In this document: in pieces, positions 1 through 64,000 of the stretch | Position numbering within the stretch: the stretch's first letter is position 1 | Layout of the letters: the number at the start of each line of letters is the position of its first letter | NCBI RefSeq assembly: GCF_002854065.1 | Contig: NZ_CP024147.1 | Source: Escherichia coli | Lineage (GTDB): Bacteria; Pseudomonadota; Gammaproteobacteria; Enterobacterales; Enterobacteriaceae | DNA length: 64,000 nucleotides | Strand: one strand, 5' to 3' | Notes under the pieces: model-generated | Told to the model about the DNA's origin: nothing | Seen by the model: only the letters and a program-made list of their open reading frames with translations | Databases searched by the model: none | Program-made: the position numbers and the translations under genes

Positions 1-445
1 GCAGCGGATAAAGTTCATCCGGCCAGTCATCCGGCAGCACCAGACGGCGTTCATCCGGCAGCCCTACCGGAATCAAACCGTACATATCGCGCACTTCGCG
101 CTCGCCCCACACCGCCGCCGGAACGCGCGGCGTCACGGACGGATACTCCGGTTTGTTGGCATCAACTTCGACGCGAACCGTTACCCAACACTTGGTGCCC
201 TTCTCCATCGACAGCACGTAATAAACGGCGTAATGACCATTCAGTTTGCGTTCGTCGTTACCAAACAGTACCGACAGCCAGCCACCCTGTTTGTAGTAAA
301 GAAACTCCACCACTTCCGGCAGGTAGTTCACCTTTACGGTGACAGTCAGCTGATCTTTGGTCTGCCAGGCGTGGTCCAGCACGACGCCCGGAAATGCCTC
401 ATTCAGCGCGGCGAGATAATGTTGACCTAATTTTTCTTCAGACAT
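1..445 (-). CDS. hycE: Formate hydrogenlyase hydrogenase-3 large subunit, N-terminal part; gene continues past window start
   Basis: Reverse translation from ATG at 445 gives MSEEKLGQHYLAALNEAF..., recognised HycE N-terminus; no stop before window edge. Confidence 0.9.
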   Translation of the reverse strand, partial: MSEEKLGQHYLAALNEAFPGVVLDHAWQTKDQLTVTVKVNYLPEVVEFLYYKQGGWLSVLFGNDERKLNGHYAVYYVLSMEKGTKCWVTVRVEVDANKPEYPSVTPRVPAAVWGEREVRDMYGLIPVGLPDERRLVLPDDWPDELYPL

Positions 446-462
446 GCTCAAACTCTCTTTAA

Positions 463-1386
463 TCACGCCGCCAGCAAGGAGACGAACGCTAAAAATGCAA
501 AGCCAAACCCAGCCCAGGTAATGCGCGGAGTAATATCAAGACGCAGACGGGCCATGCTGTTTTCGAACAGCGCGATAACCAGGACGCCGACCACCAGTTT
601 GACGATGGCAATCACCAACGCCAGCAGCAGCCCACCGACGGTGAAGGTTTCCATTTGTCCCCACGGAATAAACACCCCGACGAACATCTGCAGCACCACC
701 AACTGTTTCAGGCTGATACCCCATTTCATGACGCCAAAGCCGCTGCCGCTGTACTCAGAGAGCGGACCTTCCTGCAACTCCTGCTCGGCTTCCGCCAGGT
801 CGAACGGCAGTTTTCCCATTTCGATAAAAGTGGCGAACGCACAGGCACAAAGCGCCAGCACCAGCGGGATGCTCTGGCTCAGCGGCCAGTGATAAACGGT
901 GTCGGTGATGTTGCTGATGTTGGTGGAACCGGCAACCTGTGCGGCAACCCACAGACCAAGCAGCAGCATCGGTTCGACCAGCACGCCAAGCATCGCTTCA
1001 CGGCTCGCGCCGATAGCAGTAAACGGGCTACCGGTATCCAGACCGGAAATGGCAAAGAAGAAACGCGCGATGGCAAAGAGATACAGTAAGGTGATCAAAT
1101 CGCCCAGTTGCGGCAGCGGAGAACCAACGGTCACCACCGGCAGCGCAGTAGCGATAGTCAGCATGACGCCCACCATCACATACGGCGTCAGGCGGAACAC
1201 CCAGCCGGAGGCATCCGGGCCAACGCTCTGACGCCCCAGCAGTTTGATAATGTCGCGATACTCCTGCAACACGCCCGGCCCGCGACGGTTATGCAAGCGG
1301 GCGCGCGCCACGCGGGTTATACCGGAGAGCAGCGGCGCAACGGCAAATAACACCAGCGCCTGAATTAACGGATATAAAACACTCAT
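463..1386 (-). CDS. hycD: Formate hydrogenlyase membrane subunit HycD
   Basis: 307-aa ORF, polytopic membrane protein, expected position in hyc operon. Confidence 0.9.
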   Translation of the reverse strand: MSVLYPLIQALVLFAVAPLLSGITRVARARLHNRRGPGVLQEYRDIIKLLGRQSVGPDASGWVFRLTPYVMVGVMLTIATALPVVTVGSPLPQLGDLITLLYLFAIARFFFAISGLDTGSPFTAIGASREAMLGVLVEPMLLLGLWVAAQVAGSTNISNITDTVYHWPLSQSIPLVLALCACAFATFIEMGKLPFDLAEAEQELQEGPLSEYSGSGFGVMKWGISLKQLVVLQMFVGVFIPWGQMETFTVGGLLLALVIAIVKLVVGVLVIALFENSMARLRLDITPRITWAGFGFAFLAFVSLLAA

Positions 1387-1388
1387 TC

Positions 1389-3215
1389 TCAGGCTCCTCG
1401 TGAAACAATAATCACCACCAGTACCGCCAGTTCAACCAGCGCCATCCGGCGGAACAGCAACGCACTCCCCTCGCACTGCCAGCCCGGCACCAGCGACACC
1501 GGATTCAGCCATTTGCGCAGTTTCAGCACCGGCGCAAACGCCTGTTTCACCGGCATGGCAAAACCGTGAGCGGTAATCACCATTGATTTTTCGTGGTCGT
1601 AACCGCACACCCAGGCCGCACCGCGGGAACGCGATGGCAAACGATCGCCTTTGCAAATCGCCATAATGATGAATGGCAGCAGCGGGCAGGCAATCAGCAG
1701 CAACGTGATCATCGGTTGAGAAACGGTGGTGTTAGCAGGCTCCAGCGGCAGAGGTACAGCAGCAGACAGCATCGGCAGCAGCCACGGCGCAGCAACACCG
1801 CCAATTACGCAGCAAATCGCCAGTGCCACTACGCTTACGCTCATCAGGAGCGGCGCACAGGTGGCGTTTTCGGCTTCTTTGGTACGCGGCGCGCCGAGGA
1901 ACGTGACGCCATAGACTTTCGCCATACACATAACCGCCAGCGCACCGGTAATTGCCAGCCCCACAGCGAGCAGCGGCCCCAGCAGACGTGCAACAAACGC
2001 GCCACTATTGCTCAGTTTGAAAAAGGATTGATAGATAACCCATTCCCCGGCAAACCCGTTCAGCGGCGGCAGCGCAGCCATTGCCATCAACCCGACTAAC
2101 ATGGCGATGGAGATAACCGGCATTTTCTTGCCAATACCACCGAGTTTTTCGATATCGCGATGACCGGTACGGAACCAGACGCTCCCCGCCCCGAGGAACA
2201 GTACGCTTTTGAACAGGCTATGGTTAAGCAGATGGTACAGACCACCGACCAGGCCAAGAGCAATCAGCGCCGGTTGTTCGAGCGCGATACCCGTTACGCC
2301 AGCGCCCAGCCCCAGCAGGATAATGCCGATATTTTCCAGGGTGTGGTAAGCCAGTAGACGCTGGATGTTATGCTCCATCAGCGCATACAGACCACCGACG
2401 AACGCGGTGATCATACCGAGCACCAGCAGCGCGATCCCCCACCACAGCGGTGCATTACCACCCAGCAGCGACAGGGTTAAAATGCCCAGCAGGCCAATTT
2501 TCATGACTACCGTAGAAAACAACGCGGCAGCTGGCGCAGAGGCGTTCGCATGTGCCTGCGGCACCCAGCCGTGCAGCGGAATAATCCCGGCCAGCAGGCC
2601 AAAGCCAATCACACCGAGCAGCCAGATATCGGAACCGAGCGGCAGCTGTTGCATACGCATATCCAGCAGGCGCAGATCCAGCGTGCCGTAACGCTGCCAC
2701 AGCAGCCAGCAAGCAATCGCCAGCAGCAGAGTGCCAAGACGCCCCAGCGCAAACCACAGTTTGCCCTCTTTGCTGTTGTTGGTGAGGAACACCGCACACA
2801 AGGCCATGACTTCAGCCATTACCACGAACATGCCGAGGTTGCTGGCGATGACGGCGCAGACGGCGGCAGCCATCAACATATTGATCTGCAAGCCGTTGCA
2901 CTTCACCTGCGCGTGGCGATGCCAGTCAATGTTGTAGAGGCTGACAAACAGACCGCACAGACCGAGCGTAATCAGCCAAATCGCGTTAAGCGGAGAGATT
3001 TGCACATCGTAGCTTACCAGCGACAGCGCACCGCTCACGCCAACCGCGCCAGTCAGTACTGTGAAGCCCGCTGCTGCCGTATACAGACTACCAACCGCGC
3101 CGCCAATTCCGGCTATCCAGCCGCTTAGCGCCTTTTGAAAAGAAAAGAGAAATGCCAGAACAGCGGCGGCGACAAACCACGCCACGCCGCTATTGATCAG
3201 GGAAATTGCGCTCAT
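1389..3215 (-). CDS. hycC: Formate hydrogenlyase membrane subunit HycC (NuoL/MnhA-like)
   Basis: 608-aa ORF, antiporter-like membrane protein, operon context. Confidence 0.9.
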   Translation of the reverse strand: MSAISLINSGVAWFVAAAVLAFLFSFQKALSGWIAGIGGAVGSLYTAAAGFTVLTGAVGVSGALSLVSYDVQISPLNAIWLITLGLCGLFVSLYNIDWHRHAQVKCNGLQINMLMAAAVCAVIASNLGMFVVMAEVMALCAVFLTNNSKEGKLWFALGRLGTLLLAIACWLLWQRYGTLDLRLLDMRMQQLPLGSDIWLLGVIGFGLLAGIIPLHGWVPQAHANASAPAAALFSTVVMKIGLLGILTLSLLGGNAPLWWGIALLVLGMITAFVGGLYALMEHNIQRLLAYHTLENIGIILLGLGAGVTGIALEQPALIALGLVGGLYHLLNHSLFKSVLFLGAGSVWFRTGHRDIEKLGGIGKKMPVISIAMLVGLMAMAALPPLNGFAGEWVIYQSFFKLSNSGAFVARLLGPLLAVGLAITGALAVMCMAKVYGVTFLGAPRTKEAENATCAPLLMSVSVVALAICCVIGGVAAPWLLPMLSAAVPLPLEPANTTVSQPMITLLLIACPLLPFIIMAICKGDRLPSRSRGAAWVCGYDHEKSMVITAHGFAMPVKQAFAPVLKLRKWLNPVSLVPGWQCEGSALLFRRMALVELAVLVVIIVSRGA

Positions 3216-3823
3216 TTAGCCTCTCCACTTTGAGCCTGCTGAAACAAGGTGAGATCGCCAAAGTCCGTGTTAAAGGTCAGCTCACGCTTACGTTTGCTGA
3301 CGCGGGCGATATCGGTGTTATCCACCAGATGCAGGGCTTTAGTCGGGCACATCCGCACGCAGGCCGGACCTTGTTCATCAAAGCTACAAAGGTCACATTT
3401 GACGGCGATCGCGCGAATACCTGGCACCCAGTCAAGCAATGTGCTGACACGCGCCGGAGCAGGCGGTGCCGGTGGCGCTTTCGGGGTATTGGCGTTTGCC
3501 GGAATATCCAGCGGACGGCTGCCGGAAAATTCGATTGCGCCAAACGGGCAGGCGATGCCGCACAGTTTGCAGCTTACGCACAGACTTTCATTCAACTGCA
3601 CGGCCCCATCAACGCGGGTGATGGCGTTAACCGGGCAGACCACCGCGCAGGGTGCATCTTCACAGTGGTGACAGAGCTGCGGCGCAGATTCTTTTTCATT
3701 GAGCATCACTCTCAGGCGCGGCATTGATTGCAGGCCGTGCTGGCGATGCGTCTCTGAACAGGCGGCCTCACAAGTGTGGCAACCGATACAGAGCGTGGAG
3801 TCAGCAATTACAAAACGATTCAC
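3212..3823 (-). CDS. hycB: Formate hydrogenlyase 4Fe-4S ferredoxin-type subunit HycB
   Basis: 203-aa ORF with multiple CxxCxxCxxxCP motifs; overlaps hycC start. Confidence 0.9.
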   Translation of the reverse strand: MNRFVIADSTLCIGCHTCEAACSETHRQHGLQSMPRLRVMLNEKESAPQLCHHCEDAPCAVVCPVNAITRVDGAVQLNESLCVSCKLCGIACPFGAIEFSGSRPLDIPANANTPKAPPAPPAPARVSTLLDWVPGIRAIAVKCDLCSFDEQGPACVRMCPTKALHLVDNTDIARVSKRKRELTFNTDFGDLTLFQQAQSGEAK

Positions 3824-3871
3824 CAGGCATTCCTCAGGTGATTGTCATTTTTGACGAAAACATGCCGATGA

Positions 3872-3900
3872 AATGTCATTTTCGACACTCATCGACACGC
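3872..3900. promoter_or_regulatory. Repeated TCGACA motifs, candidate FhlA upstream activating sequence
   Basis: gtcattttcgacactcatcgacacg seen in hycB-hycA spacer; resembles motif at 4512-4550. Confidence 0.3.
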
Positions 3901-3947
3901 CCATCCCCAAACAGGCGTAACGCCTGCAAAACGGGCAAAGCCTCAGC

Positions 3948-4409
3948 TCATGCTGCCGGGCTTTGTCCCTTTACCAGTTGGCTTAAATTCACCGGCACAT
4001 TGTTTTCAATGGCGGTGTATAAGCTGTCGTAAACGCCAGCGATTTTTTCGAGATAGTGTTCCAGAACCTGTTCGCGATCGCGGATGTTGACCTTGCCATC
4101 AATCATGCCGTCAATGCTCAGTTGCGCCTGCGCAATCCGCTGTTTGTCTTCGCCATCTTTTGTTTCGACGTAATACTCGATGGTGTGGCTGTTAAAGCCA
4201 TCCGCCAGGGTGACGTAAATACGAAAATGTTCAAAAAGGACGAAACAGAGTTCTTTGTCCGGCGCGCAGCTCATGGCGTGATGCAGGCGCGCTTTCGATA
4301 ACGTGATCCCCTGAACCAGCGAATTGCAGTAGATGTGCCACTGGTCCTGTAGGCGACGATGCCGCTGTGCGATGTAATCGGCTTTCTCGCTTATTTCCCA
4401 AATAGTCAT
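3948..4409 (-). CDS. hycA: Formate hydrogenlyase regulatory protein HycA
   Basis: 153-aa ORF, first gene of hyc operon, divergent from hypA. Confidence 0.9.
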   Translation of the reverse strand: MTIWEISEKADYIAQRHRRLQDQWHIYCNSLVQGITLSKARLHHAMSCAPDKELCFVLFEHFRIYVTLADGFNSHTIEYYVETKDGEDKQRIAQAQLSIDGMIDGKVNIRDREQVLEHYLEKIAGVYDSLYTAIENNVPVNLSQLVKGQSPAA

Positions 4410-4445
4410 TGTCAGGTTACCCGTTTAACAGAGATGCCAGCTTTA

Positions 4446-4461
4446 AGCATTTTTTGTGCCA
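4446..4461 (-). promoter_or_regulatory. Candidate sigma54 promoter (-24 TGGCAC / -12 TGC) for hyc operon
   Basis: Minus strand reads TGGCACAAAAAATGCT upstream of hycA. Confidence 0.45.
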
Positions 4462-4511
4462 ACTTTTAATTTATTGTTATTAAAGCGATTTTTAAGATTT
4501 TGGTGAATTTC

Positions 4512-4550
4512 GTCGCCGTGTCGACGTGTCATTTCGACATCATCGACATT
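4512..4550. promoter_or_regulatory. Candidate FhlA upstream activating sequence, palindromic TGTCGA repeats
   Basis: gtgtcgacgtgtcatttcgacatcatcgaca between divergent sigma54 promoters. Confidence 0.4.
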
Positions 4551-4574
4551 ATTCACTGCAGGGATAATCAACAC

Positions 4575-4590
4575 TGGCACAATTATTGCT
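4575..4590 (+). promoter_or_regulatory. Candidate sigma54 promoter (TGGCAC-N5-TTGCT) for hyp operon
   Basis: TGGCACAATTATTGCT, about 30 nt upstream of hypA start. Confidence 0.5.
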
Positions 4591-4620
4591 TGTAGCTGGC
4601 AATAGTTAATGGGAGGCGAT

Positions 4621-4971
4621 ATGCACGAAATAACCCTCTGCCAACGGGCACTGGAATTGATCGAACAGCAGGCCGCAAAACACGGCGCAAAACGCGTAAC
4701 TGGGGTCTGGCTCAAAATTGGCGCATTTTCTTGTGTCGAAACCAGCTCTCTTGCCTTTTGTTTTGATCTGGTTTGCCGCGGCAGCGTGGCGGAAGGTTGT
4801 AAACTGCACCTCGAAGAACAAGAGGCCGAATGCTGGTGTGAAACATGCCAACAGTATGTGACGCTACTGACCCAGCGCGTCCGCCGCTGTCCACAGTGTC
4901 ATGGTGACATGCTACAGATTGTGGCAGACGACGGTTTACAGATTCGGCGGATAGAAATAGACCAGGAGTGA
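4621..4971 (+). CDS. hypA: Hydrogenase nickel incorporation protein HypA
   Basis: Starts MHEITLCQRALELIEQ, GGGAGG RBS, CxxC zinc motifs; 116 aa. Confidence 0.9.
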   Translation: MHEITLCQRALELIEQQAAKHGAKRVTGVWLKIGAFSCVETSSLAFCFDLVCRGSVAEGCKLHLEEQEAECWCETCQQYVTLLTQRVRRCPQCHGDMLQIVADDGLQIRRIEIDQE

Positions 4972-4974
4972 GCG

Positions 4975-5847
4975 ATGTGTACAACATGCGGTTGCGGTGA
5001 AGGCAACCTGTATATCGAGGGTGATGAACATAACCCTCATTCCGCGTTTCGTAGCGCGCCATTTGCCCCGGCGGCACGCCCGAAGATGAAAATCACCGGC
5101 ATTAAAGCGCCTGAATTTATCCCCAGCCAGACTGAAGAAGGCGACCTGCATTACGGTCATGGCGAAGCGGGCACTCACGCACCGGGCATGAGCCAGCGCC
5201 GGATGCTGGAAGTCGAAATTGACGTGCTGGACAAAAACAACCGTCTGGCTGAACGCAACCGCGCGCGCTTTGCTGCCCGCAAGCAACTGGTGCTCAACCT
5301 GGTTTCCAGCCCTGGTTCCGGTAAAACCACCCTGCTGACGGAAACCTTAATGCGCCTGAAAGACAGTGTTCCGTGCGCGGTTATTGAAGGTGACCAGCAA
5401 ACCGTGAACGATGCCGCACGCATTCGCGCTACCGGCACACCAGCGATTCAGGTGAATACCGGTAAAGGCTGCCATCTTGACGCACAGATGATTGCTGACG
5501 CCGCACCGCGCCTGCCACTGGACGATAACGGTATTCTGTTTATCGAAAACGTTGGCAACCTCGTATGCCCGGCGAGCTTCGATCTCGGTGAAAAACACAA
5601 AGTGGCGGTGCTTTCCGTTACCGAAGGTGAAGACAAACCGCTGAAATATCCGCATATGTTTGCCGCCGCCTCGCTGATGCTGCTCAACAAAGTTGACCTG
5701 TTGCCGTATCTCAACTTTGACGTTGAGAAGTGCATCGCCTGCGCCCGCGAAGTCAATCCAGAAATTGAAATCATCCTTATTTCCGCCACCAGCGGCGAAG
5801 GGATGGACCAGTGGCTGAACTGGCTGGAGACACAGCGATGTGCATAG
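4975..5847 (+). CDS. hypB: Hydrogenase maturation GTPase/nickel-binding protein HypB
   Basis: 290-aa ORF with N-terminal CxxCGC metal site and GSGKTT P-loop. Confidence 0.9.
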
Positions 5848-6110
5848 GCGTTCCCGGCCAGATCCGCACCATTGACGGTAACCAGGCGAAAGTCGACGTC
5901 TGCGGCATTCAGCGCGATGTCGATTTAACGTTAGTCGGCAGCTGCGATGAAAACGGTCAGCCGCGCGTGGGCCAGTGGGTACTGGTTCACGTTGGCTTTG
6001 CCATGAGCGTAATTAATGAAGCCGAAGCACGCGACACTCTCGACGCCTTACAAAACATGTTTGACGTTGAGCCGGATGTCGGCGCGCTGTTGTATGGCGA
6101 GGAAAAATAA
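5838..6110 (+). CDS. hypC: Hydrogenase maturation chaperone HypC
   Basis: [11 protein letters not shown]-terminus; start chosen inside the longer ORF; 90 aa. Confidence 0.85.
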
Positions 6111-7231
6111 TGCGTTTTGTTGATGAATATCGCGCGCCGGAACAGGTGATGCAGTTAATTGAGCATCTGCGCGAACGTGCTTCACATCTCTCTTACACAG
6201 CCGAACGCCCTCTGCGGATTATGGAAGTGTGTGGCGGTCATACTCACGCTATCTTTAAATTCGGCCTCGACCAGTTACTGCCGGAAAACGTTGAGTTTAT
6301 CCACGGTCCGGGTTGCCCGGTGTGCGTACTGCCGATGGGTAGAATCGACACCTGCGTGGAGATTGCCAGCCATCCGGAAGTCATCTTCTGTACCTTTGGC
6401 GACGCCATGCGCGTACCAGGGAAACAGGGATCGCTGTTGCAGGCAAAAGCACGCGGTGCCGATGTGCGTATCGTTTACTCGCCGATGGATGCGTTGAAAC
6501 TGGCGCAGGAGAATCCAACCCGCAAAGTGGTGTTCTTCGGCTTAGGTTTTGAAACCACCATGCCGACCACCGCTATCACTCTGCAACAGGCGAAAGCGCG
6601 TGATGTGCAGAATTTTTACTTCTTCTGCCAGCACATTACGCTTATCCCGACGCTTCGCAGTTTGCTGGAACAGCCGAATAACGGTATCGACGCGTTCCTC
6701 GCGCCGGGGCACGTTAGTATGGTTATCGGCACTGATGCCTATAATTTTATCGCCAGCGATTTTCATCGTCCGCTGGTGGTCGCTGGTTTCGAACCCCTTG
6801 ATCTACTGCAAGGCGTGGTGATGCTGGTGGAGCAGAAAATAGCGGCCCACAGCAAGGTAGAGAATCAGTATCGTCGGGTGGTACCGGATGCCGGTAACCT
6901 GCTGGCGCAACAGGCGATTGCCGATGTGTTCTGTGTCAACGGCGACAGCGAATGGCGCGGCTTAGGCGTGATTGAATCTTCTGGCGTGCACCTGACGCCG
7001 GATTATCAACGATTCGATGCCGAAGCACATTTCCGCCCGGCACCGCAGCAGGTCTGCGATGACCCGCGCGCGCGTTGTGGTGAGGTATTAACGGGCAAAT
7101 GTAAGCCGCATCAATGCCCGCTGTTTGGTAACACCTGTAATCCTCAAACCGCATTTGGTGCACTGATGGTCTCCTCCGAAGGAGCGTGCGCCGCGTGGTA
7201 TCAGTATCGTCAGCAGGAGAGTGAAGCGTGA
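6110..7231 (+). CDS. hypD: Hydrogenase maturation Fe-S protein HypD
   Basis: 373-aa ORF, conserved CGxH and CPVC motifs. Confidence 0.9.
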   Translation: MRFVDEYRAPEQVMQLIEHLRERASHLSYTAERPLRIMEVCGGHTHAIFKFGLDQLLPENVEFIHGPGCPVCVLPMGRIDTCVEIASHPEVIFCTFGDAMRVPGKQGSLLQAKARGADVRIVYSPMDALKLAQENPTRKVVFFGLGFETTMPTTAITLQQAKARDVQNFYFFCQHITLIPTLRSLLEQPNNGIDAFLAPGHVSMVIGTDAYNFIASDFHRPLVVAGFEPLDLLQGVVMLVEQKIAAHSKVENQYRRVVPDAGNLLAQQAIADVFCVNGDSEWRGLGVIESSGVHLTPDYQRFDAEAHFRPAPQQVCDDPRARCGEVLTGKCKPHQCPLFGNTCNPQTAFGALMVSSEGACAAWYQYRQQESEA

Positions 7232-8238
7232 ATAATATCCAACTCGCCCACGGCAGCGGCGGCCAGGCGATGCAGCAATTAATCAACAGCCTGTTTTTGG
7301 AAGCCTTTGCCAACCCGTGGCTGGCAGAGCAGGAAGATCAGGCACGTCTTGATCTGGCGCAACTGATAGCGGAAGGCGACCGTCTGGCGTTCTCCACCGA
7401 CAGTTACGTTATTGACCCGCTGTTCTTCCCTGGCGGTAATATCGGCAAGCTGGCGATTTGCGGCACAGCCAATGACGTTGCGGTCAGTGGTGCCATTCCG
7501 CGCTATCTCTCCTGTGGCTTTATCCTCGAAGAAGGATTGCCGATGGAGACACTGAAAGCCGTAGTGACCAGCATGGCAGAAACCGCCCGCACGGCAGGCA
7601 TTGCCATCGTTACTGGCGATACTAAAGTGGTGCAGCGCGGCGCGGCAGATAAACTGTTTATCAACACCGCGGGCATGGGCGCAATTCCGGTGAATATTCA
7701 CTGGGGCGCACAGACGCTAACCGCAGGCGATGTATTGCTGGTTAGCGGTACACTCGGCGACCACGGGGCGACTATCCTTAACCTGCGTGAGCAGCTGGGG
7801 CTGGATGGCGAACTGGTCAGCGACTGCGCGGTGCTGACGCCCCTTATTCAGACGCTGCGTGACATTCCCGGCGTGAAAGCGCTGCGTGATGCCACCCGTG
7901 GTGGTGTAAACGCGGTGGTTCATGAGTTCGCGGCAGCCTGCGGTTGCGGTATTGAAATTTCTGAATCAGCGCTGCCGGTTAAACCTGCCGTGCGCGGCGT
8001 TTGCGAATTGCTGGGACTGGACGCCCTGAACTTTGCCAACGAAGGCAAACTGGTGATCGCCGTTGAACGCAACGCGGCAGAGCAAGTGCTGGCAGCGTTA
8101 CATTCCCATCCACTGGGGAAAGACGCGGCGCTGATTGGTGAAGTGGTGGAACGTAAAGGTGTTCGTCTTGCCGGTCTGTATGGCGTGAAACGAACCCTCG
8201 ATTTACCACACGCCGAACCGCTTCCGCGTATATGCTAA
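7228..8238 (+). CDS. hypE: Hydrogenase maturation protein HypE
   Basis: 336-aa ORF, AIR-synthase-like, overlaps hypD stop. Confidence 0.9.
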   Translation: MNNIQLAHGSGGQAMQQLINSLFLEAFANPWLAEQEDQARLDLAQLIAEGDRLAFSTDSYVIDPLFFPGGNIGKLAICGTANDVAVSGAIPRYLSCGFILEEGLPMETLKAVVTSMAETARTAGIAIVTGDTKVVQRGAADKLFINTAGMGAIPVNIHWGAQTLTAGDVLLVSGTLGDHGATILNLREQLGLDGELVSDCAVLTPLIQTLRDIPGVKALRDATRGGVNAVVHEFAAACGCGIEISESALPVKPAVRGVCELLGLDALNFANEGKLVIAVERNAAEQVLAALHSHPLGKDAALIGEVVERKGVRLAGLYGVKRTLDLPHAEPLPRIC

Positions 8239-8311
8239 TAAAATTCTAAATCTCCTATAGTTAGTCAATGACCTTTTGCACCGCTTTGCGGTGCTTTCCT
8301 GGAAGAACAAA

Positions 8312-10390
8312 ATGTCATATACACCGATGAGTGATCTCGGACAGCAAGGGTTGTTCGACATCACTCGGACACTATTGCAGCAGCCCGATCTGGCCTCGCT
8401 GTGTGAGGCTCTTTCGCAACTGGTAAAGCGTTCTGCGCTCGCCGACAACGCGGCTATTGTGTTGTGGCAAGCGCAGACTCAACGTGCGTCTTATTACGCA
8501 TCGCGTGAAAAAGACACCCCCATTAAATATGAAGACGAAACTGTTCTGGCACACGGTCCGGTACGCAGCATTTTGTCGCGCCCTGATACGCTGCATTGCA
8601 GTTACGAAGAATTTTGTGAAACCTGGCCGCAGCTGGCCGCAGGTGGGCTATACCCAAAATTTGCTCACTATTGCCTGATGCCACTGGCGGCGGAAGGGCA
8701 TATTTTTGGTGGCTGTGAATTTATTCGTTATGACGATCGCCCCTGGAGCGAAAAAGAGTTCAATCGTCTGCAAACATTTACGCAGATCGTTTCTGTCGTC
8801 ACCGAACAAATCCAGAGTCGCGTCGTTAACAATGTCGACTATGAGTTGTTATGCCGGGAACGCGATAACTTCCGCATCCTGGTCGCCATCACCAACGCGG
8901 TGCTTTCCCGCCTGGATATGGACGAACTGGTCAGCGAAGTCGCCAAAGAAATCCATTACTATTTCGATATTGACGATATCAGTATCGTCTTACGCAGCCA
9001 CCGTAAAAACAAACTCAACATCTACTCCACTCACTATCTTGATAAACAGCATCCCGCCCACGAACAGAGCGAAGTCGATGAAGCCGGAACCCTCACCGAA
9101 CGCGTGTTCAAAAGTAAAGAGATGCTGCTGATTAATCTCCACGAGCGGGATGATTTAGCCCCCTATGAACGCATGTTGTTCGATACCTGGGGCAACCAGA
9201 TTCAAACCTTGTGCCTGTTACCGCTGATGTCTGGCGACACCATGCTGGGCGTGCTGAAACTGGCGCAATGTGAAGAGAAAGTGTTTACCACTACCAATCT
9301 GAATTTACTGCGCCAGATTGCCGAACGTGTGGCAATCGCTGTCGATAACGCCCTCGCCTATCAGGAAATCCATCGTCTGAAAGAACGGCTGGTTGATGAA
9401 AACCTCGCCCTGACCGAGCAGCTCAACAATGTTGATAGTGAATTTGGCGAGATTATTGGCCGCAGCGAAGCCATGTACAGCGTGCTTAAACAAGTTGAAA
9501 TGGTGGCGCAAAGTGACAGTACCGTGCTGATCCTCGGTGAAACTGGCACGGGTAAAGAGCTGATTGCCCGTGCTATCCATAATCTCAGTGGGCGTAATAA
9601 TCGCCGCATGGTCAAAATGAACTGCGCGGCGATGCCTGCCGGATTGCTGGAGAGCGATCTGTTTGGTCATGAACGTGGGGCTTTTACTGGTGCCAGCGTC
9701 CAGCGTATCGGTCGTTTTGAACTGGCGGATAAAAGCTCCCTGTTCCTCGACGAAGTGGGCGATATGCCACTGGAGTTACAGCCGAAGTTGCTGCGTGTAT
9801 TGCAGGAACAGGAGTTTGAACGCCTCGGCAGCAACAAAATCATTCAGACGGACGTGCGTCTAATCGCCGCGACTAACCGCGATCTGAAAAAAATGGTCGC
9901 CGACCGAGAGTTCCGTAGCGATCTCTATTACCGCCTGAACGTATTTCCGATCCACCTGCCGCCACTACGCGAGCGTCCGGAAGATATTCCGCTGCTGGCG
10001 AAAGCCTTTACCTTCAAAATTGCCCGTCGTCTGGGGCGCAATATCGACAGCATTCCTGCCGAGACGCTGCGCACCTTGAGCAACATGGAGTGGCCGGGTA
10101 ACGTACGCGAACTGGAAAACGTCATTGAGCGCGCGGTATTGCTAACACGCGGCAACGTGCTGCAGCTGTCATTGCCAGATATTGCTTTACCGGAGCCTGA
10201 AACGCCGCCTGCCGCAACGGTTGTCGCTCAGGAGGGCGAAGATGAATATCAGTTGATTGTTCGCGTGCTGAAAGAAACTAACGGCGTGGTTGCCGGGCCT
10301 AAAGGCGCTGCGCAACGTCTGGGGCTGAAACGCACGACCCTGCTGTCACGGATGAAGCGACTGGGAATTGATAAATCGGCATTGATTTAA
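8312..10390 (+). CDS. fhlA: Formate hydrogenlyase transcriptional activator FhlA (sigma54-dependent)
   Basis: Start at MSYTPMSDL inside longer ORF; GETGTGKE Walker A, GAFTGA motif, C-terminal HTH; 692 aa. Confidence 0.9.
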   Translation: MSYTPMSDLGQQGLFDITRTLLQQPDLASLCEALSQLVKRSALADNAAIVLWQAQTQRASYYASREKDTPIKYEDETVLAHGPVRSILSRPDTLHCSYEEFCETWPQLAAGGLYPKFAHYCLMPLAAEGHIFGGCEFIRYDDRPWSEKEFNRLQTFTQIVSVVTEQIQSRVVNNVDYELLCRERDNFRILVAITNAVLSRLDMDELVSEVAKEIHYYFDIDDISIVLRSHRKNKLNIYSTHYLDKQHPAHEQSEVDEAGTLTERVFKSKEMLLINLHERDDLAPYERMLFDTWGNQIQTLCLLPLMSGDTMLGVLKLAQCEEKVFTTTNLNLLRQIAERVAIAVDNALAYQEIHRLKERLVDENLALTEQLNNVDSEFGEIIGRSEAMYSVLKQVEMVAQSDSTVLILGETGTGKELIARAIHNLSGRNNRRMVKMNCAAMPAGLLESDLFGHERGAFTGASVQRIGRFELADKSSLFLDEVGDMPLELQPKLLRVLQEQEFERLGSNKIIQTDVRLIAATNRDLKKMVADREFRSDLYYRLNVFPIHLPPLRERPEDIPLLAKAFTFKIARRLGRNIDSIPAETLRTLSNMEWPGNVRELENVIERAVLLTRGNVLQLSLPDIALPEPETPPAATVVAQEGEDEYQLIVRVLKETNGVVAGPKGAAQRLGLKRTTLLSRMKRLGIDKSALI

Positions 10391-10434
10391 CAGATGTGGT
10401 TATACTCGATCAACATTCAATGAAAGGAGGCAGT

Positions 10435-10863
10435 ATGGCAGTTTCAGCAAGAAATCAATTAACCGGAACAGTTAGCGCAGTAGCAATGGGCGCGGTGAAT
10501 GACGAAGTAGAACTGACGCTGGCAGGTGGTGCAAAACTGGTGGCGATTGTTACACACAGCAGCCAACAGGCTCTGGGGCTGGCAAAAGGGAAAGAAGCGA
10601 TTGCCCTGATTAAAGCCCCGTGGGTAACGCTGGCCACGGAAGACTGTGGACTGAAATTCTCTGCTCGCAACCAGTTTGCTGGCAGCGTGTCGACAATCAC
10701 CGAAGGCGCAGTGAACGCCACTGTCCATATCAAAACGGATGCGGGTTTTGAAATTGTGGCAGTGGTAACAAATGAAAGTCAGGATGAAATGAAACTTACC
10801 ACTGGCTCACGCGTTATTGCGTTGATCAAAGCATCAGCAATCCTGATTGCTACCAAAGCGTAA
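10435..10863 (+). CDS. Molbindin (Mop) protein with two tandem TOBE domains
   Basis: aaaggagg RBS before ATG at 10435; 142 aa with internal duplication of ~65-aa TOBE-like repeat (SARNQ..G.VS..). Confidence 0.7.
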   Translation: MAVSARNQLTGTVSAVAMGAVNDEVELTLAGGAKLVAIVTHSSQQALGLAKGKEAIALIKAPWVTLATEDCGLKFSARNQFAGSVSTITEGAVNATVHIKTDAGFEIVAVVTNESQDEMKLTTGSRVIALIKASAILIATKA

Positions 10864-10874
10864 GCGCCTTATTT

Positions 10875-10897
10875 GCCGGAGAGTATGGCTCTCCGGC
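10875..10897 (+). terminator. Hairpin followed by T-rich tract, likely terminator of molbindin gene
   Basis: gccggagag-tatgg-ctctccggc then agatttatttcttt. Confidence 0.4.
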
Positions 10898-10901
10898 AGA
10901 T

Positions 10902-11246
10902 TTATTTCTTTGGACGATATTTTTCTGGCAACTCCGGCACCGGACGCTTGTCATCGATGAGATGACGCACGGTTAAGATCGGATGACGCCACAGCATTCT
11001 CGGCCCGGCCCAACGCATAATCTGTTTCATCTCTTCACGCTTTGCAGGCTGGTAACAGTGCACCGGACACTGCTTACAGGCTGGCTTCTCTTCGCCGAAC
11101 ACACATTTATCCAGCCGCTTTTGCGCGTAAACAAACAACGCCTCGTAATGCTCCGGCTCCGCTGACGCCTGCGGGCATTTCGCTTGATAAAGATCGATCA
11201 TTTTTTTAATCGTCAGTTTTTCACGAGAGATACGCTTGCCGGACAT
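10902..11246 (-). CDS. ygbA: YgbA, nitrous-oxide-stimulated-promoter family protein
   Basis: 114-aa Cys-rich ORF, recognised YgbA sequence, convergent with molbindin gene. Confidence 0.8.
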   Translation of the reverse strand: MSGKRISREKLTIKKMIDLYQAKCPQASAEPEHYEALFVYAQKRLDKCVFGEEKPACKQCPVHCYQPAKREEMKQIMRWAGPRMLWRHPILTVRHLIDDKRPVPELPEKYRPKK

Positions 11247-11532
11247 ACTGCCTCCACCTCATTAAGATGCATTTATATTACAACTTAATCTTAAAGGGCA
11301 CTATGACTCTAAAGAAGAAGGGTTAGCCAACCGATACAATTTTGCGTACTTGCTTCATAAGCATCACGCAAAAGCTGCAAAACAGCATCTTTCCCGGAAC
11401 CAGCATCAAGAACTCGCCGTTCGCTTCTTCCCCTGAAATGATTAACTCCGGTATCATGTGCGCCTTATGTGATTACAACGAAAATAAAAACCATCACACC
11501 CCATTTAATATCAGGGAACCGGACATAACCCC

Positions 11533-14094
11533 ATGAGTGCAATAGAAAATTTCGACGCCCATACGCCCATGATGCAGCAGTATCTCAAGCTGAAAGCCCA
11601 GCATCCCGAGATCCTGCTGTTTTACCGGATGGGTGATTTTTATGAACTGTTTTATGACGACGCAAAACGCGCGTCGCAACTGCTGGATATTTCACTGACC
11701 AAACGCGGTGCTTCGGCGGGAGAGCCGATCCCGATGGCGGGGATTCCCTACCATGCGGTGGAAAACTACCTCGCCAAACTGGTGAATCAGGGCGAGTCCG
11801 TTGCCATCTGCGAACAAATTGGCGATCCGGCGACCAGCAAAGGTCCGGTTGAGCGCAAAGTTGTGCGTATCGTTACGCCAGGCACCATCAGCGATGAAGC
11901 CCTGTTGCAGGAGCGTCAGGACAACCTGCTGGCGGCTATCTGGCAGGACAGCAAAGGTTTCGGCTACGCGACGCTGGATATCAGCTCCGGGCGTTTTCGC
12001 CTGAGCGAACCGGCTGACCGGGAAACGATGGCGGCAGAACTGCAACGCACTAATCCTGCGGAATTGCTGTATGCAGAAGATTTTGCTGAAATGTCGTTAA
12101 TTGAAGGCCGTCGCGGCCTGCGCCGTCGCCCGCTGTGGGAGTTTGAAATCGACACCGCGCGCCAGCAGTTGAATCTGCAATTTGGGACCCGCGATCTGGT
12201 CGGTTTTGGCGTCGAGAACGCGCCGCGCGGACTTTGTGCTGCCGGTTGTCTGTTGCAGTATGCGAAAGATACCCAACGTACGACTCTGCCGCATATTCGT
12301 TCCATCACCATGGAACGTGAGCAGGACAGCATCATTATGGATGCCGCGACGCGTCGTAATCTGGAAATCACCCAGAACCTGGCGGGTGGTGCGGAAAATA
12401 CGCTGGCTTCTGTGCTCGACTGCACCGTCACGCCGATGGGCAGCCGTATGCTGAAACGCTGGCTGCATATGCCAGTGCGCGATACCCGCGTGTTGCTTGA
12501 GCGCCAGCAAACTATTGGCGCATTGCAGGATTTCACCGCCGAGTTACAGCCGGTACTGCGTCAGGTGGGCGATCTGGAACGTATTCTGGCGCGTCTGGCG
12601 TTGCGTACTGCTCGCCCGCGCGATCTGGCCCGTATGCGCCATGCTTTCCAGCAACTGCCGGAACTGCGCGCGCAGTTAGAAAATGTCGATAGTGCACCGG
12701 TACAGGCGCTGCGTGAGAAGATGGGCGAGTTTGCCGAACTGCGCGATCTGCTGGAGCGGGCAATCATCGACACACCACCAGTGCTGGTACGCGACGGTGG
12801 TGTTATCGCACCGGGCTATAACGAAGAGCTGGATGAGTGGCGGGCGCTGGCTGACGGCGCGACCGATTATCTGGAGCGTCTGGAAATCCGCGAGCGTGAA
12901 CGTACCGGCCTGGACACGCTGAAAGTCGGATTTAACGCGGTGCATGGTTATTACATTCAGATCAGCCGTGGACAAAGCCATCTGGCCCCCATCAACTACA
13001 TGCGTCGCCAGACGCTGAAAAATGCCGAGCGCTACATTATTCCAGAGCTAAAAGAGTACGAAGATAAAGTTCTCACCTCAAAAGGCAAAGCACTGGCACT
13101 GGAAAAACAGCTTTATGAAGAGCTGTTCGACCTGCTGTTGCCGCATCTGGAAGCGTTGCAACAGAGCGCAAGCGCGCTGGCAGAACTTGATGTGCTGGTT
13201 AACCTGGCGGAGCGGGCCTATACCCTGAACTACACCTGCCCGACTTTTATTGATAAACCGGGTATTCGCATCACCGAAGGCCGCCATCCGGTGGTTGAAC
13301 AGGTGCTGAATGAGCCGTTTATCGCCAACCCGCTGAACCTGTCGCCACAGCGTCGCATGTTGATCATTACCGGTCCGAATATGGGCGGTAAAAGTACCTA
13401 TATGCGCCAGACCGCACTGATTGCGCTGATGGCCTACATCGGCAGCTATGTACCGGCACAAAAAGTTGAGATTGGACCTATCGATCGCATCTTTACCCGC
13501 GTAGGGGCAGCGGATGATCTGGCATCCGGGCGTTCAACCTTTATGGTGGAAATGACCGAAACCGCCAATATTTTACATAACGCCACCGAATACAGTCTGG
13601 TGTTAATGGATGAGATCGGGCGTGGAACGTCCACTTACGATGGTCTGTCACTGGCATGGGCGTGCGCGGAAAATCTGGCGAATAAGATTAAGGCATTGAC
13701 GCTGTTTGCTACCCACTATTTCGAGCTGACCCAGTTACCGGAGAAAATGGAAGGCGTCGCCAACGTGCATCTCGATGCACTGGAGCACGGCGACACCATT
13801 GCCTTTATGCATAGCGTGCAGGATGGCGCGGCGAGCAAAAGCTACGGCCTGGCGGTTGCAGCTCTGGCGGGCGTGCCAAAAGAGGTGATTAAGCGCGCAC
13901 GGCAAAAACTGCGTGAGCTGGAAAGTATTTCGCCGAACGCCGCCGCTACACAAGTGGATGGTACGCAAATGTCTTTGCTGTCAGTACCGGAAGAAACCTC
14001 GCCAGCGGTCGAAGCTCTGGAAAATCTCGACCCGGATTCACTAACTCCGCGTCAGGCGCTGGAATGGATTTATCGCTTGAAGAGTCTGGTGTAA
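11533..14094 (+). CDS. mutS: DNA mismatch repair protein MutS
   Basis: 853-aa ORF starting [27 protein letters not shown] Walker A. Confidence 0.95.
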
Positions 14095-14199
14095 TAACAA
14101 TTCCCGATAGAAAAATACTATCGGGAATATTATCTACAGCTGACGAATCAAATAAAAATACCCTGTATAATAGGAAAGTTTATTTTACAGGGTAAAACC

Positions 14200-14856
14200 A
14201 TGCCATCTACACGCTATCAAAAAATCAATGCCCATCACTATCGCCATATATGGGTCGTTGGTGATATTCATGGTGAATATCAGTTATTACAATCCCGCTT
14301 ACATCAACTCTCTTTTTTCCCCGAAACCGACTTACTTATTTCTGTCGGCGATAATATTGATCGTGGGCCGGAGAGTCTTGACGTCCTGCGCCTGCTAAAC
14401 CAGCCCTGGTTTATCTCCGTTAAAGGCAACCACGAAGCAATGGCGCTGGATGCGTTCGCGACCGGCGATGGCAATATGTGGCTTGCCAGCGGTGGTGACT
14501 GGTTCTTTGAGTTAAATGATATGGAACAAAAAGAAGCTATAGGTCTATTGCTGAAATTTCATCAACTTCCACATATTATTGAAATTACCAACGACATTAT
14601 AAAATATGTCATCGCACATGCGGATTATCCGGGCAATGAATATCTCTTTGGCGGACAAATAGCGGAGAGCGAATTACTTTGGCCTGTTGATCGTGTGCAG
14701 AAATCTCTTAATGGCGAGTTACAACAAATAAACGGCGCTGATTATTTTATATTTGGACATATGATGCTTGATAACATTCAGACGTTCGCTAACCAGATTT
14801 ATATTGATACCGGATCGCCGAAAAGCGGGCGGCTGTCATTTTATAAAATAAAGTAG
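14200..14856 (+). CDS. pphB: Serine/threonine protein phosphatase 2
   Basis: 218-aa ORF with GDIHG and GDNIDRG metallophosphatase motifs. Confidence 0.85.
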   Translation: MPSTRYQKINAHHYRHIWVVGDIHGEYQLLQSRLHQLSFFPETDLLISVGDNIDRGPESLDVLRLLNQPWFISVKGNHEAMALDAFATGDGNMWLASGGDWFFELNDMEQKEAIGLLLKFHQLPHIIEITNDIIKYVIAHADYPGNEYLFGGQIAESELLWPVDRVQKSLNGELQQINGADYFIFGHMMLDNIQTFANQIYIDTGSPKSGRLSFYKIK

Positions 14857-14906
14857 TCTCATGCTTCTTCTGTGAAGCATGAGTAACCCGGTGTTATTGC
14901 AGGCCA

Positions 14907-15704
14907 TTATTCATTTTTCGCTACCAGCAAAGAGAGATCCTGCTTCGCCAGCGCGCGACTGGCACTCTCCGGCAAACCGTCGTCTGTAATAATCTGATCA
15001 AACTCGCTTAATGGTAACGCCAGCCATGTCGCCACCTGACCATATTTCGTCGCATCACAGACCAAAACTCGCTGGCGGCTGGCACTGGCAATCGCCCGTT
15101 TCACCGTGACTTTATCTTCCGCTGGCGTAGAAATCCCCCGCAAACTCCATGACGATGCAGAAATAAAAGCCTGATCAATCATCAGGCTGCGCAGCATGGT
15201 CGCAGCGGCTTCCCCGACACAGGAACGGTTTTCCCGACACACTGCACCGCCAGTGTGAATAATTGTGCAATTACTGTTGTCGAGCAAGTAGTCCGCAATA
15301 ACGAAATCGTTTGTGACCACAGTCAGTGACTCCATGTGAATCAGATGCTGTGCTATCGCTAACGTGGTCGTTCCCGCATCCAGATAGATACAACTTCCCG
15401 GCTGAACAAGACTTGCCGCCAGCTTGCCAATAGCCGCTTTTTGCGTCATTGCCAGCGCAGTTTTTACCTGATGAGAAGGTTCATGCGCCACGCGTCCCGG
15501 AGACTGGACGCCTCCGGATACCAGCACAACGGCTCCCTGCTGCTCCAGTTTTTGTAAATCCCGACGAATGGTCATATGTGACACATTCATTCTGTCCGTT
15601 AGTTCAGCAATACTGACAATGCCTTTTTCAGCTACCATCTCAAGGATGATTTGGCGACGCTCTACGGGTATCAACTTTTGCTCCTTCCTTTGTCCTGCTG
15701 ACAT
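14907..15704 (-). CDS. ygbI: DeoR-family transcriptional regulator YgbI
   Basis: 265-aa ORF, N-terminal HTH and DeoR C-terminal sugar-binding fold; exact start uncertain. Confidence 0.8.
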   Translation of the reverse strand: MSAGQRKEQKLIPVERRQIILEMVAEKGIVSIAELTDRMNVSHMTIRRDLQKLEQQGAVVLVSGGVQSPGRVAHEPSHQVKTALAMTQKAAIGKLAASLVQPGSCIYLDAGTTTLAIAQHLIHMESLTVVTNDFVIADYLLDNSNCTIIHTGGAVCRENRSCVGEAAATMLRSLMIDQAFISASSWSLRGISTPAEDKVTVKRAIASASRQRVLVCDATKYGQVATWLALPLSEFDQIITDDGLPESASRALAKQDLSLLVAKNE

Positions 15705-15869
15705 TCTACGCTATTTGCCTGCGAAACGTGCGCGGCGCAACTAACGCTTAGTTCACATAAAATAACACACAATGTTAATTTTTGTGAATCAGCTCACCAT
15801 ATCGTTATCTTCCAGCGCTTATATTCACAATATCAAACAAAATATCACTTAAATTAACAATGAGAGCAG

Positions 15870-16777
15870 ATGAAAACGGGATCTAGTTTCATGTCGGTAT
15901 CGTTGGCTTAGGGTCAATGGGAATGGGAGCAGCACTGTCATGTGTCCGCGCAGGTCTTTCTACCTGGGGCGCAGACCTGAACAGCAATGCCTGCGCTACG
16001 TTGAAAGAGGCAGGTGCTTGCGGGGTTTCTGATAACGCCGCGACGTTTGCCGAAAAACTGGACGCTCTGCTGGTGCTGGTGGTCAATGCGGCCCAGGTTA
16101 AACAGGTGCTGTTTGGTGAAACAGGCGTTGCACAACATCTGAAACCCGGTACGGCAGTAATGGTTTCTTCCACTATCGCTAGTGCTGATGCGCAAGAAAT
16201 TGCTACCGCTCTGGCTGGATTCGATCTGGAAATGCTGGATGCGCCAGTTTCTGGTGGTGCAGTAAAAGCCGCTAACGGTGAAATGACTGTCATGGCCTCC
16301 GGTAGCGATATTGCCTTTGAACGACTGGCACCCGTGCTGGAAGCCGTTGCCGGAAAAGTTTATCGCATAGGTGCAGAACCGGGACTAGGTTCGACCGTAA
16401 AAATTATTCACCAGTTGTTAGCGGGCGTACATATTGCTGCCGGAGCCGAAGCGATGGCACTTGCAGCCCGTGCGGGGATCCCGCTGGATGTGATGTATGA
16501 CGTCGTGACCAATGCCGCCGGAAATTCCTGGATGTTCGAAAACCGGATGCGTCATGTGGTGGATGGCGATTACACCCCGCATTCAGCCGTCGATATTTTT
16601 GTTAAGGATCTTGGTCTGGTTGCCGATACAGCCAAAGCCCTGCACTTCCCGCTGCCATTGGCCTCAACAGCATTGAATATGTTCACCAGCGCCAGTAACG
16701 CGGGTTACGGGAAAGAAGACGATAGCGCAGTTATCAAGATTTTCTCTGGCATCACTCTACCGGGAGCGAAATCATGA
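15870..16777 (+). pseudogene. ygbJ: L-threonate dehydrogenase-like gene with a frameshift at codon 6
   Basis: ATG at 15870 reads MKTGS then hits TAG at 15909; FHVGIVGLGSMG Rossmann motif continues in another frame directly after a TAG. Confidence 0.6.
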
Positions 16778-18036
16778 TCAAGATTGGCGTTATCGCCGAT
16801 GATTTTACCGGCGCGACGGATATCGCCAGTTTTCTGGTGGAAAACGGTCTACCAACGGTACAAATTAACGGTGTTCCAACAGGTAAAATGCCGGAAGCAA
16901 TCGACGCACTGGTGATCAGCCTGAAAACGCGTTCCTGTCCGGTGGTTGAAGCCACACAGCAATCGCTGGCGGCTCTGAGCTGGTTGCAACAGCAAGGTTG
17001 CAAACAGATCTATTTCAAATACTGCTCTACTTTCGACAGTACGGCTAAAGGTAATATCGGCCCGGTTACCGATGCATTAATGGATGCTCTCGACACGCCG
17101 TTTACGGTCTTCTCTCCGGCCCTGCCGGTCAACGGACGTACGGTTTATCAGGGGTATTTGTTCGTAATGAATCAACTGCTGGCCGAATCCGGGATGCGCC
17201 ATCACCCGGTAAATCCCATGACCGACAGCTATCTTCCCCGTCTGGTTGAAGCGCAATCCACAGGGCGCTGCGGCGTCGTTTCGGCACATGTTTTCGAACA
17301 AGGTGTGGATGCCGTTCGTCAAGAGCTGGCTCGCTTACAGCAAGAGGGCTACCGCTACGCGGTGCTTGATGCGCTGACCGAACACCATCTGGAAATTCAG
17401 GGAGAAGCCTTGCGCGATGCCCCACTGGTAACGGGCGGTTCTGGTCTGGCGATTGGCCTGGCCCGGCAGTGGGCGCAAGAAAACGGTAACCAGGCTCGCA
17501 AAGCAGGGCATCCGCTCGCTGGGCGCGGCGTAGTGCTCTCCGGTTCATGCTCTCAAATGACCAACCGCCAGGTGGCACATTACCGTCAAATTGCACCAGC
17601 CCGTGAAGTTGATGTGGCACGCTGCCTCTCAATTGAAACTCTGGCCGCTTATGCACACGAACTGGCAGAGTGGGTTCTGGGCCAGGAAAGTGTACTTGCT
17701 CCACTGGTTTTTGCCACCGCCAGCACTGACGCATTGGCAGCAATTCAACAGCAATACGGTGCACAAAAAGCCAGTCAGGCAGTAGAAACACTGTTTTCTC
17801 AACTAGCGGCGCGGTTAGCAGCGGAAGGCGTGACACGCTTTATTGTCGCAGGCGGTGAGACCTCCGGCGTAGTCACACAGAGCCTGGGAATAAAAGGGTT
17901 TCATATTGGCCCAACCATTTCCCCCGGCGTGCCGTGGGTAAACGCACTGGATAAGCCTGTCTCACTCGCCCTTAAATCTGGCAACTTCGGTGATGAAGCC
18001 TTTTTTTCACGAGCCCAAAGAGAGTTTTTATCATGA
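16774..18036 (+). CDS. ygbK: 3-oxo-tetronate kinase (DUF1537 family)
   Basis: 420-aa ORF starting MIKIGVIADDFTGATD; overlaps ygbJ stop and ygbL start. Confidence 0.8.
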   Translation: MIKIGVIADDFTGATDIASFLVENGLPTVQINGVPTGKMPEAIDALVISLKTRSCPVVEATQQSLAALSWLQQQGCKQIYFKYCSTFDSTAKGNIGPVTDALMDALDTPFTVFSPALPVNGRTVYQGYLFVMNQLLAESGMRHHPVNPMTDSYLPRLVEAQSTGRCGVVSAHVFEQGVDAVRQELARLQQEGYRYAVLDALTEHHLEIQGEALRDAPLVTGGSGLAIGLARQWAQENGNQARKAGHPLAGRGVVLSGSCSQMTNRQVAHYRQIAPAREVDVARCLSIETLAAYAHELAEWVLGQESVLAPLVFATASTDALAAIQQQYGAQKASQAVETLFSQLAARLAAEGVTRFIVAGGETSGVVTQSLGIKGFHIGPTISPGVPWVNALDKPVSLALKSGNFGDEAFFSRAQREFLS

Positions 18037-18671
18037 GCGATTTCGCAAAAGTAGAGCAGTCTTTGCGAGAGGAGATGACGCGGATTGCCAGTTCATTCTT
18101 TCAGCGCGGCTATGCAACCGGTTCGGCTGGCAATCTGTCGCTGCTTTTACCTGACGGGAATTTACTGGCGACACCGACAGGTTCATGCCTGGGCAATCTC
18201 GAGCCGCAGCGGCTTTCCAAAGTCGCCGCGGATGGCGAATGGTTAAGTGGTGACAAACCCTCGAAAGAGGTGCTCTTTCATCTGGCGCTGTATCGCAACA
18301 ATCCGCGCTGTAAAGCGGTGGTGCATTTGCACAGCACATGGTCGACGGCGCTTTCCTGCCTGCAAGGGCTGGACAGCAGCAACGTTATTCGTCCGTTCAC
18401 ACCATACGTGGTGATGCGGATGGGAAATGTCCCGCTGGTGCCTTATTACCGACCGGGCGATAAACGCATCGCACAGGATCTGGCGGAACTGGCAGCAGAC
18501 AATCAGGCTTTTTTACTGGCAAATCATGGCCCAGTGGTTTGCGGTGAAAGCCTGCAAGAAGCCGCCAACAATATGGAAGAGCTGGAGGAAACGGCAAAGC
18601 TGATTTTTATTCTCGGTGACCGCCCGATCCGTTATCTGACCGCAGGTGAAATTGCGGAATTAAGGAATTAA
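18033..18671 (+). CDS. ygbL: Class II aldolase/adducin-family decarboxylase
   Basis: 212-aa ORF, aldolase-II fold signature, operon context. Confidence 0.8.
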
Positions 18672-18675
18672 TGCA

Positions 18676-19452
18676 ATGCCTCGTTTTGCAGCTAATTTAT
18701 CCATGATGTTCACCGAAGTGCCTTTTATTGAACGCTTCGCCGCAGCGCGAAAAGCCGGGTTCGATGCTGTGGAATTTCTGTTTCCCTATAACTACTCCAC
18801 CCTGCAAATCCAAAAGCAACTGGAGCAAAACCATCTGACACTGGCGCTGTTCAATACCGCTCCCGGAGATATTAATGCGGGGGAATGGGGATTATCCGCC
18901 CTTCCCGGACGTGAGCACGAAGCACACGCAGACATCGACCTGGCACTGGAATATGCATTGGCGCTCAATTGTGAACAAGTCCATGTAATGGCAGGCGTCG
19001 TGCCCGCTGCCGAAGATGCTGAACGGTACCGGGCAGTATTTATCGATAATCTCCGCTACGCTGCCGACCGCTTTGCGCCACACGGCAAGCGAATATTAGT
19101 TGAAGCACTCAGCCCCGGCATTAAGCCTCATTATCTCTTCTCCAGCCAGTATCAGGCACTGGCTATTGTTGAAGAAGTTGCGCGAGATAACGTGTTTATT
19201 CAACTAGATACTTTTCATGCGCAAAAAGTAGATGGCAACCTGACGCATTTAATCCGCGACTACGCCGGGAAATATGCGCACGTACAAATTGCCGGACTAC
19301 CTGATCGACATGAACCGGACGATGGAGAAATCAACTATCCGTGGCTGTTCCGCCTGTTCGATGAGGTGGGATATCAGGGCTGGATCGGTTGTGAATATAA
19401 ACCTCGTGGCCTCACCGAAGAAGGACTTGGCTGGTTTGACGCCTGGCGCTAA
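18676..19452 (+). CDS. ygbM: Hydroxypyruvate-isomerase-like TIM-barrel isomerase
   Basis: 258-aa ORF, xylose-isomerase-like TIM barrel. Confidence 0.8.
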
Positions 19453-19540
19453 TTCGTTAAATCCCTAATTACAACGTACCCATACATCCCCCCATCTACG
19501 GATGGGGTAGGTTAACTATAACTTTCAGACAGGGTTTCCC

Positions 19541-20836
19541 ATGTCCACAATTACATTGTTATGCATTGCGTTAACTGGCGTAATCATGCTGTTGCTGCTG
19601 GTCATCAAGGCAAAGGTACAACCATTCGTTGCTCTGCTCCTCGTCAGCCTGTTAGTCGCACTTGCGGCGGGTATACCGGCGGGCGAAGTGGGTAAAGTGA
19701 TGATCGCCGGGATGGGCGGTGTGCTTGGTTCCGTCACTATTATTATTGGTCTGGGCGCTATGCTGGGGCGTATGATCGAACACTCTGGTGGTGCAGAGTC
19801 ACTGGCTAATTATTTCAGTCGCAAGTTAGGTGACAAACGAACTATCGCTGCGCTGACTCTGGCAGCGTTCTTCCTCGGTATTCCCGTCTTCTTTGATGTC
19901 GGCTTTATTATTCTTGCGCCAATCATTTACGGTTTTGCCAAGGTTGCCAAAATATCGCCACTCAAATTTGGCCTGCCTGTCGCTGGGATCATGCTAACTG
20001 TACATGTGGCGGTACCGCCGCATCCAGGCCCTGTCGCCGCAGCAGGGTTACTCCACGCAGACATCGGCTGGCTAACCATCATCGGTATTGCGATTTCTAT
20101 TCCCGTAGGGATTGTTGGCTACTTTGCAGCGAAAATAATCAATAAGCGCCAATATGCGATGTCGGTGGAAGTACTGGAACAGATGCAACTGGCTCCGGCC
20201 AGTGAGGAAGGCGCGACAAAATTAAGCGATAAAATAAATCCACCGGGCGTCGCGCTGGTCACCTCGCTAATTGTTATTCCTATCGCGATTATCATGGCGG
20301 GTACGGTTTCCGCAACACTGATGCCGCCTTCGCATCCCCTGCTTGGTACGCTACAGCTGATCGGCTCACCAATGGTAGCTCTAATGATTGCGCTGGTGCT
20401 GGCATTCTGGTTATTGGCTTTACGTCGCGGCTGGAGCTTACAACACACCAGCGACATTATGGGCTCAGCGCTTCCTACTGCGGCGGTAGTGATTTTGGTT
20501 ACTGGTGCTGGAGGGGTATTTGGCAAAGTGCTGGTGGAATCGGGCGTCGGCAAAGCCCTTGCCAACATGTTACAAATGATTGACCTGCCTCTGTTACCAG
20601 CCGCATTTATTATTTCACTGGCGCTGCGTGCATCGCAGGGGTCAGCAACCGTAGCAATACTGACAACCGGCGGGTTACTCTCAGAAGCGGTGATGGGATT
20701 GAATCCGATTCAGTGCGTATTGGTGACGCTGGCAGCCTGCTTTGGTGGGCTTGGTGCGTCACATATTAATGACTCAGGGTTCTGGATTGTGACCAAATAT
20801 CTGGGATTGTCGGTAGCAGACGGTCTGAAAACCTAG
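19541..20836 (+). CDS. ygbN: GntP-family permease, truncated by premature amber codon
   Basis: 431-aa ORF ends at TAG 20834-20836; same frame continues 22 hydrophobic codons (TVLTTILGFTGFLITWCVWAVI) to TGA at 20903-20905. Confidence 0.8.
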   Translation: MSTITLLCIALTGVIMLLLLVIKAKVQPFVALLLVSLLVALAAGIPAGEVGKVMIAGMGGVLGSVTIIIGLGAMLGRMIEHSGGAESLANYFSRKLGDKRTIAALTLAAFFLGIPVFFDVGFIILAPIIYGFAKVAKISPLKFGLPVAGIMLTVHVAVPPHPGPVAAAGLLHADIGWLTIIGIAISIPVGIVGYFAAKIINKRQYAMSVEVLEQMQLAPASEEGATKLSDKINPPGVALVTSLIVIPIAIIMAGTVSATLMPPSHPLLGTLQLIGSPMVALMIALVLAFWLLALRRGWSLQHTSDIMGSALPTAAVVILVTGAGGVFGKVLVESGVGKALANMLQMIDLPLLPAAFIISLALRASQGSATVAILTTGGLLSEAVMGLNPIQCVLVTLAACFGGLGASHINDSGFWIVTKYLGLSVADGLKT

Positions 20837-20913
20837 ACAGTGTTAACGACCATTCTCGGTTTTACCGGATTCTTAATTACCTGGTGCGTATGGGCGGTAA
20901 TTTGACCTTAATA

Positions 20914-20946
20914 AAAAGGTCCGATGAGCATCGGACCTTTTATTTA
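20914..20946. terminator. Bidirectional intrinsic terminator between ygbN and ecdD
   Basis: Perfect hairpin aaaaggtccgatg-agc-atcggacctttt flanked by A-run and T-run. Confidence 0.45.
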
Positions 20947-21180
20947 GCGCTTATCTGCCGCCAGCAGCGGCGGAATGCTCGGCACCATTGGCGCGTCATC
21001 AATATCTTTCTGCGTCATGCGGAACTCTTCGGGATAATGTTCGCGGCTGGTACGGCGCAGCGGTTCGGTATCGCGCCAGGTATAAAGGCAATGCTGGCAC
21101 TGATATACCGTCCAGACATCTTTCACCGGCGATTTCGCCATCACTTCAATCTGTTCATCGGCACAACGTGGACAAATCAT
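20944..21180 (-). CDS. ecdD: Phenolic acid decarboxylase small subunit D
   Basis: 78-aa ORF with CPRC...CQHC zinc-ribbon motifs, downstream of UbiD-like gene. Confidence 0.8.
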   Translation of the reverse strand: MICPRCADEQIEVMAKSPVKDVWTVYQCQHCLYTWRDTEPLRRTSREHYPEEFRMTQKDIDDAPMVPSIPPLLAADKR

Positions 21181-21190
21181 CTTCTTCTCC

Positions 21191-22618
21191 TTATTTACGT
21201 GCAGCCAGCATAGCGGTCAGTTTTTCAGCCCAGGCTTTGGTTTCCGGCAAATCCACCACCGGCTGGCTGTAGTGACCACGGTTGTCCGGGGCGACAGGCG
21301 TGGTGGCGTCGATAATCAGCTTGTCGGTGATCCCCGCCGGGCTTGAGCCAGGGTCGAGTTCCAGCACGGACATATTCGGCAACTGCACCAAATCCCCTGC
21401 CGGGTTCACTTTCGAGGAGAGCGCCCACATCACCTGCGGCAGGTTGAACGGATCAACGTCTTCATCGACCATAATCACCATCTTCACGTAGCCCAGACCG
21501 TGCGGCGTGGTCATCGCGCGCAGGCCCACCGCGCGGGCAAAGCCGCCGTAGCGTTTTTTGGTGGAGATAATCGCCAGCAGGCCGTGGGTGTACATGGCGT
21601 TTACCGCCTGCACTTCCGGGAACTCGGCTTTCAGTTGTTGATATAGCGGTACGCAGGTGGCTGGCCCCATCAGGTAGTCGATTTCGGTCCACGGCATGCC
21701 GAGGTACAGCGATTCGAAAATCGGCCTGGTGCGGTAAGAGACTTTATCGATGCGCACCACGGTCATGTTACGCCCGCCGGAGTAGTGTCCGGTAAACTCA
21801 CCGAACGGCCCTTCGATTTCGCGTTTACGGCTTTCGATGACCCCTTCGAGGATCGCTTCTGAACCCCACGGCACATCAAAACCGGTCAGCGGGGCGGTGG
21901 CGATCGGGTACGAGCTTTCACGCAGCGCGCCTGCCATTTCATACTCAGACTGATCGTATTTCAGCGGCGTGGCCCCCATCAGCGTGATGATCGGATCGTT
22001 ACCGAGCGTGATCGCAATCGGCAGATCTTCACCGCGCTCTTCTGCTTTATGCAGATGCAGGGCGATATCGTGCATCGGCACCGGTTGCAGGCCGAGCTTA
22101 CGCTTGCCCTTCACTTCCATGCGGTAGATGCCGACGTTCTGCTTGCCGAAGTTATCCGGGTCGAGCGGATCGCGGGAAACCACGCACGCTTTGTCGAGAT
22201 AGAAACCGCCATCACCGTCGTTTAAACGAAACAGCGGCAGGATATCGAACAGATTAATCTCGTCACCATCGACGGTGTTCTGCGCCCAGGCTGGATTGGC
22301 GCGGCGCTCCGGGGCAATCGGGAAGTTATCCCAGCGGCGGATAAACTCATCAATCTGTTTTTTAACCGGGGTGTTTGGCGGCAGGCCCAAGGAAATCGCG
22401 TGGTTCTGCCAGGAACCGATGGTATTCATCGCCACGCGGGCATCGGTAAAACCGCGAATATTATCAAACCACAGCGCCGGTGCACCATCGCCGATACGCC
22501 CGGTGGCGTTGGCAGCGGCAGCCAGATCCGGTTCCGCGTTCACCTCTTCGCTGATTTTCAGTAACTGGCCGTGGTCATCAAGCGCCTGTAAAAAGCTGCG
22601 TAAATCATCAAATGCCAT
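21191..22618 (-). CDS. ecdC: UbiD-family phenolic acid decarboxylase subunit C
   Basis: 475-aa ORF, UbiD-family decarboxylase. Confidence 0.85.
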   Translation of the reverse strand: MAFDDLRSFLQALDDHGQLLKISEEVNAEPDLAAAANATGRIGDGAPALWFDNIRGFTDARVAMNTIGSWQNHAISLGLPPNTPVKKQIDEFIRRWDNFPIAPERRANPAWAQNTVDGDEINLFDILPLFRLNDGDGGFYLDKACVVSRDPLDPDNFGKQNVGIYRMEVKGKRKLGLQPVPMHDIALHLHKAEERGEDLPIAITLGNDPIITLMGATPLKYDQSEYEMAGALRESSYPIATAPLTGFDVPWGSEAILEGVIESRKREIEGPFGEFTGHYSGGRNMTVVRIDKVSYRTRPIFESLYLGMPWTEIDYLMGPATCVPLYQQLKAEFPEVQAVNAMYTHGLLAIISTKKRYGGFARAVGLRAMTTPHGLGYVKMVIMVDEDVDPFNLPQVMWALSSKVNPAGDLVQLPNMSVLELDPGSSPAGITDKLIIDATTPVAPDNRGHYSQPVVDLPETKAWAEKLTAMLAARK

Positions 22619-23211
22619 TATTCATTCTCCTGAGAAAAATTCCGGGCCTGCGGCAATCCTTGCCAGCGCCTGGCGTAGGGATGTTCAAGGCCAAATTGAT
22701 CCAGCACGCGGGCTACCACGTGGTGGACAATGTCATCTACCGTTTCGGGATGGTTATAAAAGGCAGGCATCGGCGGCACCATCGCCACGCCCATGCGTGA
22801 AAGTGCGAGCATATTTTCGAGATGGATGGTGTTAAGCGGCATTTCACGCGGCACCAGTACCAGTTTGCGGCCTTCTTTGAGCACGACGTCCGCCGCGCGC
22901 CCTACCAGGCCATCGGCGTAACCAGCGCGGATACCGGCGAGCGTTTTCATACTGCACGGAATAACGATCATGCCGTCGGTACGAAAGGAACCTGAGGAGA
23001 TGGTCGCCGCCTGATCCGCCGGGTTATGGCTGAAGTCAGCGAGGGCAGCAACATCGCGGGCGCTGTAAGGCGTTTCCAGTTCAATGGTGGTTTTCGCCCA
23101 CTTCGACATCACCAGATGAGTCTCGATATTCGGCATCTCCTGCAGCGCTTGCAGTAATGCCACACCAAGAGGCGCACCGGTAGCCCCTGTCATCCCGACG
23201 ATCAGTTTCAT
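22618..23211 (-). CDS. ecdB: UbiX-like flavin prenyltransferase, decarboxylase subunit B
   Basis: 197-aa ORF starting MKLIVGMTGATGA, flavoprotein fold; overlaps ecdC start. Confidence 0.85.
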   Translation of the reverse strand: MKLIVGMTGATGAPLGVALLQALQEMPNIETHLVMSKWAKTTIELETPYSARDVAALADFSHNPADQAATISSGSFRTDGMIVIPCSMKTLAGIRAGYADGLVGRAADVVLKEGRKLVLVPREMPLNTIHLENMLALSRMGVAMVPPMPAFYNHPETVDDIVHHVVARVLDQFGLEHPYARRWQGLPQARNFSQENE

Positions 23212-23324
23212 TGCTTACTCTCTTAATTGTTCGTATACGAACGTTATTATTAAAATACGCCTCTGTTCTCATTGCGGCAAGCACTGAAAAGTAACAACAT
23301 CCCCTTCGTCACTGAAAAACCGCT

Positions 23325-23765
23325 ATGATAGCGGCAGATAGTTTGCCCGGAGTTTACATGGCGTTACGAAATAAAGCGTTCCATCAGTTACGACAGCTTT
23401 TTCAGCAGCACACATCTCGCTGGCAGCACGAGTTACCTGACCTGACCAAACCACAGTATGCGGTGATGCGTGCCATTGCTGATAAGCCTGGTATCGAACA
23501 GGTGGCACTGATAGAAGCAGCAGTCAGCACCAAAGCAACGCTGGCAGAAATGTTGGCAAGAATGGAAAATCGTGGCTTAGTCAGACGTGAACATGACGCC
23601 GCTGATAAGCGGCGACGCTTTGTCTGGCTGACTGCCGAAGGAGAAAAGATACTTGCTGCGGCGATACCGATTGGTGACAGCGTGGATGAGGAATTTTTGG
23701 GGCGTTTGAGTGCAGAAGAGCAGGAGCTGTTTATGCAGCTGGTGCGCAAGATGATGAACACATAG
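23325..23765 (+). CDS. MarR/SlyA-family transcriptional regulator, divergent from ecdBCD
   Basis: 146-aa ORF with winged-helix MarR signature. Confidence 0.75.
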   Translation: MIAADSLPGVYMALRNKAFHQLRQLFQQHTSRWQHELPDLTKPQYAVMRAIADKPGIEQVALIEAAVSTKATLAEMLARMENRGLVRREHDAADKRRRFVWLTAEGEKILAAAIPIGDSVDEEFLGRLSAEEQELFMQLVRKMMNT

Positions 23766-23837
23766 GATGCAAATTGCCGGGTAGGACGCTGACGTGTCTT
23801 ATCCAGGCGACAAAAACACATGCTTCCCAAACAAAAG

Positions 23838-23872
23838 AAAAAAGGCCAGCCTCGCTTGAGACTGGCCTTTCT
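23838..23872 (-). terminator. rpoS intrinsic terminator
   Basis: Minus strand: GGCCAGTCTCAAGCGAGGCTGGCC hairpin followed by TTTTTTCTTTTG. Confidence 0.5.
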
Positions 23873-23885
23873 GACAGATGCTTAC

Positions 23886-24878
23886 TTATTCGCGGAACAG
23901 CGCTTCGATATTCAGCCCCTGCGTTTGCAGGATTTCGCGCAAACGGCGCAGGCCTTCAACCTGAATCTGGCGAACACGTTCACGGGTGAGGCCAATTTCA
24001 CGACCTACATCTTCCAGTGTTGCCGCTTCGTACCCAAGCAAACCGAATCGACGTGCCAGCACTTCACGCTGTTTGGCGTTCAGTTCGAACAGCCATTTGA
24101 CGATGCTCTGCTTCATATCGTCATCTTGCGTGGTATCTTCCGGACCGTTCTCTTTTTCATCGGCCAGGATGTCCAGCAACGCTTTTTCGGAATCACCACC
24201 CAGCGGGGTGTCTACCGAGGTAATGCGCTCGTTAAGACGAAGCATACGGCTGACGTCATCAACTGGCTTATCCAGTTGCTCTGCGATCTCTTCCGCACTT
24301 GGTTCATGGTCCAGCTTATGGGACAACTCACGTGCGGTTCGCAGGTAAACGTTCAGCTCCTTTACGATGTGAATCGGCAAACGAATAGTACGGGTTTGGT
24401 TCATAATCGCCCGTTCAATCGTCTGGCGAATCCACCAGGTTGCGTATGTTGAGAAGCGGAAACCACGTTCCGGGTCAAACTTCTCTACCGCGCGGATCAG
24501 CCCCAGGTTGCCCTCTTCGATAAGGTCCAGCAACGCCAGACCACGATTGCCATAACGGCGGGCAATTTTTACCACCAGACGCAAGTTACTCTCGATCATC
24601 CGGCGGCGAGAGGCGACATCTCCACGCAGTGCGCGACGCGCAAAATAAACTTCTTCTTCGGCCGTTAACAGTGGTGAATAACCAATCTCACCAAGGTAAA
24701 GCTGAGTCGCGTCCAACACACGCTGTGTGGCTCCCTGCGATAACAGTTCCTCTTCGGCCAAATCGTTATCACTGGGTTCCTCTTCTACTAAGGCCTTTTC
24801 GTCAAAAACCTCAACTCCGTTCTCATCAAATTCCGCATCTTCATTTAAATCATGAACTTTCAGCGTATTCTGACTCAT
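23886..24878 (-). CDS. rpoS: RNA polymerase sigma factor RpoS (sigma38), full length
   Basis: Start at [17 protein letters not shown] inside longer ORF; 330 aa; codon 33 is GAG, no internal stop. Confidence 0.95.
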
Positions 24879-24940
24879 AAGGTGGCTCCTACCCGTGATC
24901 CCTTGACGGAACATTCAAGCAAAAGCCTGGTTCCGCCGAT

Positions 24941-26080
24941 TTATCGCTGCGGCAAATAACGCAGCGGGTTTACGGATTTCCCCTTGTAACGAATTTCAAA
25001 ATGCAAGCGTGTTGAACTGGTTCCGGTGCTACCCATGGTTGCTATTTTTTGCCCCGCCTTCACTTCTTGTTGTTCCCGGACCAGCATTGTGTCGTTATGG
25101 GCGTAGGCACTCAGGTAATCATCATTATGTTTGATGATAATCAGATTACCGTAGCCGCGCAGCGCGTTACCGGCATAAACAACGCGGCCATCTGCGGTCG
25201 CGATAATTGCCTGTCCTTTGCTGCCTGCGATATCAATCCCCTTGTTGCCCCCCTCAGAAGCGCCAAAGGTTTCGATCACTTTGCCCTCAGTCGGCCAGCG
25301 CCAGGTGGAGATAGGCGTACTGGTTGATGTACTGCTGACAGTCGGCTCGGTTGTGCTTGCTGTTGGTACCGTTACAGGCGCTGTGACCGTGGTCGCAGTT
25401 GGCTTGTTGTTCGGCAACATTTTGTTAGCACTCTGTTCACCCGAAGACTCAGAATACGTAATTGTCGGTTGCGACGCAACAGCAACGGTGGAATTTTGTG
25501 CAGGCTTGATCACAACTCCTTGCTCTGCTGCGTCGGCCTGGGTAATGGCATTTCCGCCAGTGATTGGCGTACCGGAAGCATTACCCACCTGTAAGGTCTG
25601 ACCGACGTTCAGCGCGTATGGTGCCTGAATATTGTTGCGCTGAGCAAGGTCACGGAAATCGTTGCCAGTAATCCAGGCGATATAGAAAAGTGTGTCGCCT
25701 TTTTTCACGGTATAGGTACTGCCGCTATAACTGCCTTTCGGAATGTTCCCATACTGACGGTTATAGACGATGCGTCCGTTTTCCATCTGTACCGGCTGCT
25801 GAGCTACTGGCTGCACTGGCTGGATTTGCGGTTGTTGAGTAGCCTGAATTTGTGGCTGCTGTACCGGCTGAATTTGCGGTTGCTGGGCTGTAGACGTCGT
25901 CCCCATTTTCGGCGGCGGCGTAATCAACATACCAGAATTGGTATTTGCAGGCGCATTGCCATTAACGGAGCTGACCGGTGCCGGTGGATTTGAAGTGTCA
26001 GAACAGCCTGCCAGCCATAGCGAAACCAGTGACAAAGCCGCAATGCGGCGAACGGTGAATTTTGGGCTTCCCGCGCTCAT
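24941..26080 (-). CDS. nlpD: Murein hydrolase activator lipoprotein NlpD
   Basis: 379-aa ORF, lipobox LAGC, QPQIQ repeats, LysM and M23 peptidase domains. Confidence 0.9.
25450..25479 (-). promoter_or_regulatory. Major rpoS promoter inside nlpD coding sequence
   Basis: Minus strand TTGCGT-18nt-TATTCT, about 565 nt upstream of rpoS ATG, consistent with the known long 5'UTR. Confidence 0.5.
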
Positions 26081-26219
26081 TTATCCCCCAGGAAAAATTG
26101 GTTAATAACCAGTGACATAATTACCGTGCAAGGCACCATACTGAACACTGGAAAAGATGTTCACGATACGCTGACCTGCGGCAAAATAACCAGGAAAAAT
26201 CCAGGTATTTCCTCACGTT

Positions 26220-27581
<1,362 letters not shown>

Positions 27582-27601
<20 letters not shown>

Positions 27602-28631
27602 AATCACCTGTTGTGTTGATAAGTTCCCTGACAACGCTGGTTGCAAAACTACCCGCCGGAAGCCAGAAACGGATCTCTACGGTGACGTCATCCCACCAAT
27701 TCCAGCTTAATTGTTGCGGATACAGCAGCATCGCTCTGCGCGCGGCTTCAACTTTTTCGCGCACCAGTAAAGCTTGTAATTCAGTTTCTGCGGCGACAGC
27801 TGCTTGTTCGAATGCCAGCGCTTCACGCTGAGTTCCCCATTCGCCACTGCCCGGCAATGCGGCTGTTATCATCAGCTCTTTATCGTTGACGCGACGCTGT
27901 AATTCCGCCAGTTCTTCGGTGGTTGCTACAAACCAGCTACCACGTCCGGCTAATTGTAGCGCATCGCCGTCAACAACTTGATTAACGTCTGCTTTTTTGA
28001 GGCGCTCAGCAACAATCTGATTAAACAACGCACTGCGGGCTGCCGACAACCAAAAACTCCGTTTATTGCGATCGCGCACCGGAGTATTGGTTTGCGCCCA
28101 GCGCAGCGCGCCCTGCAAGTTGCTACCGCCAATCCCAAAACGTTGGGCACCGAAGTAGTTCGGTACACCTTTTACGCAAATATCGATCAGACGTTGTTCA
28201 ACGTCATCGCGATTGCTCACTTCGCGCAGAACCAGGGTAAAGGCGTTACCTTTCAGCGCCCCTAAACGCAGCTTGCGCTTGTGCCGCGTATACTCCAGCA
28301 CCTGGCAGCCTTCCAATTGAAAGGCGCTCAGATCGGGCATTTCCTTGCCCGGCACGCGAGCGCATAACCACTGTTCTGTAACAGCATGTTTGTCTTTTTG
28401 CCCAGCAAAGCTGACTTCACGGGCATGAATTTTCAGGAATTTCGCCAGTGCATCCGCCACAAAACGGGTATTGCAGCCGTTTTTGAGGATTCTAACCAGA
28501 ATATGCTCACCTTCACCATCAGGCTCAAAGCCCAAATCTTCCACCACCACAAAGTCTTCCGGATTGGCTTTCAGCAGCCCGGTGCCTTGCGGTTTACCGT
28601 GGAGGTAAGTGAGATTATCAAACTCAATCAT
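27582..28631 (-). CDS. truD: tRNA pseudouridine13 synthase TruD
   Basis: 349-aa ORF, recognised TruD. Confidence 0.9.
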
Positions 28632-29107
28632 TTTGTTGCCTTAATGAGTAGCGCCACCGCTTCACAGGCAATCCCTTCCCCACGTCCGGTAAATCCAAGT
28701 TTTTCCGTAGTAGTGGCTTTCACGTTAACATCATCCATATGGCAGCCGAGATCTTCGGCAATAAACACGCGCATTTGTGGAATGTGCGGCAACATCTTCG
28801 GTGCCTGAGCGATGATAGTGACATCGACGTTGCCAAGGGTATAACCCTTCGCCTGAATACGACGCCAGGCTTCGCGTAGCAGCTCGCGGCTGTCGGCACC
28901 TTTAAATGCCGGATCGGTATCCGGGAACAGCTTGCCGATATCCCCCAGCGCCGCCGCGCCAAGCAATGCATCGGTCAACGCATGGAGCGCCACGTCGCCA
29001 TCAGAATGCGCCAGCAATCCTTTTTCGTAAGGAATGCGTACGCCACCAATGATAATTGGGCCTTCACCGCCAAAGGCGTGTACGTCAAAACCGTGTCCAA
29101 TTCGCAT
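28628..29107 (-). CDS. ispF: 2-C-methyl-D-erythritol 2,4-cyclodiphosphate synthase
   Basis: 159-aa ORF starting [14 protein letters not shown]. Confidence 0.9.
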
Positions 29108-29817
29108 TATGTATTCTCCTGATGGATGGTTCGGGTGAGGTAAAACTCGGCCAGTGCCAAATCCTCCGGGCGCGTGACTTTAATGTTATCCGCACGGCCT
29201 TCGACCAACTGAGGATGGAATCCGCAATATTCCAGCGCCGAGGCTTCGTCGGTAATAGTCGCGCCTTCATTTAGAGCGCGCGTCAGACAGTCATGTAACA
29301 GCTCACGAGGGAAAAATTGCGGCGTCAGCGCGTGCCATAAGCCGTTGCGATCAACGGTATGAGCAATGGCATTTTTGCCCGGTTCGGCACGTTTCATAGT
29401 ATCGCGCACTGGTGCGGCGAGGATCCCCCCCGTGCGGCTGGTTTCGCTCAACGCCAACAATCGCGCCAGGTCATCCTGATGCAGACAAGGACGAGCGGCG
29501 TCATGCACCAATACCCACTGCGCGTCGCCAGCGGCTTTCAAACCTGCCAGCACGGAATCGGCACGCTCATCACCGCCATCTACAACGGTGATTTGCGGAT
29601 GATTCGCCAGAGGAAGTTGTGCAAAACGGCTATCGCCAGGACTTATGGCAATGACGACACGTTTCACCCGGGGATGCGCCAGCAGCGCATGCACCGAGTG
29701 TTCAAGAATGGTTTGATTACCGATTGAGAGATATTGCTTAGGACATTCCGTTTGCATTCGACGGCCAAATCCGGCCGCCGGAACCACGGCGCAAACATCC
29801 AAATGAGTGGTTGCCAT
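29107..29817 (-). CDS. ispD: 2-C-methyl-D-erythritol 4-phosphate cytidylyltransferase
   Basis: 236-aa ORF with [11 protein letters not shown] motif. Confidence 0.9.
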
Positions 29818-29835
29818 GTTAATTCCCGGGCTGAT

Positions 29836-30147
29836 TTATCGATTGTTTTGCCCCGCAGACTGTGCGCGCTTCGACGCGTCAGGTACCAGACGATAAAAAG
29901 TTTCGCCCGGCCTGGTCATGCTGAGTTCATTACGCGCACGCTCTTCGAGCGCCTCCTGGCCGCCATTGAGATCGTCAATTTCGGCAAAAAGTTGATCGTT
30001 TCGCGCTTTAAGTTTCGCGTTTGTAGCTTGCTGTGCCGCCACATCATCATTGACGCGGGTATAGTCATGTATACCGTTCTTACCGAACCACAGCGAATAC
30101 TGTAGCCAGACCAGAATAGCCAGCAACAGCAGCGTTAGTTTACCCAT
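29836..30147 (-). CDS. ftsB: Cell division protein FtsB
   Basis: 103-aa ORF, N-terminal TM helix plus coiled coil. Confidence 0.9.
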
Positions 30148-30340
30148 CCTGCCCCCTGAAAAACGGCATCATCATCCCATGCATCCGAAGACGACTCTAC
30201 ATCCTCTGTTGGGGATACCGCGACAACGCGGGCAAATGTACCACATTTGTCCATTGTTACGTATACCCAGGGCGTGCAGAACATAATCTCATTATTAGTT
30301 ACGGTTTGAATTATGAACAGAGGAGACAAGAAAGTACAAA

Positions 30341-30664
30341 TTAGCCCAGTAGCCACATAAACAGTGCGCCAAACATAATGCCTACTGTCATCAGGGTGAA
30401 AACAATACTGTAGCGTAGCTTTCCGTCCATCAATGAATGCAGCGCAATCCCCACCACTACCGCGACAGGCATCAGTGCCAGAAAGAAAGGCCAGGTGTAG
30501 ATAAAGAAGAACAGCGTGTTAGAGCCATAAATCAACATCGGCATCGCCAGCGCAAATAACCAAGAGATAAAACCGACCACGGCACCAGGCAGTGACCATG
30601 TGGTTTCTTCATCCTCAGTAAGGCTGTCGTTATTTGTTAGTGTAATGTTATGGCTATTACGCAT
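30341..30664 (-). CDS. ygbE: Inner membrane protein YgbE
   Basis: 107-aa hydrophobic ORF at expected position. Confidence 0.8.
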   Translation of the reverse strand: MRNSHNITLTNNDSLTEDEETTWSLPGAVVGFISWLFALAMPMLIYGSNTLFFFIYTWPFFLALMPVAVVVGIALHSLMDGKLRYSIVFTLMTVGIMFGALFMWLLG

Positions 30665-30713
30665 ATTTGATCCTGTTACTTTGACGAACCGGGCATGGAA
30701 ACCCGGTGGTGTC

Positions 30714-31319
30714 TCAGGATCTGATAATATCGTTCTGTCTCAACAGATCTAATAATTGCTGTACCAAATTTGTTACTAATTGTTCACCATTGAGATGAAT
30801 TTCTGCCGATTCAGGCGCTTCGTAAACGGAATCTATTCCCGTAAAGTTGCGCAGTTCACCGGCACGCGCTTTCTTATATAAGCCTTTTGGATCGCGGGCT
30901 TCGCAAATCGCCAGCGGCGTATCGACAAACACTTCGATAAAGCGCCCTTCTCCTACGCGTTCGCGAACCATCTGGCGTTCGGCGCGGTGTGGCGAGATAA
31001 ATGCAGTCAGCACCACCAGTCCGGCTTCAACCATCAAATTCGCCACTTCACCGACGCGACGGATATTCTCTTTACGATCGGCATCGCTAAAACCGAGATC
31101 GCTGCATAATCCGTGGCGAACATTGTCGCCATCCAGCAGATACGTACTGACGCCGAGTTTATGTAACGCCTCCTCCAGCGCCCCGGCGACCGTTGATTTA
31201 CCGGACCCGGAGAGGCCGGTAAACCACAACACTACACCACGATGACCGTGGTGTAGCTCGCGTTGTTGCACAGTGACCGGATGGCTATGCCAGACGACGT
31301 TTTCGTCATGCAGCGCCAT
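30714..31319 (-). CDS. cysC: Adenylylsulfate kinase
   Basis: 201-aa ORF with [10 protein letters not shown]-loop. Confidence 0.9.
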
Positions 31320-32746
31320 TATTTATCTCCCAGCAAATCGCGCGCGCCCCAGTGCGGAAAGTGGCGGCGAACCAGAGCATTCAATTCCAGTTCGAATGCA
31401 CTGAATTCAGATGGCGCAGCAGTTGCCTGGCTAACTGGCTCGTGCACCATACCGGCGCCCACGGTCACATTGCTCAGGCGATCGATAAAAATCAGCCCAC
31501 CGGTAACCGGGTTTTGCTGATAACGATCTAACACCAGTGGCTCGTCAAAAGTGAGATCCACCAGGCCGATGCCGTTCAGCGGCAGGTTTTCAACTTCGCG
31601 TTGGGTAAGGTTATTAATATCAACCTGATAACGAATGCCATCAACACGAGCACGCGTCTTCTTACCGGCAATTTTGATGTCATAACTCTGGCCCGGGGAA
31701 AGCGGCTGTTCCGCCATCCATACCACATCCACCGACGCGCTCTGCACAGCTGGTAACGCTTCGTCTGCCGCCAGCAGCAGATCGCCACGGCTGATGTCGA
31801 TCTCATCCGTCAGCACCAGGGTGATCGCTTCTCCGGCAAAGGCTTCTTCGCGATCACCATCAAAAGTCACGATCCGCGCGACGTTTGATTCCACACCAGA
31901 GGGCAGCACTTTTACACGTTGCCCGACTTCCACGCGACCGGATGCCAGCGTTCCGGCGTAGCCACGAAAATCGAGATTTGGGCGGTTAACGTACTGCACC
32001 GGGAAGCGCATTGGCTGGGCATCCACCACTCGCTGGATCTCCACGGTTTCCAGCACTTCGAGCAGTGTCGGACCGCTGTACCACGGCATACTTTCACTTT
32101 GCGAAGCCACGTTGTCACCTTCCAGTGCGGAGAGCGGCACAAAGCGGATATCCAGATTACCCGGCAGCTGCCCGGCAAAGGTCAGATAATCTTCACGAAT
32201 ACGGGTGAACGTCTCTTCACTGTAATCCACCAGATCCATTTTGTTGATCGCCACGACCAGATGTTTGATCCCCAACAGTGTGGAGATAAAACTGTGACGA
32301 CGGGTTTGATCGAGCACGCCTTTACGGGCATCGATCAGTAAGATCGCCAGTTCACATGTCGATGCGCCAGTCGCCATATTGCGGGTGTACTGCTCGTGCC
32401 CTGGGGTGTCGGCGATAATAAATTTACGCTTCTCGGTAGAGAAATAACGGTAAGCCACGTCAATGGTGATGCCCTGTTCGCGCTCAGCTTGCAGGCCGTC
32501 CACTAGCAGTGCCAGATCCAGCTTTTCGCCCTGGGTGCCGTGACGCTTACTGTCGTTATGCAGCGATGAGAGCTGATCTTCGTAGATTTGGCGGGTATCG
32601 TGCAGCAGGCGACCAATCAGGGTACTTTTGCCGTCATCGACGCTACCACAGGTCAGAAAACGCAGCAGGCTTTTATGTTGTTGCGCAATCATCCAGGCTT
32701 CGACGCCGCCTTCATTGGCGATTTGTTGTGCAAGTGCGGTGTTCAT
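31319..32746 (-). CDS. cysN: Sulfate adenylyltransferase subunit 1 (GTPase)
   Basis: 475-aa ORF with [10 protein letters not shown]1 motif. Confidence 0.9.
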
Positions 32747-32747
32747 C

Positions 32748-33656
32748 TTAAAAATACCCCTGACGTTTTTTCAGCTCCATAGACCCCGCCTGGTCGCGAT
32801 CAATCACGCGGCCCTGACGTTCACTGGTGGTGGAAACCAGCATCTCTTCGATGATCTCCGGCAGTGTTTGTGCATTTGACTCCACCGCACCGGTCAGCGG
32901 CCAGCAGCCCAGCGTACGGAAACGCACCATCCGTTTTTTGATCACTTCGCCCGGTTGCAGGTCGATACGGTTGTCATCAATCATCATCAACATACCGTCG
33001 CGTTCCAGAACCGGACGTTCCGCAGCGAGATACAGCGGCACAATGTCGATATTTTCCAGCCAGATGTATTGCCAGATATCCTGCTCGGTCCAGTTAGAGA
33101 GCGGGAAGACGCGGATGCTTTCGCCTTTGTTAATTTGCCCGTTGTAGTTGTGCCACAGCTCCGGGCGCTGATTTTTCGGATCCCAGCGATGGAAGCGGTC
33201 ACGGAAAGAGTAGATTCGCTCTTTAGCGCGGGATTTCTCTTCGTCACGGCGCGCACCACCGAAGGCGGCATCAAAACCGTATTTATTCAGCGCCTGTTTC
33301 AGGCCTTCAGTTTTCATAATATCGGTATGTTTCGCGCTGCCGTGCACGAATGGATTAATCCCCATCGCCACGCCTTCCGGGTTTTTATGCACCAGCAGCT
33401 CGCAGCCGTAGGCTTTCGCCGTACGATCGCGGAACTCATACATCTCGCGGAATTTCCAGCCGGTATCGACATGCAGCAACGGGAAAGGCAGCGTACCTGG
33501 ATAAAACGCCTTGCGCGCCAGATGCAGCATGACGCTGGAATCTTTACCGATAGAGTAGAGCATCACCGGATTTGAGAATTCTGCCGCCACCTCGCGAATA
33601 ATGTGGATACTTTCCGCCTCCAGTTGCCGCAGGTGAGTAAGTCGTTTTTGATCCAT
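32748..33656 (-). CDS. cysD: Sulfate adenylyltransferase subunit 2
   Basis: 302-aa ORF, PAPS-reductase-like fold. Confidence 0.9.
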
Positions 33657-33907
33657 AACCGTTCCTTTGCAATACCGCTATTTTCTTGCCATCAGATGTT
33701 TCGACTATAGGGAGCGTAAGAGAACGAATGAAATTACCAATTAGAATGAGTAGTTCCTTAACGGAATAACGATTTGGCAAAGCTAATATCAAAAAGTGCT
33801 TAAGGCACCGGATTTCGGGCGTTTAGGAAGATTTGAAATTGTTTTAGCGCAGCGGCAGTTTCATACTATGGCGGTAAAAAAATTTGCATGGTATTTAAGG
33901 ACTCACT

Positions 33908-34945
33908 ATGTTTTCCGCATTGCGCCACCGTACCGCTGCCCTGGCGCTCGGCGTATGCTTTATTCTCCCCGTACACGCCTCGTCACCTAAACCTGGCGAT
34001 TTTGCTAATACCCAGGCACGACATATTGCTACTTTCTTTCCGGGACGCATGACCGGAACTCCTGCAGAAATGTTATCTGCCGATTATATTCGCCAACAGT
34101 TTCAGCAAATGGGTTATCGCAGTGATATTCGGACATTTAATAGTCGGTATATTTATACCGCCCGCGATAATCGCAAGAGCTGGCATAACGTGACGGGAAG
34201 TACGGTGATTGCCGCTCATGAAGGCAAAGCGCCGCAGCAGATCATCATTATGGCGCATCTGGATACTTACGCCCCGCTGAGCGATGCTGACGCCGATGCC
34301 AATCTCGGCGGGCTGACGTTACAAGGAATGGATGATAACGCCGCAGGTTTAGGTGTCATGCTGGAATTGGCAGAACGCCTGAAAAATACGCCTACCGAGT
34401 ATGGTATTCGATTTGTGGCGACCAGCGGCGAAGAGGAAGGGAAATTAGGCGCTGAGAATTTACTCAAGCGGATGAGTGACACCGAAAAGAAAAATACGCT
34501 GCTGGTGATTAATCTCGATAACTTAATTGTTGGCGATAAATTGTATTTCAACAGCGGTGTAAAAACCCCTGAAGCAGTAAGGAAATTAACGCGCGACAGG
34601 GCGCTGGCAATTGCGCGTAGTCATGGAATTGCCGCAACGACCAATCCGGGTTTGAATAAAAATTATCCGAAAGGCACTGGGTGTTGTAATGACGCAGAAA
34701 TATTCGACAAAGCGGGCATTGCTGTACTTTCGGTGGAAGCGACTAACTGGAATCTTGGGAATAAGGATGGTTATCAGCAACGCGCAAAAACAGCCGCATT
34801 CCCTGCGGGAAATAGCTGGCATGACGTAAGACTGGATAATCAACAGCATATTGATAAGGCACTTCCAGGAAGAATAGAACGTCGCTGCCGTGACGTTATG
34901 CGGATAATGCTACCACTGGTGAAGGAGCTGGCGAAGGCGTCTTGA
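33908..34945 (+). CDS. iap: Alkaline phosphatase isozyme conversion aminopeptidase
   Basis: 345-aa ORF with signal peptide and M28 peptidase features. Confidence 0.85.
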   Translation: MFSALRHRTAALALGVCFILPVHASSPKPGDFANTQARHIATFFPGRMTGTPAEMLSADYIRQQFQQMGYRSDIRTFNSRYIYTARDNRKSWHNVTGSTVIAAHEGKAPQQIIIMAHLDTYAPLSDADADANLGGLTLQGMDDNAAGLGVMLELAERLKNTPTEYGIRFVATSGEEEGKLGAENLLKRMSDTEKKNTLLVINLDNLIVGDKLYFNSGVKTPEAVRKLTRDRALAIARSHGIAATTNPGLNKNYPKGTGCCNDAEIFDKAGIAVLSVEATNWNLGNKDGYQQRAKTAAFPAGNSWHDVRLDNQQHIDKALPGRIERRCRDVMRIMLPLVKELAKAS

Positions 34946-35070
34946 TGGGTTTGAAATGATGACTCCCGTGCCTGCAGGAAATCAATGCCACCTGAAACAG
35001 AGAATAAAAAAGGGTGCAGGAGGCCAAACCATCACAATTCAATACGCGGGGTTTTACCCCCGCGTGGTGG

Positions 35071-35223
35071 CTACTTCTTCGATTCGTAAGCGAGAACTGC
35101 CTTAAACTCCATACCACGCTCTCTGATACTCAACTCACATAACGAGTCGCCTACCATGAGCGTGAATCCCAGTACTGTACAACACAGTACTATGATTGCC
35201 ACAAGGGCATATTTTGTTAGCAT
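35071..35223 (-). CDS. Hok-family type I toxin (hokX-like), intact 50-aa ORF
   Basis: [50 protein letters not shown]: TM helix plus conserved SLCEL...LAYES C-terminus; GGGAGG SD 6 nt upstream. Confidence 0.75.
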
Positions 35224-35430
35224 GTCTTGCCTCCCTGCAAAGAAGAGACTAACATCCGAATTGCTACGTTCGAACGCGAGCCTCAGGTTGATAGAAATAT
35301 CGCCTGGGGCTTTTGTCCATCTGGAACCTCGCGAATGCTTAACGCCAGACAGCCTCAAGCACCCGACGCCATTCTATACCTGATAATTCTTCCAGCGGCG
35401 TTCACGTTTAAAATCAGGAATGCTGCTCGC

Positions 35431-35470
35431 AAAATAAAAACGCCCCCATCATTTCTGACAGAGGCGTTTA
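35431..35470 (-). terminator. Likely cysJIH operon terminator
   Basis: Minus strand hairpin (aacgcctc...gggggcgtt) followed by TTTTTATTTT just downstream of cysH stop. Confidence 0.4.
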
Positions 35471-35486
35471 ATTTATCCGGCAATAT

Positions 35487-36221
35487 TTACCCTTCGTGTA
35501 ACCCACATTCCCTTTTTAAGCCAAAGAAACGCGTTTCTTCTTCCGCCATGCCGGGTTCCCATTTACGGGTTGTATGGGTATCGCCCACCGATAAATATCC
35601 TTCGTCCCATAATGGGTGATATTTCAGGCCATGTTTTTGCAGGTACTGATAAATAGTTCGGTTATCCCAGTCGATAATCGGCAGCACTTTAAATACGCCA
35701 CGCTGAATTGCCAGCACCGGTAAATTGGCGCGGCTGCCGGATTGTTCACGGCGCAGGCCAGCAAACCAGGTTTGCGCATTCAGTTCTTTTAGCGCCCGGT
35801 TCATCGGTTCGACTTTGTTGATGTCATTGTACTTTTCAATGCCTTCAACGCCCTGTTCCCACAGTTTTCCGTAGCGTGCTTCCTGCCAGGCTGCGCTTTC
35901 GGTAGCACGGTACACTTTCAGGTTGAGCTTGAGTTTGTCCGTTAACTCGTCAATAAAGCGGTAGGTTTCCGGGAACAAGTAACCGGTATCGGTGAGGATC
36001 ACTGGAATATCCGGGCGAATCTGATTCACCAGATGCAGGCTCACCGCCGCCTGAATGCCGAAGCTGGAAGAAAGCACATATTCACCGGGCAGATTATCCA
36101 GCGCCCAGGCTACGCGGCCTTCAGCGTCCAGTTTTTCCAGTTGGGCGTTAGTTTCCGCCAGCGCCAGAATGCGATCTACCTTCGGCAGTTCGTTCAGGGC
36201 GTTTAGATCGAGTTTGGACAT
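35487..36221 (-). CDS. cysH: Phosphoadenosine phosphosulfate reductase
   Basis: Start at [12 protein letters not shown] inside longer ORF; 244 aa; C-terminal ECGLH motif. Confidence 0.9.
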
Positions 36222-36242
36222 AGATTCCTCACTGTTTGCCTT

Positions 36243-36278
36243 GCCTGATGCGACGCTCACGCGTCTTATCAGGCCTAC
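36243..36278. repeat. REP (repetitive extragenic palindrome) element
   Basis: gcctgatgcgacgctcacgcgtcttatcaggcctac in cysH-cysI spacer. Confidence 0.5.
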
Positions 36279-36294
36279 AAGACCGGGCTGATGG

Positions 36295-38007
36295 TTAATC
36301 CCACAAATCGCGCGCCGGATCGAGCACCGGGCGAATGATGCCCGCACGCACCGTAAAGTCGCCGAAGCCTTCACCCGCTTCGCGCTCTTTCGCCCAGCGC
36401 CCTATCAGTTCATCAAGCGACGCCAGGATTTCCGGCTCGGTGATGTTTTCTTTATACATCCGTGGGATACGTGTCCCAATGCGGTTGCCGCCAAGATGCA
36501 GGTTGTAGCGACCCGGCGCTTTACCCACCAGGCCCACTTCCGCCAGCATCGCGCGACCACAACCGTTCGGGCAGCCTGTTACACGCATCACGATATGCTC
36601 ATCGCTGACACCATGTTTCGCCATTAAATTATCGATGTTGTCGATAAAAGACGGCAGGAAACGCTCCGCTTCCGCCATCGCCAGCGGGCAAGTCGGGAAT
36701 GACACGCAGGCCATTGAGTTTTCACGCTGCGGCGTGACGGCATTCATTAACCCGCTCTCTTTGGCGATCCTCTCGATCTTCGCTTTCTCACTTTCCGGCA
36801 CACCGGCGATGATCAGATTCTGGTTCGCCGTAATGCGGAAATCACCTTTGTGGATCTTTGCGATCTCCAGCAGGCCGGTTTTCAGCGGACGCCCCGGATA
36901 ATCAAGGATGCGACCATTTTCGATAAACAGCGTCAGGTGCCAGTTATCATCAATGCCCTTAACCCAGCCAATACGATCTCCGCGTCCGGTAAACTCATAC
37001 GGGCGAATCGGCTCGAATTTGATCCCCGCGCGACGTTCCACTTCCGCTTTAAATGTCTCAACACCCACGCGCTCCAGCGTGTATTTGGTTTTGGCATTTT
37101 TACGATCGGTACGGTTACCCCAATCGCGCTGAGTCGTCACGACGGCTTCCGCCACCGCCAGGGTATGCTCCAGCGGCAGATAACCAAACTCGCTCGCCGT
37201 GCGGGCGTAGGTTTTCTTATTACCGTGTTCGATGGAAAGCCCGCCGCCCACCAGCAGGTTAAAGCCTACCAGCTTGCCGTTTTCGGCGATTGCCACGAAG
37301 TTCATGTCGTTGGCGTGCAGATCGATATCGTTCTGTGGCGGGATCACTACCGTGGTTTTGAATTTACGCGGCAGGTAGGTCTGGCCGAGGATCGGTTCTT
37401 CATCAGTGGTGGCGACTTTTTCCTGATCGAGCCAGATCTCCGCATACGCGCGGGTACGCGGCAGCAGATGTTCCGAGATTTTCTTCGCCCACTCGTACGC
37501 TTCTGCGTGCAGCTGCGACTCGTAAGGGTTCGAGGTGCAGAGTACGTTACGGTTCATGTCGTTAGCGGTCGCCAGCGCATCAAGACCGACCGAGTGCAGC
37601 ATCTGGTGCACCGGTTTGACGTTCTTTTTCAGAATGCCGTGGAACTGGAATGTCTGGCGGTTGGTCAGGCGAATGCTGCCATAGATGGTGTTTTCACCGG
37701 CAAATTTATCGATCGCCTGCCACTGTTTGGTGGTGATAACTCCACCCGGCAGACGGCAGCGCAACAGCATCGCATGGCGCGGCTCCAGCTTCTGTTCAGC
37801 ACGTTCGGCGCGGATGTCGCGGTCATCCTGCTGATACATGCCGTGGAAGCGGATCAGCAGGAAGTTGTCGCCCTTAAAGCCGCCGGTCAGACCGTCGTTT
37901 AAATCTTCCGCAATGGTGCCGCGCAGGTAGTTGCTTTCAAGCTTCATGCGCTCGGCGTCTGTCAGTTTTCCTTCGACCACTAAAGGCCCTGGATGTTTTT
38001 CGCTCAT
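36295..38007 (-). CDS. cysI: Sulfite reductase hemoprotein beta subunit
   Basis: 570-aa ORF, siroheme/4Fe-4S Cys cluster. Confidence 0.9.
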
Positions 38008-39806
38008 TAGTAGACATCTCGCTGATAACGGCGCTCTACGCGCAGCTCACTTAAAAATTCATCCGCCGCTTCGGTGTCCATACCACCAAATTCGGCAATC
38101 ACTTCCAGAAGTGCCTGCTCAACGTCTTTCGCCATGCGATTAGCGTCGCCGCAGACATAAATGTGGGCACCGTCATTGATCCAGCGCCACAGCTCCGCGC
38201 CCTGTTCGCGTAGTTTGTCTTGTACGTAAACTTTTTCTTTTTGATCGCGCGACCAGGCGAGATCGATACGTGTCAGCACACCCTCTTTGACGTAGCGCTG
38301 CCACTCCACCTGGTAGAGGAAATCTTCCGTAAAATGCGGGTTGCCAAAGAACAGCCAGTTTTTACCCGGTGCTTCATCGGCAGCACGTTGCTGCATAAAG
38401 GCGCGGAACGGCGCGATACCGGTGCCTGGGCCAATCATAATCACCGGGGTTTCTGGATTGGCTGGTAGGCGGAAGTTATCGTTATGTTCGATAAATACGC
38501 GGAGTTCGCCCTCTTCTTCCACGCGGTCCGCAAGGAAGCTGGAGGCCCCCCCGGCACGGGCGCGGCCTTCCACGTCGTAACGCACCACACCAACGGTGAC
38601 GTGTACTTCGTTCTCGACTTCCGCCTGCGAGGAGGCAATGGAATAGAGACGCGGCGTCAGCGGGCGCAGCAGATTAATTAGCGCTTCGGCATCAAGCTGT
38701 GCCGGGGAGAAACGCACCATGTCAACAATCGGCGTCGTCGCGGCGTAATGCTGTAACTTCGCTTTATCGCCCACCAGCGGCAGCAGTGTTTCACTGCGGG
38801 TAAGCGTGGCATAATTCTCAACAATGTTGGCGGTGTTGACGGTCAGTTCGAAGTGCCACTGTAGCGCTTCGTTCAGAGGCAACGTTTTGCCCTCGACGGT
38901 GACAGGTTCATCGCCTTTCAGCCACAGCAGTTCGACAAGTTCTTTCACCAGTGCCGGATCGTTCTGATACCAGACACCCAGCGCGTCACCCGGCTGGTAA
39001 CGCAGGCCCGAGTCACCTAAGTCAATTTCGATATGGCGAACGTCTTTTTCAGAGTTACGCCCGGTAATTTTCTGGTTAACCGAAAGGCTCGCTACCAGCG
39101 GCGCGTCTTTGCTGTACGGGCTGGTGTGGATTTCATTTACCACGCCAGTAGCGACGGATTGCGAAGGTGCCGCGACAGGCGCACGCGATTTAAGCGCATC
39201 AACCACGCGGGCGCGCCACTCGCTGGCAGCAGCCTGGTATTCAACGTCGGCGTCGACACGGTCGAGCAGGCGTTCACCGCCCAGTTCCGCCAGCTTGCTG
39301 TCGAAATCTTTCCCGGACTGGCAGAAAAATTCATAAGAACTATCGCCGAGGCTAAACACGGCAAAAGCGGTATTTTCCAGCTTCGGCGCTTTTTTGGAGA
39401 ACAGGAACTTATGCAGCGCGACGGCTTCTTCCGGCGGTTCCCCTTCTCCTTGCGTTGACGTCACCACGATAAGCAGTTTTTCGCTGGCGATTTGTTTGAA
39501 TTTATAGTCGCCCGCGTTCACCAGCTTAACGTTCAGTTTTGCCGTCAATAAATCATCGCGTAATGCTTCAGCAACCCGGCGCGCATTGCCGGTTTGCGAA
39601 GCAGAGATAATAGTTATACCCGGCATTTCTGCGGCTGGCGCTGGCGTCGCTGCAAGCGCAGCAGGCTGCTGATTGAGCACGCCCCAGAAATAGCCAGAAA
39701 CCCAGGCAAGCTGGGGGGGAGTTAAATCGGTCGTGGCCGCCTGAAGGCGTGCCAGTTGCTCCGGGTTCAACGGAAGCAACGCGGAAGGTGGGACCTGTGT
39801 CGTCAT
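38007..39806 (-). CDS. cysJ: Sulfite reductase flavoprotein alpha subunit
   Basis: 599-aa ORF with flavodoxin and FAD/NADPH domains. Confidence 0.9.
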
Positions 39807-40120
39807 GCGTCGTTATGTTCCAGTAAGCAAAGCTGTTTCTGCGCCCTGTCAGCGCCCATAAAACAGAAGAGAAGGTAAGGTTAACGGGGTGAACGGTGTG
39901 GATTAAAGACGGGATAGCGATAACTAATAACCAAATCGACTAACCTGTTTTAGCAATAGTCTTTAACAACAAAATAGATTAACCAACCTATTGAAAAAAA
40001 ATGAATTTAGCCAATCATTAAGATAAATCAGCGATTTTGCGCAACAAAGTCGTTTTAGATAATGCGAAAAAAGAGCCTTTCCGGTACTCTACGGCGGTTT
40101 TATCGTCCTGTAGAGAAATT

Positions 40121-40486
40121 ATGATGTCCACCACGTTATTTAAAGATTTCACCTTCGAAGCCGCTCACCGCTTACCACACGTCCCGGAAGGGCATAAATG
40201 TGGTCGCCTGCACGGGCATTCCTTTATGGTGCGACTGGAAATTACCGGGGAAGTCGATCCGCATACGGGCTGGATTATCGATTTCGCTGAACTAAAAGCG
40301 GCGTTTAAGCCAACTTATGAGCGCCTCGATCACCATTATCTCAATGATATTCCAGGTCTGGAAAACCCAACTAGCGAAGTTTTAGCAAAATGGATTTGGG
40401 ATCAGGTTAAACCCGTTGTGCCGCTGTTAAGTGCGGTGATGGTAAAAGAAACCTGCACCGCTGGTTGTATCTATCGCGGCGAATGA
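40121..40486 (+). CDS. queD: 6-carboxy-5,6,7,8-tetrahydropterin synthase
   Basis: Start at [18 protein letters not shown] inside longer ORF; 121 aa. Confidence 0.9.
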
Positions 40487-40563
40487 TAAGAGTGTGGCGG
40501 CGGTCAATTTCCCTTAAGTAACGCTATGTTAGGGTGTTGTGTTCAGGATATCTGGGGCATGAC

Positions 40564-41835
40564 ATGGAAGACGACTGCGACATTATTATTATTGGTGCCG
40601 GTATTGCAGGCACCGCTTGCGCGTTACGCTGCGCGCGAGCGGGTTTATCCGTTTTGTTACTGGAACGCGCTGAAATCCCCGGCAGCAAAAATCTTTCCGG
40701 CGGGCGGTTATATACCCATGCACTCGCGGAACTCCTCCCTCAATTTCATCTGACCGCGCCTCTTGAACGACGCATCACTCACGAAAGCCTTTCCCTGTTA
40801 ACGCCGGATGGCGCAACGACGTTTTCCAGCTTACAGCCCGGCGGTGAATCCTGGAGTGTATTACGTGCACGGTTCGATCCGTGGCTGGTTGCCGAAGCCG
40901 AAAAAGAAGGTGTCGAATGCATCCCTGGTGCGACGGTGGATGCACTGTATGAAGAAAACGGCAGGGTGTGTGGTGTCATTTGTGGTGACGATATTCTCCG
41001 CGCCCGTTATGTGGTGCTGGCAGAAGGTGCCAACAGCGTCCTGGCTGAACGTCACGGGTTAGTGACTCGTCCTGCTGGCGAAGCGATGGCGTTGGGGATC
41101 AAAGAAGTGCTGTCGCTGGAAACATCCGCTATTGAAGAACGTTTTCATCTGGAGAATAACGAAGGCGCAGCGTTGCTGTTCAGCGGCGGAATCTGTGATG
41201 ACTTACCCGGCGGCGCATTTCTTTATACTAATCAACAAACGCTCTCGTTAGGGATTGTTTGCCCACTCTCTTCCCTTACGCAAAGTCGTGTTCCGGCAAG
41301 CGAGCTGCTTGCTCGCTTTAAAACGCATCCGGCAGTGCGCCCGCTTATCAAAAACACGGAATCACTGGAGTATGGTGCGCATCTGGTGCCAGAAGGTGGC
41401 TTGCACAGTATGCCGGTACAATACGCCGGTAACGGCTGGCTGCTGGTGGGCGATGCGTTGCGCAGTTGCGTCAATACCGGAATTTCTGTGCGCGGCATGG
41501 ATACGGCGCTAACTGGCGCGCAGGCGGCGGCACAAACACTGATAAGCGCCTGCCAGCACCGCGAGCCGCAAAATCTGTTTCCGCTTTATCATCACAACGT
41601 AGAGCGCAGCCTACTGTGGGATGTTCTACAGCGTTATCAGCATGTTCCGGCGCTTTTGCAACGCCCGGGATGGTACCGTACGTGGCCTGCGTTAATGCAG
41701 GATATTTCCCGCGATTTATGGGATCAGGGTGATAAACCTGTTCCACCGCTGCGCCAGTTACTCTGGCGTCATTTACGTCGTCATGGCTTGTGGAATCTGG
41801 CGGGCGATGTTATCAGGAGTGTTCGATGTCTGTAG
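40564..41835 (+). CDS. ygcN: FAD-dependent oxidoreductase, FixC/ETF-QO-like
   Basis: Start at MEDDCDIIIIGAGIAGTACA (Rossmann GxGxxG); 423 aa. Confidence 0.85.
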   Translation: MEDDCDIIIIGAGIAGTACALRCARAGLSVLLLERAEIPGSKNLSGGRLYTHALAELLPQFHLTAPLERRITHESLSLLTPDGATTFSSLQPGGESWSVLRARFDPWLVAEAEKEGVECIPGATVDALYEENGRVCGVICGDDILRARYVVLAEGANSVLAERHGLVTRPAGEAMALGIKEVLSLETSAIEERFHLENNEGAALLFSGGICDDLPGGAFLYTNQQTLSLGIVCPLSSLTQSRVPASELLARFKTHPAVRPLIKNTESLEYGAHLVPEGGLHSMPVQYAGNGWLLVGDALRSCVNTGISVRGMDTALTGAQAAAQTLISACQHREPQNLFPLYHHNVERSLLWDVLQRYQHVPALLQRPGWYRTWPALMQDISRDLWDQGDKPVPPLRQLLWRHLRRHGLWNLAGDVIRSVRCL

Positions 41836-42086
41836 CCCGTAATCTCTGGCGCGCTGCTGATGCGCCGCATATTGTTCCGGCTGACTCCGTTGAGCGCCAG
41901 ACGGCAGAACGATTAATTAACGCCTGCCCGGCAGGTCTTTTTGCGCTCACGCCGGAAGGCGACTTGCGTGTTGATTATCGCGGTTGCCTTGAGTGTGGCA
42001 CCTGCCGTTTGCTGTGCGACGAATCAACACTACAACAGTGGCGCTATCCACCTTCCGGATTCGGCATCACCTACCGCTTTGGATAA
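41826..42086 (+). CDS. ygcO: Ferredoxin-like protein, FixX-like
   Basis: 86 aa with CLECGTCRLLC motif; overlaps ygcN end. Confidence 0.8.
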   Translation: MSVARNLWRAADAPHIVPADSVERQTAERLINACPAGLFALTPEGDLRVDYRGCLECGTCRLLCDESTLQQWRYPPSGFGITYRFG

Positions 42087-42102
42087 ATAATAAGGATAAT
42101 TT

Positions 42103-42678
42103 ATGCCCCTCTTACACCTGCTCCGCCAGAATCCGGTGATTGCTGCCGTTAAAGATAATGCCAGCCTGCAACTGGCAATCCATTCTGAATGCCAATTTAT
42201 TTCCGTGTTGTACGGCAATATCTGCACCATCAGTAATATCGTTAAAAAGATTAAGAACGCCGGGAAATATGCTTTTATTCATGTTGATTTGCTGGAAGGC
42301 GCGTCAAATAAAGAAGTCGTGATTCAGTTTTTGAAACTGGTGACCGAGGCGGACGGCATTATCAGTACCAAAGCCTCAATGTTGAAAGCGGCAAGAGCGG
42401 AAGGTTTTTTCTGTATTCATCGCCTGTTTATTGTTGATTCAATTTCGTTTCACAACATTGATAAGCAAGTTGCGCAATCGAATCCGGATTGTATTGAGAT
42501 CCTGCCAGGCTGTATGCCCAAAGTGCTGGGCTGGGTGACGGAAAAAATCCGCCAACCGCTGATTGCTGGCGGGCTGGTATGCGATGAAGAAGATGCGCGT
42601 AATGCGATTAACGCGGGTGTCGTGGCGCTTTCCACCACGAATACCGGAGTCTGGACGTTAGCGAAAAAATTGCTTTGA
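42103..42678 (+). CDS. ygcP: GlpP-family antiterminator-like regulator
   Basis: 191-aa ORF, GlpP/G3P-antiterminator family. Confidence 0.8.
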   Translation: MPLLHLLRQNPVIAAVKDNASLQLAIHSECQFISVLYGNICTISNIVKKIKNAGKYAFIHVDLLEGASNKEVVIQFLKLVTEADGIISTKASMLKAARAEGFFCIHRLFIVDSISFHNIDKQVAQSNPDCIEILPGCMPKVLGWVTEKIRQPLIAGGLVCDEEDARNAINAGVVALSTTNTGVWTLAKKLL

Positions 42679-42712
42679 CGGGATAATCGTAACCAATTGA
42701 ATTTGGTTTGAT

Positions 42713-42781
42713 TTGTAGGCCGCACGCCACATCCGACATTCAGCGCCTGATGCGACGCTTAACACGTCTTATCAGGCCTAC
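42713..42781. repeat. REP element(s) between convergent ygcP and ygcQ
   Basis: tgtaggccg... and gcctgatgcgacgcttaacacgtcttatcaggcctac. Confidence 0.5.
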
Positions 42782-42825
42782 AGGTCCCCAGTCCAGAACC
42801 GTAGGCAGGATCATCCGGCAACACG

Positions 42826-43686
42826 TTATTGGCAATCTGCGTGAATGTTTGTCACCAGTGCCTCCAGCACCACTTTCCAGTCATCAACCACGCCAACATC
42901 TGCCTGTGAAAATACCGCTGCGCTGGCGTCATGATTAATCGCCACCACAAACTTGCTATTGCGTACGCCCGCCATTAACGCTGCTGCGCCAGAAGCGCCA
43001 ACAACAATACACACCTCAGGTGCCAGCAGATGTCCGGAAATACCAATCACTTTTTCAGCATCAACGCCACCGTTCATCACTCGCGCCCGACTGTAGCCCA
43101 CTTCGGCTCCCAGCTTTTCTGCCAGCATAGCGATTTCCTGGTTATCTGCCTCTCCGCCCTGCCCCACCACCAACACCCGTCTGGCCTCAGCTAATGGGTC
43201 GCGGGTAACATTTTTCAGGTTCTCTATACTAACCAGCCAGTCCGGAAGCGCACCTGGGACTATGTTCAGTTGCTGCATACCAGAGGGCAAAGTGGCATTT
43301 TTATCTGCTCCCGCCTGGCGCGCCAGGGAAAGACATAGCGGGCGTTTTTCTGTTTGCAGCGTCGCCGTTAGCGCATTTCCCCAGTGGGATTTGCGCACGC
43401 TTACGATTGGAATCTCTAACGAAGTCACCTGGCAGATGCTTGCACCATGTAAACGCCAGGCCAGCCGAGTCGACAGTTCATCGCCAAACGTTCCCGGCGG
43501 AAAGAGAACAACGTTCGCAGGCGTTCGCTGCCACTGTTCCACCAGCGCATCCAGCACCTGTTCCACCACTACGGGCTGTGGTTCTATTTGCCAGTGCGCC
43601 AGGGTACAACCGCTGAAATCCTGCGCCGCCAGCCAGCCCGCTAATGCGGCATTCTCCTGATTTATTGTCACAATTGCGATATTCAT
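42826..43686 (-). CDS. ygcQ: Electron transfer flavoprotein alpha-subunit-like (FixB-like)
   Basis: Start at MNIAIVTINQ inside longer ORF; 286 aa. Confidence 0.8.
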   Translation of the reverse strand: MNIAIVTINQENAALAGWLAAQDFSGCTLAHWQIEPQPVVVEQVLDALVEQWQRTPANVVLFPPGTFGDELSTRLAWRLHGASICQVTSLEIPIVSVRKSHWGNALTATLQTEKRPLCLSLARQAGADKNATLPSGMQQLNIVPGALPDWLVSIENLKNVTRDPLAEARRVLVVGQGGEADNQEIAMLAEKLGAEVGYSRARVMNGGVDAEKVIGISGHLLAPEVCIVVGASGAAALMAGVRNSKFVVAINHDASAAVFSQADVGVVDDWKVVLEALVTNIHADCQ

Positions 43687-44462
43687 GGCTGCATCCTTTG
43701 GCGTAAATAGTCCTGCCATAGCTTTTGCGCTTTTTCTGCTACCGTTTGCCCATCAATCAGCGTCGCTCCGCGTCGTTGCTCTGCTCTTGCCAGTTGCAGA
43801 CACTGCATCGCTGGCAATTCGGCAGCAACAGTTTTACGGATAATTTCCGCTTTCCCCGCAGCCATTCGCTGGCGCATTCCCGGTACTGGCAAGGCCACTT
43901 CACCGCACTGACGCACGGCAATCACCGCAGGCAAGCGAATCCGACAACAGCGCAGCCCATGTTCAGTACGCTGTTCGAGGGTGATAAACGGCGCGTCGAG
44001 AGTGAAACGCTCCACCTGGGTGAAGCATGGCCAGCCCAGCATTTCCGCCAGCAAAAATGGCGTTTGCCCATTCTGCCCTTCGCTGCTTTGGCAGCCGGTA
44101 ATTATCAGATCCAGCGGATTCTGACGCTGCCATTCGGCAATATGGCGAGCGACAAATTCCGACGCAAAGCGCAGATCTGCCGCCGTCTCCAGCAATACAG
44201 CTTCCTCAAACCCAAGAGCCATGAGATAGAGCAGCCAGTGTAACGCCCGTTCATCCCCCATGCTCAACGCGGTTAAAGACATCGGCGTACCGTTTTTTCT
44301 CTGCGCCAACAGCAGCGCGGCGGCAGCCTGTTCATCAGCACCGAGTAAACTTCGCAGTAGCGAAACATCCGGTCCGCTATTACCCTGAGCCGCCGCCTGC
44401 CACTCTTTTTCCGCCAGCATTCCGGCATCCGGTTCGGCTTTAAACGCTAACAGAATGTTCAT
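43683..44462 (-). CDS. ygcR: Electron transfer flavoprotein beta-subunit-like (FixA-like)
   Basis: 259-aa ORF, overlaps ygcQ start. Confidence 0.8.
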   Translation of the reverse strand: MNILLAFKAEPDAGMLAEKEWQAAAQGNSGPDVSLLRSLLGADEQAAAALLLAQRKNGTPMSLTALSMGDERALHWLLYLMALGFEEAVLLETAADLRFASEFVARHIAEWQRQNPLDLIITGCQSSEGQNGQTPFLLAEMLGWPCFTQVERFTLDAPFITLEQRTEHGLRCCRIRLPAVIAVRQCGEVALPVPGMRQRMAAGKAEIIRKTVAAELPAMQCLQLARAEQRRGATLIDGQTVAEKAQKLWQDYLRQRMQP

Positions 44463-45777
44463 TCGCACCTCCTACATTTCCCGCCGCCACCAGCGGGAGG
44501 GCTTTGGTTTCTGGTGCCCATAGCCAGGTCACAACAAAACCAACCAACAACACTGCCGCCAGGAGCAATAAGGTGACTTGCATTCCCCACTGCGCCAGCA
44601 CCCACGGCAGCAGGCCAGTACTTACCGCCGCCCCCAACCGACTCATGGCGGTGGCAAAACCGACACCCAGCGAGCGAATGTCAGTAGGAAAACTTTCCGC
44701 AGGCAAAATGCCCACCAGATTACTGACTGCCGAAATGGTGGTGCTGAAGAGAACAAAAAGCAGTAGCGTTAATGAACTGCCGGAAGGCAAACAGGCCATC
44801 ACTACCAGCGTTGCCGCCAGCAGCAAAAAACTTCCCAGCAAAAACTTGCGATGTGCCAGCAGGTGCGTCAGAACTAATCCCAGCAGCGCGCCCACAATTA
44901 ACAACGCATTAAGCATCAGGCTGGCAGTCAGCGCATCTTCCAGTCCAATAGTCTGGGCGATAGTTGGCAGCCAGGTATAAATCACAAACCATGGGATTAC
45001 GAGGCAGACAAAGAAGACGCTGTTAAACGCCGTGCGCCGCCAGTAGCGCAAAGAGAACAAGGTTTTGATGTGTTTATGGGTCGCCGTTGCCACTTCATCG
45101 CCCAGTAAAACATGGGGACCAAAATAGCGATGCACGATAGCGTGAGCTTCTGCAAAACGCCCCTGGCGCAGTAGCCAGCGTGGCGATTCTGGCGTTCCCC
45201 AGCGTAATAACGTAATCAACAACGCGGGCAGAGCTGCCGATGCCAGCAGCCAGCGCCAGGCCTCCGGGTTTTCGGAAATAAAGTGATGTCCGGCAATACT
45301 TGCCAACACATAGCCTACGGTCCACACCACGCTGAATGCGCCCAGCAAAATACCGCGATGGCGGCGCGGGGAAAATTCAGCCAGCAAGGTGTGACCTACT
45401 GAGTAATCGCCTCCCAGACCAATGCCGATCAAAATGCGCAGCCCAATAAGATGCTCTGGCGTGGTGGCAAAAAATTGCAAGAACGAAGCGAGCGTAATCA
45501 GCAAAAAGCTGAAGGTGAAGATTTTTTGCCGACCAATATGGTCGGAGATCCACCCAAGAACCAGGCTGCCAAGAAACAAACCAAGGAGCGCCGAGCCGCC
45601 GATCATTCCCGCCATAAACGGCGTCAGTTGCATGGCGGGCGTAAGTTGAATAATGGCGTAACCAATGACGCCGAGAACATAACCGTCGGTCAGGTGTGCG
45701 CCGAAAGTGAGCGCAGCAATTCGACAGTGAAAACGGTTAAGCGGTAAATCATCCATTCGCACCGGTGAAGTGTTCAT
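44440..45777 (-). CDS. ygcS: MFS sugar-porter-family transporter
   Basis: Start at MNTSPVRMDDLPLNRFH inside longer ORF; 445 aa, 12 TM. Confidence 0.8.
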   Translation of the reverse strand: MNTSPVRMDDLPLNRFHCRIAALTFGAHLTDGYVLGVIGYAIIQLTPAMQLTPFMAGMIGGSALLGLFLGSLVLGWISDHIGRQKIFTFSFLLITLASFLQFFATTPEHLIGLRILIGIGLGGDYSVGHTLLAEFSPRRHRGILLGAFSVVWTVGYVLASIAGHHFISENPEAWRWLLASAALPALLITLLRWGTPESPRWLLRQGRFAEAHAIVHRYFGPHVLLGDEVATATHKHIKTLFSLRYWRRTAFNSVFFVCLVIPWFVIYTWLPTIAQTIGLEDALTASLMLNALLIVGALLGLVLTHLLAHRKFLLGSFLLLAATLVVMACLPSGSSLTLLLFVLFSTTISAVSNLVGILPAESFPTDIRSLGVGFATAMSRLGAAVSTGLLPWVLAQWGMQVTLLLLAAVLLVGFVVTWLWAPETKALPLVAAGNVGGANEHSVSV

Positions 45778-45870
45778 CTTTACCCCTTCATTGTCCGGTA
45801 ATAAGAACGGCTTCTCGCCTGAGAAGCCGAAAAGGCAACGCCCCATCATCGCAGAACGCTGCCTGACACA

Positions 45871-47325
45871 TTATTTTTCAATCGGATAGATAGTACCCGT
45901 ATTCATAATGCCGTTAGGATCGAACTGCTTTTTCAGCCCTTCCAGCAACGCCCACGCGCTGCCGTGTTCCAGCTTGCTCCAGTGAACGCGATGTTTACCG
46001 ATACCGTGGTGGTGCACCATCGAACCACCGAGGCGAATGGTTTCTTCGCAAATGATTTTGTTGAGCGGATTGTGGTACTTGTCGATTTCCTCTTCCGGCT
46101 TACAGTTGACAACGTTGTAGTCGTAGACGAAGTACATGTTGGTGCCGTTCTGATAGCTATGAGAGGAGTGACCGCCCAGCATAGTGATGTCGTCGGCGTG
46201 CGGGAACTCGGTACGAATACGGTTAATAACGCTTTCGTAGATTTCGTGGATGCAGCTCCAGCAGCCGGACACTTCGGTAGTAAAGCCCATGTTGCCGGTT
46301 TTGAGGATCTGCACACGTTCGGCAGCCACTTTATCCGGTCCCCAGTTCAGGTTGTTAAACCAGGTTTCGATCAGCTTGCTGTCCACGCGTTGGCATTGCG
46401 GGTAGCGGGCAACGATTTCCGCAATCCCTTCGCCCGTCGCCTTCGCAATGCGAGGGTTACCTTCAGCCATAAAGATCAGCACGCATTTTCCGTCGGCAAA
46501 ATGGGTGAAGTGTTGGGTGCCATCTTCAGCGTCATACAAACGAGCGATCGACGGACGATACCCTTCCACCATGATTTCACGCAGGATGTTGAAGCCGGTT
46601 TTCATGTCTTCCAGGATATAGCCGTAGAAGAGGTTGTTTTCCGGGGTGAATTTAAAGATTTTCACTGTTACTTCAGTGATATAGCACAATGCACCTTCGT
46701 TGCCGATGATGATGTGACGAATGTCCGGGCCAGCCGCGCGGCGTGGCACGTTTTTAATGCGTGTGACGGTGCCATCAGCCAATACTGCTTCCAGACCAAC
46801 GACCATATCTTCGATTGCGCCGTAGAGTGTGGAGAACTGCCCGATACTGCGGGTTGCTACCAGGCCGCCCATCTGCGCCAGCGGCTTTGACTGCGGAGAA
46901 TGCCCCGTGGTGTAACCTTTTTCACGCAACGCGTTTTCCAGCACTTCCAGGGGAACGCCACATTGCGCCGTCGCCTGCATATTCTCAATATCAATATTAA
47001 TGATTTGATTCATGGCGGAGCCGTCGAGCACCACCGAGTTTTCTACAACAGTTTCCAGCCCACCTTCGGTGGCGGAAGCACCGGTACGCGGCACACCGTT
47101 AATTTTGTGCGCATTCATAAAATTCAGCACACGGGATATTTGCTCTGTGGAACCGAGTTTTACGACCGCTGCCGGAATCGGCAAAGTATAAATGCCATGA
47201 ATATCCGGAAATTTACGAAAACGGTCAATACTGTTCTTCTTTAATACTGTTTCATCGGTAATTACGCGATCTGCACCAACAATTTCCTTTAGCTGGTCGA
47301 CAATCGCTGCGCGAGATAAAGACAT
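45871..47325 (-). CDS. ygcU: FAD-linked oxidase
   Basis: 484-aa ORF, FAD-binding PCMH-type domain. Confidence 0.85.
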   Translation of the reverse strand: MSLSRAAIVDQLKEIVGADRVITDETVLKKNSIDRFRKFPDIHGIYTLPIPAAVVKLGSTEQISRVLNFMNAHKINGVPRTGASATEGGLETVVENSVVLDGSAMNQIINIDIENMQATAQCGVPLEVLENALREKGYTTGHSPQSKPLAQMGGLVATRSIGQFSTLYGAIEDMVVGLEAVLADGTVTRIKNVPRRAAGPDIRHIIIGNEGALCYITEVTVKIFKFTPENNLFYGYILEDMKTGFNILREIMVEGYRPSIARLYDAEDGTQHFTHFADGKCVLIFMAEGNPRIAKATGEGIAEIVARYPQCQRVDSKLIETWFNNLNWGPDKVAAERVQILKTGNMGFTTEVSGCWSCIHEIYESVINRIRTEFPHADDITMLGGHSSHSYQNGTNMYFVYDYNVVNCKPEEEIDKYHNPLNKIICEETIRLGGSMVHHHGIGKHRVHWSKLEHGSAWALLEGLKKQFDPNGIMNTGTIYPIEK

Positions 47326-47394
47326 AGTAATTCCTTCCTGATAATAAAAATGGAATAATCATTAATAAGAGAAAACAGAAACCACCGTTATGGG

Positions 47395-48180
47395 TTAGCG
47401 CACTAAATAACCGCCATCAACTACTAATAAATGCCCGTTGACATAATTCGATGCCGGACTTGCGAGGAATACGGCTGCGCCCATTAAATCCTGAGTATCG
47501 CCCCAACGGTTTGCCGGAATATGATCAAGAACGCGCTGATTGGTTTCTGGATTACTACGTGTCGCCAGCGTAATATCTGTTGCATAATAGCCAGGGGCGA
47601 TACCATTTACCTGAATATTATATTGACCTAGTTCATCACAATAAGCTTTGGTGAACCCGGCAAGAGCATGTTTAGTGGCAGAATATGCAGGTGACCATTG
47701 TCCACCTAAGTAAGAGAATAATGAACAGATATTAATTATTTTACCGCTTTTCTGCGGGATCATAATTTTTGCCGCTTCATAGCTTAACTCGAATGCGGCG
47801 GTCAGGTTCACATCAATCATCGGGTCCCAGTCGGCACGACCGAAGTCCAGCACCTTATTCAGCTTACAAATACCGGCATTGTTAACCAGAATATCGACGG
47901 TACCGAAACGTTCGCAACAGGCGGCGATTATCTTCTGCGGCGCGCCTTCTGCGGTGATATCCACCTGCATGAAGTCCACCTCAACACCCTGTTTTTCAAT
48001 CATTTCCTTTGTTTCGCCGTTATCTTTGACGAAGCTAGGAATAAAGACATTTGCGCCTGCTTTGGCCAACGCCATGGCAAATGCCTGGCCTAAACCGCTA
48101 TTCCCGCCGGTAACAATTGCGGTTTTACCTTTCAGGGAGAAAAAATCCATTGAGAACGCATTGAGAGATTCGATTGACAT
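47395..48180 (-). CDS. ygcW: Short-chain dehydrogenase/reductase
   Basis: Start at MSIESLNAF inside longer ORF; TGGNSGLG cofactor motif; 261 aa. Confidence 0.8.
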   Translation of the reverse strand: MSIESLNAFSMDFFSLKGKTAIVTGGNSGLGQAFAMALAKAGANVFIPSFVKDNGETKEMIEKQGVEVDFMQVDITAEGAPQKIIAACCERFGTVDILVNNAGICKLNKVLDFGRADWDPMIDVNLTAAFELSYEAAKIMIPQKSGKIINICSLFSYLGGQWSPAYSATKHALAGFTKAYCDELGQYNIQVNGIAPGYYATDITLATRSNPETNQRVLDHIPANRWGDTQDLMGAAVFLASPASNYVNGHLLVVDGGYLVR

Positions 48181-48499
48181 AGTTAGCTCCAATTTCCGTA
48201 AGGCAAAAAAAAAAGAAAGGTAACTTCCCCCGCGAGAGGGAAGTTACCTTTCTCATTATCTCTGGTAACTGGAGATAATTTTTAGCATAAGGGCATAACT
48301 GCTAATGTGATCGTAATCACAGTGTGATATTCGCATTATCAAATAGTTTTAAAAAGCAGAAGCGTGATTACTCTCACACAACACCTCTGCTTTCCATGTT
48401 ATTTCTTATTGCAATTACTAGAGACCTGAGAAAAGTAATCCACCTGAAAGGGCGGCTTACTTTTCTCTTTTTTTTGTCTATTACAAATGGGAATACGAT

Positions 48500-49777
48500 A
48501 TGCAACACAACTCATATCGCCGTTGGATAACCCTCGCGATAATTAGTTTTAGCGGCGGCGTTAGTTTCGACCTGGCTTATTTACGTTATATTTATCAAAT
48601 TCCCATGGCGAAATTTATGGGATTCAGCAATACCGAGATAGGCTTAATAATGAGTACCTTTGGTATTGCTGCTATTATTCTTTATGCCCCCAGCGGCGTT
48701 ATTGCCGATAAATTTTCACACCGCAAAATGATTACTTCCGCGATGATCATTACCGGATTACTGGGTCTGTTAATGGCAACGTATCCACCGCTGTGGGTAA
48801 TGCTCTGTATTCAGGTCGCCTTTGCGATAACAACGATTTTAATGCTGTGGTCGGTGTCGATTAAAGCCGCATCGTTGCTTGGCGATCATAGCGAGCAAGG
48901 GAAAATTATGGGCTGGATGGAAGGGCTGCGCGGCGTCGGTGTAATGTCGCTGGCGGTGTTTACCATGTGGGTCTTTTCTCGCTTTGCACCGGATGACAGC
49001 GCCAGCCTGAAAACGGTCATTATCATCTACAGTGTGGTTTACATCTTGTTGGGGCTTCTGTGCTGGTTTTTTGTTAGCGATAACAACAACCTGCGCAGTG
49101 CCAATAACGAAGAAAAACAGTCATTCCAGCTTAGCGATATCCTGGCCGTTTTGCGTATCAGTACCACCTGGTATTGCAGCATGGTGATTTTTGGTGTCTT
49201 CACCATCTACGCCATTCTGAGTTACTCCACCAACTATCTGACCGAAATGTACGGCATGTCGCTGGTGGCGGCGAGCTACATGGGGATTGTGATCAACAAA
49301 ATCTTCCGCGCGCTGTGCGGCCCACTTGGCGGCATAATCACCACCTACAGCAAAGTGAAATCCCCTACCCGCGTGATCCAAATCCTTTCCGTACTCGGCC
49401 TGCTGGCGTTAACTGCCCTGCTCGTCACGAACTCTAACCCGCAATCGGTCGCGATGGGGATTGGCCTGATTTTACTGCTGGGATTCACCTGTTACGCCTC
49501 ACGCGGGCTGTACTGGGCCTGCCCTGGCGAAGCGAGAACACCGTCTTACATTATGGGCACCACGGTAGGTATTTGCTCGGTGATTGGATTCCTGCCGGAT
49601 GTCTTCGTTTACCCAATTATCGGCCACTGGCAAGACACCCTGCCCGCAGCAGAAGCCTACCGCAATATGTGGCTGATGGGCATGGCGGCGCTTGCCATGG
49701 TGATTGTCTTTACCTTTTTGCTGTTCCAAAAAATTCGTACTGCTGATAGCGCCCCCGCAATGGCTAGCAGCAAGTAA
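48500..49777 (+). CDS. yqcE: MFS transporter
   Basis: 425-aa polytopic membrane ORF. Confidence 0.8.
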   Translation: MQHNSYRRWITLAIISFSGGVSFDLAYLRYIYQIPMAKFMGFSNTEIGLIMSTFGIAAIILYAPSGVIADKFSHRKMITSAMIITGLLGLLMATYPPLWVMLCIQVAFAITTILMLWSVSIKAASLLGDHSEQGKIMGWMEGLRGVGVMSLAVFTMWVFSRFAPDDSASLKTVIIIYSVVYILLGLLCWFFVSDNNNLRSANNEEKQSFQLSDILAVLRISTTWYCSMVIFGVFTIYAILSYSTNYLTEMYGMSLVAASYMGIVINKIFRALCGPLGGIITTYSKVKSPTRVIQILSVLGLLALTALLVTNSNPQSVAMGIGLILLLGFTCYASRGLYWACPGEARTPSYIMGTTVGICSVIGFLPDVFVYPIIGHWQDTLPAAEAYRNMWLMGMAALAMVIVFTFLLFQKIRTADSAPAMASSK

Positions 49778-49803
49778 GCCAGGAAAATTACAGGAGAAAA
49801 ATC

Positions 49804-51282
49804 ATGTCGAAGAAATACATCATAGGGATTGATGGCGGAAGTCAGAGCACAAAAGTGGTGATGTACGATCTGGAAGGTAACGTGGTTTGCGAAGGCAAAG
49901 GTTTATTGCAGCCGATGCACACGCCAGATGCCGATACCGCAGAACATCCTGACGACGATTTATGGGCATCATTATGTTTTGCCGGTCACGATTTGATGAG
50001 TCAGTTTGCCGGGAATAAAGAAGATATTGTCGGTATTGGTCTGGGATCCATCCGTTGCTGCCGTGCGTTATTGAAAGCCGATGGCACGCCTGCTGCGCCG
50101 TTGATTAGCTGGCAGGATGCACGCGTAACGCGTCCCTACGAACACACTAATCCTGACGTGGCCTATGTCACCTCTTTTTCGGGTTATCTGACGCATCGCT
50201 TAACCGGCGAGTTTAAAGACAATATCGCCAACTATTTTGGTCAGTGGCCGGTGGATTATAAGACCTGGGCATGGAGTGAAGATGCTGCGGTAATGGATAA
50301 GTTTAATATCCCCCGTCATATGCTGTTTGATGTGCAAATGCCTGGCACCGTCCTCGGACATATCACACCACAAGCCGCACTGGCGACACATTTCCCGGCA
50401 GGACTGCCGGTTGTTTGTACCACCAGTGATAAACCGGTAGAAGCTCTGGGGGCCGGATTACTGGATGATGAAACGGCGGTAATTTCTCTTGGCACCTACA
50501 TCGCGCTGATGATGAACGGCAAAGCACTGCCGAAAGATCCGGTGGCGTACTGGCCGATTATGTCTTCTATTCCGCAAACATTGCTGTATGAAGGTTACGG
50601 TATCCGTAAAGGCATGTGGACGGTGAGCTGGCTGCGCGACATGCTAGGCGAGTCGTTAATTCAGGATGCCAGGGCGCAGGATCTTTCACCGGAAGATTTA
50701 CTCAACAAAAAAGCTTCTTGTGTGCCGCCAGACTGTAATGGTCTGATGACGGTGCTGGACTGGCTGACCAATCCGTGGGAACCGTACAAACGCGGGATTA
50801 TGATCGGCTTTGATTCCAGCATGGATTACGCATGGATATATCGTTCGATACTGGAAAGCGTGGCGCTGACGCTGAAGAACAATTACGACAATATGTGTAA
50901 TGAAATGAATCACTTTGCGAAGCATGTGATCATTACTGGCGGCGGTTCGAACAGCGATCTGTTTATGCAGATTTTTGCCGACGTGTTCAACCTTCCGGCA
51001 CGACGTAACGCCATTAACGGTTGTGCAAGTCTGGGGGCAGCGATTAATACCGCGGTAGGTCTGGGGCTATACCCGGATTACGCAACGGCTGTCGATAAAA
51101 TGGTTCGCGTGAAAGATATCTTTATACCGATTGAGAGCAATGCCAAACGCTACGACGCGATGAATAAAGGCATTTTCAAAGACCTAACCAAACATACTGA
51201 TGTGATTCTGAAAAAATCGTATGAAGTGATGCATGGGGAATTGGGAAATGCGGATTCGATCCAGAGCTGGTCGAATGCGTAA
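49804..51282 (+). CDS. ygcE: FGGY-family carbohydrate kinase
   Basis: 492-aa ORF starting MSKKYIIGIDGGSQSTK. Confidence 0.85.
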   Translation: MSKKYIIGIDGGSQSTKVVMYDLEGNVVCEGKGLLQPMHTPDADTAEHPDDDLWASLCFAGHDLMSQFAGNKEDIVGIGLGSIRCCRALLKADGTPAAPLISWQDARVTRPYEHTNPDVAYVTSFSGYLTHRLTGEFKDNIANYFGQWPVDYKTWAWSEDAAVMDKFNIPRHMLFDVQMPGTVLGHITPQAALATHFPAGLPVVCTTSDKPVEALGAGLLDDETAVISLGTYIALMMNGKALPKDPVAYWPIMSSIPQTLLYEGYGIRKGMWTVSWLRDMLGESLIQDARAQDLSPEDLLNKKASCVPPDCNGLMTVLDWLTNPWEPYKRGIMIGFDSSMDYAWIYRSILESVALTLKNNYDNMCNEMNHFAKHVIITGGGSNSDLFMQIFADVFNLPARRNAINGCASLGAAINTAVGLGLYPDYATAVDKMVRVKDIFIPIESNAKRYDAMNKGIFKDLTKHTDVILKKSYEVMHGELGNADSIQSWSNA

Positions 51283-51329
51283 GTGAGGAAGGCCGGGCGG
51301 GAAACAGCACGGCCTGAACATACCTGAAT

Positions 51330-51500
51330 GGTTATCCCCGCTGACGCGGGGAACTCTCTAAACATAACCTATTATTAATTAATGATTTTTTAAGCCAGTC
51401 ACAATCTACCAACTTTACAGTATCACACAAACAACACATCCATCATGTTAAAGAGCACTTAACCCATTGATTAAAAAGGTAAATATTTAAAATAACTCTA
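51330..51500 (-). CDS. placeholder
   Basis: placeholder. Confidence 0.
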
Positions 51501-51694
51501 TACAAACTAAAATCTACCAAACTTTACCGCAATAATTTTCACTCCAGCGAAAAATTAACGCCACAGAATTTGTAGAGAATGATAATGATTAGTTCAGGAT
51601 GGGCAAAATGGAGGTTTTTCAGAGACGACAAAGAATATAAATGAGTAGAAGTCTTTACAGGTTCCACCCATTTATAACGCTTATAAATGTTTAA

Positions 51695-52366
51695 TCAGGC
51701 AATATTTAAATATTTATGGGTTTGCATCGACAAACGCCAATTACGCGCAATGCAGGTTTCAATGCACAAACGTGTGGCATCATCCTTTTGGCTAATCGGC
51801 TGCAGTGCAATGACTCGCGGTTTATCATCGGTCAGCGTCGCCAAAAGTTCATCCAGTGCTTCAATATCACGTACGCGTCCCACTGGATGCTTGATTTCGT
51901 TGGCTCGCTCCAGTGCCTGTGACAACACTTCATAGCCGCCGCGCATGTTCAGCTTTGGCGATACGGTAACCCAGGTATTCGGTGTACAGCGTACTTCATG
52001 AGTACCACTGGTTTCGATCTGGCAGCTAAAACCGTTCTTTTCGAGCAGGTCAGTCAGTGGTAGCAAATCATGAATGCAAGGCTCACCACCCGTAATCACC
52101 ACATGCCGCGCGGTGTATCCCTGGCGACCAATGACAGCCAGCAAGTCTTCACTGCTCGCCGCCCCCCACTTATCACTCTCTTTGGTCTTCGCCAGAATGC
52201 TGAAAAGGGAGACTTCCCGATCCTCAAGCTTTTCCCAGGTGTGTTTGGTGTCGCACCAGGCACAGCCAACCGGGCATCCCTGTAAACGAATAAAAATGGC
52301 GGGGACGCCGGTAAAGTAACCCTCACCTTGCAGGGTCTGGAACATCTCGTTAATCGGGTACTGCAT
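51695..52366 (-). CDS. queE: 7-carboxy-7-deazaguanine synthase (radical SAM)
   Basis: 223-aa ORF with CxxxCxxC-type radical-SAM cysteine cluster. Confidence 0.9.
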   Translation of the reverse strand: MQYPINEMFQTLQGEGYFTGVPAIFIRLQGCPVGCAWCDTKHTWEKLEDREVSLFSILAKTKESDKWGAASSEDLLAVIGRQGYTARHVVITGGEPCIHDLLPLTDLLEKNGFSCQIETSGTHEVRCTPNTWVTVSPKLNMRGGYEVLSQALERANEIKHPVGRVRDIEALDELLATLTDDKPRVIALQPISQKDDATRLCIETCIARNWRLSMQTHKYLNIA

Positions 52367-52520
52367 AGCATTCTCTGTGAAGTGGATAATTGTTAATTAT
52401 TGCAGATCCTGCCGCAACAATCATGTCTTATTAACATTCTGTTACAGGCAGGTTTAAGGCAAAAAGTGCATTAGATCATAAAGAATAAAATGAAGCGGCG
52501 TATTATGTTTTAAGGAATTA

Positions 52521-52692
52521 ATGAAAAAGGATTTAAACATGCTCAGGATATTCATCGTAATTATATTTATTTTCAATTTATCAGGCTGTGGATATAACGA
52601 TATTCAAACCTATGATGAGCAGGTTAACGCCTCCTGGTCTGAGGTATTAAATCAATATCAACGTCGCGCCGATCTTATTCCTAATCTTGTCG
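52521..52692 (+). pseudogene. LemA-family lipoprotein gene, 5' fragment truncated by IS1
   Basis: AAGGA RBS; MKKDLNMLRIFIVIIFIFNLSGCGYN... with LSGC lipobox; reading frame runs into IS1 left end after 57 codons. Confidence 0.6.
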
Positions 52693-52747
52693 GGTGATGC
52701 TGCCAACTTACTGATTTAGTGTATGATGGTGTTTTTGAGGTGCTCCA

Positions 52748-53023
52748 GTGGCTTCTGTTTCTATCAGCTGTCCCTCCTGTTCAGCTACTGACGGGGTGGT
52801 GCGTAACGGCAAAAGCACTGCCGGACATCAGCGCTATCTCTGCTCTCACTGCCGTAAAACATGGCAACTGCAGTTCACTTACACCGCTTCTCAACCCGGT
52901 ACGCACCAGAAAATCATTGATATGGCCATGAATGGCGTTGGATGCCGGGCAACCGCCCGCATTATGGGCGTTGGCCTCAACACGATTTTCCGCCATTTAA
53001 AAAACTCAGGCCGCAGTCGGTAA
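52748..53023 (+). CDS. insA: IS1 InsA
   Basis: 91 aa [21 protein letters not shown]..., GTG start. Confidence 0.9.
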
Positions 53024-53445
53024 CCTCGCGCATACAGCCGGGCAGTGACGTCATCGTCTGCGCGGAAATGGACGAACAGTGGGGATACGTCGGGGCTAAA
53101 TCGCGCCAGCGCTGGCTGTTTTACGCGTATGACAGGCTCCGGAAGACGGTTGTTGCGCACGTATTCGGTGAACGCACTATGGCGACGCTGGGGCGTCTTA
53201 TGAGCCTGCTGTCACCCTTTGACGTGGTGATATGGATGACGGATGGCTGGCCGCTGTATGAATCCCGCCTGAAGGGAAAGCTGCACGTAATCAGCAAGCG
53301 ATATACGCAGCGAATTGAGCGGCATAACCTGAATCTGAGGCAGCACCTGGCACGGCTGGGACGGAAGTCGCTGTCGTTCTCAAAATCGGTGGAGCTGCAT
53401 GACAAAGTCATCGGGCATTATCTGAACATAAAACACTATCAATAA
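52942..53445 (+). CDS. insB: IS1 InsB (transposase C-terminal part, expressed as InsAB' by -1 frameshift)
   Basis: 167-aa ORF in -1 frame relative to insA, recognised IS1 InsB. Confidence 0.85.
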
Positions 53446-53462
53446 GTTGGAGTCATTACCTG

Positions 53463-53846
53463 ATGCTGGCCCCAAAAAATAAAAACGCTAAAGTGAAAAA
53501 ACAAAAGAAGACTCCGCAGGTTCGTGAATCAGGACGAAATTCATTGTTTGTCGTGATGCTGATAATTATTGTGGGATGGTGCCTGGTGTTCGCCAGTATT
53601 AAAGATATTGCATTCATCTCAACAATTATTGGGTTAATTGATCATTTTATCGGTCCAATAACCATTGCTGGCATCGTTCTGCTGATCATTGTGGCCAAAT
53701 TTACTGGCAATCTTAAGCTGGGATCAGGAGAAAAAAGCAACAGGAAAACGGGGAATCGTAATGCTCACTCTCGCTCTTCGTCGAGAAATTCTTTCCGCGG
53801 TGGTGGCGGTTCTTCAGGAGGCGGCGGTTCATCCGGCCGTTGGTGA
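53463..53846 (+). pseudogene. 3' fragment of a TPM-domain/YgcG-like membrane protein gene, lacking its 5' end
   Basis: Begins immediately after IS1 right end; two TM helices and GGGGSSGGGGSSGRW tail paralogous to ygcG C-terminus. Confidence 0.5.
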
Positions 53847-53851
53847 TCGTA

Positions 53852-54745
53852 ATGCGCTTAATCTTTATTCTATTCACTTTGTGGTGTCTTCCTGGGCTTG
53901 CCCAGCAAATTGCTGTGCCAGAACTGCGCCAACAGGTGACCGATATTACTGGTACGTTAAGCACTTCTGAACAACAATCACTGACACAGCAACTGCAGGA
54001 TATTACACATAAAACACGGGCGCAGGTCGCTGTATTAGTAGTGCCGTCTACCGGAGACGATTCCATTGAACAATATGCTACAAGGGTTTTTGATAGCTGG
54101 AAACTGGGAGATAAGCAGAGAAACGATGGTATTTTACTTCTGGTTGCCTGGGAGGATCATGCTGTTCGTATTGAGGTTGGCTACGGGCTGGAAGGGGTGG
54201 TTACCAACCTGCAAGCGGCGAAGATTATCAGGGATATATTGATCCCTGCCTTCAAAAGTGATGACCTGATGGGTGGATTAACACTGGCAAGCGAAAATAT
54301 CGGCGCACTTCTGTTGAATGGTGAATTACCGGAAGACAGGGGGGATTATTACAGTATCAATCCCCCTATTCCATTATCGCTTGCTGTAATTATATTGCTG
54401 GCGGTACTTTCATATTTTATTGTTTTTACCGATCCGTCGAATTTACCCTGGATCACTCTCACTGGCGCCATTTACGGGATGGTATTCCTCTATGTTGCCG
54501 AGCCAGGACCATGGACCAATTTAATCGTTGCCTGCGGTATGTTAACGCCTTTTGCGATCGTACCACTGGTTATTTTTTGGCTTATCGTCAATAAAAAGCT
54601 ACGCGCCAAATACAAAAAACTCAGTAAAGAAAGAGCTACAAGAAAAGGTTCTTCTTCATCCTCTTCCGGTGGAGGCTCAAGTGGCGGCGGATTTAGCGGC
54701 GGGGGCGGTTCTTCTGGAGGTGGCGGCGCATCCGGCCGCTGGTAA
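53852..54745 (+). CDS. ygcG: TPM-domain protein YgcG with signal peptide and Gly/Ser-rich C-terminal tail
   Basis: Start at MRLIFILFTLWCLPGLAQQ; TPM domain, TM helices, ends GGGSSGGGFSGGGGSSGGGGASGRW. Confidence 0.75.
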   Translation: MRLIFILFTLWCLPGLAQQIAVPELRQQVTDITGTLSTSEQQSLTQQLQDITHKTRAQVAVLVVPSTGDDSIEQYATRVFDSWKLGDKQRNDGILLLVAWEDHAVRIEVGYGLEGVVTNLQAAKIIRDILIPAFKSDDLMGGLTLASENIGALLLNGELPEDRGDYYSINPPIPLSLAVIILLAVLSYFIVFTDPSNLPWITLTGAIYGMVFLYVAEPGPWTNLIVACGMLTPFAIVPLVIFWLIVNKKLRAKYKKLSKERATRKGSSSSSSGGGSSGGGFSGGGGSSGGGGASGRW

Positions 54746-54754
54746 CTCAACCAT

Positions 54755-54785
54755 AAAAAATGCCAGCCCGGAGGCTGGCATTTTT
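54755..54785. terminator. Bidirectional intrinsic terminator between ygcG and eno
   Basis: aaaaaatgccagcc-cgga-ggctggcattttt. Confidence 0.45.
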
Positions 54786-54804
54786 AAATCAGATAAAGTC
54801 AGTC

Positions 54805-56118
<1,314 letters not shown>

Positions 56119-56190
56119 TCACTAGTTAAACTGAAACTCCAGACAAACAACGCGTACCCAGGGTACGCGTTGCCGTTCTAACTTTTTTAC

Positions 56191-57843
<1,653 letters not shown>

Positions 57844-58055
57844 TTAGGTTGAAAAGACGATGGAATAACCAGGACGGGAAAGCAGTATACCCGAACATGA
57901 CCTGTGCCACAAACTTTCATTATCCCTCCTCTTCGCCAGCGCACTATTGAAATCAGGAGTGAGAAAATAGCCCCTTTGGGGTAAATGTTTTTGACGCAAA
58001 TCAAGCGCTTGTCATTTAAAAAATGACACAAATGGCGCTTGACCGCGTAATTCCC

Positions 58056-58847
58056 TTAGAGATCAATTTCCTGCCGTTTTACCTGTTGCCAGACTTCTTC
58101 CATTGTTTCGAGGTCAACACCTGTCATTTCCAGTCCACGCGCGGCAACAATACGCTCCACTTCGCGAAAACGACGCTCGAATTTTTCGTTCGCTTTTTGC
58201 AATGCGATTTCCGCTTTTGTCCCTAAATGACGAGCCAGATTGACCGTGGCAAACAGCAGGTCCCCCATTTCCTCCTCCAGTTTAGCCTGGTCGACAACAG
58301 CCTGCCGCGCTTCGTACATCACCTCGTCGATCTCTTCGTAGACTTTATCGACTACCGGACCAAGCGTCGTCCAATCGAAGCCAACGTTGGCGCAACGTTT
58401 CTGGATTTTTTGCGCACGCATTAAAGCCGGTAAACTACGAGGAATATCGTCCAGCGCCGAATGCTGCGCTTTCTGCGCGCGCTCTCCGGTTTTGATTTGC
58501 TCCCAACGGGCAAGCACTTCACTACTGTTTTCGGCAGAACTGTCAGCAAAAACATGCGGATGGCGACGCTCTAATTTATCGCTAATCGCAGCGCAAATAT
58601 CATTAAAGTCAAAGCGCCCTTCTTCCTGAGCCATTTGTGCGTAAAACACCACCTGGAACAGCAGATCGCCGAGTTCACCGCGCAGATCGTCAAAATCTTC
58701 ACGGGCGATGGCGTCCAGCACTTCGTAGGTTTCTTCAAGGGTGTAAGGCGCAATGGTGGCAAATGTCTGCTCTTTATCCCACGGGCAGCCGTTTTCCGGG
58801 TCGCGCAGGCGCTGCATAATAGTGAGCAAACGGTCGATTTGATTCAT
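58056..58847 (-). CDS. mazG: Nucleoside triphosphate pyrophosphohydrolase MazG
   Basis: 263-aa ORF, tandem MazG domains. Confidence 0.9.
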   Translation of the reverse strand: MNQIDRLLTIMQRLRDPENGCPWDKEQTFATIAPYTLEETYEVLDAIAREDFDDLRGELGDLLFQVVFYAQMAQEEGRFDFNDICAAISDKLERRHPHVFADSSAENSSEVLARWEQIKTGERAQKAQHSALDDIPRSLPALMRAQKIQKRCANVGFDWTTLGPVVDKVYEEIDEVMYEARQAVVDQAKLEEEMGDLLFATVNLARHLGTKAEIALQKANEKFERRFREVERIVAARGLEMTGVDLETMEEVWQQVKRQEIDL

Positions 58848-58917
58848 TAGAATGTCCTGAAAATTGCAGGTCCGTCAGGTGGAAACCTGTGACCAGAATA
58901 GAAGTGAGTTAGTAACA

Positions 58918-59253
58918 CTACCCAATCAGTACGTTAATTTTGGCTTTAATGAGTTGTAATTCCTCTGGGGCAACTGTTCCTTTCTTCGTTGCTCCTCTTG
59001 CCCGCCAGGCGATACTTTTTACCTGATCAGCTAACGCTACGCCATCACGTTCCTGACCGGATAAAACAACTTCGAACGGATATCCTTTTGATTGCGTTGT
59101 ACAAGGAACACACAGACACATACCTGTTTTGTTGTTGTACATGAACGGACTCAGGACAACAGCCGGACGATGTCCGGCTTGCTCGCTACCTTTTGTCGGG
59201 TCAAAATCAACCCAAATCAGATCGCCCATATCGGGTACGTATCGGCTTACCAT
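58918..59253 (-). CDS. mazF: Endoribonuclease toxin MazF
   Basis: 111-aa [28 protein letters not shown]. Confidence 0.9.
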   Translation of the reverse strand: MVSRYVPDMGDLIWVDFDPTKGSEQAGHRPAVVLSPFMYNNKTGMCLCVPCTTQSKGYPFEVVLSGQERDGVALADQVKSIAWRARGATKKGTVAPEELQLIKAKINVLIG

Positions 59254-59501
59254 TACCAGACTTCCTTATCTTTCGGCTCTCCCCAGTCGATATTCTCGTG
59301 GAGGTTTTCCGGCGTGATGTCGTTGACCAGTTCAGCAAGCGTAAATACGGGCTCTTTACGCACTGGCTCAATAATTAATTTGCCATCCACCAGGTCAATC
59401 TTCACTTCATCATCAATATTCAGATTGAGCGCCTGCATTAACGTAGCCGGGATCCGCACCGCCGGTGAATTTCCCCAACGCTTTACGCTACTGTGGATCA
59501 T
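59253..59501 (-). CDS. mazE: Antitoxin MazE
   Basis: 82-aa [21 protein letters not shown]; overlaps mazF start. Confidence 0.9.
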
Positions 59502-59507
59502 AACCCT

Positions 59508-59560
59508 TTCCTCAAACCGCTATCATATGTAGATACAGTATATATCAATCTACATTGTAG
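59508..59560 (-). promoter_or_regulatory. mazEF promoter region with alternating palindrome operator
   Basis: ttgatatatactgtatctacatatgatagc on minus strand just upstream of mazE. Confidence 0.45.
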
Positions 59561-59578
59561 ATACGAGCAAATTTCTGC

Positions 59579-61813
59579 CTAACTCCCGTGCAACCGACGC
59601 GCGTCGATAACATCCGGCACCTGGTTGAGTTTACCCAGCACGCGACCCAGCACCTGCAGGTTGTAAATCTCAATGGTCATGTCGATGGTCGCCAGTTGCT
59701 GTTTGGTGTCGCTACGGCTGGCAACGCCAAGTACGTTCACCTTCTCGTTGGCGAGAATGGTCGTGATATCACGTAACAACCCACTACGATCATTAGCCAC
59801 CACGCGGACCACCAGCGAATATCCGGCGGAGTAGCTCTCGCCCCATACCGCGTCAACAATGCGTTCTGGCGCATGGGAGCGCAGTTCCGCCAGTTGTTCG
59901 CAATCGGCGCGGTGTACTGAAATACCGCGTCCCTGGGTAATGAAGCCGACAATCTCATCTCCAGGAATCGGCTGGCAGCAGCGCGCGATGTGGTGCATCA
60001 GGTTACCAACACCTTCAACCACCACACGACCGTTATCTTTACTGCGGTTTTGCGGCGTGTAGCTTTTTTGCTGAAGCTGTTTCAGCGCGGCGGCGTCCTG
60101 CTCTTCGGCACTCGGCTTATTAAATTGCGATTGCAGGAAGTTCACCATCTGATTGAGACGGATATCCCCGCCACCAATCGCCGCCAGCAACTCGTCGACA
60201 TCATTGAAGTTGTAACGCGGCAGCAGATGTTTTTCTGCTTCTTTCAGGCTGATCCCCAGATGTTCCAGCTCGTCGTCAAGGATTTGCCGCCCAGCCAGAA
60301 TGTTTTTGTCACGGTCCTGTTTACGGAACCAGGCGTGAATTTTCGAACGCCCACGGCTGGTTGTGACGTAACCGAGGTTTGGGTTTAACCAGTCACGGCT
60401 GGGGTTCGGCTGTTTCTGGGTGATAATTTCAATCTGGTCGCCCATCTGCAGCTGGTAGGTGAACGGCACAATGCGCCCGCCAATTTTTGCCCCGATGCAG
60501 CGGTGTCCGACATCACTGTGGATGTGGTAAGCGAAGTCCAGCGGCGTTGATCCCGCAGGCAAATCAACGACATCACCTTTCGGCGTAAAGACATACACCC
60601 GGTCGTCAAACACCTGACTACGTACTTCGTCGAGCATTTCGCCGGAATCAGCCATCTCTTCCTGCCACGCAATCAGTTTACGCAGCCAGGCAATCCGGTC
60701 TTCATGTCCCGAACGTGCGCCGCCAGCTGCCGCGCCCTCTTTATATTTCCAGTGCGCAGCAACACCCAACTCTGCATCTTCATGCATCTGTTTGGTGCGG
60801 ATTTGGATCTCAACGGTTTTTCCACCCGGCCCCAGAACCACGGTATGAATAGACTGATAACCGTTTGGTTTCGGGTTAGCGACGTAATCGTCAAACTCAT
60901 CCGGCAGGTGGCGATAGTGAGTGTGCACTATCCCCAGTGCGGCATAACAATCCTGTAAACGCTCGGCGACAATACGTACCGCACGCACATCAAACAGCTC
61001 ATCGAAGGCGAGGTTCTTTTTCTGCATTTTGCGCCAGATGCTGTAGATGTGTTTCGGACGACCATACACTTCAGCTTTAACGCCTTCAGCTTTCATCTCA
61101 GCGCGCAGATGGCCGACAAACTCTTCGATATAGTGTTCGCGGTCGAGACGGCGTTCATGCAACAGTTTTGCGATGCGTTTGTATTCGGTCGGGTGGAGAT
61201 AACGGAAGCAGTAATCTTCCAGCTCCCATTTCAGTTGCCCAATCCCAAGACGGTTTGCCAACGGCGCGTAGATATTGGTGCACTCTTTTGCCGCCAGTAC
61301 GCGTTCATCTTCCGGCGCATCTTTTACTTCACGCAGATGAGCAATACGCTCCGCCAGTTTGATGACCACGCAGCGAAAATCATCGACCATCGCCAATAAC
61401 ATCCGGCGAACGTTATCGACCTGTTCGGAGGAAACAGAATCAGTGTGCGTCGCTTTCAGCTGGCGGATCGCCGCCATATCACGCACGCCGTGAATAAGGT
61501 TAACGACCGACTTACCGACGCTCTCACGCAGCACATCTTCGCTGACTACGTTGGCATCCGCCAGAGGGAAAAGCAGCGCCGCCCGCAGCGTGTCAATGTC
61601 CATACTTAATGTCGAGAGGATCTCCACCATCTCAACACCACGCCACAATAACAGACTGGCATCCGGATGCCCCTGCGTCTGTTGCAGACAATACGCCCAG
61701 GTTTCGGCTAAGCACTCACACGACTTCTGGCTGGTAATACCCAGACTTGCGATCCATTTTTCCGGATCAAATTCACCAGCCTTATTGATATGTGCACTTC
61801 TTACCGCAACCAT
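59579..61813 (-). CDS. relA: GTP pyrophosphokinase, (p)ppGpp synthetase I
   Basis: 744-aa ORF, recognised RelA. Confidence 0.95.
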   Translation of the reverse strand: MVAVRSAHINKAGEFDPEKWIASLGITSQKSCECLAETWAYCLQQTQGHPDASLLLWRGVEMVEILSTLSMDIDTLRAALLFPLADANVVSEDVLRESVGKSVVNLIHGVRDMAAIRQLKATHTDSVSSEQVDNVRRMLLAMVDDFRCVVIKLAERIAHLREVKDAPEDERVLAAKECTNIYAPLANRLGIGQLKWELEDYCFRYLHPTEYKRIAKLLHERRLDREHYIEEFVGHLRAEMKAEGVKAEVYGRPKHIYSIWRKMQKKNLAFDELFDVRAVRIVAERLQDCYAALGIVHTHYRHLPDEFDDYVANPKPNGYQSIHTVVLGPGGKTVEIQIRTKQMHEDAELGVAAHWKYKEGAAAGGARSGHEDRIAWLRKLIAWQEEMADSGEMLDEVRSQVFDDRVYVFTPKGDVVDLPAGSTPLDFAYHIHSDVGHRCIGAKIGGRIVPFTYQLQMGDQIEIITQKQPNPSRDWLNPNLGYVTTSRGRSKIHAWFRKQDRDKNILAGRQILDDELEHLGISLKEAEKHLLPRYNFNDVDELLAAIGGGDIRLNQMVNFLQSQFNKPSAEEQDAAALKQLQQKSYTPQNRSKDNGRVVVEGVGNLMHHIARCCQPIPGDEIVGFITQGRGISVHRADCEQLAELRSHAPERIVDAVWGESYSAGYSLVVRVVANDRSGLLRDITTILANEKVNVLGVASRSDTKQQLATIDMTIEIYNLQVLGRVLGKLNQVPDVIDARRLHGS

Positions 61814-61860
61814 CGTCCTCTCCTTTAGGGACCAGACCTACCGAAATCGGCAAATCGCAA

Positions 61861-63162
61861 CTATTTAACGCGCGAGAAAAGTACCATCGATTCCAGATGT
61901 CCCGTGTGTGGGAACATATCCAGCATCGCCAGTCGCGCAATGGTATATCCTGCTTTTAATAACGCTTCGCTATCCCGAGCCAGCGTTGCAGGGTTACAGG
62001 ATACATAAACTATACGAATAGGTTCCAGTTTTATAATTTGCTGCATAACACCTGCGGCACCTGCTCGCGCCGGGTCCAGCAACACTTTATCGAAGCCGTT
62101 TTTCGCCCACGGCTGCTTTGTGACATCTTCTTCAAGATTTTCGTGATAAAACGTCACATTCTGTAAGCCATTAAGACGCGCATTCTGCTGGCCTTTTTCC
62201 ACCAGCGCCGGAACACCTTCTACACCGACCACACTGGCAGCTTGTGTCACCAATGGCAGTGTAAAGTTGCCCATACCGCAGAACAGATCCAGTACGCGAT
62301 CTTCAGGTTGCACATCCAGCCATTCCAACGCACGCGCTACCATTTTTTGGTTCACACCCGCATTGACCTGAATAAAATCGCGCGGGCTAAAAGTTAAGCG
62401 CAACCCGTTTGAGTCATACCAGGGCATCTCACCAGAGACGGTTTCGAGTATCTCACTATCGGGGGCGAGATACAGATCCAGGCCTTCAGAATGCGAAAAG
62501 CGTTCCAGTTTTTCGCGATCTGCCGAACTTAGCGGTGCGGTATGGCGCAAAATCATCAGCGTGCCGCTGGTTGCCTGTACCAGTTCAACATGACCAAGAT
62601 GGCGCATAGCTTGTAAGCTGCCCAGGCATGCCCTGACTTTGGGCAGCAATGCTTCAAGTTGGGGCACTAAAATGGGGCATTGTTTAACGTCGACAATGTC
62701 ACTGGAGCCCGCTTTGCGAAACCCCATCTGAAGTTGCTGTGTTTTCGGTAAGTAATTCAGACTTAAACGCGCGCGACGGCGATAGCCCCAGGGAACATCG
62801 GCGATCACTTCAGAGACTTCGTGTTTCATTAATCGGGCGAGTGCCGCACTTTTGCTTCGCTGCTGTAAATCCACGCTGGCGTGTTGTTGCTGACAGCCGC
62901 CGCATACGCCAAAATGAGGACAGCGTGGCGTTTCGCGTTCCGGGCTATCGCTTAACCGGCGTACGACTTTAGCGCGGGCATACTGTTTTTTATCTTCAGT
63001 AACAGTAACTTCCGCGTTTTCCTGCGGCAATAATCCGGGGATAAATAGCGTTTTGCCGTTATGTCGCGCCACGCCCTGACCAAAAGAGTCGAGGTCGTTG
63101 ACTGAAACGGTTATGATCTGACGCGTCGTCGTGCGTCGTTTTGCAGAGTAGAATTGCGCCAT
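61861..63162 (-). CDS. rlmD: 23S rRNA (uracil1939-C5)-methyltransferase
   Basis: 433-aa ORF, TRAM domain plus Fe-S cysteines and SAM-MTase fold. Confidence 0.9.
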
Positions 63163-63218
63163 TGGCGAGACTTTCTCAATTTAACAGTGTGACCTTAATT
63201 GTCCCATAACGGAACTCC

Positions 63219-64000
63219 ATGACCAACTACAGCCTGCGCGCACGCATGATGATTCTGATCCTGGCACCGACCGTCCTTATTGGTTTATTGCTGAGTATCT
63301 TTTTCGTCGTGCATCGCTATAACGACTTGCAGCGTCAACTGGAAGATGCCGGTGCCAGCATTATTGAGCCGCTTGCAGTTTCTACTGAATATGGCATGAG
63401 CCTGCAAAATCGCGAATCTATCGGTCAGTTAATAAGCGTACTGCATCGTCGCCATTCCGATATTGTTCGCGCGATTTCGGTTTATGATGAAAATAACCGA
63501 CTCTTTGTCACCTCCAATTTTCATCTTGATCCCTCATCAATGCAGCTCGGCAGCAACGTGCCGTTTCCTCGCCAGCTCACTGTCACTCGTGACGGCGATA
63601 TTATGATCCTCCGCACGCCGATTATTTCTGAGAGTTACTCCCCTGACGAATCGCCCAGTAGCGATGCCAAAAATAGTCAAAATATGTTGGGATATATTGC
63701 GCTTGAGCTGGATCTTAAATCGGTTCGCTTGCAGCAATATAAAGAGATCTTTATTTCCAGCGTGATGATGCTGTTTTGTATCGGTATTGCGCTTATTTTT
63801 GGCTGGCGCTTAATGCGCGATGTAACCGGTCCGATTCGCAACATGGTGAATACCGTAGACCGCATCCGTCGCGGGCAACTCGACAGCCGGGTGGAAGGAT
63901 TTATGCTTGGTGAGCTGGATATGCTCAAAAACGGTATCAACTCGATGGCAATGTCGCTGGCTGCTTATCACGAAGAGATGCAGCACAATATCGACCAGGC
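63219..64000 (+). CDS. barA: Sensor histidine kinase BarA, N-terminal part; continues past window end
   Basis: ATG at 63219 gives [29 protein letters not shown]...; no stop before window edge. Confidence 0.85.

Follow-up and report, generated by a model that had tools for sequence, protein, structure and literature searches.

An intact rpoS33E allele of sigma-S in a natural, non-K-12 lineage of Escherichia coli

The 64,000 nucleotides of Escherichia coli DNA analysed here (contig NZ_CP024147.1, hereafter the window) include the gene for sigma-S, which is almost certainly an intact, wild-type rpoS33E of a natural, non-K-12 E. coli and is expected to be expressed much as in K-12. Codon 33 is GAG and the frame is open over 330 codons, which places the allele in the rpoS33E class and in neither the rpoS33Q nor the rpoS33Am class. 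It corresponds to the rpoS33E allele of Atlung et al. 2002.

Results

The rpoS reading frame and its product

The rpoS coding sequence, for sigma-S (sigma-38), occupies 24878..23886 of the minus strand, from the ATG at 24878 to the TAA at 23888..23886, and its 993 nt consist of 330 sense codons followed by the stop. Both the ORF listing and direct translation from the ATG at 24878 give this reading, and direct translation of 24878..23886 finds neither an internal stop nor a frameshift; the gene is thus intact and its ORF runs the full 330 codons, as the initial annotation had claimed. RefSeq places the rpoS start of MG1655, O157:H7 and the closest genomes alike at the ATG at 24878, and a Shine-Dalgarno sequence, AGGAG (24886..24890, minus strand), stands at -12..-8 from this ATG, within the 3' arm of a predicted leader hairpin. 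The mechanical ORF is longer, since an in-frame ATG at 24914 adds 12 codons (24879..24914, minus strand) and brings the count to 342. This upstream ATG has no Shine-Dalgarno sequence of its own and is used by no annotation that we saw. We rejected the 342-codon reading because the annotated relatives all start at 24878 and the Shine-Dalgarno sequence is placed for that start; the 12-codon extension is most likely meaningless.

The product is identified as RpoS by two NCBIfam equivalog models, NF004207 (604.6 bits against a cutoff of 394, covering model positions 1-329 of 329) and TIGR02394 (480.7 bits against a cutoff of 378.7, a full-length match), and in the same NCBIfam search the RpoD, RpoH and SigB models all stayed under their own cutoffs. 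Four Pfam domains score above their gathering scores, namely Sigma70_r1_2 (residues 56-88), r2 (94-163), r3 (174-248) and r4 (262-315). The protein therefore has the architecture of a group-2 sigma-70 factor, with regions 1.2, 2, 3 and 4 and without a long region 1.1 or a non-conserved insert. K173, which is needed for RssB-dependent turnover of sigma-S, and I128 are both the same as in K-12. I128 is the topic of an earlier paper (PMC5405132). Chance is of no concern for this gene call, since the 1,594-base stretch 23886..25479 matches annotated rpoS/nlpD in 5,420 of 5,426 complete E. coli genomes, at an identity of at least 99% in 5,206 of them.

Compared with rpoS of MG1655 (b2741, NP_417221.1; rpoS33Q), which also encodes 330 residues, the window protein is identical at 329 of 330 positions, with Q33E as the sole change. 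The two coding sequences differ at four nucleotides, one in codon 33 and three in the synonymous codons 265, 281 and 330. The rpoS(Am) gene of the W3110 type (RefSeq pseudogene Y75_RS14295) has the same locus and flanks, but there TAG ends the frame after 32 codons where the window reads Glu. The closest likeness is to the natural-isolate RpoS WP_000081550.1, which is annotated in strains 100416 and CUWW06 as well as in O157:H7 TR01, with GAG at codon 33 and the same nlpD-rpoS arrangement, promoter and leader as the window; the coding sequence of TR01 differs from that of the window only synonymously, at nt 795, 819 and 843. Two structures of the sigma-S RNA polymerase holoenzyme could be aligned over the full length, 1-330. 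PDB 5ipl_F has E33 like the window, together with the construct-related S2G and R329L, and PDB 6kj6_F has Q33 like MG1655, with a construct-related N-terminal extension.

Downstream of the gene, 14 nt past the stop, lies an intrinsic terminator-like hairpin with a T-run (23829..23872, minus strand), made up of a 15-pair stem with 7 G-C pairs and then TCTTTTGTTT. A permissive Rfam search of 20000..30000 placed ctRNA_p42d on this hairpin, and we rejected the match as chance (22.6 bits against a gathering score of 50, E = 0.35).

Codon 33 and its frequency among genomes

Codon 33 occupies 24782..24780 on the minus strand and reads CTC on the plus strand. Direct translation and alignment both show it as GAG (Glu), just as the initial annotation had read it, in the context GTA GAA GAG GAA CCC (V-E-E-E-P). 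Since the Pfam region 1.2 spans residues 56-88, residue 33 belongs to the acidic N-terminal tail that precedes it. Over codons 30-36 the window is the same as 100416, CUWW06 and O157:H7 TR01 (TTA GTA GAA GAG GAA CCC AGT), and MG1655 and W3110 match it except at codon 33. That K-12 stocks vary at this codon, another point of the initial annotation, holds for the references used here: CAG (Gln) stands in MG1655 and TAG in W3110, whose rpoS is annotated as a pseudogene with an internal stop.

The frequency of each allele was obtained by a megablast census of 5,426 complete E. coli genomes, using 55-base queries centred on the first base of codon 33. An exact 28-base word was required, thus each query finds only genomes that share its central base. 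In this collection, which over-represents laboratory K-12 derivatives and clinical lineages, 5,058 of the 5,426 genomes have G as the first base of codon 33, and within this class an exact GAG is assured only where the 55-mer is identical, in 4,832 genomes; C (CAG) accounts for 227 genomes and T (amber TAG) for 128. Together the three classes make up 5,413 of the 5,420 genomes with any rpoS match. Among the matches listed, those with C are all MG1655-type or other laboratory-type strains, and those with T are mostly K-12 derivatives (W3110, J53, AG100, HMS174, NCM3722 and S17-1) together with BLR(DE3). The claim that GAG fits natural isolates and non-K-12 lineages is therefore upheld, with G in the great majority of genomes and the C and T listings dominated by K-12 and laboratory strains.

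Glu33 is the majority state. It is probably also the ancestral one: 162 of the matches in the G class show only 90-95% identity across the 55-mer, and the retention of G by such sequence-divergent copies fits G as the ancestral state. TAG and CAG in K-12 are first-base changes that belong to laboratory lineages. This picture agrees with the literature. Citing Atlung 2002 and Subbarayan & Sarkar 2004, PMC2700278 gives codon 33 in K-12 strains as TAG amber, Glu, Tyr or Gln, and describes GAG as common among natural non-K-12 isolates. The same paper reports GAG in all VTEC strains tested, against CAG in MG1655, and PMC1852560 reports it in every isolate analysed there.

Two observations concern the composition of the smaller classes. 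BLR(DE3), a B-strain derivative, shares the amber TAG of K-12, which has been explained by about 85 kb of K-12 DNA, from recA to queE, co-transferred with a recA deletion (PMC5454202). In addition, several records labelled 'mouse gut', 'chicken' or 'Homo sapiens' in the CAG and TAG lists resemble K-12 derivatives, for example by their O16:H48 serotype labels.

The promoter inside nlpD

The nlpD gene (24941..26080, minus strand) has the same 379-codon reading as in K-12 and contains the rpoS promoter and leader; the RefSeq relatives annotate a later nlpD start than this reading, and the NlpD protein of the window is identical to K-12 NlpD. According to PMC10948607, rpoS has two major promoters; the lesser precedes nlpD, and the more important lies within nlpD and starts transcription 567 nt ahead of the rpoS start codon. 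The main promoter in nlpD maps to 25479..25451 on the minus strand, with the -35 hexamer TTGCGT at 25479..25474, a 17-nt spacer and the -10 hexamer TATTCT at 25456..25451, that is, at -601..-573 from the rpoS ATG. It is base-identical to the promoter of MG1655 and W3110, spacer included. The -567 start site falls at 25445, six bases past TATTCT. The range of the initial annotation ended at 25479, and as this is the first base of TTGCGT, that range is bounded by the rpoS stop codon and the -35 element.

The initial annotation had called the promoter inside nlpD recognisable, and this stands in part. A generic sigma-70 consensus scan of 23700..26300 reports no promoter-like site, so that the promoter is recognisable only through its identity to the mapped K-12 promoter and not by such a scan. 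The miss is explained by hexamers far from the consensus, with 3 of 6 matching bases at -35 and 4 of 6 at -10. By analogy with K-12, we infer that the same promoter and start site would be used in the window strain.

The leader and translational control

With the start site of PMC10948607, the rpoS 5' untranslated leader is 567 nt long (24879..25445, minus strand) and lies mostly within the 3' part of nlpD. Only -294, -183 and -162 set it apart from the leader of MG1655 and W3110, and from -161 to -1 the sequences are identical. None of the three changes alters NlpD. Its upstream arm at 24980..25002 (minus strand; -124..-102) is predicted to pair with the Shine-Dalgarno and start-codon region: folding of the RNA from -150 to +30 gives -54.3 kcal/mol (z = -2.2), with -124..-102 paired with the Shine-Dalgarno sequence and AUG. 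This predicted hairpin, which would occlude both, is the expected inhibitory structure. In K-12 the leader arm is a hub for the binding of DsrA, RprA and ArcZ (PMC10948607). The permissive search of 20000..30000 found no Rfam family at threshold on the rpoS leader.

The leader variants bear on the alternative that survives best, namely an open rpoS frame whose sigma-S output is nevertheless attenuated or altered, through leader polymorphisms or through rssB, hfq or sRNA genes, in which case the word intact would overstate function. A pattern search located an AAN-repeat, AACAACAAGAAG, at -196..-185 and AAAAAA at -172..-167, two tracts that we take to be Hfq-binding elements. Variants -183 and -162 flank these tracts, upstream of the sRNA-pairing site, and this, like the three differences from K-12 themselves, speaks for an altered output. 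So does the finding that sigma-S activities vary among natural isolates that are all 33E (PMC1852560). Activity of sigma-S does not follow from an open frame alone, and its level differs among natural isolates through causes outside rpoS. However, none of the variants at -294, -183 and -162 falls within the tracts, the sRNA-pairing arm, the Shine-Dalgarno sequence or the promoter. All three occur in O157:H7 TR01, so they are common natural alleles rather than lesions, and the window protein equals the common natural RpoS. We consider an attenuated or altered output quite improbable, and prefer the reading of an intact, wild-type gene with K-12-like expression.

Neighbourhood and lineage

The gene order surE-pcm-nlpD-rpoS, on the minus strand, is the same in the MG1655 annotation and in the nearest genomes. 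Past the 3' end of rpoS the window departs from K-12. In MG1655, ygbN follows rpoS after 93 bp, whereas the window has a segment of about 2.9 kb there (20940..23800, between ygbN and rpoS), which carries a MarR-family regulator and the B, C and D components of a non-oxidative hydroxyarylic acid decarboxylase. This segment is found in 2,380 of the 5,426 genomes at a coverage of at least 80% (about 44%) and is missing from K-12. Divergence shifts sharply at the 3' end of rpoS, as the segment has only about 96% identity to nearly all its other copies, two genomes alone reaching at least 99%, whereas the adjoining rpoS stretch is at least 99% identical to 5,206 genomes, and this shift suggests a recombination boundary, to judge by the sequence comparison, in the known mutS-rpoS variable region.

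Two further observations were made around these loci. The gene ygbN, for a GntP-family transporter (19541..20905, plus strand), has an in-frame TAG at 20834..20836 where K-12 has TGG (W432*), with the loss of the last 23 residues; it is annotated as a pseudogene with an internal stop in the two closest genomes, and ygbN is thus probably decaying in the lineage of the window. The interval between iap (33908..34945) and cysH (35487 onwards), which in other E. coli including K-12 carries a type I-E CRISPR-Cas locus, holds a hok/sok-type toxin-antitoxin locus at 35071..35364 on the minus strand, with an ORF of the Hok/Gef family and an Rfam match to sok (105 bits against a gathering score of 59). 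No cas genes lie between iap and cysH in the window.

A BLAST search with 24 kb around rpoS returned only five genomes with an identity of at least 99%. Two of them, CUWW06 (wastewater, Thailand) and 100416 (human stool, Gambia), are about 100% identical over this length; in a fixed-offset, base-by-base comparison an indel separates the window from CUWW06 somewhere in the first 48 kb. With so few close genomes, and with natural isolates as the two closest, the window represents a natural and rather sparsely sampled lineage that is not K-12. The non-K-12 origin put forward by the initial annotation is thus supported on grounds independent of codon 33, by the three synonymous rpoS and three 5'-UTR differences, the 2.9 kb segment, hok/sok in the place of CRISPR-Cas and the natural-isolate relatives.

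The same comparisons refute an origin of the window in a GAG-bearing K-12 stock. Such a source is conceivable in itself, as Glu (GAG) does occur at codon 33 in some K-12 strains (PMC2700278), but it would have to accommodate six further nucleotide differences from both MG1655 and W3110 within 1.6 kb, the 2.9 kb decarboxylase/MarR segment where the K-12 gap is 93 bp, hok/sok instead of the CRISPR-Cas locus, and best matches that are natural isolates, with only five genomes at 99% over 24 kb; the flanking sequence and gene content leave it next to no probability. A sequencing or assembly artefact in the GAG reading or in the ORF, which could in principle affect any single sequence and has nothing specific in its favour, is just as exceedingly improbable, because the independent complete genome of 100416 matches the window at every one of the 1,594 bases of 23886..25479, CUWW06 differs in that stretch at one leader base, and 4,832 genomes share the 55-mer around codon 33.

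Discussion

The rpoS gene of the window is best explained as the intact, wild-type sigma-S gene of a natural E. coli. Its mode of expression can be outlined by analogy with K-12. Transcription would start mainly at the promoter inside nlpD and produce an mRNA with a 567-nt leader, whose fold would hide the ribosome-binding site. Under stress, the Hfq-dependent sRNAs DsrA, RprA and ArcZ would open this fold, and the 330-residue sigma-S would then steer RNA polymerase to the sigma-S regulon for the general stress response and stationary phase. We infer that transcription, sRNA-controlled translation and sigma-S activity in the window strain would proceed as they do in K-12.

The allele was read correctly by the initial annotation and is unremarkable, as roughly nine of every ten E. 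coli genomes sequenced have Glu33. That codon 33 is polymorphic, that this variation is confined to K-12 stocks and that GAG is the natural state has been known from the literature since 2002-2004; the census presented here (G in 5,058, C in 227 and T in 128 of 5,426 genomes) gives current numbers for this known polymorphism.

Nearly all mechanistic work on sigma-S rests on the K-12 reference MG1655. Glu33 together with the leader variants at -294, -183 and -162 may shift the synthesis or activity of sigma-S quantitatively relative to MG1655, a speculative notion that we regard as fairly unlikely. If it were true, the translational-control parameters derived for rpoS in K-12 would not be exactly transferable to most wild E. 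coli.

The value of the finding lies in a sanity check and in strain typing: the source is a natural, non-K-12 strain, and its stress regulator gene has been neither lost nor truncated. Judging from the sequence, strains of this type would be expected to have the full sigma-S-dependent resistance to acid, oxidative stress and starvation.

Follow-up and report, generated by a model that had tools for sequence, protein, structure and literature searches.

The DNA analysed here, referred to as the window, is a 64-kb stretch of an Escherichia coli chromosome that includes the CRISPR-I site between iap and cysH (Table 1). The site is flanked in the canonical orientation, cysDNC-iap ... cysHIJ, the same as in O157:H7 and K-12-like references. 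An earlier reading of this DNA made from the letters alone (the sequence-only reading) had placed the iap stop at 34945 and the cysH stop at 35487, and the open reading frames together with the family matches bear out both positions and the gap of 541 bp between them (34946-35486). The iap annotation is also borne by the matching genomes, and the cysH coding sequence of 735 nt agrees with the RefSeq annotation. From left to right, the window carries iap, 11 bases shared with other alleles, a 48-bp segment, a hok/sok unit, the cysJIH terminator, and cysH. The interval had been described as holding only a hok-family toxin gene. The toxin gene is indeed present, as the full-length Pfam match and the Rfam sok match indicate, but it shares the interval with the sok/hok-leader region, the cysJIH terminator, and the allele-specific segment of 48 bp. 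Rfam matches to ctRNA_p42d and Spot_42 at 35429-35507 were sub-threshold and overlap the cysH terminator; we set them aside as terminator-like chance similarity.

Table 1. Coordinates of the features at the CRISPR-I and CRISPR-II sites of the window.
Feature	Position	Strand	Basis and remarks
iap (alkaline phosphatase isozyme conversion aminopeptidase)	33908..34945	+	Left flank of the CRISPR-I site; ORF and NCBIfam aminopeptidase equivalog NF007568, 705 bits
11 bp past the iap stop	34946..34956		Common to cas-less and cas-positive alleles; end of the left homology block (blastn against the O157 and K-12 loci)
48-bp cas-less-specific "filler" segment	34957..35004		Unmatched in O157 and K-12; fills the place of ~9.0-9.7 kb of array, leader, cas operon, and cas3-proximal spacer
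hok transcript 3' untranslated end (predicted)	35005..35070	-	U-run, 3' fold-back element GGCCUCCUGCACCC, GC hairpin; the right homology block with E1 strains starts here
CDS of a hok-family toxin (50 aa), the hok of the published hok/sokX pair	35071..35223	-	ORF; Pfam PF01848, E 6.3e-10
Promoter-like site, candidate Sok promoter	35196..35223	+	TTGCCA-16-TAGCAT with upstream TG, antisense to the hok start; consensus scan only
hok mRNA leader / Sok-target region	35208..35364	-	Rfam sok RF01794, 105.3 bits against a gathering score of 59, full model 1-157
Intrinsic terminator hairpin followed by a T-run (cysJIH operon terminator)	35438..35469	-	Just downstream of cysH; terminator scan
cysH (PAPS reductase)	35487..36221	-	Right flank of the CRISPR-I site; ORF and TIGR02057, 347 bits
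Single I-E repeat TGGTTATCCCCGCTGACGCGGGGAACTC	51329..51356	+	All that is left of the CRISPR-II arrays, ygcE–queE; 2 substitutions and 1 deletion (indel-tolerant search)
Repeat-to-queE stretch including a CRISPR2.3-type leader, no array	51357..51694	+	96.4% identical to K-12 from its last repeat through queE

In cas-positive references, the iap–cysH interval measures 9959 bp in the K-12-like genome gb37 and 9555 bp in O157:H7. In both genomes it holds the array, the leader, and cas2-cas1-cas6e-cas5-cas7-casB-casA-cas3. A gapless search of the whole 64-kb window for the canonical 29-nt I-E repeat returned no match with three or fewer mismatches, and an indel-tolerant search allowing up to six errors found no I-E repeat between iap and cysH. 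When all eight Cas proteins from both E. coli I-E variants were used as tblastn queries, only chance-level matches were obtained in the 64-kb window (best E 0.018) and none in the iap–cysH interval, with every cas gene recovered in O157 as the positive control. The claim that the interval has neither a cas ORF nor a 29-nt repeat was thus upheld by both kinds of repeat search and by tblastn. The I-E leader, CRISPR2.1 repeats, and cas-E genes are likewise absent between iap and cysH. Over the 64 kb, tblastn found none of cas3, the Cascade genes (casA-E), or cas1-cas2, and nothing in the window matches the AT-rich spacers that adjoin cas3 in O157 and K-12. An array of 29-nt repeats with 32-33-nt spacers is also absent from the window, which has one solitary repeat between ygcE and queE. 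The sole similarity of the inserts of the two cas-positive variants, E1 (O157:H7) and E2 (K-12), to the window consists of this CRISPR-II repeat and its leader (51332-51473).

The part of the interval next to cysH holds what is, by sequence and predicted fold, an intact hok/sok type I toxin-antitoxin unit. Residues 5-46 of the Hok peptide align to positions 1-42 of the 42-position PF01848 model, a full-length Hok/Gef match, and the identical peptide occurs in O157 and APEC O1, where RefSeq labels it "Hok/Gef family protein". Being on the sense strand of hok and ending close to the start of that gene, the Rfam match marks the leader and Sok target and does not fix the strand of the Sok RNA. In the predicted hok mRNA of ~360 nt, with its 5' end at 35364, the 3' element GGCCUCCUGCACCC pairs with the 5' element GGGUGCUUGAGGC. 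The fold has a minimum free energy (MFE) of -140.5 kcal/mol (z = -5.2), and the pairing between the two ends appears in both the MFE and the centroid structure, which are single-sequence predictions. Such a fold-back between the 5' and 3' ends is the known arrangement of hok mRNAs. The consensus scan that gave the candidate Sok promoter returned one site against 0.7 expected in shuffled sequences, which is at chance level. Upstream of hok the reading frame is open back to 35358, with no convincing mok start codon at the expected distance. The toxin gene and its 3' end are 97% identical to those of Escherichia sp. E1V33, against a background of ~92.6%, which fits a constraint acting on both the coding sequence and the RNA structure.

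Like hok/sok of plasmid R1, the chromosomal hokA-E loci, and the hok/sokX pair beside cysH, the window thus presents a 50-aa Hok/Gef peptide, a leader matching the sok model, mRNA ends predicted to pair, and a candidate antisense promoter site. The peptide scores below the NCBIfam curated cut-offs for both HokA and the generic Hok subfamily. We therefore dropped the identification as HokA, and the toxin is a distinct chromosomal paralogue, with a putative membrane-damaging activity that Sok would neutralise. The sequence-only reading had implied that hok took the place of the cas genes. That implication does not hold, because in O157:H7, a cas-positive strain of the E1 type, this gene occupies the stretch from cas3 to cysH and encodes an identical peptide; hok/sok is a conserved, resident neighbour of cysH, not a replacement for cas. 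K-12 is the exception, having lost the hok coding sequence while keeping the sok region. According to Almendros et al. 2014 (mBio, PMC3903273), only strains with the E2 (K-12-type) cas variant are without hok sok; hok with sokX adjoins cysH in 90% of UPEC strains (PMC12736100).

The type I-E loci of K-12 and O157:H7 occupy the same site as the interval in the window and share its first 11 bp after iap; from the 3' end of hok onward, everything is common to O157:H7 and the window. What the window does not have is the block of 9.0-9.7 kb comprising the degenerate terminal repeat, the array, the leader, the eight cas genes, and the cas3-proximal spacer. The blastn alignments place the left breakpoint at 34956/34957 against both variants. 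The right breakpoint lies at 35004/35005 against E1, whereas homology with E2 resumes at 35221. The first of these right boundaries coincides exactly with the terminal U-run of the predicted hok mRNA, at 35005, and the second exactly with the hok start codon, at 35221. Since the E1 boundary falls precisely at the 3' end of the transcript, the whole hok unit is preserved.

We examined how the two kinds of locus are distributed among 5426 complete E. coli genomes with a 161-bp junction query (34900-35060), calling a genome cas-less when at least 80% of the query was covered. The junction (the end of iap, the 48-bp segment, and the IG3 block) is contiguous in 1129 of the 5426 genomes (20.8%), with the segment present once in each. 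A longer query of 1.1 kb spanning iap, hok, and cysH was contiguous in 1105 complete genomes. All remaining genomes align to query positions 1-57 and/or 106-161 only: both outer blocks are present and separated in ~2799 genomes (E1-like), and one outer block alone is present in ~1495 (mostly K-12-like). None of the 5426 genomes has both the 48-bp segment and a split locus, and there are no intermediates, so the 48 bp and the CRISPR-Cas block exclude each other. Judged by these alignments, the cas-less and cas-positive (E1, E2) haplotypes are strictly alternative alleles with fixed breakpoints. Because no cas-positive genome carries the 48 bp, the alleles differ, as read from the sequence comparison, by substitution of 48 bp for 9.0-9.7 kb and not by a clean excision or a nested deletion.

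These counts qualify two further claims. The strain is really cas-less at this locus, as had been stated, but this is no peculiarity of the strain, given that one fifth of the complete genomes share the haplotype. The locus had also been said to show no visible scar. It is true that no CRISPR remnant persists in the interval, but the junction bears 48 bp (34957-35004) missing from every cas-positive genome, and elsewhere in the window an I-E relic of one repeat and a leader (51329-51694) survives at the second array site. The same data bear on the idea, raised by the sequence-only reading as the finding that would overturn it, that the short interval is an artefact of assembly, in which array and cas region collapsed or dropped out. 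Repetitive as they are, CRISPR arrays can be misassembled; however, ~8 kb of unique cas sequence cannot collapse, and the junction is without a repeat. Moreover, the identical contiguous sequence recurs in independently finished genomes: separately assembled complete genomes with contiguous iap, hok, and cysH number 1105-1129, and one of these matches at 100% identity. An artefact is thus virtually inconceivable.

Where the 48 bp came from was approached by comparison with the cas-positive loci. Neither the E1 and E2 inserts, nor the degenerate repeat next to iap with the oldest spacer, nor the canonical repeat resembles the segment significantly. By eye, the segment seemed to share motifs with the degenerate iap-proximal repeats of O157 and K-12, as though it were such a repeat and spacer in decay, but z-scores between -0.96 and 1.33 reduce these motifs to chance; the scores come from local alignment and from semi-global alignment under two scoring schemes, each set against mono- and dinucleotide shuffles. 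An origin as a piece of the deleted interval was rejected as well, as local alignment to the 9-kb inserts of O157 and K-12 gave no score beyond the shuffle range and blastn found the segment nowhere in cas-positive genomes.

The iap-cysH region without cas-E genes was reportedly first surveyed by Diez-Villasenor et al. in 2010. The configuration of the window is already known: by its sequence it is "arrangement B" of the CRISPR-I locus, which is described by Almendros et al. 2014 (mBio, PMC3903273) as cas-less, with hok sok and the cas3-distal intergenic block IG3 retained and the cas3-proximal blocks IG4/IG5 absent. The window is bounded by iap and cysH, has no cas-E genes, leader, or CRISPR2.1, keeps hok sok and the IG3 block, lacks IG4/IG5, and has the junction shared with B2 strains; by position, the block at 35005-35070 would be the IG3 of that paper. 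The authors give arrangement B as typical of phylogroup B2, also mention it in basal groups, take cas-E1 (arrangement A) as most ancient with B derived, and model B as a deletion between IG6 and IG3 (PMC3903273). Cas-less strains are reported to be mostly B2 (PMC12736100). Compared with the B2 reference strains of arrangement B, APEC O1 and ST131, the window has the same flanks and a common junction. It differs from the published model in having 48 bp at the junction beyond such a deletion, and deletion of the region between IG6 and IG3 would not by itself yield these 48 bp.

The second I-E array site in the window lies between ygcE (49804-51282) and queE (51695-52366). Its single repeat escapes the gapless three-mismatch search owing to a 1-nt deletion and is found by the indel-tolerant search. 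Homology to K-12 ends at 51354 on the ygcE side and starts at 51332 on the queE side, leaving an overlap of 23 bp inside the repeat, which indicates that CRISPR-II collapsed by repeat-repeat recombination into one hybrid repeat with no spacer. The relic is evidence that the forebears of this stretch of chromosome had active I-E components. Leaders of CRISPR-II are conserved in strains without cas, according to Almendros et al. 2014 (PMC3903273). Like the orphan and collapsed arrays of other cas-less E. coli, the window keeps an intact CRISPR2.3-type leader and a single repeat; the array here is at its minimum, one hybrid repeat and no spacer.

The closest complete genome is CUWW06 (NZ_CP182139.1), which is 100% identical to the window over the iap–cysH interval. 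Its type I-F site was inspected between clpA and infA: clpA, tRNA-Ser, and infA are adjacent, and type I-F cas genes are absent. Two I-F repeats are left between clpA and tRNA-Ser (14014-14099 of locus L009), one with a single mismatch and one degenerate, and by sequence they are an orphan CRISPR4.1-2-type remnant. Such a two-repeat I-F remnant is usual in strains without I-F cas genes (PMC4489801). A wholly cas-less genome for the strain of the window would be an extrapolation from CUWW06 as its proxy, where the two canonical cas sites were inspected. Over 36295-48192, CUWW06 matches the window with 100% identity in two pieces spanning ~0.8 kb beyond the query, implying an insertion of ~0.8 kb in CUWW06, possibly an IS1, copies of which are annotated elsewhere in that genome.

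Outside the CRISPR-I site, the 11.9 kb from cysI to ygcW (36295-48192) are 98.5% identical to O157:H7, 97.5% to K-12, and ~96% to B2 strains, and four genomes are at least 99% identical over this stretch. The window is therefore not B2-like; its sequence suggests a lineage outside B2 that is sparsely sampled and has phylogroup E as its nearest group. In another part of the window, between ygbN and rpoS (21191-23765), we observed a gene for a VdcC-like UbiD-family decarboxylase of 475 aa (NF041204, 786 bits) together with a VdcB/UbiX-like prenyltransferase of 197 aa and a divergent MarR-family regulator of 146 aa. These three genes of the variable mutS-rpoS region are presumably absent from K-12.

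Close to the junction, the nearest relative changes along the sequence. TB06052 has no mismatch to the window over 34050-34866, and the cas-less PapRG-06-5 has none over 34917-35364, junction included. The cas-positive O157:H7 has two mismatches over the 628 bp at 35005-35632, where cas-less B2 strains are 94-96% identical to the window; from 35633 on, differences from O157:H7 cluster. This mosaic, read from the mismatch patterns against six reference loci, points to homologous recombination that moved the allele between backgrounds with crossovers near the junction, because near-identity between cas-positive and cas-less sequences extends to the very breakpoint, next to an allele-specific segment that is old. 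It fits the modular exchange at this locus described by Almendros et al. 2014 (PMC3903273).

One might still suppose that the array and cas operon were deleted privately in the immediate ancestry of this strain, as the near-identity of the right flank to cas-positive E1 (2 mismatches in 628 bp against O157) and the past I-E components indicated by the CRISPR-II relic would allow. However, the junction with its 48 bp is shared with 1129 genomes of other lineages and with another species, and an independent deletion would not recreate it. Nor are the 48 bp contained in the sequence that would have gone. With the mosaic flanks also speaking against it, a recent private deletion is very improbable.

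The distribution of the junction gives an indication of the age of the cas-less allele. The segment of 48 bp is kept in B2 strains, TB06052, PapRG, and Escherichia sp. E1V33. In the B2 strains ST131 and APEC O1, the 65-bp junction is 93.8% identical to that of the window, and the window's own junction variant occurs at 95% identity or more in 5-6 of the 5426 genomes. E1V33, which represents a separate species, shares this junction and aligns colinearly with 10.4 kb of the window, at 92.6% identity. The 48-bp segment of E1V33 is 89.6% identical to that of the window against an intergenic background of 87.5%; recent introgression of an E. coli cas-less allele into E1V33 was discarded, as the junction has diverged about as much as the background intergenic sequence. 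The cas-less allele is old, given that the 48 bp private to it have diverged by 8-10% between lineages and that another Escherichia species carries it. We also observed that E. coli TB06052, from fresh water of the Galapagos, has the E1V33 junction variant (872-1043 of locus L004), down to the five substitutions within the 48 bp, yet is identical to the window in the 3' part of iap. This combination is a further sign of exchange at the locus, perhaps across the species boundary.

An old allele could also be an ancestral empty site, in which the 48 bp are the original DNA between iap and hok, later overwritten by recombination with the I-E module, so that nothing was ever lost here. The absence of the 48 bp from all cas-positive genomes, their lack of relation to the insert, the occurrence of the allele in E1V33 at background divergence, and the difference by substitution instead of nested deletion would all suit such a history. 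Against it, the I-E repeat and leader at CRISPR-II are hard to explain without I-E adaptation genes at an earlier time, though import by recombination could also have brought them. The near-identity of the right flank to a cas-positive strain speaks for recent exchange and not for long separate histories, and Almendros et al. 2014 (PMC3903273) take cas-E1 as most ancient and B as derived. On balance, we consider an ancestral empty site quite improbable. A wider version might be that the 48 bp are original to the genus and the cas-less state is ancestral, with the I-E cassette flipping in and out by homologous recombination and the intact hok/sok unit fixing the right boundary because damage to sok by a crossover or deletion would be lethal; we offer this as a speculation that is unlikely to be correct.

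Taken together, the window very probably carries an old and common arrangement-B haplotype that was inherited or recombined in, and was not freshly deleted. The cas-less allele would have come down by descent or been installed by homologous recombination through the conserved flanks, in a lineage that once had I-E components and whose second array site keeps one repeat and a leader. The outcome is a CRISPR-I locus without genes for I-E interference or adaptation, at which hok/sok stays as the resident neighbour with its unit presumably intact. To what was known of this arrangement, the present analysis adds a few modest points. The cas-less and cas-positive haplotypes differ by a substitution with fixed breakpoints, and the 48-bp segment is exclusive of cas across 5426 genomes and also occurs outside E. 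coli, in E1V33. On the right, the breakpoints coincide with the end of the hok transcript for E1 and with the start codon of hok for E2, and the flanks are mosaic although the background is not B2. For this strain, native I-E interference and adaptation are not to be expected, and CRISPR typing at CRISPR-II will give one repeat and zero spacers. The presence or absence of I-E is a standard descriptor of E. coli lineages, and I-E status bears on susceptibility to phages and plasmids, on CRISPR typing, and on the use of endogenous Cascade for engineering.

Follow-up and report, generated by a model that had tools for sequence, protein, structure and literature searches.

A probable chromosomal hokG (hokX)/sokX type I toxin-antitoxin module adjoining cysH in Escherichia coli and its interrupted mok-like leader frame

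Genes at the locus and previous descriptions

The DNA considered here, called the window, is a stretch of 64,000 nucleotides from Escherichia coli (RefSeq assembly GCF_002854065.1, contig NZ_CP024147.1). The genes of interest are ordered as cysD (32748..33656, minus strand), iap (33908..34945, plus strand), the toxin gene hokG (minus strand), then cysH, cysI and cysJ. The original prediction had assigned a hok/sok-type module to 35071-35430; its core does lie there, while the 3' untranslated region of the toxin mRNA (35070..35005), with a hairpin and the fbi element, extends beyond the left coordinate. Towards cysH the module is delimited by an element that does not belong to it:

35438..35469, minus strand: intrinsic terminator of cysH, the module boundary

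From its sequence, this terminator is predicted to insulate the hok promoter from cysH read-through. In the cysH-cysI intergenic region (36234..36275), a REP-like palindrome gives sub-threshold matches to the Rfam family naRNA4 on both strands (33.6 and 23.2 bits, with a gathering score of 59.5). No tRNA was found in the 64-kb window.

The locus is already known, having been catalogued, named and studied as HokG, hokX or sokX. In RefSeq, the protein WP_000956458.1 ("Hok/Gef family protein") is annotated here in XJ34 (100% identical), in O157:H7 and in the B2 strain ABU 83972; in UniProt it is called "Putative protein HokG" (HOKG_ECO57), and it occurs on at least 1000 contigs. A survey of AIEC strains called it a homologue of "hokX in E. 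coli B". For Almendros et al. (2014; PMC3903273), the hok sok system served to mark how the CRISPR-I locus is arranged; they state that only strains with the E2 (K-12-type) cas variant lack it at cysH, and a 2025 survey found hok and sokX adjoining cysH in 90% of urinary isolates (PMC12736100). The discovery value of the locus is thus small, as RefSeq annotates it, UniProt names it, its occurrence with respect to CRISPR-Cas I-E has been mapped, its mRNA is edited and its peptide is reported as toxic. The practical value lies in correct annotation: K-12, with its sokX remnant, is exceptional, and most E. coli hold an intact toxin gene at this site. That K-12 has only sokX annotated at the cysH position, as originally stated, is borne out by the K-12 annotation.

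The toxin gene and its product

The toxin gene and its ribosome-binding site are located as follows:

35071..35223, minus strand: hokG (hokX) coding sequence, 50 amino acids plus stop, identical to WP_000956458.1 and to UniProt HOKG_ECO57
35230..35235, minus strand: hok Shine-Dalgarno (SD) sequence GGGAGG, whose partner in the fold of the full-length mRNA is CUCUUC (nt 116-122)

The Hok-like peptide originally read on the minus strand is found exactly as described, from the ATG at 35223 to the stop at 35071 (50 aa), and has Pfam and Rfam matches; the strong SD is likewise there, at 35235..35230, 6 nt 5' of the ATG. In a profile search the peptide covers the whole HOK_GEF model of Pfam (PF01848, positions 1-42 of 42, E=6.3e-10), and the Pfam and Rfam matches of the locus are, as sequence scores, far above chance. 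The NCBIfam models are less generous: the Hok subfamily model gives 53 bits against a cut-off of 89, and the HokA equivalog model 39.5 against 73. Since both scores fall under the curated cut-offs, the name HokA was rejected and should not be given to this gene.

The alignment with Hok of plasmid R1 was inspected for inactivating substitutions, and none emerged at the positions considered: the seven residues that a preprint (bioRxiv 10.1101/2025.08.07.668861) treats as conserved, as well as Tyr48, are all present. With an offset of -2, R1 residues C16, T18, L30, C31, E32, E41, Y48 and E49 correspond in HokG to C14, T16, L28, C29, E30, E39, Y46 and E47, and the N-terminal hydrophobic helix is present too. 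Among eight alleles, the segregating sites in hok are 9 synonymous and 2 non-synonymous, for 34.7 and 115.3 sites, respectively, a pattern indicative of strong purifying selection, although the sample is small. All this bears on the idea that the reading frame is a chance ORF or a mis-annotation and that there is no gene at all, an idea whose sole support is the small size of the ORF. Against it stand the Pfam and Rfam matches, purifying selection, the edited transcripts detected in isolates and the presence of the ORF in 4220 of 5426 complete genomes, so that it retains next to no credibility.

mRNA editing and toxicity

The coding sequence holds one predicted site of A-to-I editing by TadA:

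35086..35088, minus strand: codon 46, UAC (Tyr), with predicted TadA site A35087 giving Cys46; it is the sole UACG of the transcript

This UACG sits in a predicted hairpin loop. In a 2025 study, whose primers match the window locus, hokG mRNA was detected and found to be A-to-I edited at 10-37% in 10 out of 10 urinary isolates; because the only UACG of the transcript is that of Tyr codon 46, editing of hokG gives Cys46. Across Hok proteins Cys46 is either encoded in the DNA or produced by editing, the latter pattern having been described for HokC, HokD and HokE, and in HokB a Cys29-Cys46 disulfide is required for toxicity.

As to toxicity, the exact HokG peptide was cloned as construct 46_982 (plasmid LRP171) in the arabinose-inducible toxicity panel of a 2025-26 preprint (bioRxiv 10.1101/2025.08.07.668861). 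Out of 45 constructs tested, the text of that preprint names only 19_179, 60_1482 and 69_1540 as non-toxic. We infer that the HokG peptide is toxic, since 46_982 is absent from the three named in the text; the assay is one of overexpression with a standardized SD. The earlier suggestion that this copy may be a functional chromosomal toxin, for which induced expression had been proposed as a check, is supported to this extent by that preprint. Earlier work is reported to have found no post-segregational killing by chromosomal hokA, hokB and hokC.

The hok mRNA and its structured leader

The transcript and its elements are placed as follows:

35371..35376, minus strand: -10 box of the hok promoter, TAGAAT, 6 nt 5' of the inferred +1 G (35364)
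35005..35364, minus strand: full-length hok mRNA of about 360 nt, with its 3' end just past a U6 run (35011..35006); both ends inferred
35208..35364, minus strand: structured hok leader, Rfam RF01794, full model 1-157
35351..35364, minus strand: tac element, mRNA nt 1-14, GGGUGCUUGAGGCU, pairing with nt 340-353 in the minimum free energy (MFE) structure
35012..35025, minus strand: fbi element, GGCCUCCUGCACCC, pairing with tac and closing the full-length mRNA
35045..35064, minus strand: 3' UTR hairpin, CGCGGGGGUAAAACCCCGCG, from the predicted fold

The +1 position was derived from the start of the Rfam model and from the alignment to hokE and R1. The TAGAAT box is unchanged in all eight alleles examined, with variable sequence further upstream, and the corresponding boxes of hokE (TAAGAT) and of R1-type hok (TATGAT) are at equal spacing from +1; the poor -35 suggests that the promoter is weak. 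At the other end, position 35005 is the point where homology with cas3-carrying genomes ends.

The match to RF01794 (105.3 bits, gathering score 59, E=2.8e-24) is the sole above-threshold Rfam match in the whole 64-kb window. Although this family is called "sok", it models the hok leader, because the match is in the hok sense and ends at the hok start. A leader of roughly 200 nt had been expected upstream of the toxin; it does exist and is structured, with a length of 141 nt from the +1 at 35364. The inferred mRNA folds with an MFE of -140.5 kcal/mol (z = -5.2 against shuffled sequences), and the proposed search for tac/fbi structures finds the 5'-3' closure in the MFE structure, as a duplex with a dG of -24.5. 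The helix persists, with changes on both of its sides, in IS-free hokE (GGGUGCCU with AGGCACCU) as well as R1-type hok (GGCGCUU with AAGCGCC). In the predicted folds, the hok SD and AUG both lie within a local hairpin. The 3' UTR hairpin is likely to be the protective 3' end of the processed mRNA; when the mRNA is folded truncated after this hairpin, the 5' end is freed and nt 1-10 pair with nt 23-32, giving neither a clean tac/ucb arrangement nor a confident placement of ucb and dcb.

The Sok antisense RNA

The antisense RNA that the original prediction expected in the leader, whose promoter and terminator it could not place, can be located together with its promoter and a putative terminator hairpin:

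35263..35320, plus strand: Sok (SokX homologue), 58 nt, by homology to K-12 sokX (b4701)
35227..35255, plus strand: Sok promoter read from the sequence, -35 TTGCCT (35227..35232), 17-nt spacer, -10 TAACAT (35250..35255)

The alignment to K-12 sokX, proposed as a check, places Sok in this interval with 53 of 58 nucleotides identical to the annotated RNA, from which the Sok ends were transferred. Sok is complementary throughout to nt 45-102 of the hok mRNA, and its predicted fold is a long hairpin with CUUUUGU directly behind it (dG -23.7, z = -4.05). The TAACAT box lies 7 nt 5' of the annotated sokX start, so positioned that the promoter overlaps the hok SD region. This promoter is unchanged in all 12 sampled genomes and is also kept in K-12.

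A generic promoter scan flagged one site only, TTGCCA-16-TAGCAT (35196..35223, plus strand), inside the hok ORF. As the Sok promoter it was rejected, because K-12, from which the site is absent, has an annotated sokX and because TTGCCT/TAACAT fits the annotated Sok start. The site spans the first hok codons and has an upstream TG; as read from the sequence, it is a possible second antisense promoter in hok-intact strains, whose longer RNA would extend over the hok SD and AUG.

The most variable patch of this near-invariant locus, 35256..35283 (leader nt 82-109), corresponds to the Sok 5' tail and its target; it includes a polymorphism at codon 19 of the leader frame described below (stop or CAA) and a 1-nt indel. 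Strain LS4 joins the leader patch of the window to a B2-type ORF, which suggests recombination inside the locus.

Leader reading frames and the mok question

In the hok family, an overlapping mok frame is normally expected in the leader. A long out-of-frame mok as in R1 was sought among the leader reading frames and none was found, so that the expectation of a canonical mok fails; what the leader does contain is an SD-led AUG opening a frame that is cut at codon 19. Two short frames are relevant, and the hok frame itself is open upstream, for 95 codons from a TTG:

35264..35320, minus strand: leader ORF 1, the mok-equivalent, AUG 35320..35318, SD GAGG 35330..35327, 18 codons, TAG 35266..35264, recognized by comparison with hokE and hokG alleles
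35217..35255, minus strand: leader ORF 2, 12 codons, passing through the anti-SD/SD hairpin to a UAA that overlaps the hok AUG (AUGCUAA)

The GAGG and AUG of ORF 1 are conserved about 98-100 nt 5' of hok, in hokE and in the hokG alleles. The frame that they open runs for 62 codons in hokE, overlapping the toxin gene, and for 34 codons in 5 of the 12 sampled hokG genomes, where it ends 7 nt into hok; in the other seven (the window, O157:H7, B2 and others) it is cut at codon 19 by TAG or TAA. The claim that the module is intact holds for the toxin ORF, which is whole, and calls for a caveat as to the mok-like leader frame of the window allele. ORF 2 starts 8-9 nt past the ORF 1 stop (8 nt in the window) and is present in 12 of 12 sampled genomes, its stop remaining UAA or UGA; on the other strand, its initial ATGTTA reads as the Sok -10 box. 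ORF 2 as the only mok-like element is a reading that was rejected, because the SD-led AUG at 35320 emerges from the comparison with hokE and other alleles of hokG.

Data from R1 (PMC9841398) show that Hok is no longer translated, and toxicity is lost, when mok is stopped prematurely upstream of hok; translation of mok as far as the hok SD is enough, and what lies past the hok start is dispensable. Given these data and the cut frame, three outcomes are conceivable: the mini-ORF suffices, Hok is translated directly, or the allele is silent.

If the allele is silent, the ORF would be toxic when forced, native Hok would not be made and the locus would be an expressed, harmless remnant like most K-12 hok loci. 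This would agree with the TAG at 35266..35264, which interrupts a frame that in hokE, as in 5 of the 12 sampled hokG genomes, continues through the hok start region, with the loss of toxicity that premature mok stops upstream of hok bring about in R1 (PMC9841398), and with earlier work that judged chromosomal hok loci inactive. It agrees poorly with the conservation of Hok, which is alike in both allele classes: the protein of strain 042, with the 34-codon frame, is identical to those of B2, O157 and the window, with the cut frame, and the seven segregating sites of the cut-frame class, counted from the allele alignment, are all synonymous. Moreover, the 12-codon ORF, which begins 8-9 nt past the stop, would still take ribosomes across the SD hairpin as far as the hok AUG, and in R1 translation of mok is required no further than the hok SD (PMC9841398). 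The argument from selection is weakened by the recombination between leader and ORF seen in LS4; nevertheless, silencing of the locus appears unlikely.

According to another possibility, Hok translation is independent of mok, with ribosomes loading directly on GGGAGG after refolding of the mRNA and the leader ORFs being incidental. The strong hok SD at ideal spacing and the stop polymorphism of the leader frame are in line with it, and the Sok -10 box on the opposite strand can account for the invariance of ATGTTA. However, folding predictions place the hok SD and AUG within a local hairpin, R1 hok has a good SD and yet requires mok (PMC9841398), and the alleles compared all end the 12-codon ORF with UAA or UGA, though at a position that doubles as a synonymous Leu site in hok. 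Taken as the full account, with the leader ORFs devoid of any role, this too is improbable.

What we tentatively propose for the HokE/HokG subfamily is that Hok translation is either coupled to the 12-codon mini-ORF, with ribosomes terminating at the hok AUG after reinitiation 8-9 nt past the ORF 1 stop, or mok-free, because 7 of the 12 hokG genomes have a cut frame and yet Hok is under purifying selection. This proposal may well prove wrong. If true, mini-ORF coupling or mok-free control would represent a natural variant of hok translational control. The polymorphic leader stop offers naturally occurring alleles with which to gauge the extent of mok that a hok locus requires, a matter of specialist interest in the regulation of type I toxin-antitoxin systems.

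Distribution, CRISPR-Cas and insertion sequences

The hok ORF and 3' UTR are found in 4220 of 5426 complete E. coli genomes (about 78%), essentially at full length in 3419; about 800 genomes have partial matches, mostly broken inside the 3' hairpin at 35049, and about 1200 lack hok, as K-12 does. At least 660 of the 5426 complete genomes (B2, IAI39, CE10 and others) have iap joined straight to hok with no CRISPR-Cas in between, as the window does. The iap-hok junction of the window (34946..35004) is found at 99% identity or more in five only, namely XJ34, XJ6-3, CUWW06, GDSC2227PM and PapRG-06-5, and the hok allele of the window is 99.6% identical to that of O157:H7, which has cas genes.

Since hok adjoins cas3 in many strains, a functional link to CRISPR-Cas was considered. 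It is rejected here because the window is devoid of cas genes, because hok occurs both with and without cas (PMC3903273) and because hok has been reported as not enriched near defence systems (bioRxiv 10.1101/2025.08.07.668861). Type I-E CRISPR repeats gave no match in the whole 64-kb window, allowing up to three mismatches, and PADLOC defence models gave no match.

The 3' hairpin point, at which about 17% of the carrier genomes break, with the consequent separation of fbi from the mRNA, is also where insertion sequences are found. In strain WP4-S18-ESBL-08, IS421, of the IS186 family, lies inside the GC hairpin of the hok 3' UTR (GGGGG-N5-CCCC), and in K-12 IS186 lies at the homologous hairpin of hokE. 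The target consensus of IS186 is GGGG(N6-7)CCCC, which the motif of the hok 3' hairpin fits. The hairpin is a hot spot at which IS186-family elements insert. The toxin gene itself is rarely disrupted; an example is strain PSJ-42, with an IS1 (comparison segment 1567..2393) within the hokG coding sequence.

Identity of the locus and proposed mechanism

From the whole of these data, the locus is very probably chromosomal hokG (hokX)/sokX, a type I toxin-antitoxin module of the hok/sok family belonging to the HokE subfamily. At the level of predicted elements the set is complete except for a canonical mok, comprising Hok, the structured leader, Sok with its promoter and terminator, and the tac/fbi closure.

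On this basis, transcription from the weak promoter (TAGAAT) would yield an RNA of about 360 nt, closed by pairing of 5' tac with 3' fbi and with both the hok SD and its AUG sequestered in the local hairpin. By analogy with the R1 paradigm, slow 3' trimming to the GC hairpin would free tac and allow the leader to refold, and ribosomes translating the short leader ORF or ORFs would then melt the SD hairpin so that Hok could be made. Again as in R1, the 58-nt Sok, from a promoter overlapping the hok SD, would pair with leader nt 45-102, a target that spans the upstream leader ORF and borders on the site where ribosomes would bind for the 12-codon ORF, and this pairing would lead to a block of translation and decay by RNase III. 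According to published work on hokG and HokB, TadA edits a fraction of the transcripts, changing codon 46 from Tyr to Cys; a Cys29-Cys46 disulfide in the periplasmic tail could follow, and Hok inserts into the inner membrane and is toxic.

Comparison with known hok/sok systems

K-12 sokX (b4701) is at the same locus adjoining cysH, and its promoter, leader and Sok are nearly identical to those described here. K-12 keeps this sequence through the hok ATG and then diverges into the sequence upstream of the E2-variant cas3, whereas the window has the complete hok ORF and 3' UTR and lacks CRISPR-Cas. The hok promoter, leader and ATG retained by K-12 (comparison segment 3720..3960, between cas3 and cysH) point into the cas3 upstream region; in E2-type strains, transcription from this promoter and antisense SokX could in principle influence cas3 expression.

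The hokE/sokE module of K-12 (b4415/b4835) encodes a peptide 78% identical to HokG (39/50), and the two proteins fall in the same cluster, number 46, of the preprint cited above (bioRxiv 10.1101/2025.08.07.668861). The two leaders align throughout, with the -10 box at equal distance from +1, and hokE shares with hokG the UACG at codon 46 and a 3' GC hairpin that has been hit by an IS186-family element. They differ in genomic site, which is ybdK-entD for hokE and iap/cas3-cysH for hokG; in the mok-like out-of-frame ORF, which reaches 62 codons in hokE of IS-free strains whereas the corresponding hokG frame is cut at codon 19 here; and in the antisense RNA, with sokE and the hokG Sok diverging in the 5' region (43/58 identical). 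The cognate duplex is predicted to be much more stable than the heterologous one (-120 against about -70 kcal/mol). In many genomes RefSeq annotates an 89-aa "hypothetical protein" (WP_002430445.1, WP_009008364.1; segments 411..680) antisense to the hokE leader and start, which is probably a spurious call over the sokE/hokE leader. The O26 strain RM10386 carries a tandem duplication of hokE.

The alignment to hok/sok of plasmid R1, another of the checks proposed, reveals a peptide 41% identical over 41 aa and an architecture of the same kind: a weak hok promoter, an RF01794 leader, tac/fbi, a 3' hairpin and a cis-encoded antisense Sok with a promoter overlapping the hok translation-initiation region, a promoter that we take to be the positional homologue of the one described here. 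The conserved Cys, Thr, Leu-Cys-Glu, Glu, Tyr and Glu residues are shared, and Hok of R1 has 52 amino acids against the 50 of HokG. The 70-codon mok of R1 begins adjacent to the Sok 5' end, whereas the only SD-led leader AUG of hokG is found at the Sok 3' end of the target and its frame is interrupted. The mok gene of R1 is out of frame with hok. In an R1-type IncFII plasmid used for comparison (344..559), the mok ATG shares the frame of hok, so that Mok and Hok form a fusion frame of 71 codons, and RefSeq annotates in it only a truncated Hok of 33 aa. R1 is a plasmid system, whereas the hokG locus is chromosomal.

Finally, hokB/sokB of K-12 shares with hokG the Hok family, the TadA-dependent recoding of Tyr to Cys and the Cys29-Cys46 chemistry implicated in toxicity, with the roles of the two positions exchanged: in HokB codon 29 is edited and Cys46 is encoded in the DNA, whereas in HokG Cys29 is encoded in the DNA and codon 46 is editable. 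Persistence linked to Obg and ppGpp has been described for hokB.

Follow-up and report, generated by a model that had tools for sequence, protein, structure and literature searches.

Two short palindromic sequences in this part of the E. coli chromosome, one between cysI and cysH (site 1) and one between the convergent genes ygcP and ygcQ (site 2), raise the question of what kind of element they are and what they do in these spacers. The initial annotation had called both canonical REP sequences, common in the chromosome and possibly involved in recombination or mRNA stability. Knowledge of REPs goes back to the early 1980s. Our analysis of the 64-kb window (the whole stretch of DNA analysed) indicates that both are almost certainly E. 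coli REPs of the long Z form, a solitary copy at site 1 and the intact unit of a BIME-like cluster at site 2 (Table 1).

Table 1. Features of the cysI-cysH and ygcP-ygcQ spacers (positions in the window).
Feature	Position	Strand	Basis
Site 1, solitary REP, long Z	36242..36278	-	Exact motif matches, 34/36 consensus identity, hairpin
cysI-cysH intercistronic spacer of the cysJIH operon, 73 nt	36222..36294	-	ORFs, annotation, sequence
Natural IS621 target 11-mer ATCAGGCCTAC	36268..36278	+	Exact match; core CT 36275-36276
ygcP-ygcQ convergent intergenic spacer, 147 nt, with three-unit alternating-orientation BIME-like cluster	42679..42825	.	
Site 2, intact long Z REP, central unit of the cluster	42745..42781	-	Exact motif matches, score 28
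Loop tetranucleotide, TTAA here, TTGA in K-12-type alleles	42759..42762	.	IS1397 insertion point and target duplication elsewhere
Putative decayed, internally deleted Y-type remnant GTAGGCCG...CATCCGACA	42715..42738	+	Two-part signature
Second putative decayed Y-type remnant GTAGGCAGGAT-CATCCGGCA	42801..42820	+	Two-part signature, inverted-repeat pair

An exact motif search of the window recovered GCCTGATGCGACGCT at 36243-36257 and 42745-42759, and CGTCTTATCAGGCCTAC at 36262-36278 and 42765-42781. The two matches to CGTCTTATCAGGCCTAC compare with 0.10 expected, and none of 100 shuffles reached two. The full units measure 36 nt (36243-36278) at site 1 and 37 nt (42745-42781) at site 2, and both are oriented head-first on the plus strand, hence GTAG-first on the minus strand. 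Their placement was as originally described: site 1 lies between the cysI stop codon (36295-36297) and the cysH start (36221), both on the minus strand, and site 2 between the ends of ygcP (plus strand, 42678) and ygcQ (minus strand, 42826). Judged from open reading frames and annotation, both copies are extragenic, falling between annotated genes, and both are present in the K-12 sequence, in which the corresponding positions are 2888313-2888386 and 2894772-2894918. The range 36243-42781 given in the initial annotation is simply the span that covers both copies; the 6.4 kb separating them, with cysI, cysJ, queD, ygcN, ygcO and ygcP, lies outside the feature.

We then compared the window with three published REP consensus sequences (Y, short Z and long Z) using blastn-short, Hamming scans and local alignment. 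Sites 1 and 2 gave the two best scores, 32 and 28, against a background with a mean of 7.6 and a standard deviation of 1.6. Failure to align with the REP consensus had been named as the result that would overturn the assignment; in the alignment to the long Z consensus GCCTGATGCGACGCTGGCGCGTCTTATCAGGCCTAC (PMC11208160), 34/36 aligned positions were identical at site 1 and 33/37 at site 2. The same three scans found no further full-length REP in the window. A match to the REP centre at 53182-53201 was rejected as a REP, as it lies inside an IS1 coding sequence and has neither the outer arms nor GTAG.

E. coli REPs are characterized by a GTAG located 5′ of an imperfect palindrome with an AA/GC bulge (PMC8266576). 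The minus strand reads GTAGGCCTGAT... at 36278-36268 and at 42781-42771, so that GTAG adjoins the palindrome on its 5′ side at both sites. Both units were predicted to fold as (((((((..(((((....)))))..))))))), that is, a 7-bp lower stem, AA opposite GC, a 5-bp upper stem and a 4-nt loop, as RNA and as single-stranded DNA alike (z -3.6 to -4.6). The minus strand of site 1, which is the sense of the cysJIH mRNA, reads GTAG-GCCTGAT-AA-GACGC-GTGA-GCGTC-GC-ATCAGGC(A), with predicted energies of -21.9 kcal/mol as RNA (z -4.3) and -12.9 kcal/mol as single-stranded DNA (z -4.6); the corresponding values at site 2 were -18.4 to -21.0 kcal/mol (z about -4.3) and -10.7 kcal/mol (z -3.6). The site 1 allele departs from the consensus at two loop positions and from K-12 by one T indel, and the site 2 allele carries two transitions relative to K-12, in the upper stem and the loop.

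A genome-wide scan found at least 40 REP copies per genome in 5,425 of 5,426 E. coli genomes, in line with the description of these sequences as common chromosomal repeats. A sequence that was not repeated would have contradicted the REP identity; this count rules that out. The same observation bears on the idea that both sites are locus-specific regulatory palindromes, for instance operators of a sulfur regulator, that resemble REPs by chance. They are indeed palindromic and site 1 lies in a regulated operon, but this one sequence of 36-37 nt recurs at two unrelated window loci and in at least 40 copies per E. coli genome, and in other genera the cysI-cysH position is either empty or taken by the REP type of the genome concerned; we regard this reading as extremely improbable. 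The long form of these REPs is known as 'Z1' in the Gilson/Bachellier nomenclature. Published lengths, 29 nt for z1 and 37 nt for z2 (PMC8266576), conflict with that designation, and for this reason the name long Z was chosen here. The same source puts the number of REPs in K-12 at about 600 per genome. Both copies belong to an already known kind of element and are real but ordinary.

The ygcP-ygcQ spacer contains more than the one unit. Two apparently decayed, inverted units flank the intact one, a cluster arrangement that the initial annotation missed. The remnant at 42715..42738 is inverted with respect to the central unit, stands head-to-head with it and is conserved in K-12; by alignment score it is weak, a 15-nt match to Y with a background fraction of 0.04. 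The remnant at 42801..42820 is tail-to-tail with the central unit, starts on the minus strand 5 nt past the ygcQ stop codon, is matched as an inverted repeat (I1) by the central REP's tail and folds into only a weak hairpin; its alignment score is non-significant (background fraction 0.24). The two-part signature GTAGGC N1-25 CATCCGRCA, picked post hoc after inspection of the sequence, matched twice in the window against 0.01 expected, both times in this spacer. The IHF consensus WATCAANNNNTTR had five matches in the window, none of them in either spacer, and site 2 is consequently not an IHF-binding BIME-1/RIP variant.

Within the operon, the site 1 REP nearly fills the 73-nt spacer. It begins 16 nt past the cysI stop codon and leaves 20 nt to the cysH ATG, with a GAGGAA Shine-Dalgarno sequence between the REP and the ATG, and its hairpin was retained in both the MFE and the centroid folds of a 151-nt mRNA context. 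When transcribed, the REP at each site would form a stable G+C-rich hairpin without a U-tract; no transcription termination is therefore expected. Stable G+C-rich hairpins downstream of stop codons, one of them between convergent genes where terminators are expected, could nevertheless suggest intrinsic (Rho-independent) terminators. We consider this very unlikely for both sites: neither hairpin is followed by a T/U-run on either strand, and terminator-like sites numbered zero in both 36100-36400 and 42600-42900. Moreover, site 1 is intra-operonic and precedes cysH, for which the spacer contains no promoter-like site, and the same sequence recurs at least 40 times per genome.

Each hairpin would instead act as a barrier to 3′-to-5′ exonucleases. 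At site 1 such a barrier may stabilize the upstream cysJ-cysI segment relative to cysH, and at site 2 it may define and protect the processed 3′ ends of both convergent transcripts, ends that would arise after downstream, probably Rho-dependent, termination. Published work describes REP hairpins as resistant to exonucleases and as markers of where Rho-dependent transcripts have their 3′ ends (PMC6061677). Given the stable hairpins and the behaviour of other published REPs, the mRNA-stability role raised in the initial annotation is plausible for both copies. Our literature search found no transcript data for sites 1 and 2 and no publication linking cysI, cysH or cysJIH with REP.

A further effect on expression could come from ribosomes stalling at termination, with the site 1 REP in this way reducing CysI synthesis; this would be an extra function rather than an alternative identity. 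Such stalling has been described for REPs no more than 15 nt from a stop codon (Liang, Rudd and Deutscher 2015, as cited in PMC12306157), and the site 1 REP does lie just downstream of the cysI stop codon. The distances from the stop, 16 nt to GTAG and 20 nt to the first paired base, are nevertheless just beyond the reported 15 nt, and at site 2 the unit located 5 nt past the ygcQ stop is the decayed remnant with its weak hairpin. We judge the proposal for site 1 improbable.

Searches against Rfam returned matches to naRNA4 (REP325; RF02564) at both sites, which could be taken to mean that they encode a nucleoid-associated small RNA of this type. The gathering threshold is 59.5 bits, whereas the covariance-model scores reached 33.6, 27.6 and 24.9; the site 1 match spanned only model positions 44-76, equivalent to one REP unit, and no promoter-like site was found in either spacer. 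As naRNA4 itself derives from a REP cluster, these matches merely restate REP similarity, and we give the small-RNA reading very little credence.

Turning to recombination, we examined insertion sequences that target REPs. The natural target of IS621, a bridge-RNA recombinase element, is ATCAGGCCTAC (PMC11208160), and the exact sequence is present in both REPs. In strain 7.1994/NIST0056 (NZ_CP116241), IS621 was found in the site 1 REP at the ATCAGGC-CT-AC target, with CT at both junctions (...atcaggcCT/tgtattatcc...acagtat/CTacaagacc; slashes mark the junctions). IS1397 has been described as REP-specific (PMC1525189); strain KY 1497 carries it in the site 2 loop (gcctgatgcgacgcTTGA/tgaactgcacccc...ggggttcagttca/TTGAcgcgtcttatcagg), and the IS1397 junction in this loop, with a TTGA duplication, was detected in 290 of 5,426 genomes. 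The target lists of Durrant et al., searched with the site flanks, contained other REP loci only, and cysH, cysI, ygcP and ygcQ are unmentioned in the RepRanger and Durrant supplements that we searched. Both copies are specific landing sites for REP-targeting insertion sequences, with IS621 entering the tail and IS1397 the loop. They also delimit REP-bounded insertions and deletions that set lineages apart, as in an indel of about 100 nt at site 1 between Escherichia lineages. Together, IS621 at site 1, IS1397 at site 2 in 290 genomes and this indel bear out the suggestion of a possible recombination element. The natural insertion variants also favour the identification of both copies as REPs.

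The domesticated Y1 transposase TnpA_REP (RAYT), a presumed agent of REP dissemination, has been reported to use the GTAG-first strand of REPs as its substrate. At sites 1 and 2, GTAG is closely preceded on its 5′ side by CT dinucleotides, which is consistent with the published TnpA_REP cleavage sites (PMC8266576).

We further extended the analysis of site 1 to other genomes. The locus was contiguous in 5,423 of 5,426 complete E. coli genomes. Relatives within Escherichia (E. albertii and other lineages) carry two to three REPs at this position, and the E. coli copy aligns as the left half of unit 1 joined to the right half of unit 3; this alignment makes the single E. coli copy equivalent to a collapsed Z-Y-Z array. 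Among 80 Enterobacteriaceae species, the spacer between cysI and cysH varied in length between 15 nt, when empty, and 203 nt, with three units, and contained species-specific REP types or boxC-like palindromes. It was empty (15 to 35 nt) in 10 of the 80 species, eight of them with 15 nt, and the hairpin is therefore dispensable for operon function. In 41 of the 80 species a GTAG-first palindrome of this orientation was present, placed about 15-25 nt ahead of the cysH start, with an apparently homologous flank (…GGCAAAC(AG)(T)GAGG…). The palindrome sequence followed the host's own REP family, being of the E. coli, Klebsiella/Enterobacter or Cedecea type; GTAG was invariant across genera and six of nine stem pairs showed compensatory changes. 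These patterns allow the tentative and rather doubtful proposal that the spacer is a long-lived 'REP slot' kept across Enterobacteriaceae, not merely a place of neutral repeated insertion. If this is true, the palindromes would have undergone concerted turnover in place, through gene conversion or through replacement mediated by TnpA_REP. It could also reflect selection for an intercistronic hairpin that uncouples the expression of cysJI and cysH.

As a discovery the two copies carry little weight, both being already in the K-12 reference sequence. Their value is for accurate annotation: labels such as terminator, small-RNA gene or operator should be avoided for these hairpins. Both sites mark variation among E. 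coli genomes, through insertion of IS621 or IS1397 and through REP units gained or lost, and both copies are native targets of the IS621 bridge recombinase. Site 1 is, in addition, a clean natural intra-operon REP, usable for testing REP effects on differential mRNA stability in an operon with products that serve a single pathway.

Compared with known systems, both copies share with the E. coli long Z REP (about 37 nt) its consensus, GTAG, AA/GC bulge, extragenic location and high copy number, and differ from it in nothing substantial, only in small allele differences. With BIMEs, site 2 appears to share three units of alternating orientation and short linkers, although only its central unit is intact and each of the truncated flanking ones is weak by itself. 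The E. coli site 1, a solitary REP, is no BIME, whereas true two- to three-unit arrays occupy its position in relatives such as E. albertii. With naRNA4/REP325 the sites have the REP unit sequence in common, but they stay below the gathering score and give no evidence of a discrete RNA gene. With respect to IS621 and IS1397 targets, natural insertions occur at the expected positions, in site 1 and site 2, respectively. The intercistronic REPs of malE-malF and hisJ-hisQ (Higgins 1982; Newbury 1987, as cited in PMC12306157 and PMC6061677) offer a parallel for site 1, which likewise lies within an operon between promoter-proximal and promoter-distal genes. In that classical arrangement the hairpin shields the upstream mRNA from 3′ exonucleases, and by analogy the REP at site 1 may do the same for the cysJIH transcript.

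Two intergenic sites in the window had been described in the initial annotation as REP elements, one in the cysI-cysH spacer (site 1) and one between the convergent genes ygcP and ygcQ (site 2). Both placements were correct, and motif search recovered the two quoted strings, GCCTGATGCGACGCT and CGTCTTATCAGGCCTAC, exactly at each site. For CGTCTTATCAGGCCTAC, two matches were observed where 0.10 would be expected, and two were never reached in 100 shuffles. The full units, 36 nt at site 1 and 37 nt at site 2, share one orientation, with the head first on the plus strand and GTAG first on the minus strand. Alignment to the REP consensus had been named as the test of identity. All 45-nt segments of the 64-kb window were scored against three REP consensus sequences from Durrant et al. 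2024 (PMC11208160). With scores of 32 (site 1) and 28 (site 2), where the background averaged 7.6 (sd 1.6), the two sites were the clear top two, and sequence search and consensus scoring detected no further full-length REP in the window. Site 1 was identical to the long Z-type consensus at 34/36 positions. We take this long form to be the one called 'Z1'. Because that name clashes with the lengths of z1 (29 nt) and z2 (37 nt) in PMC8266576, 'long Z' is used here.

Coordinates of features at the two REP sites and elsewhere in the window
Feature	Position	Strand	Context
Sequence resembling a decayed REP	23775-23810		MarR-family regulator gene / rpoS 3' end
sok antitoxin RNA match	35208-35364	-	beside Hok/Gef-family ORF
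cysH start codon	36219-36221	-	cysJIH operon
CTTG...CAAG flanks	36238-36241, 36279-36282		site 1
Site 1 REP	36243-36278	-	cysI-cysH spacer
GCCTGATGCGACGCT, site 1	36243-36257		site 1 REP
CGTCTTATCAGGCCTAC, site 1	36262-36278		site 1 REP
cysI stop codon	36295-36297	-	cysJIH operon
ygcP	ends 42678	+	convergent with ygcQ
Left flanking unit, GTAGGCCG...CATCCGACA	42715-42738		opposite to intact site 2 unit
Site 2 REP	42745-42781	-	ygcP-ygcQ spacer
GCCTGATGCGACGCT, site 2	42745-42759		site 2 REP
CGTCTTATCAGGCCTAC, site 2	42765-42781		site 2 REP
Right flanking unit, GTAGGCAGGAT-CATCCGGCA	42801-42820		opposite to intact site 2 unit
ygcQ	ends 42826	-	convergent with ygcP
IS1 copy	52693-53460
REP-like stretch	53182-53208		IS1 insB coding sequence

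On the GTAG-first strand, both copies consist of GTAG, a 7-bp lower stem (GCCTGAT/ATCAGGC), an internal loop of AA opposite GC, a 5-bp upper stem and a 4-5-nt loop. This architecture is that of the E. coli REP as defined by Corneloup et al. 2021 (PMC8266576), in which GTAG accompanies an imperfect palindrome with a conserved AA-GC bulge. The hairpins were predicted to fold with energies of -18 to -22 kcal/mol for RNA and -11 to -13 kcal/mol for ssDNA, with z-scores of -3.6 to -4.6 against dinucleotide shuffles. Judged at the sequence level, every testable defining feature of the REP family is present in both copies. At these REPs, Rfam gave only naRNA4 matches below threshold; the naRNA4 family itself derives from a REP cluster, and this assignment was rejected. 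As the initial annotation had held, the repeat is common in the chromosome: a query of 42 nt spanning the site 1 REP gave at least 40 matches per chromosome in 5425/5426 complete E. coli genomes, consistent with the approximately 600 REPs per K-12 genome (PMC8266576). Both sites are also in the K-12 sequence. The observation is confirmed here and its reading as REP elements supported; it concerns an already known and ordinary kind of element.

Insertion sequences supported the suggestion that the sites might act in recombination. Two insertion sequences of E. coli, IS1397 and IS621, have been described as REP-specific (PMC1525189). In one strain, 7.1994/NIST0056, an IS621 element separates cysI from cysH; its insertion point is precisely the REP tail, and the dinucleotide CT flanks it on either side (...ATCAGGC-CT/TGTATTATCC...ACAGTAT/CT-ACAAGACC). 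This insertion point is the natural IS621 target reported in PMC11208160, ATCAGGCCTAC, whose core is CT, and both REPs of the window contain this 11-mer exactly. At site 2, 290 genomes carry IS1397 in the loop of the REP, where TTGA (4 bp) is duplicated. Therefore, two unrelated REP-recognising transposition systems have used these very copies, and this use supports the REP assignment independently and at the functional level.

The window is a stretch of E. coli chromosome, colinear with strain PapRG-06-5 (~98.8%) and with K-12 MG1655 (97.6% over the shared part), and K-12 differs at site 1 by one extra T within the REP. Site 1 is contiguous with both flanks in 5423/5426 complete E. coli genomes and thus essentially fixed; as a single unit in E. 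coli, it does not form a BIME. In mRNA sense, the REP starts 16 nt past the cysI stop codon and ends 20 nt ahead of the cysH ATG in a 73-nt spacer, with a GAGGAA Shine-Dalgarno sequence between REP and ATG. In the predicted mRNA fold, the CTTG...CAAG flanks add four base pairs to the palindrome. Translation stalling has been reported for REPs that follow a stop codon by less than 16 nt, as summarised in PMC12306157, but at cysI the GTAG of the REP lies 16 nt and its first paired base 20 nt from the stop codon, and stalling by the site 1 REP probably does not apply.

At site 2, the intact unit lies in a 147-nt spacer between two oppositely oriented units, forming a putative BIME-like cluster of three alternating units that the initial annotation overlooked. 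The flanking units are weak by alignment score alone (background fractions of 0.04 for the left and 0.24 for the right). A two-part pattern matched only these two units in the window against 0.01 expected, and because it was devised after viewing them, we regard them as probable remnants of internally deleted Y-type REPs. Site 2 was contiguous in 4813/5299 locus-bearing genomes.

REP transcripts withstand 3'-to-5' exonucleases and, in transcripts terminated by Rho, frequently mark the steady-state 3' end (PMC6061677). No U-run follows either hairpin, and the intrinsic terminator reading was rejected accordingly; scans of both spacers detected no terminator, sigma-70 promoter or IHF site, which also removed the BIME-1/RIP (IHF-binding) reading. 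Since these signals are absent and the site 1 hairpin is predicted to form independently in its mRNA context, we infer that an exonuclease barrier is the most likely RNA-level role of both hairpins. At site 1, such a barrier would preserve cysJI mRNA in preference to cysH, and at site 2 it would shield both convergent transcripts at their 3' ends. At the DNA level, both sites are members of a high-copy palindromic repeat, targets of IS621 or IS1397 insertion, and boundaries of unit gain or loss. TnpA_REP binds and cleaves the GTAG-first strand of REPs (PMC8266576).

Consensus scoring also picked out an intergenic sequence near rpoS, tgccgggtaggacgctgacgtgtcttatccaggcgac, which resembles a decayed long Z-type REP (score 18, background fraction 0.002), with a hairpin and T-run directly beyond it (~23843-23870). 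The rpoS-side region is polymorphic and in this window holds hydroxyarylic acid decarboxylase genes. Within IS1 insB, GCGACGCTGGGGCGTCTTATGAGCCT matches the central and tail parts of the long Z REP at 24/27 positions. Because GTAG and the outer left arm are missing, this stretch was rejected as a REP. Its likeness is probably due to chance, but it is a source of false REP matches. Compared with PapRG-06-5, the closest genome found, ~2.1 kb of LemA/TPM-domain genes adjoining queE are gone at the IS1, and a ~1.2-kb CRISPR array stretch annotated in PapRG-06-5 (28875-30114 of its locus) is absent from the window; the search of 50000-54500 gave no tandem array. The region at ~33900-35500 beside cysH has no type I-E cas operon, and K-12 homology begins only at 35221, on the sokX side. 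In PapRG-06-5, iap, hok and cysH are directly adjacent, whereas K-12 carries cas3 and casA at that place. The sok match (Rfam RF01794, 105 bits, E 1e-23) and the adjoining ORF identify, by sequence, a hokX/sokX type I toxin-antitoxin locus downstream of cysH.

We extended the analysis to the cysH loci of 80 Enterobacteriaceae species, in which the distance from cysI stop to cysH start ranged from 15 to 203 nt (median 96.5). By rough motif classification, spacers carried E. coli-type REPs (24/80), Klebsiella/Enterobacter-type REPs (GCCCGGTGGCGC.../GTAGGCCGGGCA...; 20/80), a Cedecea-type REP (GTAGGGTGGATAAGCG...; 4/80), mixed types (2/80), boxC-like palindromes (CCCTCTCCCC...GGGGAGAGGG; 11/80) or other hairpins (9/80). 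The remaining 10 were empty at 15 to 35 nt, eight of them at 15 nt, e.g., ccacgagaggtaatt in Enterobacter cloacae and ctacgagaggtaatt in Leclercia; the hairpin is thus dispensable for operon function. Within Escherichia, three units (Z-Y-Z) were found in E. albertii and locus L005, two in loci L009 and L007, and one in E. coli, whose REP aligns as the left half of unit 1 joined to the right half of unit 3. The corresponding indel spans ~100 nt and is bounded by direct REP copies. A boxC-like palindrome replaces the REP in the 69-nt spacers of Escherichia sp. E1V33 and Pseudocitrobacter faecalis, where the Shine-Dalgarno context also differs (agaggtaatt). The E1V33 CysH showed 100% identity over the best segment, and these spacers suggest replacement or recombination independent of the flanking genes.

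The cysH-nearest unit was GTAG-first in mRNA sense in 41/80 species. When units from 20 of these species, spanning three REP families, were aligned, GTAG was invariant and 6/9 predicted stem pairs were kept by two-sided changes. REP families co-evolve with their own transposases, and this covariation mostly reflects differences among families rather than evidence for selection at cysI-cysH. The resulting picture of the spacer, a mildly interesting by-product, is of a REP slot that is repeatedly filled and evolves quickly across Enterobacteriaceae, in agreement with long-standing ideas of BIME polymorphism and the concerted evolution of REPs.

Follow-up and report, generated by a model that had tools for sequence, protein, structure and literature searches.

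The ygcWUSRQ and yqcE-ygcE operons of Escherichia coli are each preceded by a previously unannotated RNA switch that is conserved across phyla and offers a direct experimental handle on the substrate of the cluster. The window analyzed here is a stretch of 64,000 nucleotides of the E. coli chromosome, in which the queD/queE interval holds ten intact ygc genes in three transcription units rather than one: ygcNOP (+), ygcWUSRQ (−), and yqcE-ygcE (+). Gene coordinates come from the ORF listing together with RefSeq annotation for a genome of 99.9% identity, and families were assigned with NCBIfam profiles and PDB sequence searches. All ten genes, and the families given to them in an earlier note on this DNA, were recovered. 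Its start for the cluster, 40534, proved to be the first GTG of the longest ORF, and the annotated ATG of ygcN lies 30 nt downstream.

The matches of YgcN to PRK10015 (384 bits) and FixC (368 bits) are each under the NCBIfam cut-off. Indeed, 0/10 genes reached a curated equivalog cut-off, and thus no gene is the equivalog of a characterized enzyme. The K-12 annotation calls all ten products "putative," and YgcU was still "an additional FAD-binding oxidoreductase" in a 2026 paper. A full-text literature search for the gene names turned up no assigned substrate, in keeping with the earlier description of a coherent but uncharacterized cluster. Of 5426 complete E. coli genomes, 5425 contain a match to the cluster, and in 5060 at least 80% of the cluster is covered. 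Across phyla, the conserved core consists of YgcP, the SDR YgcW, the FGGY kinase YgcE, and YgcU, the last with 64 to 99% identity; ygcN is restricted to the Enterobacterales versions.

Table 1 Features of the ygc cluster (positions in the window)
Feature	Position	Strand	Description
ygcN	40564..41835	+	FixC/YdiS-like FAD oxidoreductase, putative ETF:quinone oxidoreductase
ygcO	41826..42086	+	FixX-like ferredoxin; FixX 84 bits, cut-off 166
ygcP	42103..42678	+	GlpP family (PF04309); proposed RNA-binding antiterminator
ygcQ	42826..43686	−	ETF alpha-like subunit; weak ETF-alpha matches, 64-76 bits
ygcR	43683..44462	−	ETF beta-like subunit
ygcS	44440..45849	−	MFS transporter; AAHS, sugar-porter, organic-cation-like; NiaP homologue
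ygcU	45871..47325	−	FAD_binding_4 flavoenzyme; alkyl-DHAP-synthase-type residues R262, Y398, H438-H440
ygcW	47395..48180	−	SDR nearest KduD and gluconate 5-dehydrogenase; 350 bits, cut-off 369
ygcW leader RNA	48202..48274	−	covariance model R1, 76.6 bits
ygcW leader anti-terminator helix	48270-48264 with 48248-48242	−
ygcW leader terminator	48254-48213	−	hairpin, then U-tract 48212-48205
TGcTAAAAA	48279..48287	−	conserved; candidate extended −10 of ygcW promoter, from phylogenetic footprint
CRP box TGTGATCGTAATCACA	48307..48322		about 42 bp upstream of ygcW leader
CRP-like box CGTGATTACTCTCACA	48363..48378		second box, about 41 bp upstream of yqcE leader
yqcE leader RNA	48409..48478	+	covariance model R1, 72.7 bits
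yqcE leader anti-terminator helix	48414-48419 with 48434-48439	+
yqcE leader terminator	48428-48467	+	hairpin, then U-tract 48468-48475
yqcE	48500..49777	+	MFS transporter, anion:cation-symporter type
ygcE	49804..51282	+	FGGY kinase; LsrK is nearest solved relative

Paralogous leaders in the ygcW-yqcE intergenic region

The divergent intergenic region between ygcW and yqcE contains two paralogous leaders of ~70 nt, and they are the only two full matches in an R1 scan of the 64-kb window. Each is an intrinsic terminator whose 5′ arm can alternatively pair with an upstream NUUACU box (folding z-scores of −5.7 for ygcW and −3.9 for yqcE). In folding calculations, the nascent RNA forms the anti-terminator hairpin, and the full leader favors the terminator by 14 to 20 kcal/mol. 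The alignment supports both helices: the anti-terminator helix has 93.8% of cells paired, against 14 to 56% in slid controls, with one pair occurring as GC 40 times and AU 19 times and another as UA 50 times and CG six times, and the lower stem of the terminator is 99.4% paired and shows AU-to-CG and AU-to-GC swaps. Moreover, column 31 covaries with each of its two alternative partners.

Termination at these sites occurs in vivo, as published K-12 Term-seq data place one 3′ end 38 nt before ygcW and another 36 nt before yqcE, with intrinsic-terminator scores of 15.8 and 11.4, respectively, and neither end within a Rho region. The mapped ends fall 10 to 11 nt inside the 3′ arm of the hairpin, not in the U-tract, an offset that we assume to reflect exonuclease trimming of the A-U-rich lower stem. 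The covarying structures and the mapped ends bear out the guess of the earlier note that the cluster may be controlled by antitermination. It had suggested looking for a leader upstream of ygcS or yqcE; one does precede yqcE, none precedes ygcS, and the second is found at ygcW.

Across loci, 117 full-length R1 matches were obtained, including those upstream of W (57), yqcE (43), BCCT genes (6), U (4), and OpuA-type operons (2), and the element occurs in Enterobacterales, Vibrionaceae, Negativicutes, Clostridia, halophilic Bacilli, Enterococcus, and Actinomycetes. The yqcE leader is present, without annotation, in 5063 of 5426 E. coli genomes, and neither leader matches any Rfam family.

The hairpins could instead be ordinary bidirectional terminators or insulators between divergent genes that allow no conditional read-through, with the operons as poorly expressed remnants. 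The ygcW hairpin, a near-perfect palindrome, scores on both strands, the cluster genes are barely mentioned in expression studies, and the ETF genes evolve fast, all of which would suit this explanation. However, the terminators lie on the sense strand directly 5′ of the genes, with their own promoters and CRP boxes further upstream, and an upstream NUUACU box covarying with the terminator 5′ arm would be superfluous in an insulator. In addition, the element is found ahead of unidirectional operons in Firmicutes and Actinomycetes, and U, W, P, and E are strongly conserved across phyla (64 to 99% identity). We therefore give insulation hardly any credence.

Control by CRP and a proposed role for YgcP

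CRP binds at the cluster: a footprint has been reported at the TGTGATCGTAATCACA box with a Kd of about 1.7 nM (PMC12871828), and this box is also a published PhyloScan prediction. Each leader lies behind a conserved CRP box; the core of the CGTGATTACTCTCACA box is invariant in 13 genera by phylogenetic footprinting, and yqcE-ygcE appears in a list of Crp-activated operons (PMC8085971). The shared leader and CRP boxes imply coregulation of ygcWUSRQ and yqcE-ygcE. Coregulation, as the earlier note presumed for the cluster, thus holds for two of the three operons; ygcNOP, and hence ygcP, has no leader upstream and falls outside this support.

The proposed effector of the switch is YgcP, which matches PDB entry 3kts (E 2e-27) and whose homologues all carry PF04309. 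Co-occurrence across genomes, suggested earlier as a check, ties the two together. By the covariance model, at least one leader is present in 63 of 63 loci encoding a YgcP-type protein, spanning seven phyla-level groups. Among loci lacking a YgcP-type gene, 19 of 24 are leaderless, and the remaining five are either truncated or carry the gene on a separate contig; no leader was found in any complete locus of this kind. The complete leaderless loci are governed by regulators of other kinds, LysR and sigma-54 activators among them. In Bacillus subtilis, GlpP with glycerol-3-phosphate mediates antitermination at the glpD, glpFK, and glpTQ leaders (PMC9604022). Two canonical GlpP-Ugp loci of the B. 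cereus group gave no R1 match, and thus the RNA target of YgcP-type proteins differs from that of at least this branch.

In the model that we favor, CRP-cAMP would switch on the two divergent promoters, and the leader would fold by default into a strong intrinsic terminator that stops transcription 25 to 35 nt short of ygcW or yqcE. YgcP loaded with the phosphorylated product of YgcE would then stabilize the weak upstream hairpin (NUUACU ... AGUAAN′, with a conserved AGAG...GAGAAA loop). Because this hairpin occupies the terminator 5′ arm, RNA polymerase would read into ygcWUSRQ and yqcE-ygcE. This combination of CRP initiation and YgcP antitermination is well supported; within it, we infer that YgcP binds the leader RNA and what its ligand is.

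Mutually exclusive helices in a conserved and covarying RNA located between promoter and gene would also fit a riboswitch. The RNA itself would then sense the metabolite, and YgcP would be an enzyme or accessory factor, which would suit the enzyme-like barrel fold of the GlpP family (3kts and 1vkf, both structural-genomics entries). However, conservation outside the terminator is limited to a 6 to 7 bp hairpin with a loop of 13 to 17 nt, too small for known aptamers, and the element has no Rfam match. The strict association of leader and YgcP gene, together with the ligand-dependent antitermination demonstrated for this family in B. subtilis, also speaks for a protein sensor, and we consider a riboswitch very improbable.

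YgcU, the transporters, and a candidate substrate

Among solved structures, alkyl-DHAP synthase (ADPS) is the best match to YgcU (E 1e-55 versus 4e-36 for the next family), and it is also the top fold match (TM 0.75, identity about 23-25%), although the model is moderate (pLDDT 71.7, low in the HHH loop) and the fold search did not separate ADPS from D-lactate dehydrogenases. The catalytic residues Arg419, Tyr578, and His615-617 of ADPS correspond to R262, Y398, and H438-440 of YgcU and are family-invariant, whereas the LctD-like second oxidase of anaerobe clusters has an EHG motif in place of HHH. Judged by its residues, YgcU, a member of the FAD_binding_4 family, is not the generic "FAD-linked oxidase" of the earlier note; it carries the catalytic signature of alkyl-DHAP synthase. 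Against an ADPS-type reading, ADPS catalyzes no net redox reaction and works without an ETF partner.

In non-enteric lineages, the transporter is always a betaine-type one, either BCCT (14 loci) or OpuA/OpuC (nine loci), and no sugar ABC or PTS system was associated with the cluster there. The E. coli cluster has MFS transporters and no BCCT or OpuA; yqcE stands alongside a BCCT gene in Photobacterium and Eubacterium, and ygcS occurs only in loci without BCCT and OpuA transporters. YgcS scores 138 bits for the organic-cation family TIGR00898, just behind 144.5 bits for sugar porters, and it was chosen as a NiaP homologue whose overexpression raised the yield of NMN from nicotinamide (PMC8601175). 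Genes for MttB-type methyltransferases, corrinoid proteins, BADH-like ALDHs, and Fae-like proteins lie in or adjoin leader-controlled operons. The nearest relatives of YgcW oxidize a CHOH beside a terminal CH2OH. The betaine-type transporters, the organic-cation-like YgcS, and the MttB genes suggest that the substrate probably has a terminal diol and is a quaternary-ammonium or zwitterionic compound, and "sugar or polyol," as proposed earlier, is probably too generic. Because E. coli has MFS rather than BCCT transporters, the case there draws on analogy and the indirect nicotinamide result.

If the substrate were instead an ordinary neutral sugar or polyol, such as a tetritol, pentitol, or ketose, YgcU would be a polyol-phosphate dehydrogenase feeding the ETF, in a scheme comparable to GlpK/GlpD or EryA/EryB. 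The FGGY kinase, the KduD-like SDR, the sugar-porter-type MFS transporters, and the transporter set of E. coli itself are compatible with such a substrate, as is a regulator resembling B. subtilis GlpP, which senses glycerol-3-phosphate. The non-enteric transporters, the recurring methyltransferase-associated genes, and the organic-cation score and NiaP kinship of YgcS argue otherwise. With about 70% identity across phyla, U is unlikely to act on different substrates in different lineages, and we regard a neutral substrate as unlikely, though a serious contender.

The quaternary-amine reading would run as follows. A terminal 1,2-diol with a quaternary-ammonium or zwitterionic head would enter via YgcS and/or YqcE, YgcW would oxidize the penultimate CHOH to a ketone, and YgcE would phosphorylate the terminal CH2OH to give DHAP-like X-CH2-CO-CH2-OPO3. 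In the next step, YgcU may apply alkyl-DHAP-synthase-type flavin-N5 chemistry at C1, yielding the freed head group and a triose-phosphate-level compound. Both the order of steps and the identity of the substrate are proposals; glycerophosphocholine and a deacylated betaine-lipid head group are candidates. E. coli already hydrolyzes glycerophosphodiesters, which makes a need for glycerophosphocholine less obvious.

YgcU would exchange two electrons with the ETF YgcRQ, in either direction, and the FixCX-like YgcNO would link YgcRQ to the quinone pool. The ETF and FixCX-like genes, which the earlier note listed as part of the system, are present in E. coli but are accessory rather than core: they are missing from Erwiniaceae, halophilic Bacilli, and Actinomycetes and diverge much faster than U, W, and P. 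Such divergence and loss suggest that their role may be dispensable. Electrons could also flow from YgcNO/YgcRQ to YgcU for reductive removal of the alpha-substituent of the phosphoketone, for example with release of trimethylamine or a different leaving group. FixC/YdiS and FixX are closest to YgcN and YgcO, FixABCX has a role in carnitine reduction, and in anaerobes the ETF genes are flanked by those for YgcU and for a second oxidase, an LctD-like 2-hydroxyacid dehydrogenase and possible electron donor. However, YgcU occurs without a linked ETF in the aerobic Halobacillus, Streptomyces, and Saccharopolyspora and in Erwiniaceae, where an oxidase or dehydrogenase is easier to reconcile than a reductase that depends on a low-potential donor; reversed flow seems rather improbable. 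Overall, we hold two-layer regulation joined to quaternary-amine diol chemistry to be the best explanation, with a confidence somewhat better than even.

Relation to known systems

B. subtilis GlpP is, like YgcP, a PF04309 protein, and in both systems several operons have a promoter followed by a 5′ UTR that holds a protein-binding site (proposed here for ygc) and then an intrinsic terminator. In both regulons, an FGGY kinase makes the presumed phosphorylated effector, and catabolite control is overlaid, by CcpA in the GlpP system and by CRP in ygc. However, identity between YgcP and the GlpP homologues of B. cereus-group Ugp loci is only about 32%, and the ygc regulon controls genes other than glycerol genes and extends to Gram-negative bacteria and Actinomycetes. 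The BglG/SacY/LicT systems share the logic of a short antiterminator hairpin (RAT), not strong enough to form unaided, that overlaps the terminator 5′ arm and is stabilized by protein, as we propose for YgcP. Those regulators are CAT-PRD proteins under PTS phosphorylation, whereas YgcP is a PF04309 barrel with a presumed small-molecule ligand, and the ygc leaders differ from RAT in RNA sequence and shape, matching no Rfam family (RAT-type included, if in Rfam).

ADPS/AGPS (EC 2.5.1.26) is the best sequence, profile, and fold match of YgcU and shares its catalytic residues. YgcU, soluble-sized at 484 aa, lacks about 150 to 180 N-terminal residues of ADPS (alignments start at ADPS 137-180), is encoded with ETF, SDR, and kinase genes rather than lipid genes, and probably catalyzes a net redox reaction. 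LctBCD likewise joins a FAD_binding_4 flavoenzyme to adjoining ETF beta and alpha genes, and LctD is among the PDB matches of YgcU; however, YgcU has HHHG where LctD and ETF-linked D-2-hydroxyacid dehydrogenases have a metal-binding EHG. Finally, YgcR, YgcQ, YgcN, and YgcO form a third paralogous ETF and FixC/FixX set of E. coli beside FixABCX and YdiQRST. FixABCX serves the carnitine pathway, itself a quaternary-amine pathway, whose transporter CaiT is a BCCT protein. The ygc set differs from both in scoring far under equivalog cut-offs, in being split over two operons, and in having as its flavoprotein partner the VAO-type YgcU instead of an acyl-CoA dehydrogenase.

Gene content and genomic setting of the cluster

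The cluster consists of ten intact genes in three units flanked by queD and queE, as given by the ORF listing and by the RefSeq annotation of a 99.9% identical genome. All ten genes named in the earlier note were thus recovered where it had placed them, and each of its family names is upheld by NCBIfam, though the best match of every gene falls below the curated cut-off (KduD, 350 of 369 bits; GlcD, 142 of 568; FixC, 368 of 610; FixX, 84 of 166). Because all scores are below cut-off, the products are paralogues of known enzymes rather than equivalogs. All four components of a FixABCX-type module are present at this sub-cut-off level, with at most 76 bits for ETF alpha and at most 41 bits for ETF beta. 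The K-12 annotation describes all ten products as "putative", and the literature searched by gene name and keyword gave no substrate assignment, in agreement with the earlier view that the substrate is still unassigned; a 2026 paper still handles YgcU as an unassigned FAD oxidoreductase. The "ygcO" of a PTS-Ntr review is a misspelling of ycgO.

Features of the cluster and its surroundings, in window positions
Feature	Position	Strand	Detail
iap–cysH interval	33883-36300		
Cluster stretch	40534-51282		10.7 kb
Unit 1		+	ygcN-ygcO-ygcP
Unit 2		-	ygcW-ygcU-ygcS-ygcR-ygcQ
Unit 3		+	yqcE-ygcE
ygcN, ygcO, ygcQ, ygcR	40564-44462		ETF and FixCX-like proteins
Palindrome between ygcP and ygcQ	42705-42790		REP/BIME-like
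ygcW leader	48202-48274	-	
ygcW terminator hairpin	48254-48213	-	19 bp, then U10 ending 24 nt before the ygcW ATG; folding z = -5.7
ygcW hairpin plus U-tract	48254-48205	-	intrinsic terminator between promoter and first gene
Term-seq 3' end before ygcW	about 48219	-	K-12 position 2900311
CRP box	48307-48322		TGTGATCGTAATCACA
yqcE leader	48409-48478	+	
yqcE terminator hairpin	48428-48467	+	11-bp stem and inner stem, then U8 ending 24 nt before the yqcE ATG; folding z = -3.9
yqcE hairpin plus U-tract	48428-48475	+	intrinsic terminator between promoter and first gene
Term-seq 3' end before yqcE	about 48464	+	K-12 position 2900556
ygcE	49804-51282	+	
ygcE–queE gap	51283-51694		
CRISPR repeat	51328-51356		single, degenerate, type I-E

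The window is E. coli chromosome, and in a genome search the cluster stretch was matched by 5425 of 5426 complete genomes, 5060 of which cover 80% or more of it. Identity is mostly 95-99% (97.9% for K-12) and reaches at least 99% in only five of the 5425 matching genomes, so the E. coli lineage of the window is an uncommon one; the stretch is matched most closely by one isolate from wastewater and another from Gambian stool. Among the Enterobacteriaceae (L008-L032, L041, and the window), the cluster occupies one chromosomal neighborhood, with queD and cysJIH to one side in almost every locus reaching there and queE on the other in about 20 of some 27 loci, and it looks like an insertion that split two queuosine genes. 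It is located elsewhere in Serratia, Rahnella, Budvicia, and Erwiniaceae.

The genes of the cluster have diverged at different rates. Between E. coli and Citrobacter, Klebsiella, or Enterobacter (L008-L017), identity is 91-97% for YgcU, YgcW, and YgcP but only 52-79% for the ETF and FixCX-like proteins; the electron-transfer genes have either been under relaxed constraint or been replaced. E. coli YgcE shares 42-49% identity with the kinases of Serratia, Erwinia, Pantoea, and Rahnella and 53-58% with those of Firmicutes (L033-L049, L063-L080), and YqcE, encoded beside it, is 68-79% identical to its counterparts in the same four genera. These identities suggest that different lineages have exchanged the kinase gene.

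Several features of the surroundings were also recorded. The palindrome between the convergent ygcP and ygcQ, GCCTGATGCGACGCTT...CGTCTTATCAGGCCTAC, gave weak sub-threshold matches to REP-derived naRNA4 on both strands. The gap between ygcE and queE holds one CRISPR repeat, GGTTATCCCCGCTGACGCGGGGAACTC, followed by an AT-rich stretch taken as the array leader, and K-12 has a 7-repeat array at the same place (L089, 13014-13408); the array is collapsed to one repeat in the window's lineage. Further away, a hok/gef gene comes directly after iap and is in turn followed by cysH, with no cas genes in this interval, and the near-identical genome L001 differs from the window there only by an IS421 insertion. 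At this position, K-12 carries CRISPR-1 and the cas operon.

Leader RNAs and the proposed control of ygcW and yqcE

The 319-bp spacer between the divergent ygcW and yqcE contains two strikingly similar elements. Upstream of both terminator hairpins lies (A/G)UUAC(U/C)AGAGA-N3-4-UGAGAAA(A/G)GUAA, and a pattern search of loci collected via YgcU homologues found the same leader sequence far beyond E. coli. The alignment of 60 non-identical copies has the consensus CAGUUACUAGAGA-nnnn-GAGAAAAGUAACUUCC-loop-GGAAGnuGCUUUUCUC-U7-9 and supports two mutually exclusive helices. In the anti-terminator helix, NUUACU/AGUAAN', 93.8% of cells are paired, compared with 14-56% when the partner is slid, and covariation is seen at one pair that is GC in 40 sequences and AU in 19 and at another that is UA in 50 and CG in 6. 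The lower stem of the terminator is 99.4% paired, with double changes from AU to CG (four) and from AU to GC (seven). Column 31 of the alignment varies jointly with both of its alternative partners, which is what a switch predicts. Folding indicates that the nascent RNA adopts a small hairpin (-6.7 and -1.4 kcal/mol) while the 3' arm is still to be transcribed and that the terminator is favored by 14-20 kcal/mol in the complete leader. The energetic preference for the terminator implies a default "off" state, in which the alternative fold needs stabilization from outside. A riboswitch and a plain terminator were both considered as readings of the leaders, and both were rejected.

Neither leader matched Rfam 15 at E up to 1 in the window, a Halobacillus leader gave only noise at E up to 10, and five distant loci had no gathering-score match; weak hits to rliE, naRNA4, and snoRNAs in the Rfam scan were dismissed as noise. 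RefSeq carries no annotation for the leader, yet 5063 of 5426 E. coli genomes contain the yqcE copy and K-12 contains both copies. That the leaders represent a new class of cis-regulatory RNA with a distinct, undescribed motif is a well-supported conclusion.

A covariance model of the leader (R1) matched the 64-kb window at full length exactly twice, with 76.6 and 72.7 bits, the sole further match being the antisense half of the palindromic ygcW hairpin. Over 84 sources it gave 117 full-length matches, which share the motif CAGUUACUAGAG-N4-GAGAAAAGUAAC with both window leaders; the first gene downstream encodes the SDR YgcW in 57 cases, YqcE in 43, a BCCT transporter in six, YgcU in four, and an OpuA-type ABC operon in two. 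Gene presence was scored by tblastn, as ORF calls in the high-GC actinomycete loci were unreliable. At least one leader was found in all 63 loci with a YgcP-type gene, including a Streptomyces clavuligerus megaplasmid and an Enterococcus gilvus replicon. No leader was found in 19 of the 24 loci without such a gene, among them complete loci of Desulfobacterota, SAR324, and Alkalihalobacillus that have LysR or sigma-54 regulators instead; in the remaining five, the sequence ends near the module or the gene is on a different contig (P0171). In Clostridia, a second leader copy lies inside the operon between the kinase and YgcU genes (L063, 9848-9914; L065, 9826-9915; L068, 8713-8800), so that the YgcU and ETF genes are gated apart from those of the SDR and kinase.

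A metagenome scan with the 20-nt leader core matched mostly E. coli. Thirteen marine contigs with the core 5' of a phage terminase small-subunit gene were discarded as chance, having neither a terminator stem nor a covariance-model match. In marine phage contigs L112, L115, L120, L123, L145, L152, L163, L170, L173, and L205, the core pattern precedes a 183-aa terminase-small-subunit-like gene, which we take to be a chance match conserved within one phage group.

Termination at both leaders can be examined in the published Term-seq data for K-12 grown in LB (Adams et al., supplementary file 3; PMC7815308). On the minus strand, 40,640 reads mark a 3' end 38 nt 5' of ygcW (intrinsic-terminator score, 15.8), and on the plus strand 1,557 reads mark one 36 nt 5' of yqcE (score, 11.4); both ends score low for Rho, fall outside the Rho-termination regions, and were listed with no regulatory element noted (PMC7815308). 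Each 3' end maps inside the 3' arm of the hairpin, at the edge of the G+C-containing upper stem, within the A-U-rich lower stem, and 10-11 nt before the end of the U-tract. We assume them to be exonuclease-trimmed terminated leaders; alternatively, termination may occur after the upper stem only.

Initiation can be considered from the footprint alignment of 13 enterobacterial genera, in which six islands are conserved: both leaders, both CRP boxes, TGcTAAAAAT, and CATGTTATT. A generic promoter scan was dropped in favor of this footprint, as it returned fewer sites than shuffled sequence and failed to detect the conserved extended -10 elements. The box TGTGATCGTAATCACA at 48307-48322 is a published CRP site with a Kd of about 1.7 nM (PMC12871828), which had also been predicted earlier, and yqcE-ygcE is listed as Crp-activated (PMC8085971). 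The center of each box lies ~41-43 bp 5' of the leader start, a spacing that would fit class II activation.

YgcP, named a glycerol-3-phosphate responsive antiterminator in RefSeq, belongs to PF04309 (G3P_antiterm; PDB 3kts, E = 2e-27, residues 11-184), and this family was assigned to all 120 homologues listed. Ligand-dependent antitermination is established for the GlpP family: in Bacillus subtilis, GlpP with glycerol-3-phosphate disrupts the leader terminators of glpD, glpFK, and glpTQ, each of which is combined with a promoter and a GlpP site (PMC9604022). As the ygc layout is the same and the regulon includes an FGGY kinase that would make a phosphorylated effector, we propose that CRP-dependent initiation at the ygcW and yqcE promoters would be followed by YgcP-dependent antitermination at the leaders, with the YgcE product as the inducer. 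YgcP would bind the leader RNA together with this phosphorylated ligand and so permit read-through, for which the co-occurrence in every YgcP-encoding locus and the presence of the kinase in the regulon are indirect support. We hold antitermination by YgcP at the two leaders to be quite probable.

Proposed enzyme scheme and candidate substrates

YgcU orthologues that are 64-99% identical occur in Enterobacterales, Vibrionaceae, Desulfobacterota, SAR324, Negativicutes, Clostridia, Bacilli, and Actinomycetes. Gene-content clustering covered 85 loci, and the 82 with YgcU encode the SDR in 76 cases, the kinase in 72, ETF alpha and beta in 61 and 59, and YgcP in 56 by ORF calls or 63 by tblastn. 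YgcN and YgcO are confined to Enterobacterales, and the clusters of Erwiniaceae, halophilic Bacilli, and Actinomycetes have no ETF. Since ETF and YgcNO are missing in whole lineages, the minimal module is YgcP-YgcW-YgcU-YgcE, as on the Streptomyces plasmid.

YgcU contains PF01565 (FAD_binding_4) and PF02913 (FAD-oxidase_C), and its nearest solved relative is alkyl-dihydroxyacetonephosphate synthase (ADPS, EC 2.5.1.26; profile E = 1e-55, next family 4e-36). R262, Y398, and H438-440 of YgcU, which do not vary among 13 orthologues, align with the catalytic residues Arg419, Tyr578, and His615-617 of ADPS; in the same alignment, the first two of these ADPS positions are those changed in the mutant structures R419H and Y578F. 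YgcU lacks the N-terminal region of ADPS (484 aa versus 584-658 aa, the alignments beginning at ADPS residue 137-180), an extension that helps to form the lipid-binding tunnel and contributes to membrane association. ADPS swaps an acyl for an alkyl group on DHAP without net redox or an external electron carrier, whereas the ygc context includes ETF, an SDR, a kinase, and betaine-type transporters. Because it lacks this N-terminal extension and has redox partners, YgcU is not an ADPS, and its gene context suggests a different, probably redox, reaction.

YgcU was also compared with the D-2-hydroxyacid dehydrogenases (GlcD, D-LDH, D2HGDH, LctD): in Foldseek with an AlphaFold model of moderate quality (pLDDT 71.7), ADPS ranked first and D-lactate dehydrogenases came close behind. 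As the fold is not discriminating, we relied on sequence profile and motifs instead. YgcU carries VHHHGIGK in place of the EHG motif that, with the His ligands of the active-site metal, marks these enzymes, and reaches only 142 bits against the GlcD cut-off of 568. A second oxidase co-encoded in the anaerobe loci has (G/S)EHG(L/V)G and an extra His-rich segment and is LctD-like.

YgcW is nearest to KduD and gluconate 5-dehydrogenase, which oxidize a CHOH beside a terminal CH2OH, and YgcE is nearest to LsrK and xylulokinase. Together, YgcW and YgcE would convert R-CHOH-CH2OH to R-CO-CH2-OPO3, whose DHAP-like head is of the kind bound by an ADPS-type active site. We infer this scheme of kinase, SDR, and flavoenzyme with evenly balanced confidence.

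The neighboring genes all suggest that a methylated quaternary amine is contained in the substrate or arises as a product. In groups other than Enterobacterales, the cluster is linked to a BCCT transporter (14 loci) or to a betaine ABC transporter of the OpuA/OpuC type (nine loci plus Enterococcus), and neither the BCCT nor the OpuA-type transporters were ever found together with YgcS. YgcS itself scores on an organic-cation family model just behind its sugar-porter match; it has been described as a NiaP homologue, the overexpression of which speeds nicotinamide conversion (PMC8601175). YqcE co-occurs with BCCT, so its role is probably different. The leader-controlled operons of Bacillota encode a PanB-like enzyme, OpuA, and an MttB-superfamily methyltransferase, the nearest solved relative of which is glycine betaine methyltransferase (E = 1e-47), and the Sporomusa and Desulfobacula loci add a corrinoid protein and a methyl-THF methyltransferase. 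The aerobic versions further encode a BADH-like aldehyde dehydrogenase, a class-III-like alcohol dehydrogenase, a YghZ/YdjG-type aldo-keto reductase, and a formaldehyde-activating-enzyme homologue.

The diol chemistry, the betaine- and anion-type transporters, and the choline/betaine follow-up enzymes would all be compatible with a zwitterionic glyceryl conjugate. Of the interpretation put forward in the earlier note, control by antitermination gains substance from the leaders at ygcW and yqcE, while the "sugar or polyol" is sharpened by the neighboring genes toward a quaternary-amine diol, a substrate class that we propose tentatively. As individual candidates, glycerophosphocholine or the ether-linked head group of a betaine lipid are similarly speculative. 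In the most extended form of the proposal, a cross-phylum regulon under a new class of protein-dependent antiterminator element (the "YgcP box") would serve an undescribed three-step route for a quaternary-ammonium conjugate of glyceryl or another terminal diol. Oxidation and phosphorylation would give a 1-substituted DHAP, a soluble, ETF-linked relative of ADPS would split it at C1, in effect running the ether-lipid reaction for degradation, and the betaine or choline released would enter MttB-type demethylation in anaerobes. We regard this complete route as rather unlikely.

Implications and comparison with known antiterminators

All observations taken together, we lean slightly toward the overall explanation. 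The ygc genes are conserved "y-genes" of the most thoroughly studied bacterium, are carried by at least 93% of complete E. coli genomes, and have no known function; the leaders make this long-standing orphan cluster directly testable, with a pathway that is possibly new. They constitute a ready-made sensor: a ygcW'- or yqcE'-reporter should respond only to a substrate that is taken up and phosphorylated, turning an open-ended phenotype search into a simple inducer screen. Two strong 3' ends in published E. coli Term-seq, hitherto unexplained, also find an explanation in the leader model, and the defined motif can enter RNA-family libraries. If the chemistry is true, it would give bacteria of gut, plant, marine, and hypersaline habitats a part in turning over choline/betaine conjugates, feed a methylamine pool relevant to trimethylamine formation and methanogenesis, and reveal a degradative counterpart of the ether-lipid-forming flavoenzyme.

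If the regulatory model is true, GlpP-type antitermination would be widespread, extending to Gram-negatives and Actinomycetes, and not a Firmicute curiosity of glycerol metabolism. R1 had no match in two GlpP-Ugp loci of the B. cereus group, and the ygc RNA target is, judged by this model, not shared with at least these loci. The ygc system resembles GlpP antitermination in having a PF04309 regulator, an intrinsic terminator in the leader, and an RNA site common to the controlled leaders, but differs from it in its regulon and probably in its RNA motif. In their RNA logic, the ygc leaders are also similar to the RAT elements of BglG/LicT.

Follow-up and report, generated by a model that had tools for sequence, protein, structure and literature searches.

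How does a CRISPR locus come to consist of a leader and one repeat, with no spacer at all? This question is raised by a stretch of Escherichia coli DNA of 64,000 nucleotides, which will be called the window from here on. In the interval from 51283 to 51694, between the genes ygcE and queE, the window holds one repeat-like sequence, a leader known as leader2.3, and zero spacers. The flanks and the leader agree with ygcE, queE and the CRISPR annotated in K-12, and in thousands of other genomes, which identifies the interval as E. coli CRISPR-II, the site of CRISPR2.2 and CRISPR2.3.

The usual parts of this locus are well described. CRISPR2.2 has three repeats and two invariable spacers, CRISPR2.3 adjoins the leader, and 0.5 kb lies between the two. 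There is also a merged form, called CRISPR2.2-3 (PMC3903273, PMC4489801).

Comparison with other strains makes it very probable that CRISPR-II is found here in its most reduced state. The lineage would have lost its cas genes, after which a deletion from repeat to repeat would have removed the array, leaving a relic made up of a hybrid repeat and an intact leader.

One repeat beside a leader

On the left, the interval is bounded by ygcE (49804 to 51282, plus strand), the gene for an FGGY-family carbohydrate kinase, which has its TAA stop at 51280 to 51282. On the right is queE, also called ygcF (51695 to 52366, minus strand), with its stop at 51695. The encoded QueE has no amino-acid differences from that of K-12. 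Both genes are open reading frames in the window, and they were named after their RefSeq counterparts in strain 100416, a genome with 99.95% identity to the window across some 30 kb.

After ygcE there is a GC-rich hairpin (ggccgggc...gcacggcc, 51291 to 51314, plus strand; fold −16.6 kcal/mol, z −3.0). This is likely the stem of the ygcE terminator, and the terminator scan called no T-run terminator after it. Other strains have an 8-bp GC stem here (ggccgggc/gcccggcc), of which one pair is lost through a C to A change at 51309. The window has this change in common with 100416, and it is absent in XJ34, TB06052, GDSC2227PM, O157 and K-12.

Within ygcE, nine clustered substitutions are found at 50091 to 50732, compared to XJ34, TB06052 and GDSC2227PM alike, amid kilobases that hardly differ at all. 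A short tract brought in by recombination would look like this. Downstream of queE, a complete IS1 of 768 bp (52693 to 53460), with both terminal inverted repeats exact, sits in a gene of the LemA family. Its right end adjoins a deletion of 1,928 bp relative to 100416 (22279 to 24206 of the region extracted from that strain). The deletion took what remained of the LemA-family gene, along with part of the TPM-domain (ygcG-like) genes, and looks like an IS1-adjacent one.

The repeat was originally predicted, from the sequence by itself, at 51330 to 51356 on the plus strand. The 27-mer GGTTATCCCCGCTGACGCGGGGAACTC is indeed there, directly followed by tctaaacataacctattattaattaatgattttttaagccag. 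The 64 kb window has just this one copy, and matches were found in none of 100 shuffles that preserve dinucleotides. Compared to the full 29-nt consensus the repeat covers 51329 to 51356, and in the leader-to-array orientation, which is the minus strand, it reads GAGTTCCCCGCGTCAGCGGGGATAACCA. The original prediction gave two differences from the consensus, a deleted T and a G to A change. Both of these stand, but the count does not, since there is a third difference, a T for C at 51329. With these three edits, 26 of the 29 consensus positions are retained.

The 7-bp stem of the repeat is intact, and its predicted minimum free energy of −15.1 kcal/mol is equal to that of the consensus. The G to A change (C to U on the transcribed strand) sits in the tetraloop. 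This is a repeat of the type 2 / I-E family, with the conserved stem-loop.

An array has at least two repeats and spacers of around 32 nt. No further repeats or spacers were found here by any of the searches, as had been predicted. The 29-nt type I-E consensus has no match in the 64 kb window with up to three mismatches. A pattern for the stem-loop core finds the solo repeat, plus one match with three mismatches at 4771, which is within chance expectation for the window. The relaxed search that had been proposed for 51283 to 51694, done by edit distance (up to 9 edits of 27), delivers one repeat and no second, and a repeat search found no CRISPR-like spaced direct repeats. An Rfam scan of the whole window at the gathering threshold reports only sok, and no CRISPR-DR family for the lone repeat. 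From 51200 to 51800, with E values up to 10 allowed, it reports just a chance-level STnc420 (E 5.6). Since neither the interval nor the 64 kb window as a whole yielded a second repeat, this is the remnant of an array, and not an array.

The AT-rich stretch beside the repeat had been recognised as an E. coli CRISPR leader, and alignment to K-12 shows that it is specifically leader2.3. It abuts the repeat and extends over 338 bases on the minus strand, from 51357 to 51694, up to the queE stop. The first 60 nt on the array side (51357 to 51416) are all identical to K-12 leader2.3 (60/60), and over the whole leader this holds for 332 of 345 positions, or 96.2%. With K-12 leader2.1, which belongs to the iap array next to cas2, just 62 of 110 positions agree. 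The published elements of the leader are an IHF site at −9 to −35 and an upstream Cas1-Cas2 contact at −50 to −55 (PMC10011333). These positions correspond to 51365 to 51391 and 51406 to 51411, both within the block that is identical to K-12.

The leader also holds two copies of AATCTACCAA(A)CTTTAC, at 51403 to 51419 and 51511 to 51528, 108 nt apart. The first copy overlaps the published upstream contact. The pair was considered as a set of extra degenerate repeats, and rejected: K-12 has both copies, and the edit-distance scan found nothing repeat-like there. Finally, just downstream of the queE stop there is a 15-nt inverted repeat (51636 to 51676, 87% complementary, 11-nt loop), followed by a T-rich run on the minus strand. 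This is possibly the terminator of queE, located inside the so-called leader; no terminator was called here by the consensus scan.

A hybrid of two repeats

The original prediction was that the locus had been reduced to its leader plus one degenerate repeat. The reduction is borne out, but the repeat is not a decayed array repeat. This becomes clear from ten genomes aligned side by side: the window, 100416, XJ34, TB06052, GDSC2227PM, O157:H7 TR01, K-12, EC-1639, MP1 and UTI89. All ten have a trailer repeat, TGGTTATCCCCGCTGACGCGGGGAAC, exactly 46 nt past the ygcE stop, and all ten have identical variants in it (C to T, the missing T, and G to A). Because K-12 is among these genomes, the missing T and the G to A change do not represent decay after the loss of the array. 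Judged from this alignment, the variant repeat is the fixed, oldest repeat of CRISPR-II, the one at its trailer end.

What comes after the trailer repeat is not the same everywhere. The next two bases are AT in K-12, O157:H7, TB06052, GDSC2227PM and EC-1639. In the window they are TC (51355 to 51356), with the leader directly after them, and TC plus leader is the end of the leader-proximal repeat in O157:H7, TB06052, EC-1639, MP1 and UTI89. The stretch from 51329 to 51345 carries the trailer-repeat variants, up to and including a trailer-specific A at 51345. From 51346 to 51354 there is CGCGGGGAAC, which trailer and leader-proximal repeats have in common, and this microhomology is the putative crossover zone of a deletion. 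With trailer variants on the ygcE side and the leader-proximal TC on the leader side, the solo repeat is thus a hybrid. It has the markers of two parental repeats, and relatives have longer alleles, by 61 to 899 bp.

These longer alleles come in several sizes. MP1 and UTI89 have 61 bases more than the window, which is one spacer and one repeat, and among the matches listed S88 and APEC O1 are like them, with 61 bp more and one spacer. EC-1639 has 122 bases more, O157:H7 TR01 and GDSC2227PM have 655, TB06052 has 716 and K-12 has 899. As aligned, these alleles are a graded series of deletions from repeat to repeat, all of them anchored at the trailer repeat, with the window as the end-point. In the CRISPR2.3 of O157:H7 TR01 (1006 to 1100 of the extracted locus), the 32-nt spacer CTGCGGTGATTTCCTGGAATGTTTTGCCGGAC occurs twice in succession. 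GDSC2227PM has a single copy of it, with one substitution.

The proposed history starts with a lineage that would have lost its type I-E cas operon and the CRISPR2.1 array, both at iap-cysH. A deletion would then have occurred between the degenerate trailer repeat on the ygcE side and the leader-proximal repeat on the leader2.3 side, with the crossover within CGCGGGGAAC. This would have removed the remaining CRISPR2.2 repeats, the inter-array segment of roughly 0.46 kb, and all repeats and spacers of CRISPR2.3, for a total of 655 to 716 bp relative to the nearest relatives. The product would be a single hybrid repeat abutting an intact leader. Probably the mechanism was replication slippage or short-homology recombination. 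Yosef et al. (2012) noted that spacers are probably deleted by recombination or polymerase slippage between repeats, and that this could in theory leave one repeat (PMC3384332). We infer the deletion from the comparison of strains, be it in one step or in several.

It is possible, if rather doubtful, that the collapse went through a specific intermediate. This would have been a merged CRISPR2.2-3 with the trailer repeat, one or two spacers and the leader, which then lost another 61 to 122 bp from repeat to repeat. Such intermediates exist at the same site in EC-1639 and in UTI89 and MP1. In the latter two, TC already comes after the trailer repeat, and they are one 61-bp deletion removed from the window allele. 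Their leaders, however, differ from that of the window at 9 to 11 of 344 positions. In addition, the array-bearing genomes that are closest in flanks and leader, among the matches listed, do not have the merged form, but CRISPR2.2, 0.46 kb and CRISPR2.3.

The cas site and the use of what is left

The history preferred here, cas loss followed by a deletion between the trailer and leader-proximal repeats, has its first step at the CRISPR-I site. In K-12, the array and eight cas genes occupy around 9.9 kb between iap and cysH. In the window this site is found at 34946 to 35486, as delineated from the sequence, the Rfam sok match and collinearity with the annotated 100416. The iap stop at 34945 is followed by 125 nt, and then on the minus strand by hok (35071 to 35223), sok (35208 to 35364, Rfam RF01794) and cysH (35487 to 36221). 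Neither cas genes nor the CRISPR2.1 array nor leader2.1 are found between iap and cysH in the window. The cognate operon (cas3, cse1, cse2, cas7, cas5, cas6e, cas1, cas2) is absent from its place, and there is no cas1 or cas2 anywhere within the 64 kb window. A comparison with cas-negative strains had been suggested as a check, and the window itself turns out to be cas-negative at iap-cysH. At 35049 to 35060 it has the 12 bases that are duplicated around an IS421 in 100416, and it does not have the IS421.

The cas-less iap-cysH junction is common: of 5,426 complete E. coli genomes, 1,123 have it in one piece, among them that of ST131 strain JJ1886. Arrangements without cas-E have been described by Almendros et al. 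(PMC3903273), and in a 2025 survey of uropathogenic E. coli (PMC12736100).

Over 5.4 kb around CRISPR-II, the nearest array-bearing genomes among the matches listed are TB06052 (99.3%) and GDSC2227PM (99.0%), and in these two, iap-cysH likewise has no cas genes. In other words, the closest relatives with an array are already without cas genes. This indicates that cas loss would have preceded the collapse of CRISPR-II in this lineage, an order of events that we infer from these relatives.

Since the locus has no spacer, and there is no Cas6e or Cascade at the usual place, it would provide no crRNA and no immunity, and is best seen as a relic. In principle, the site might be re-expanded if type I-E Cas1-Cas2 were re-acquired. 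In BL21-AI, which uses leader2.3 (PMC3737337), a full array was no better as a substrate than a single repeat with a 60-bp leader (PMC3384332). The window has at least 60 bp of native leader beside its one repeat. The leader-side 12 nt of that repeat and its stem are equal to the consensus; the differences are C to U in the loop, plus a 1-nt deletion and an end-base change at the distal end.

It is nevertheless improbable that this is a natural ‘reset’ locus, with a still working integration site, or with a leader that has a cas-independent role. Should the reset reading be true, a strain that regains type I-E cas1-cas2 through horizontal transfer could rebuild an array, in which each new repeat would carry the trailer variants.

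There is equally little chance, if not slightly less, that the site is under selection, as a landing pad for re-acquired Cas1-Cas2 or because of a role for the leader. Such a role could be IHF/H-NS binding, or transcription antisense to ygcE, driven by the leader or reading through from queE. That the array-proximal 60 bases are unchanged from K-12 would fit with this, but the leader as a whole differs at 13 of 345 positions (3.8%), and third codon positions of the flanking genes at 17 of 408 (4.2%). These rates are about equal and give no hint of extra constraint, with numbers that are too small to speak for constraint or decay. The repeat has kept its hairpin and its leader-side half, and one repeat with 60 bp of leader is experimentally sufficient (PMC3384332), yet the cas1 and cas2 needed for a landing pad are absent from the window. 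As to transcription, scanning the interval for promoter and terminator consensus sequences gave 2 promoter-like sites, in line with the 1.9 expected by chance, and 0 terminators.

It has also been found that leader2.3 is generally kept in cas-less strains (PMC3903273). However, ST131-type genomes have sucrose-utilisation genes in its place, apparently without harm. An example is SCAID URN1-2021, which represents the genomes that match our query at the ygcE end only. There, the genes that come after ygcE encode an aminoimidazole riboside kinase and a carbohydrate porin (2765 to 5105 of the extracted locus). After ygcE there is no match to the leader or to the queE end, which means that the trailer repeat and the leader are gone altogether. 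The 2025 survey describes the same sucrose-utilisation layout after ygcE (PMC12736100).

Carriers of the allele and known systems

The frequency of the allele was determined with a query of 90 nt centred on the junction, counting matches in one piece, with up to four mismatches, in 5,426 complete genomes. The zero-spacer allele, which has CGCTGACGCGGGGAACTCTCTAAACATAACC as its junction sequence, is found in one piece in four of these. Strains 100416 (human stool, Gambia) and CUWW06 (wastewater) are 100% identical to the query, and XJ34 and XJ6-3 (both bovine, China) are 98.9% identical. PGAP annotates nothing at the locus in these four genomes. Matches in two pieces, spanning 150 bp, are found among those listed in UTI89, S88, APEC O1, IHE3034 and NU14, which have one spacer more.

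The window itself is distinct from all four. Compared to 100416, the window is without the IS421 and without the 1.9 kb segment next to IS1, and compared to CUWW06 it is without an extra 777 bp. The flanks form a mosaic, with XJ34 differing from the window by about 1% across 30 kb, and phylogenetic polarity therefore rests on local similarity, and not on a genome tree. Even so, from 51196 to 51708 XJ34 has 2 differences, which makes for a shared leader haplotype, where GDSC2227PM, O157 and TB06052 have at least 8. The simplest reading, although not a proven one, would be that the allele has a single origin and was later moved or flanked by recombination.

The same data bear on two further explanations. 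That this is a primordial proto-array that never gained spacers is hardly credible: the absence of spacers fits, but the repeat combines two repeats that can be told apart, the allele (4 of 5,426 genomes) is nested among array-bearing relatives, and the trailer variants are common species-wide. Draft assemblies are prone to collapsing repeat arrays, but collapse of a real array by a short-read assembler is effectively excluded, as the identical junction occurs in complete genomes of unrelated projects (100416, CUWW06, XJ34/XJ6-3), and such a collapse would leave the unique 0.46 kb inter-array segment in place.

Read as a deletion down to one hybrid repeat, the locus would be a clear case from nature of what Yosef et al. 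(2012) foresaw as the final outcome when spacers are lost via repeat recombination. It would likewise be an example of cas loss ahead of array collapse in one E. coli lineage. In practical terms, CRISPR-typing schemes and array finders will score the locus as absent, and the 31-nt junction could be a lineage marker.

Neither CRISPR-II itself nor the deletion mechanism is new, nor is it new that the locus persists in strains without cas genes, and the zero-spacer allele is a rare variant. The locus, the merged array and cas-less configurations are all described in the literature, and no explicit description of a natural zero-spacer allele was found in the papers searched.

Among known systems, CRISPR-II of K-12 MG1655 has the same site, the same trailer repeat 46 nt after ygcE, the same leader and the same repeat family (PMC3903273, PMC4489801). 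K-12 however has three degenerate CRISPR2.2 repeats, a 456-bp inter-array segment, and six CRISPR2.3 repeats with five spacers. The window, shorter by 899 bp, has just the one hybrid repeat and not a single spacer.

The merged CRISPR2.2-3 or minimal arrays of the cas-E-less strains UTI89, S88, APEC O1 and MP1 have likewise lost the inter-array segment and kept the leader. Here too the trailer repeat is joined to array repeats, followed by TC in UTI89 and MP1. These strains have kept at least one spacer and at least two repeats, whereas the window has no spacer. In addition, the leader haplotype of the window is nearer to the O157/GDSC2227PM type than to the UTI89/MP1 type.

Orphan CRISPR4 (type I-F) arrays without cas-F are a similar case of a repeat locus that outlasts its cas genes. 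Their spacers are reported to target cas-F genes, and so to act as an anti-cas device (PMC5972030). The locus in the window has no spacer, so it has no such role.

The final comparison is with an engineered construct, the ‘1-rep’ array made in BL21-AI by Yosef, Goren and Qimron in 2012 (PMC3384332, PMC3737337). That array has a consensus repeat and Cas1-Cas2 supplied from a plasmid, while the repeat in the window has three changes, at the leader-distal end and in the loop. What the two have in common is their layout: leader2.3, and exactly one repeat.
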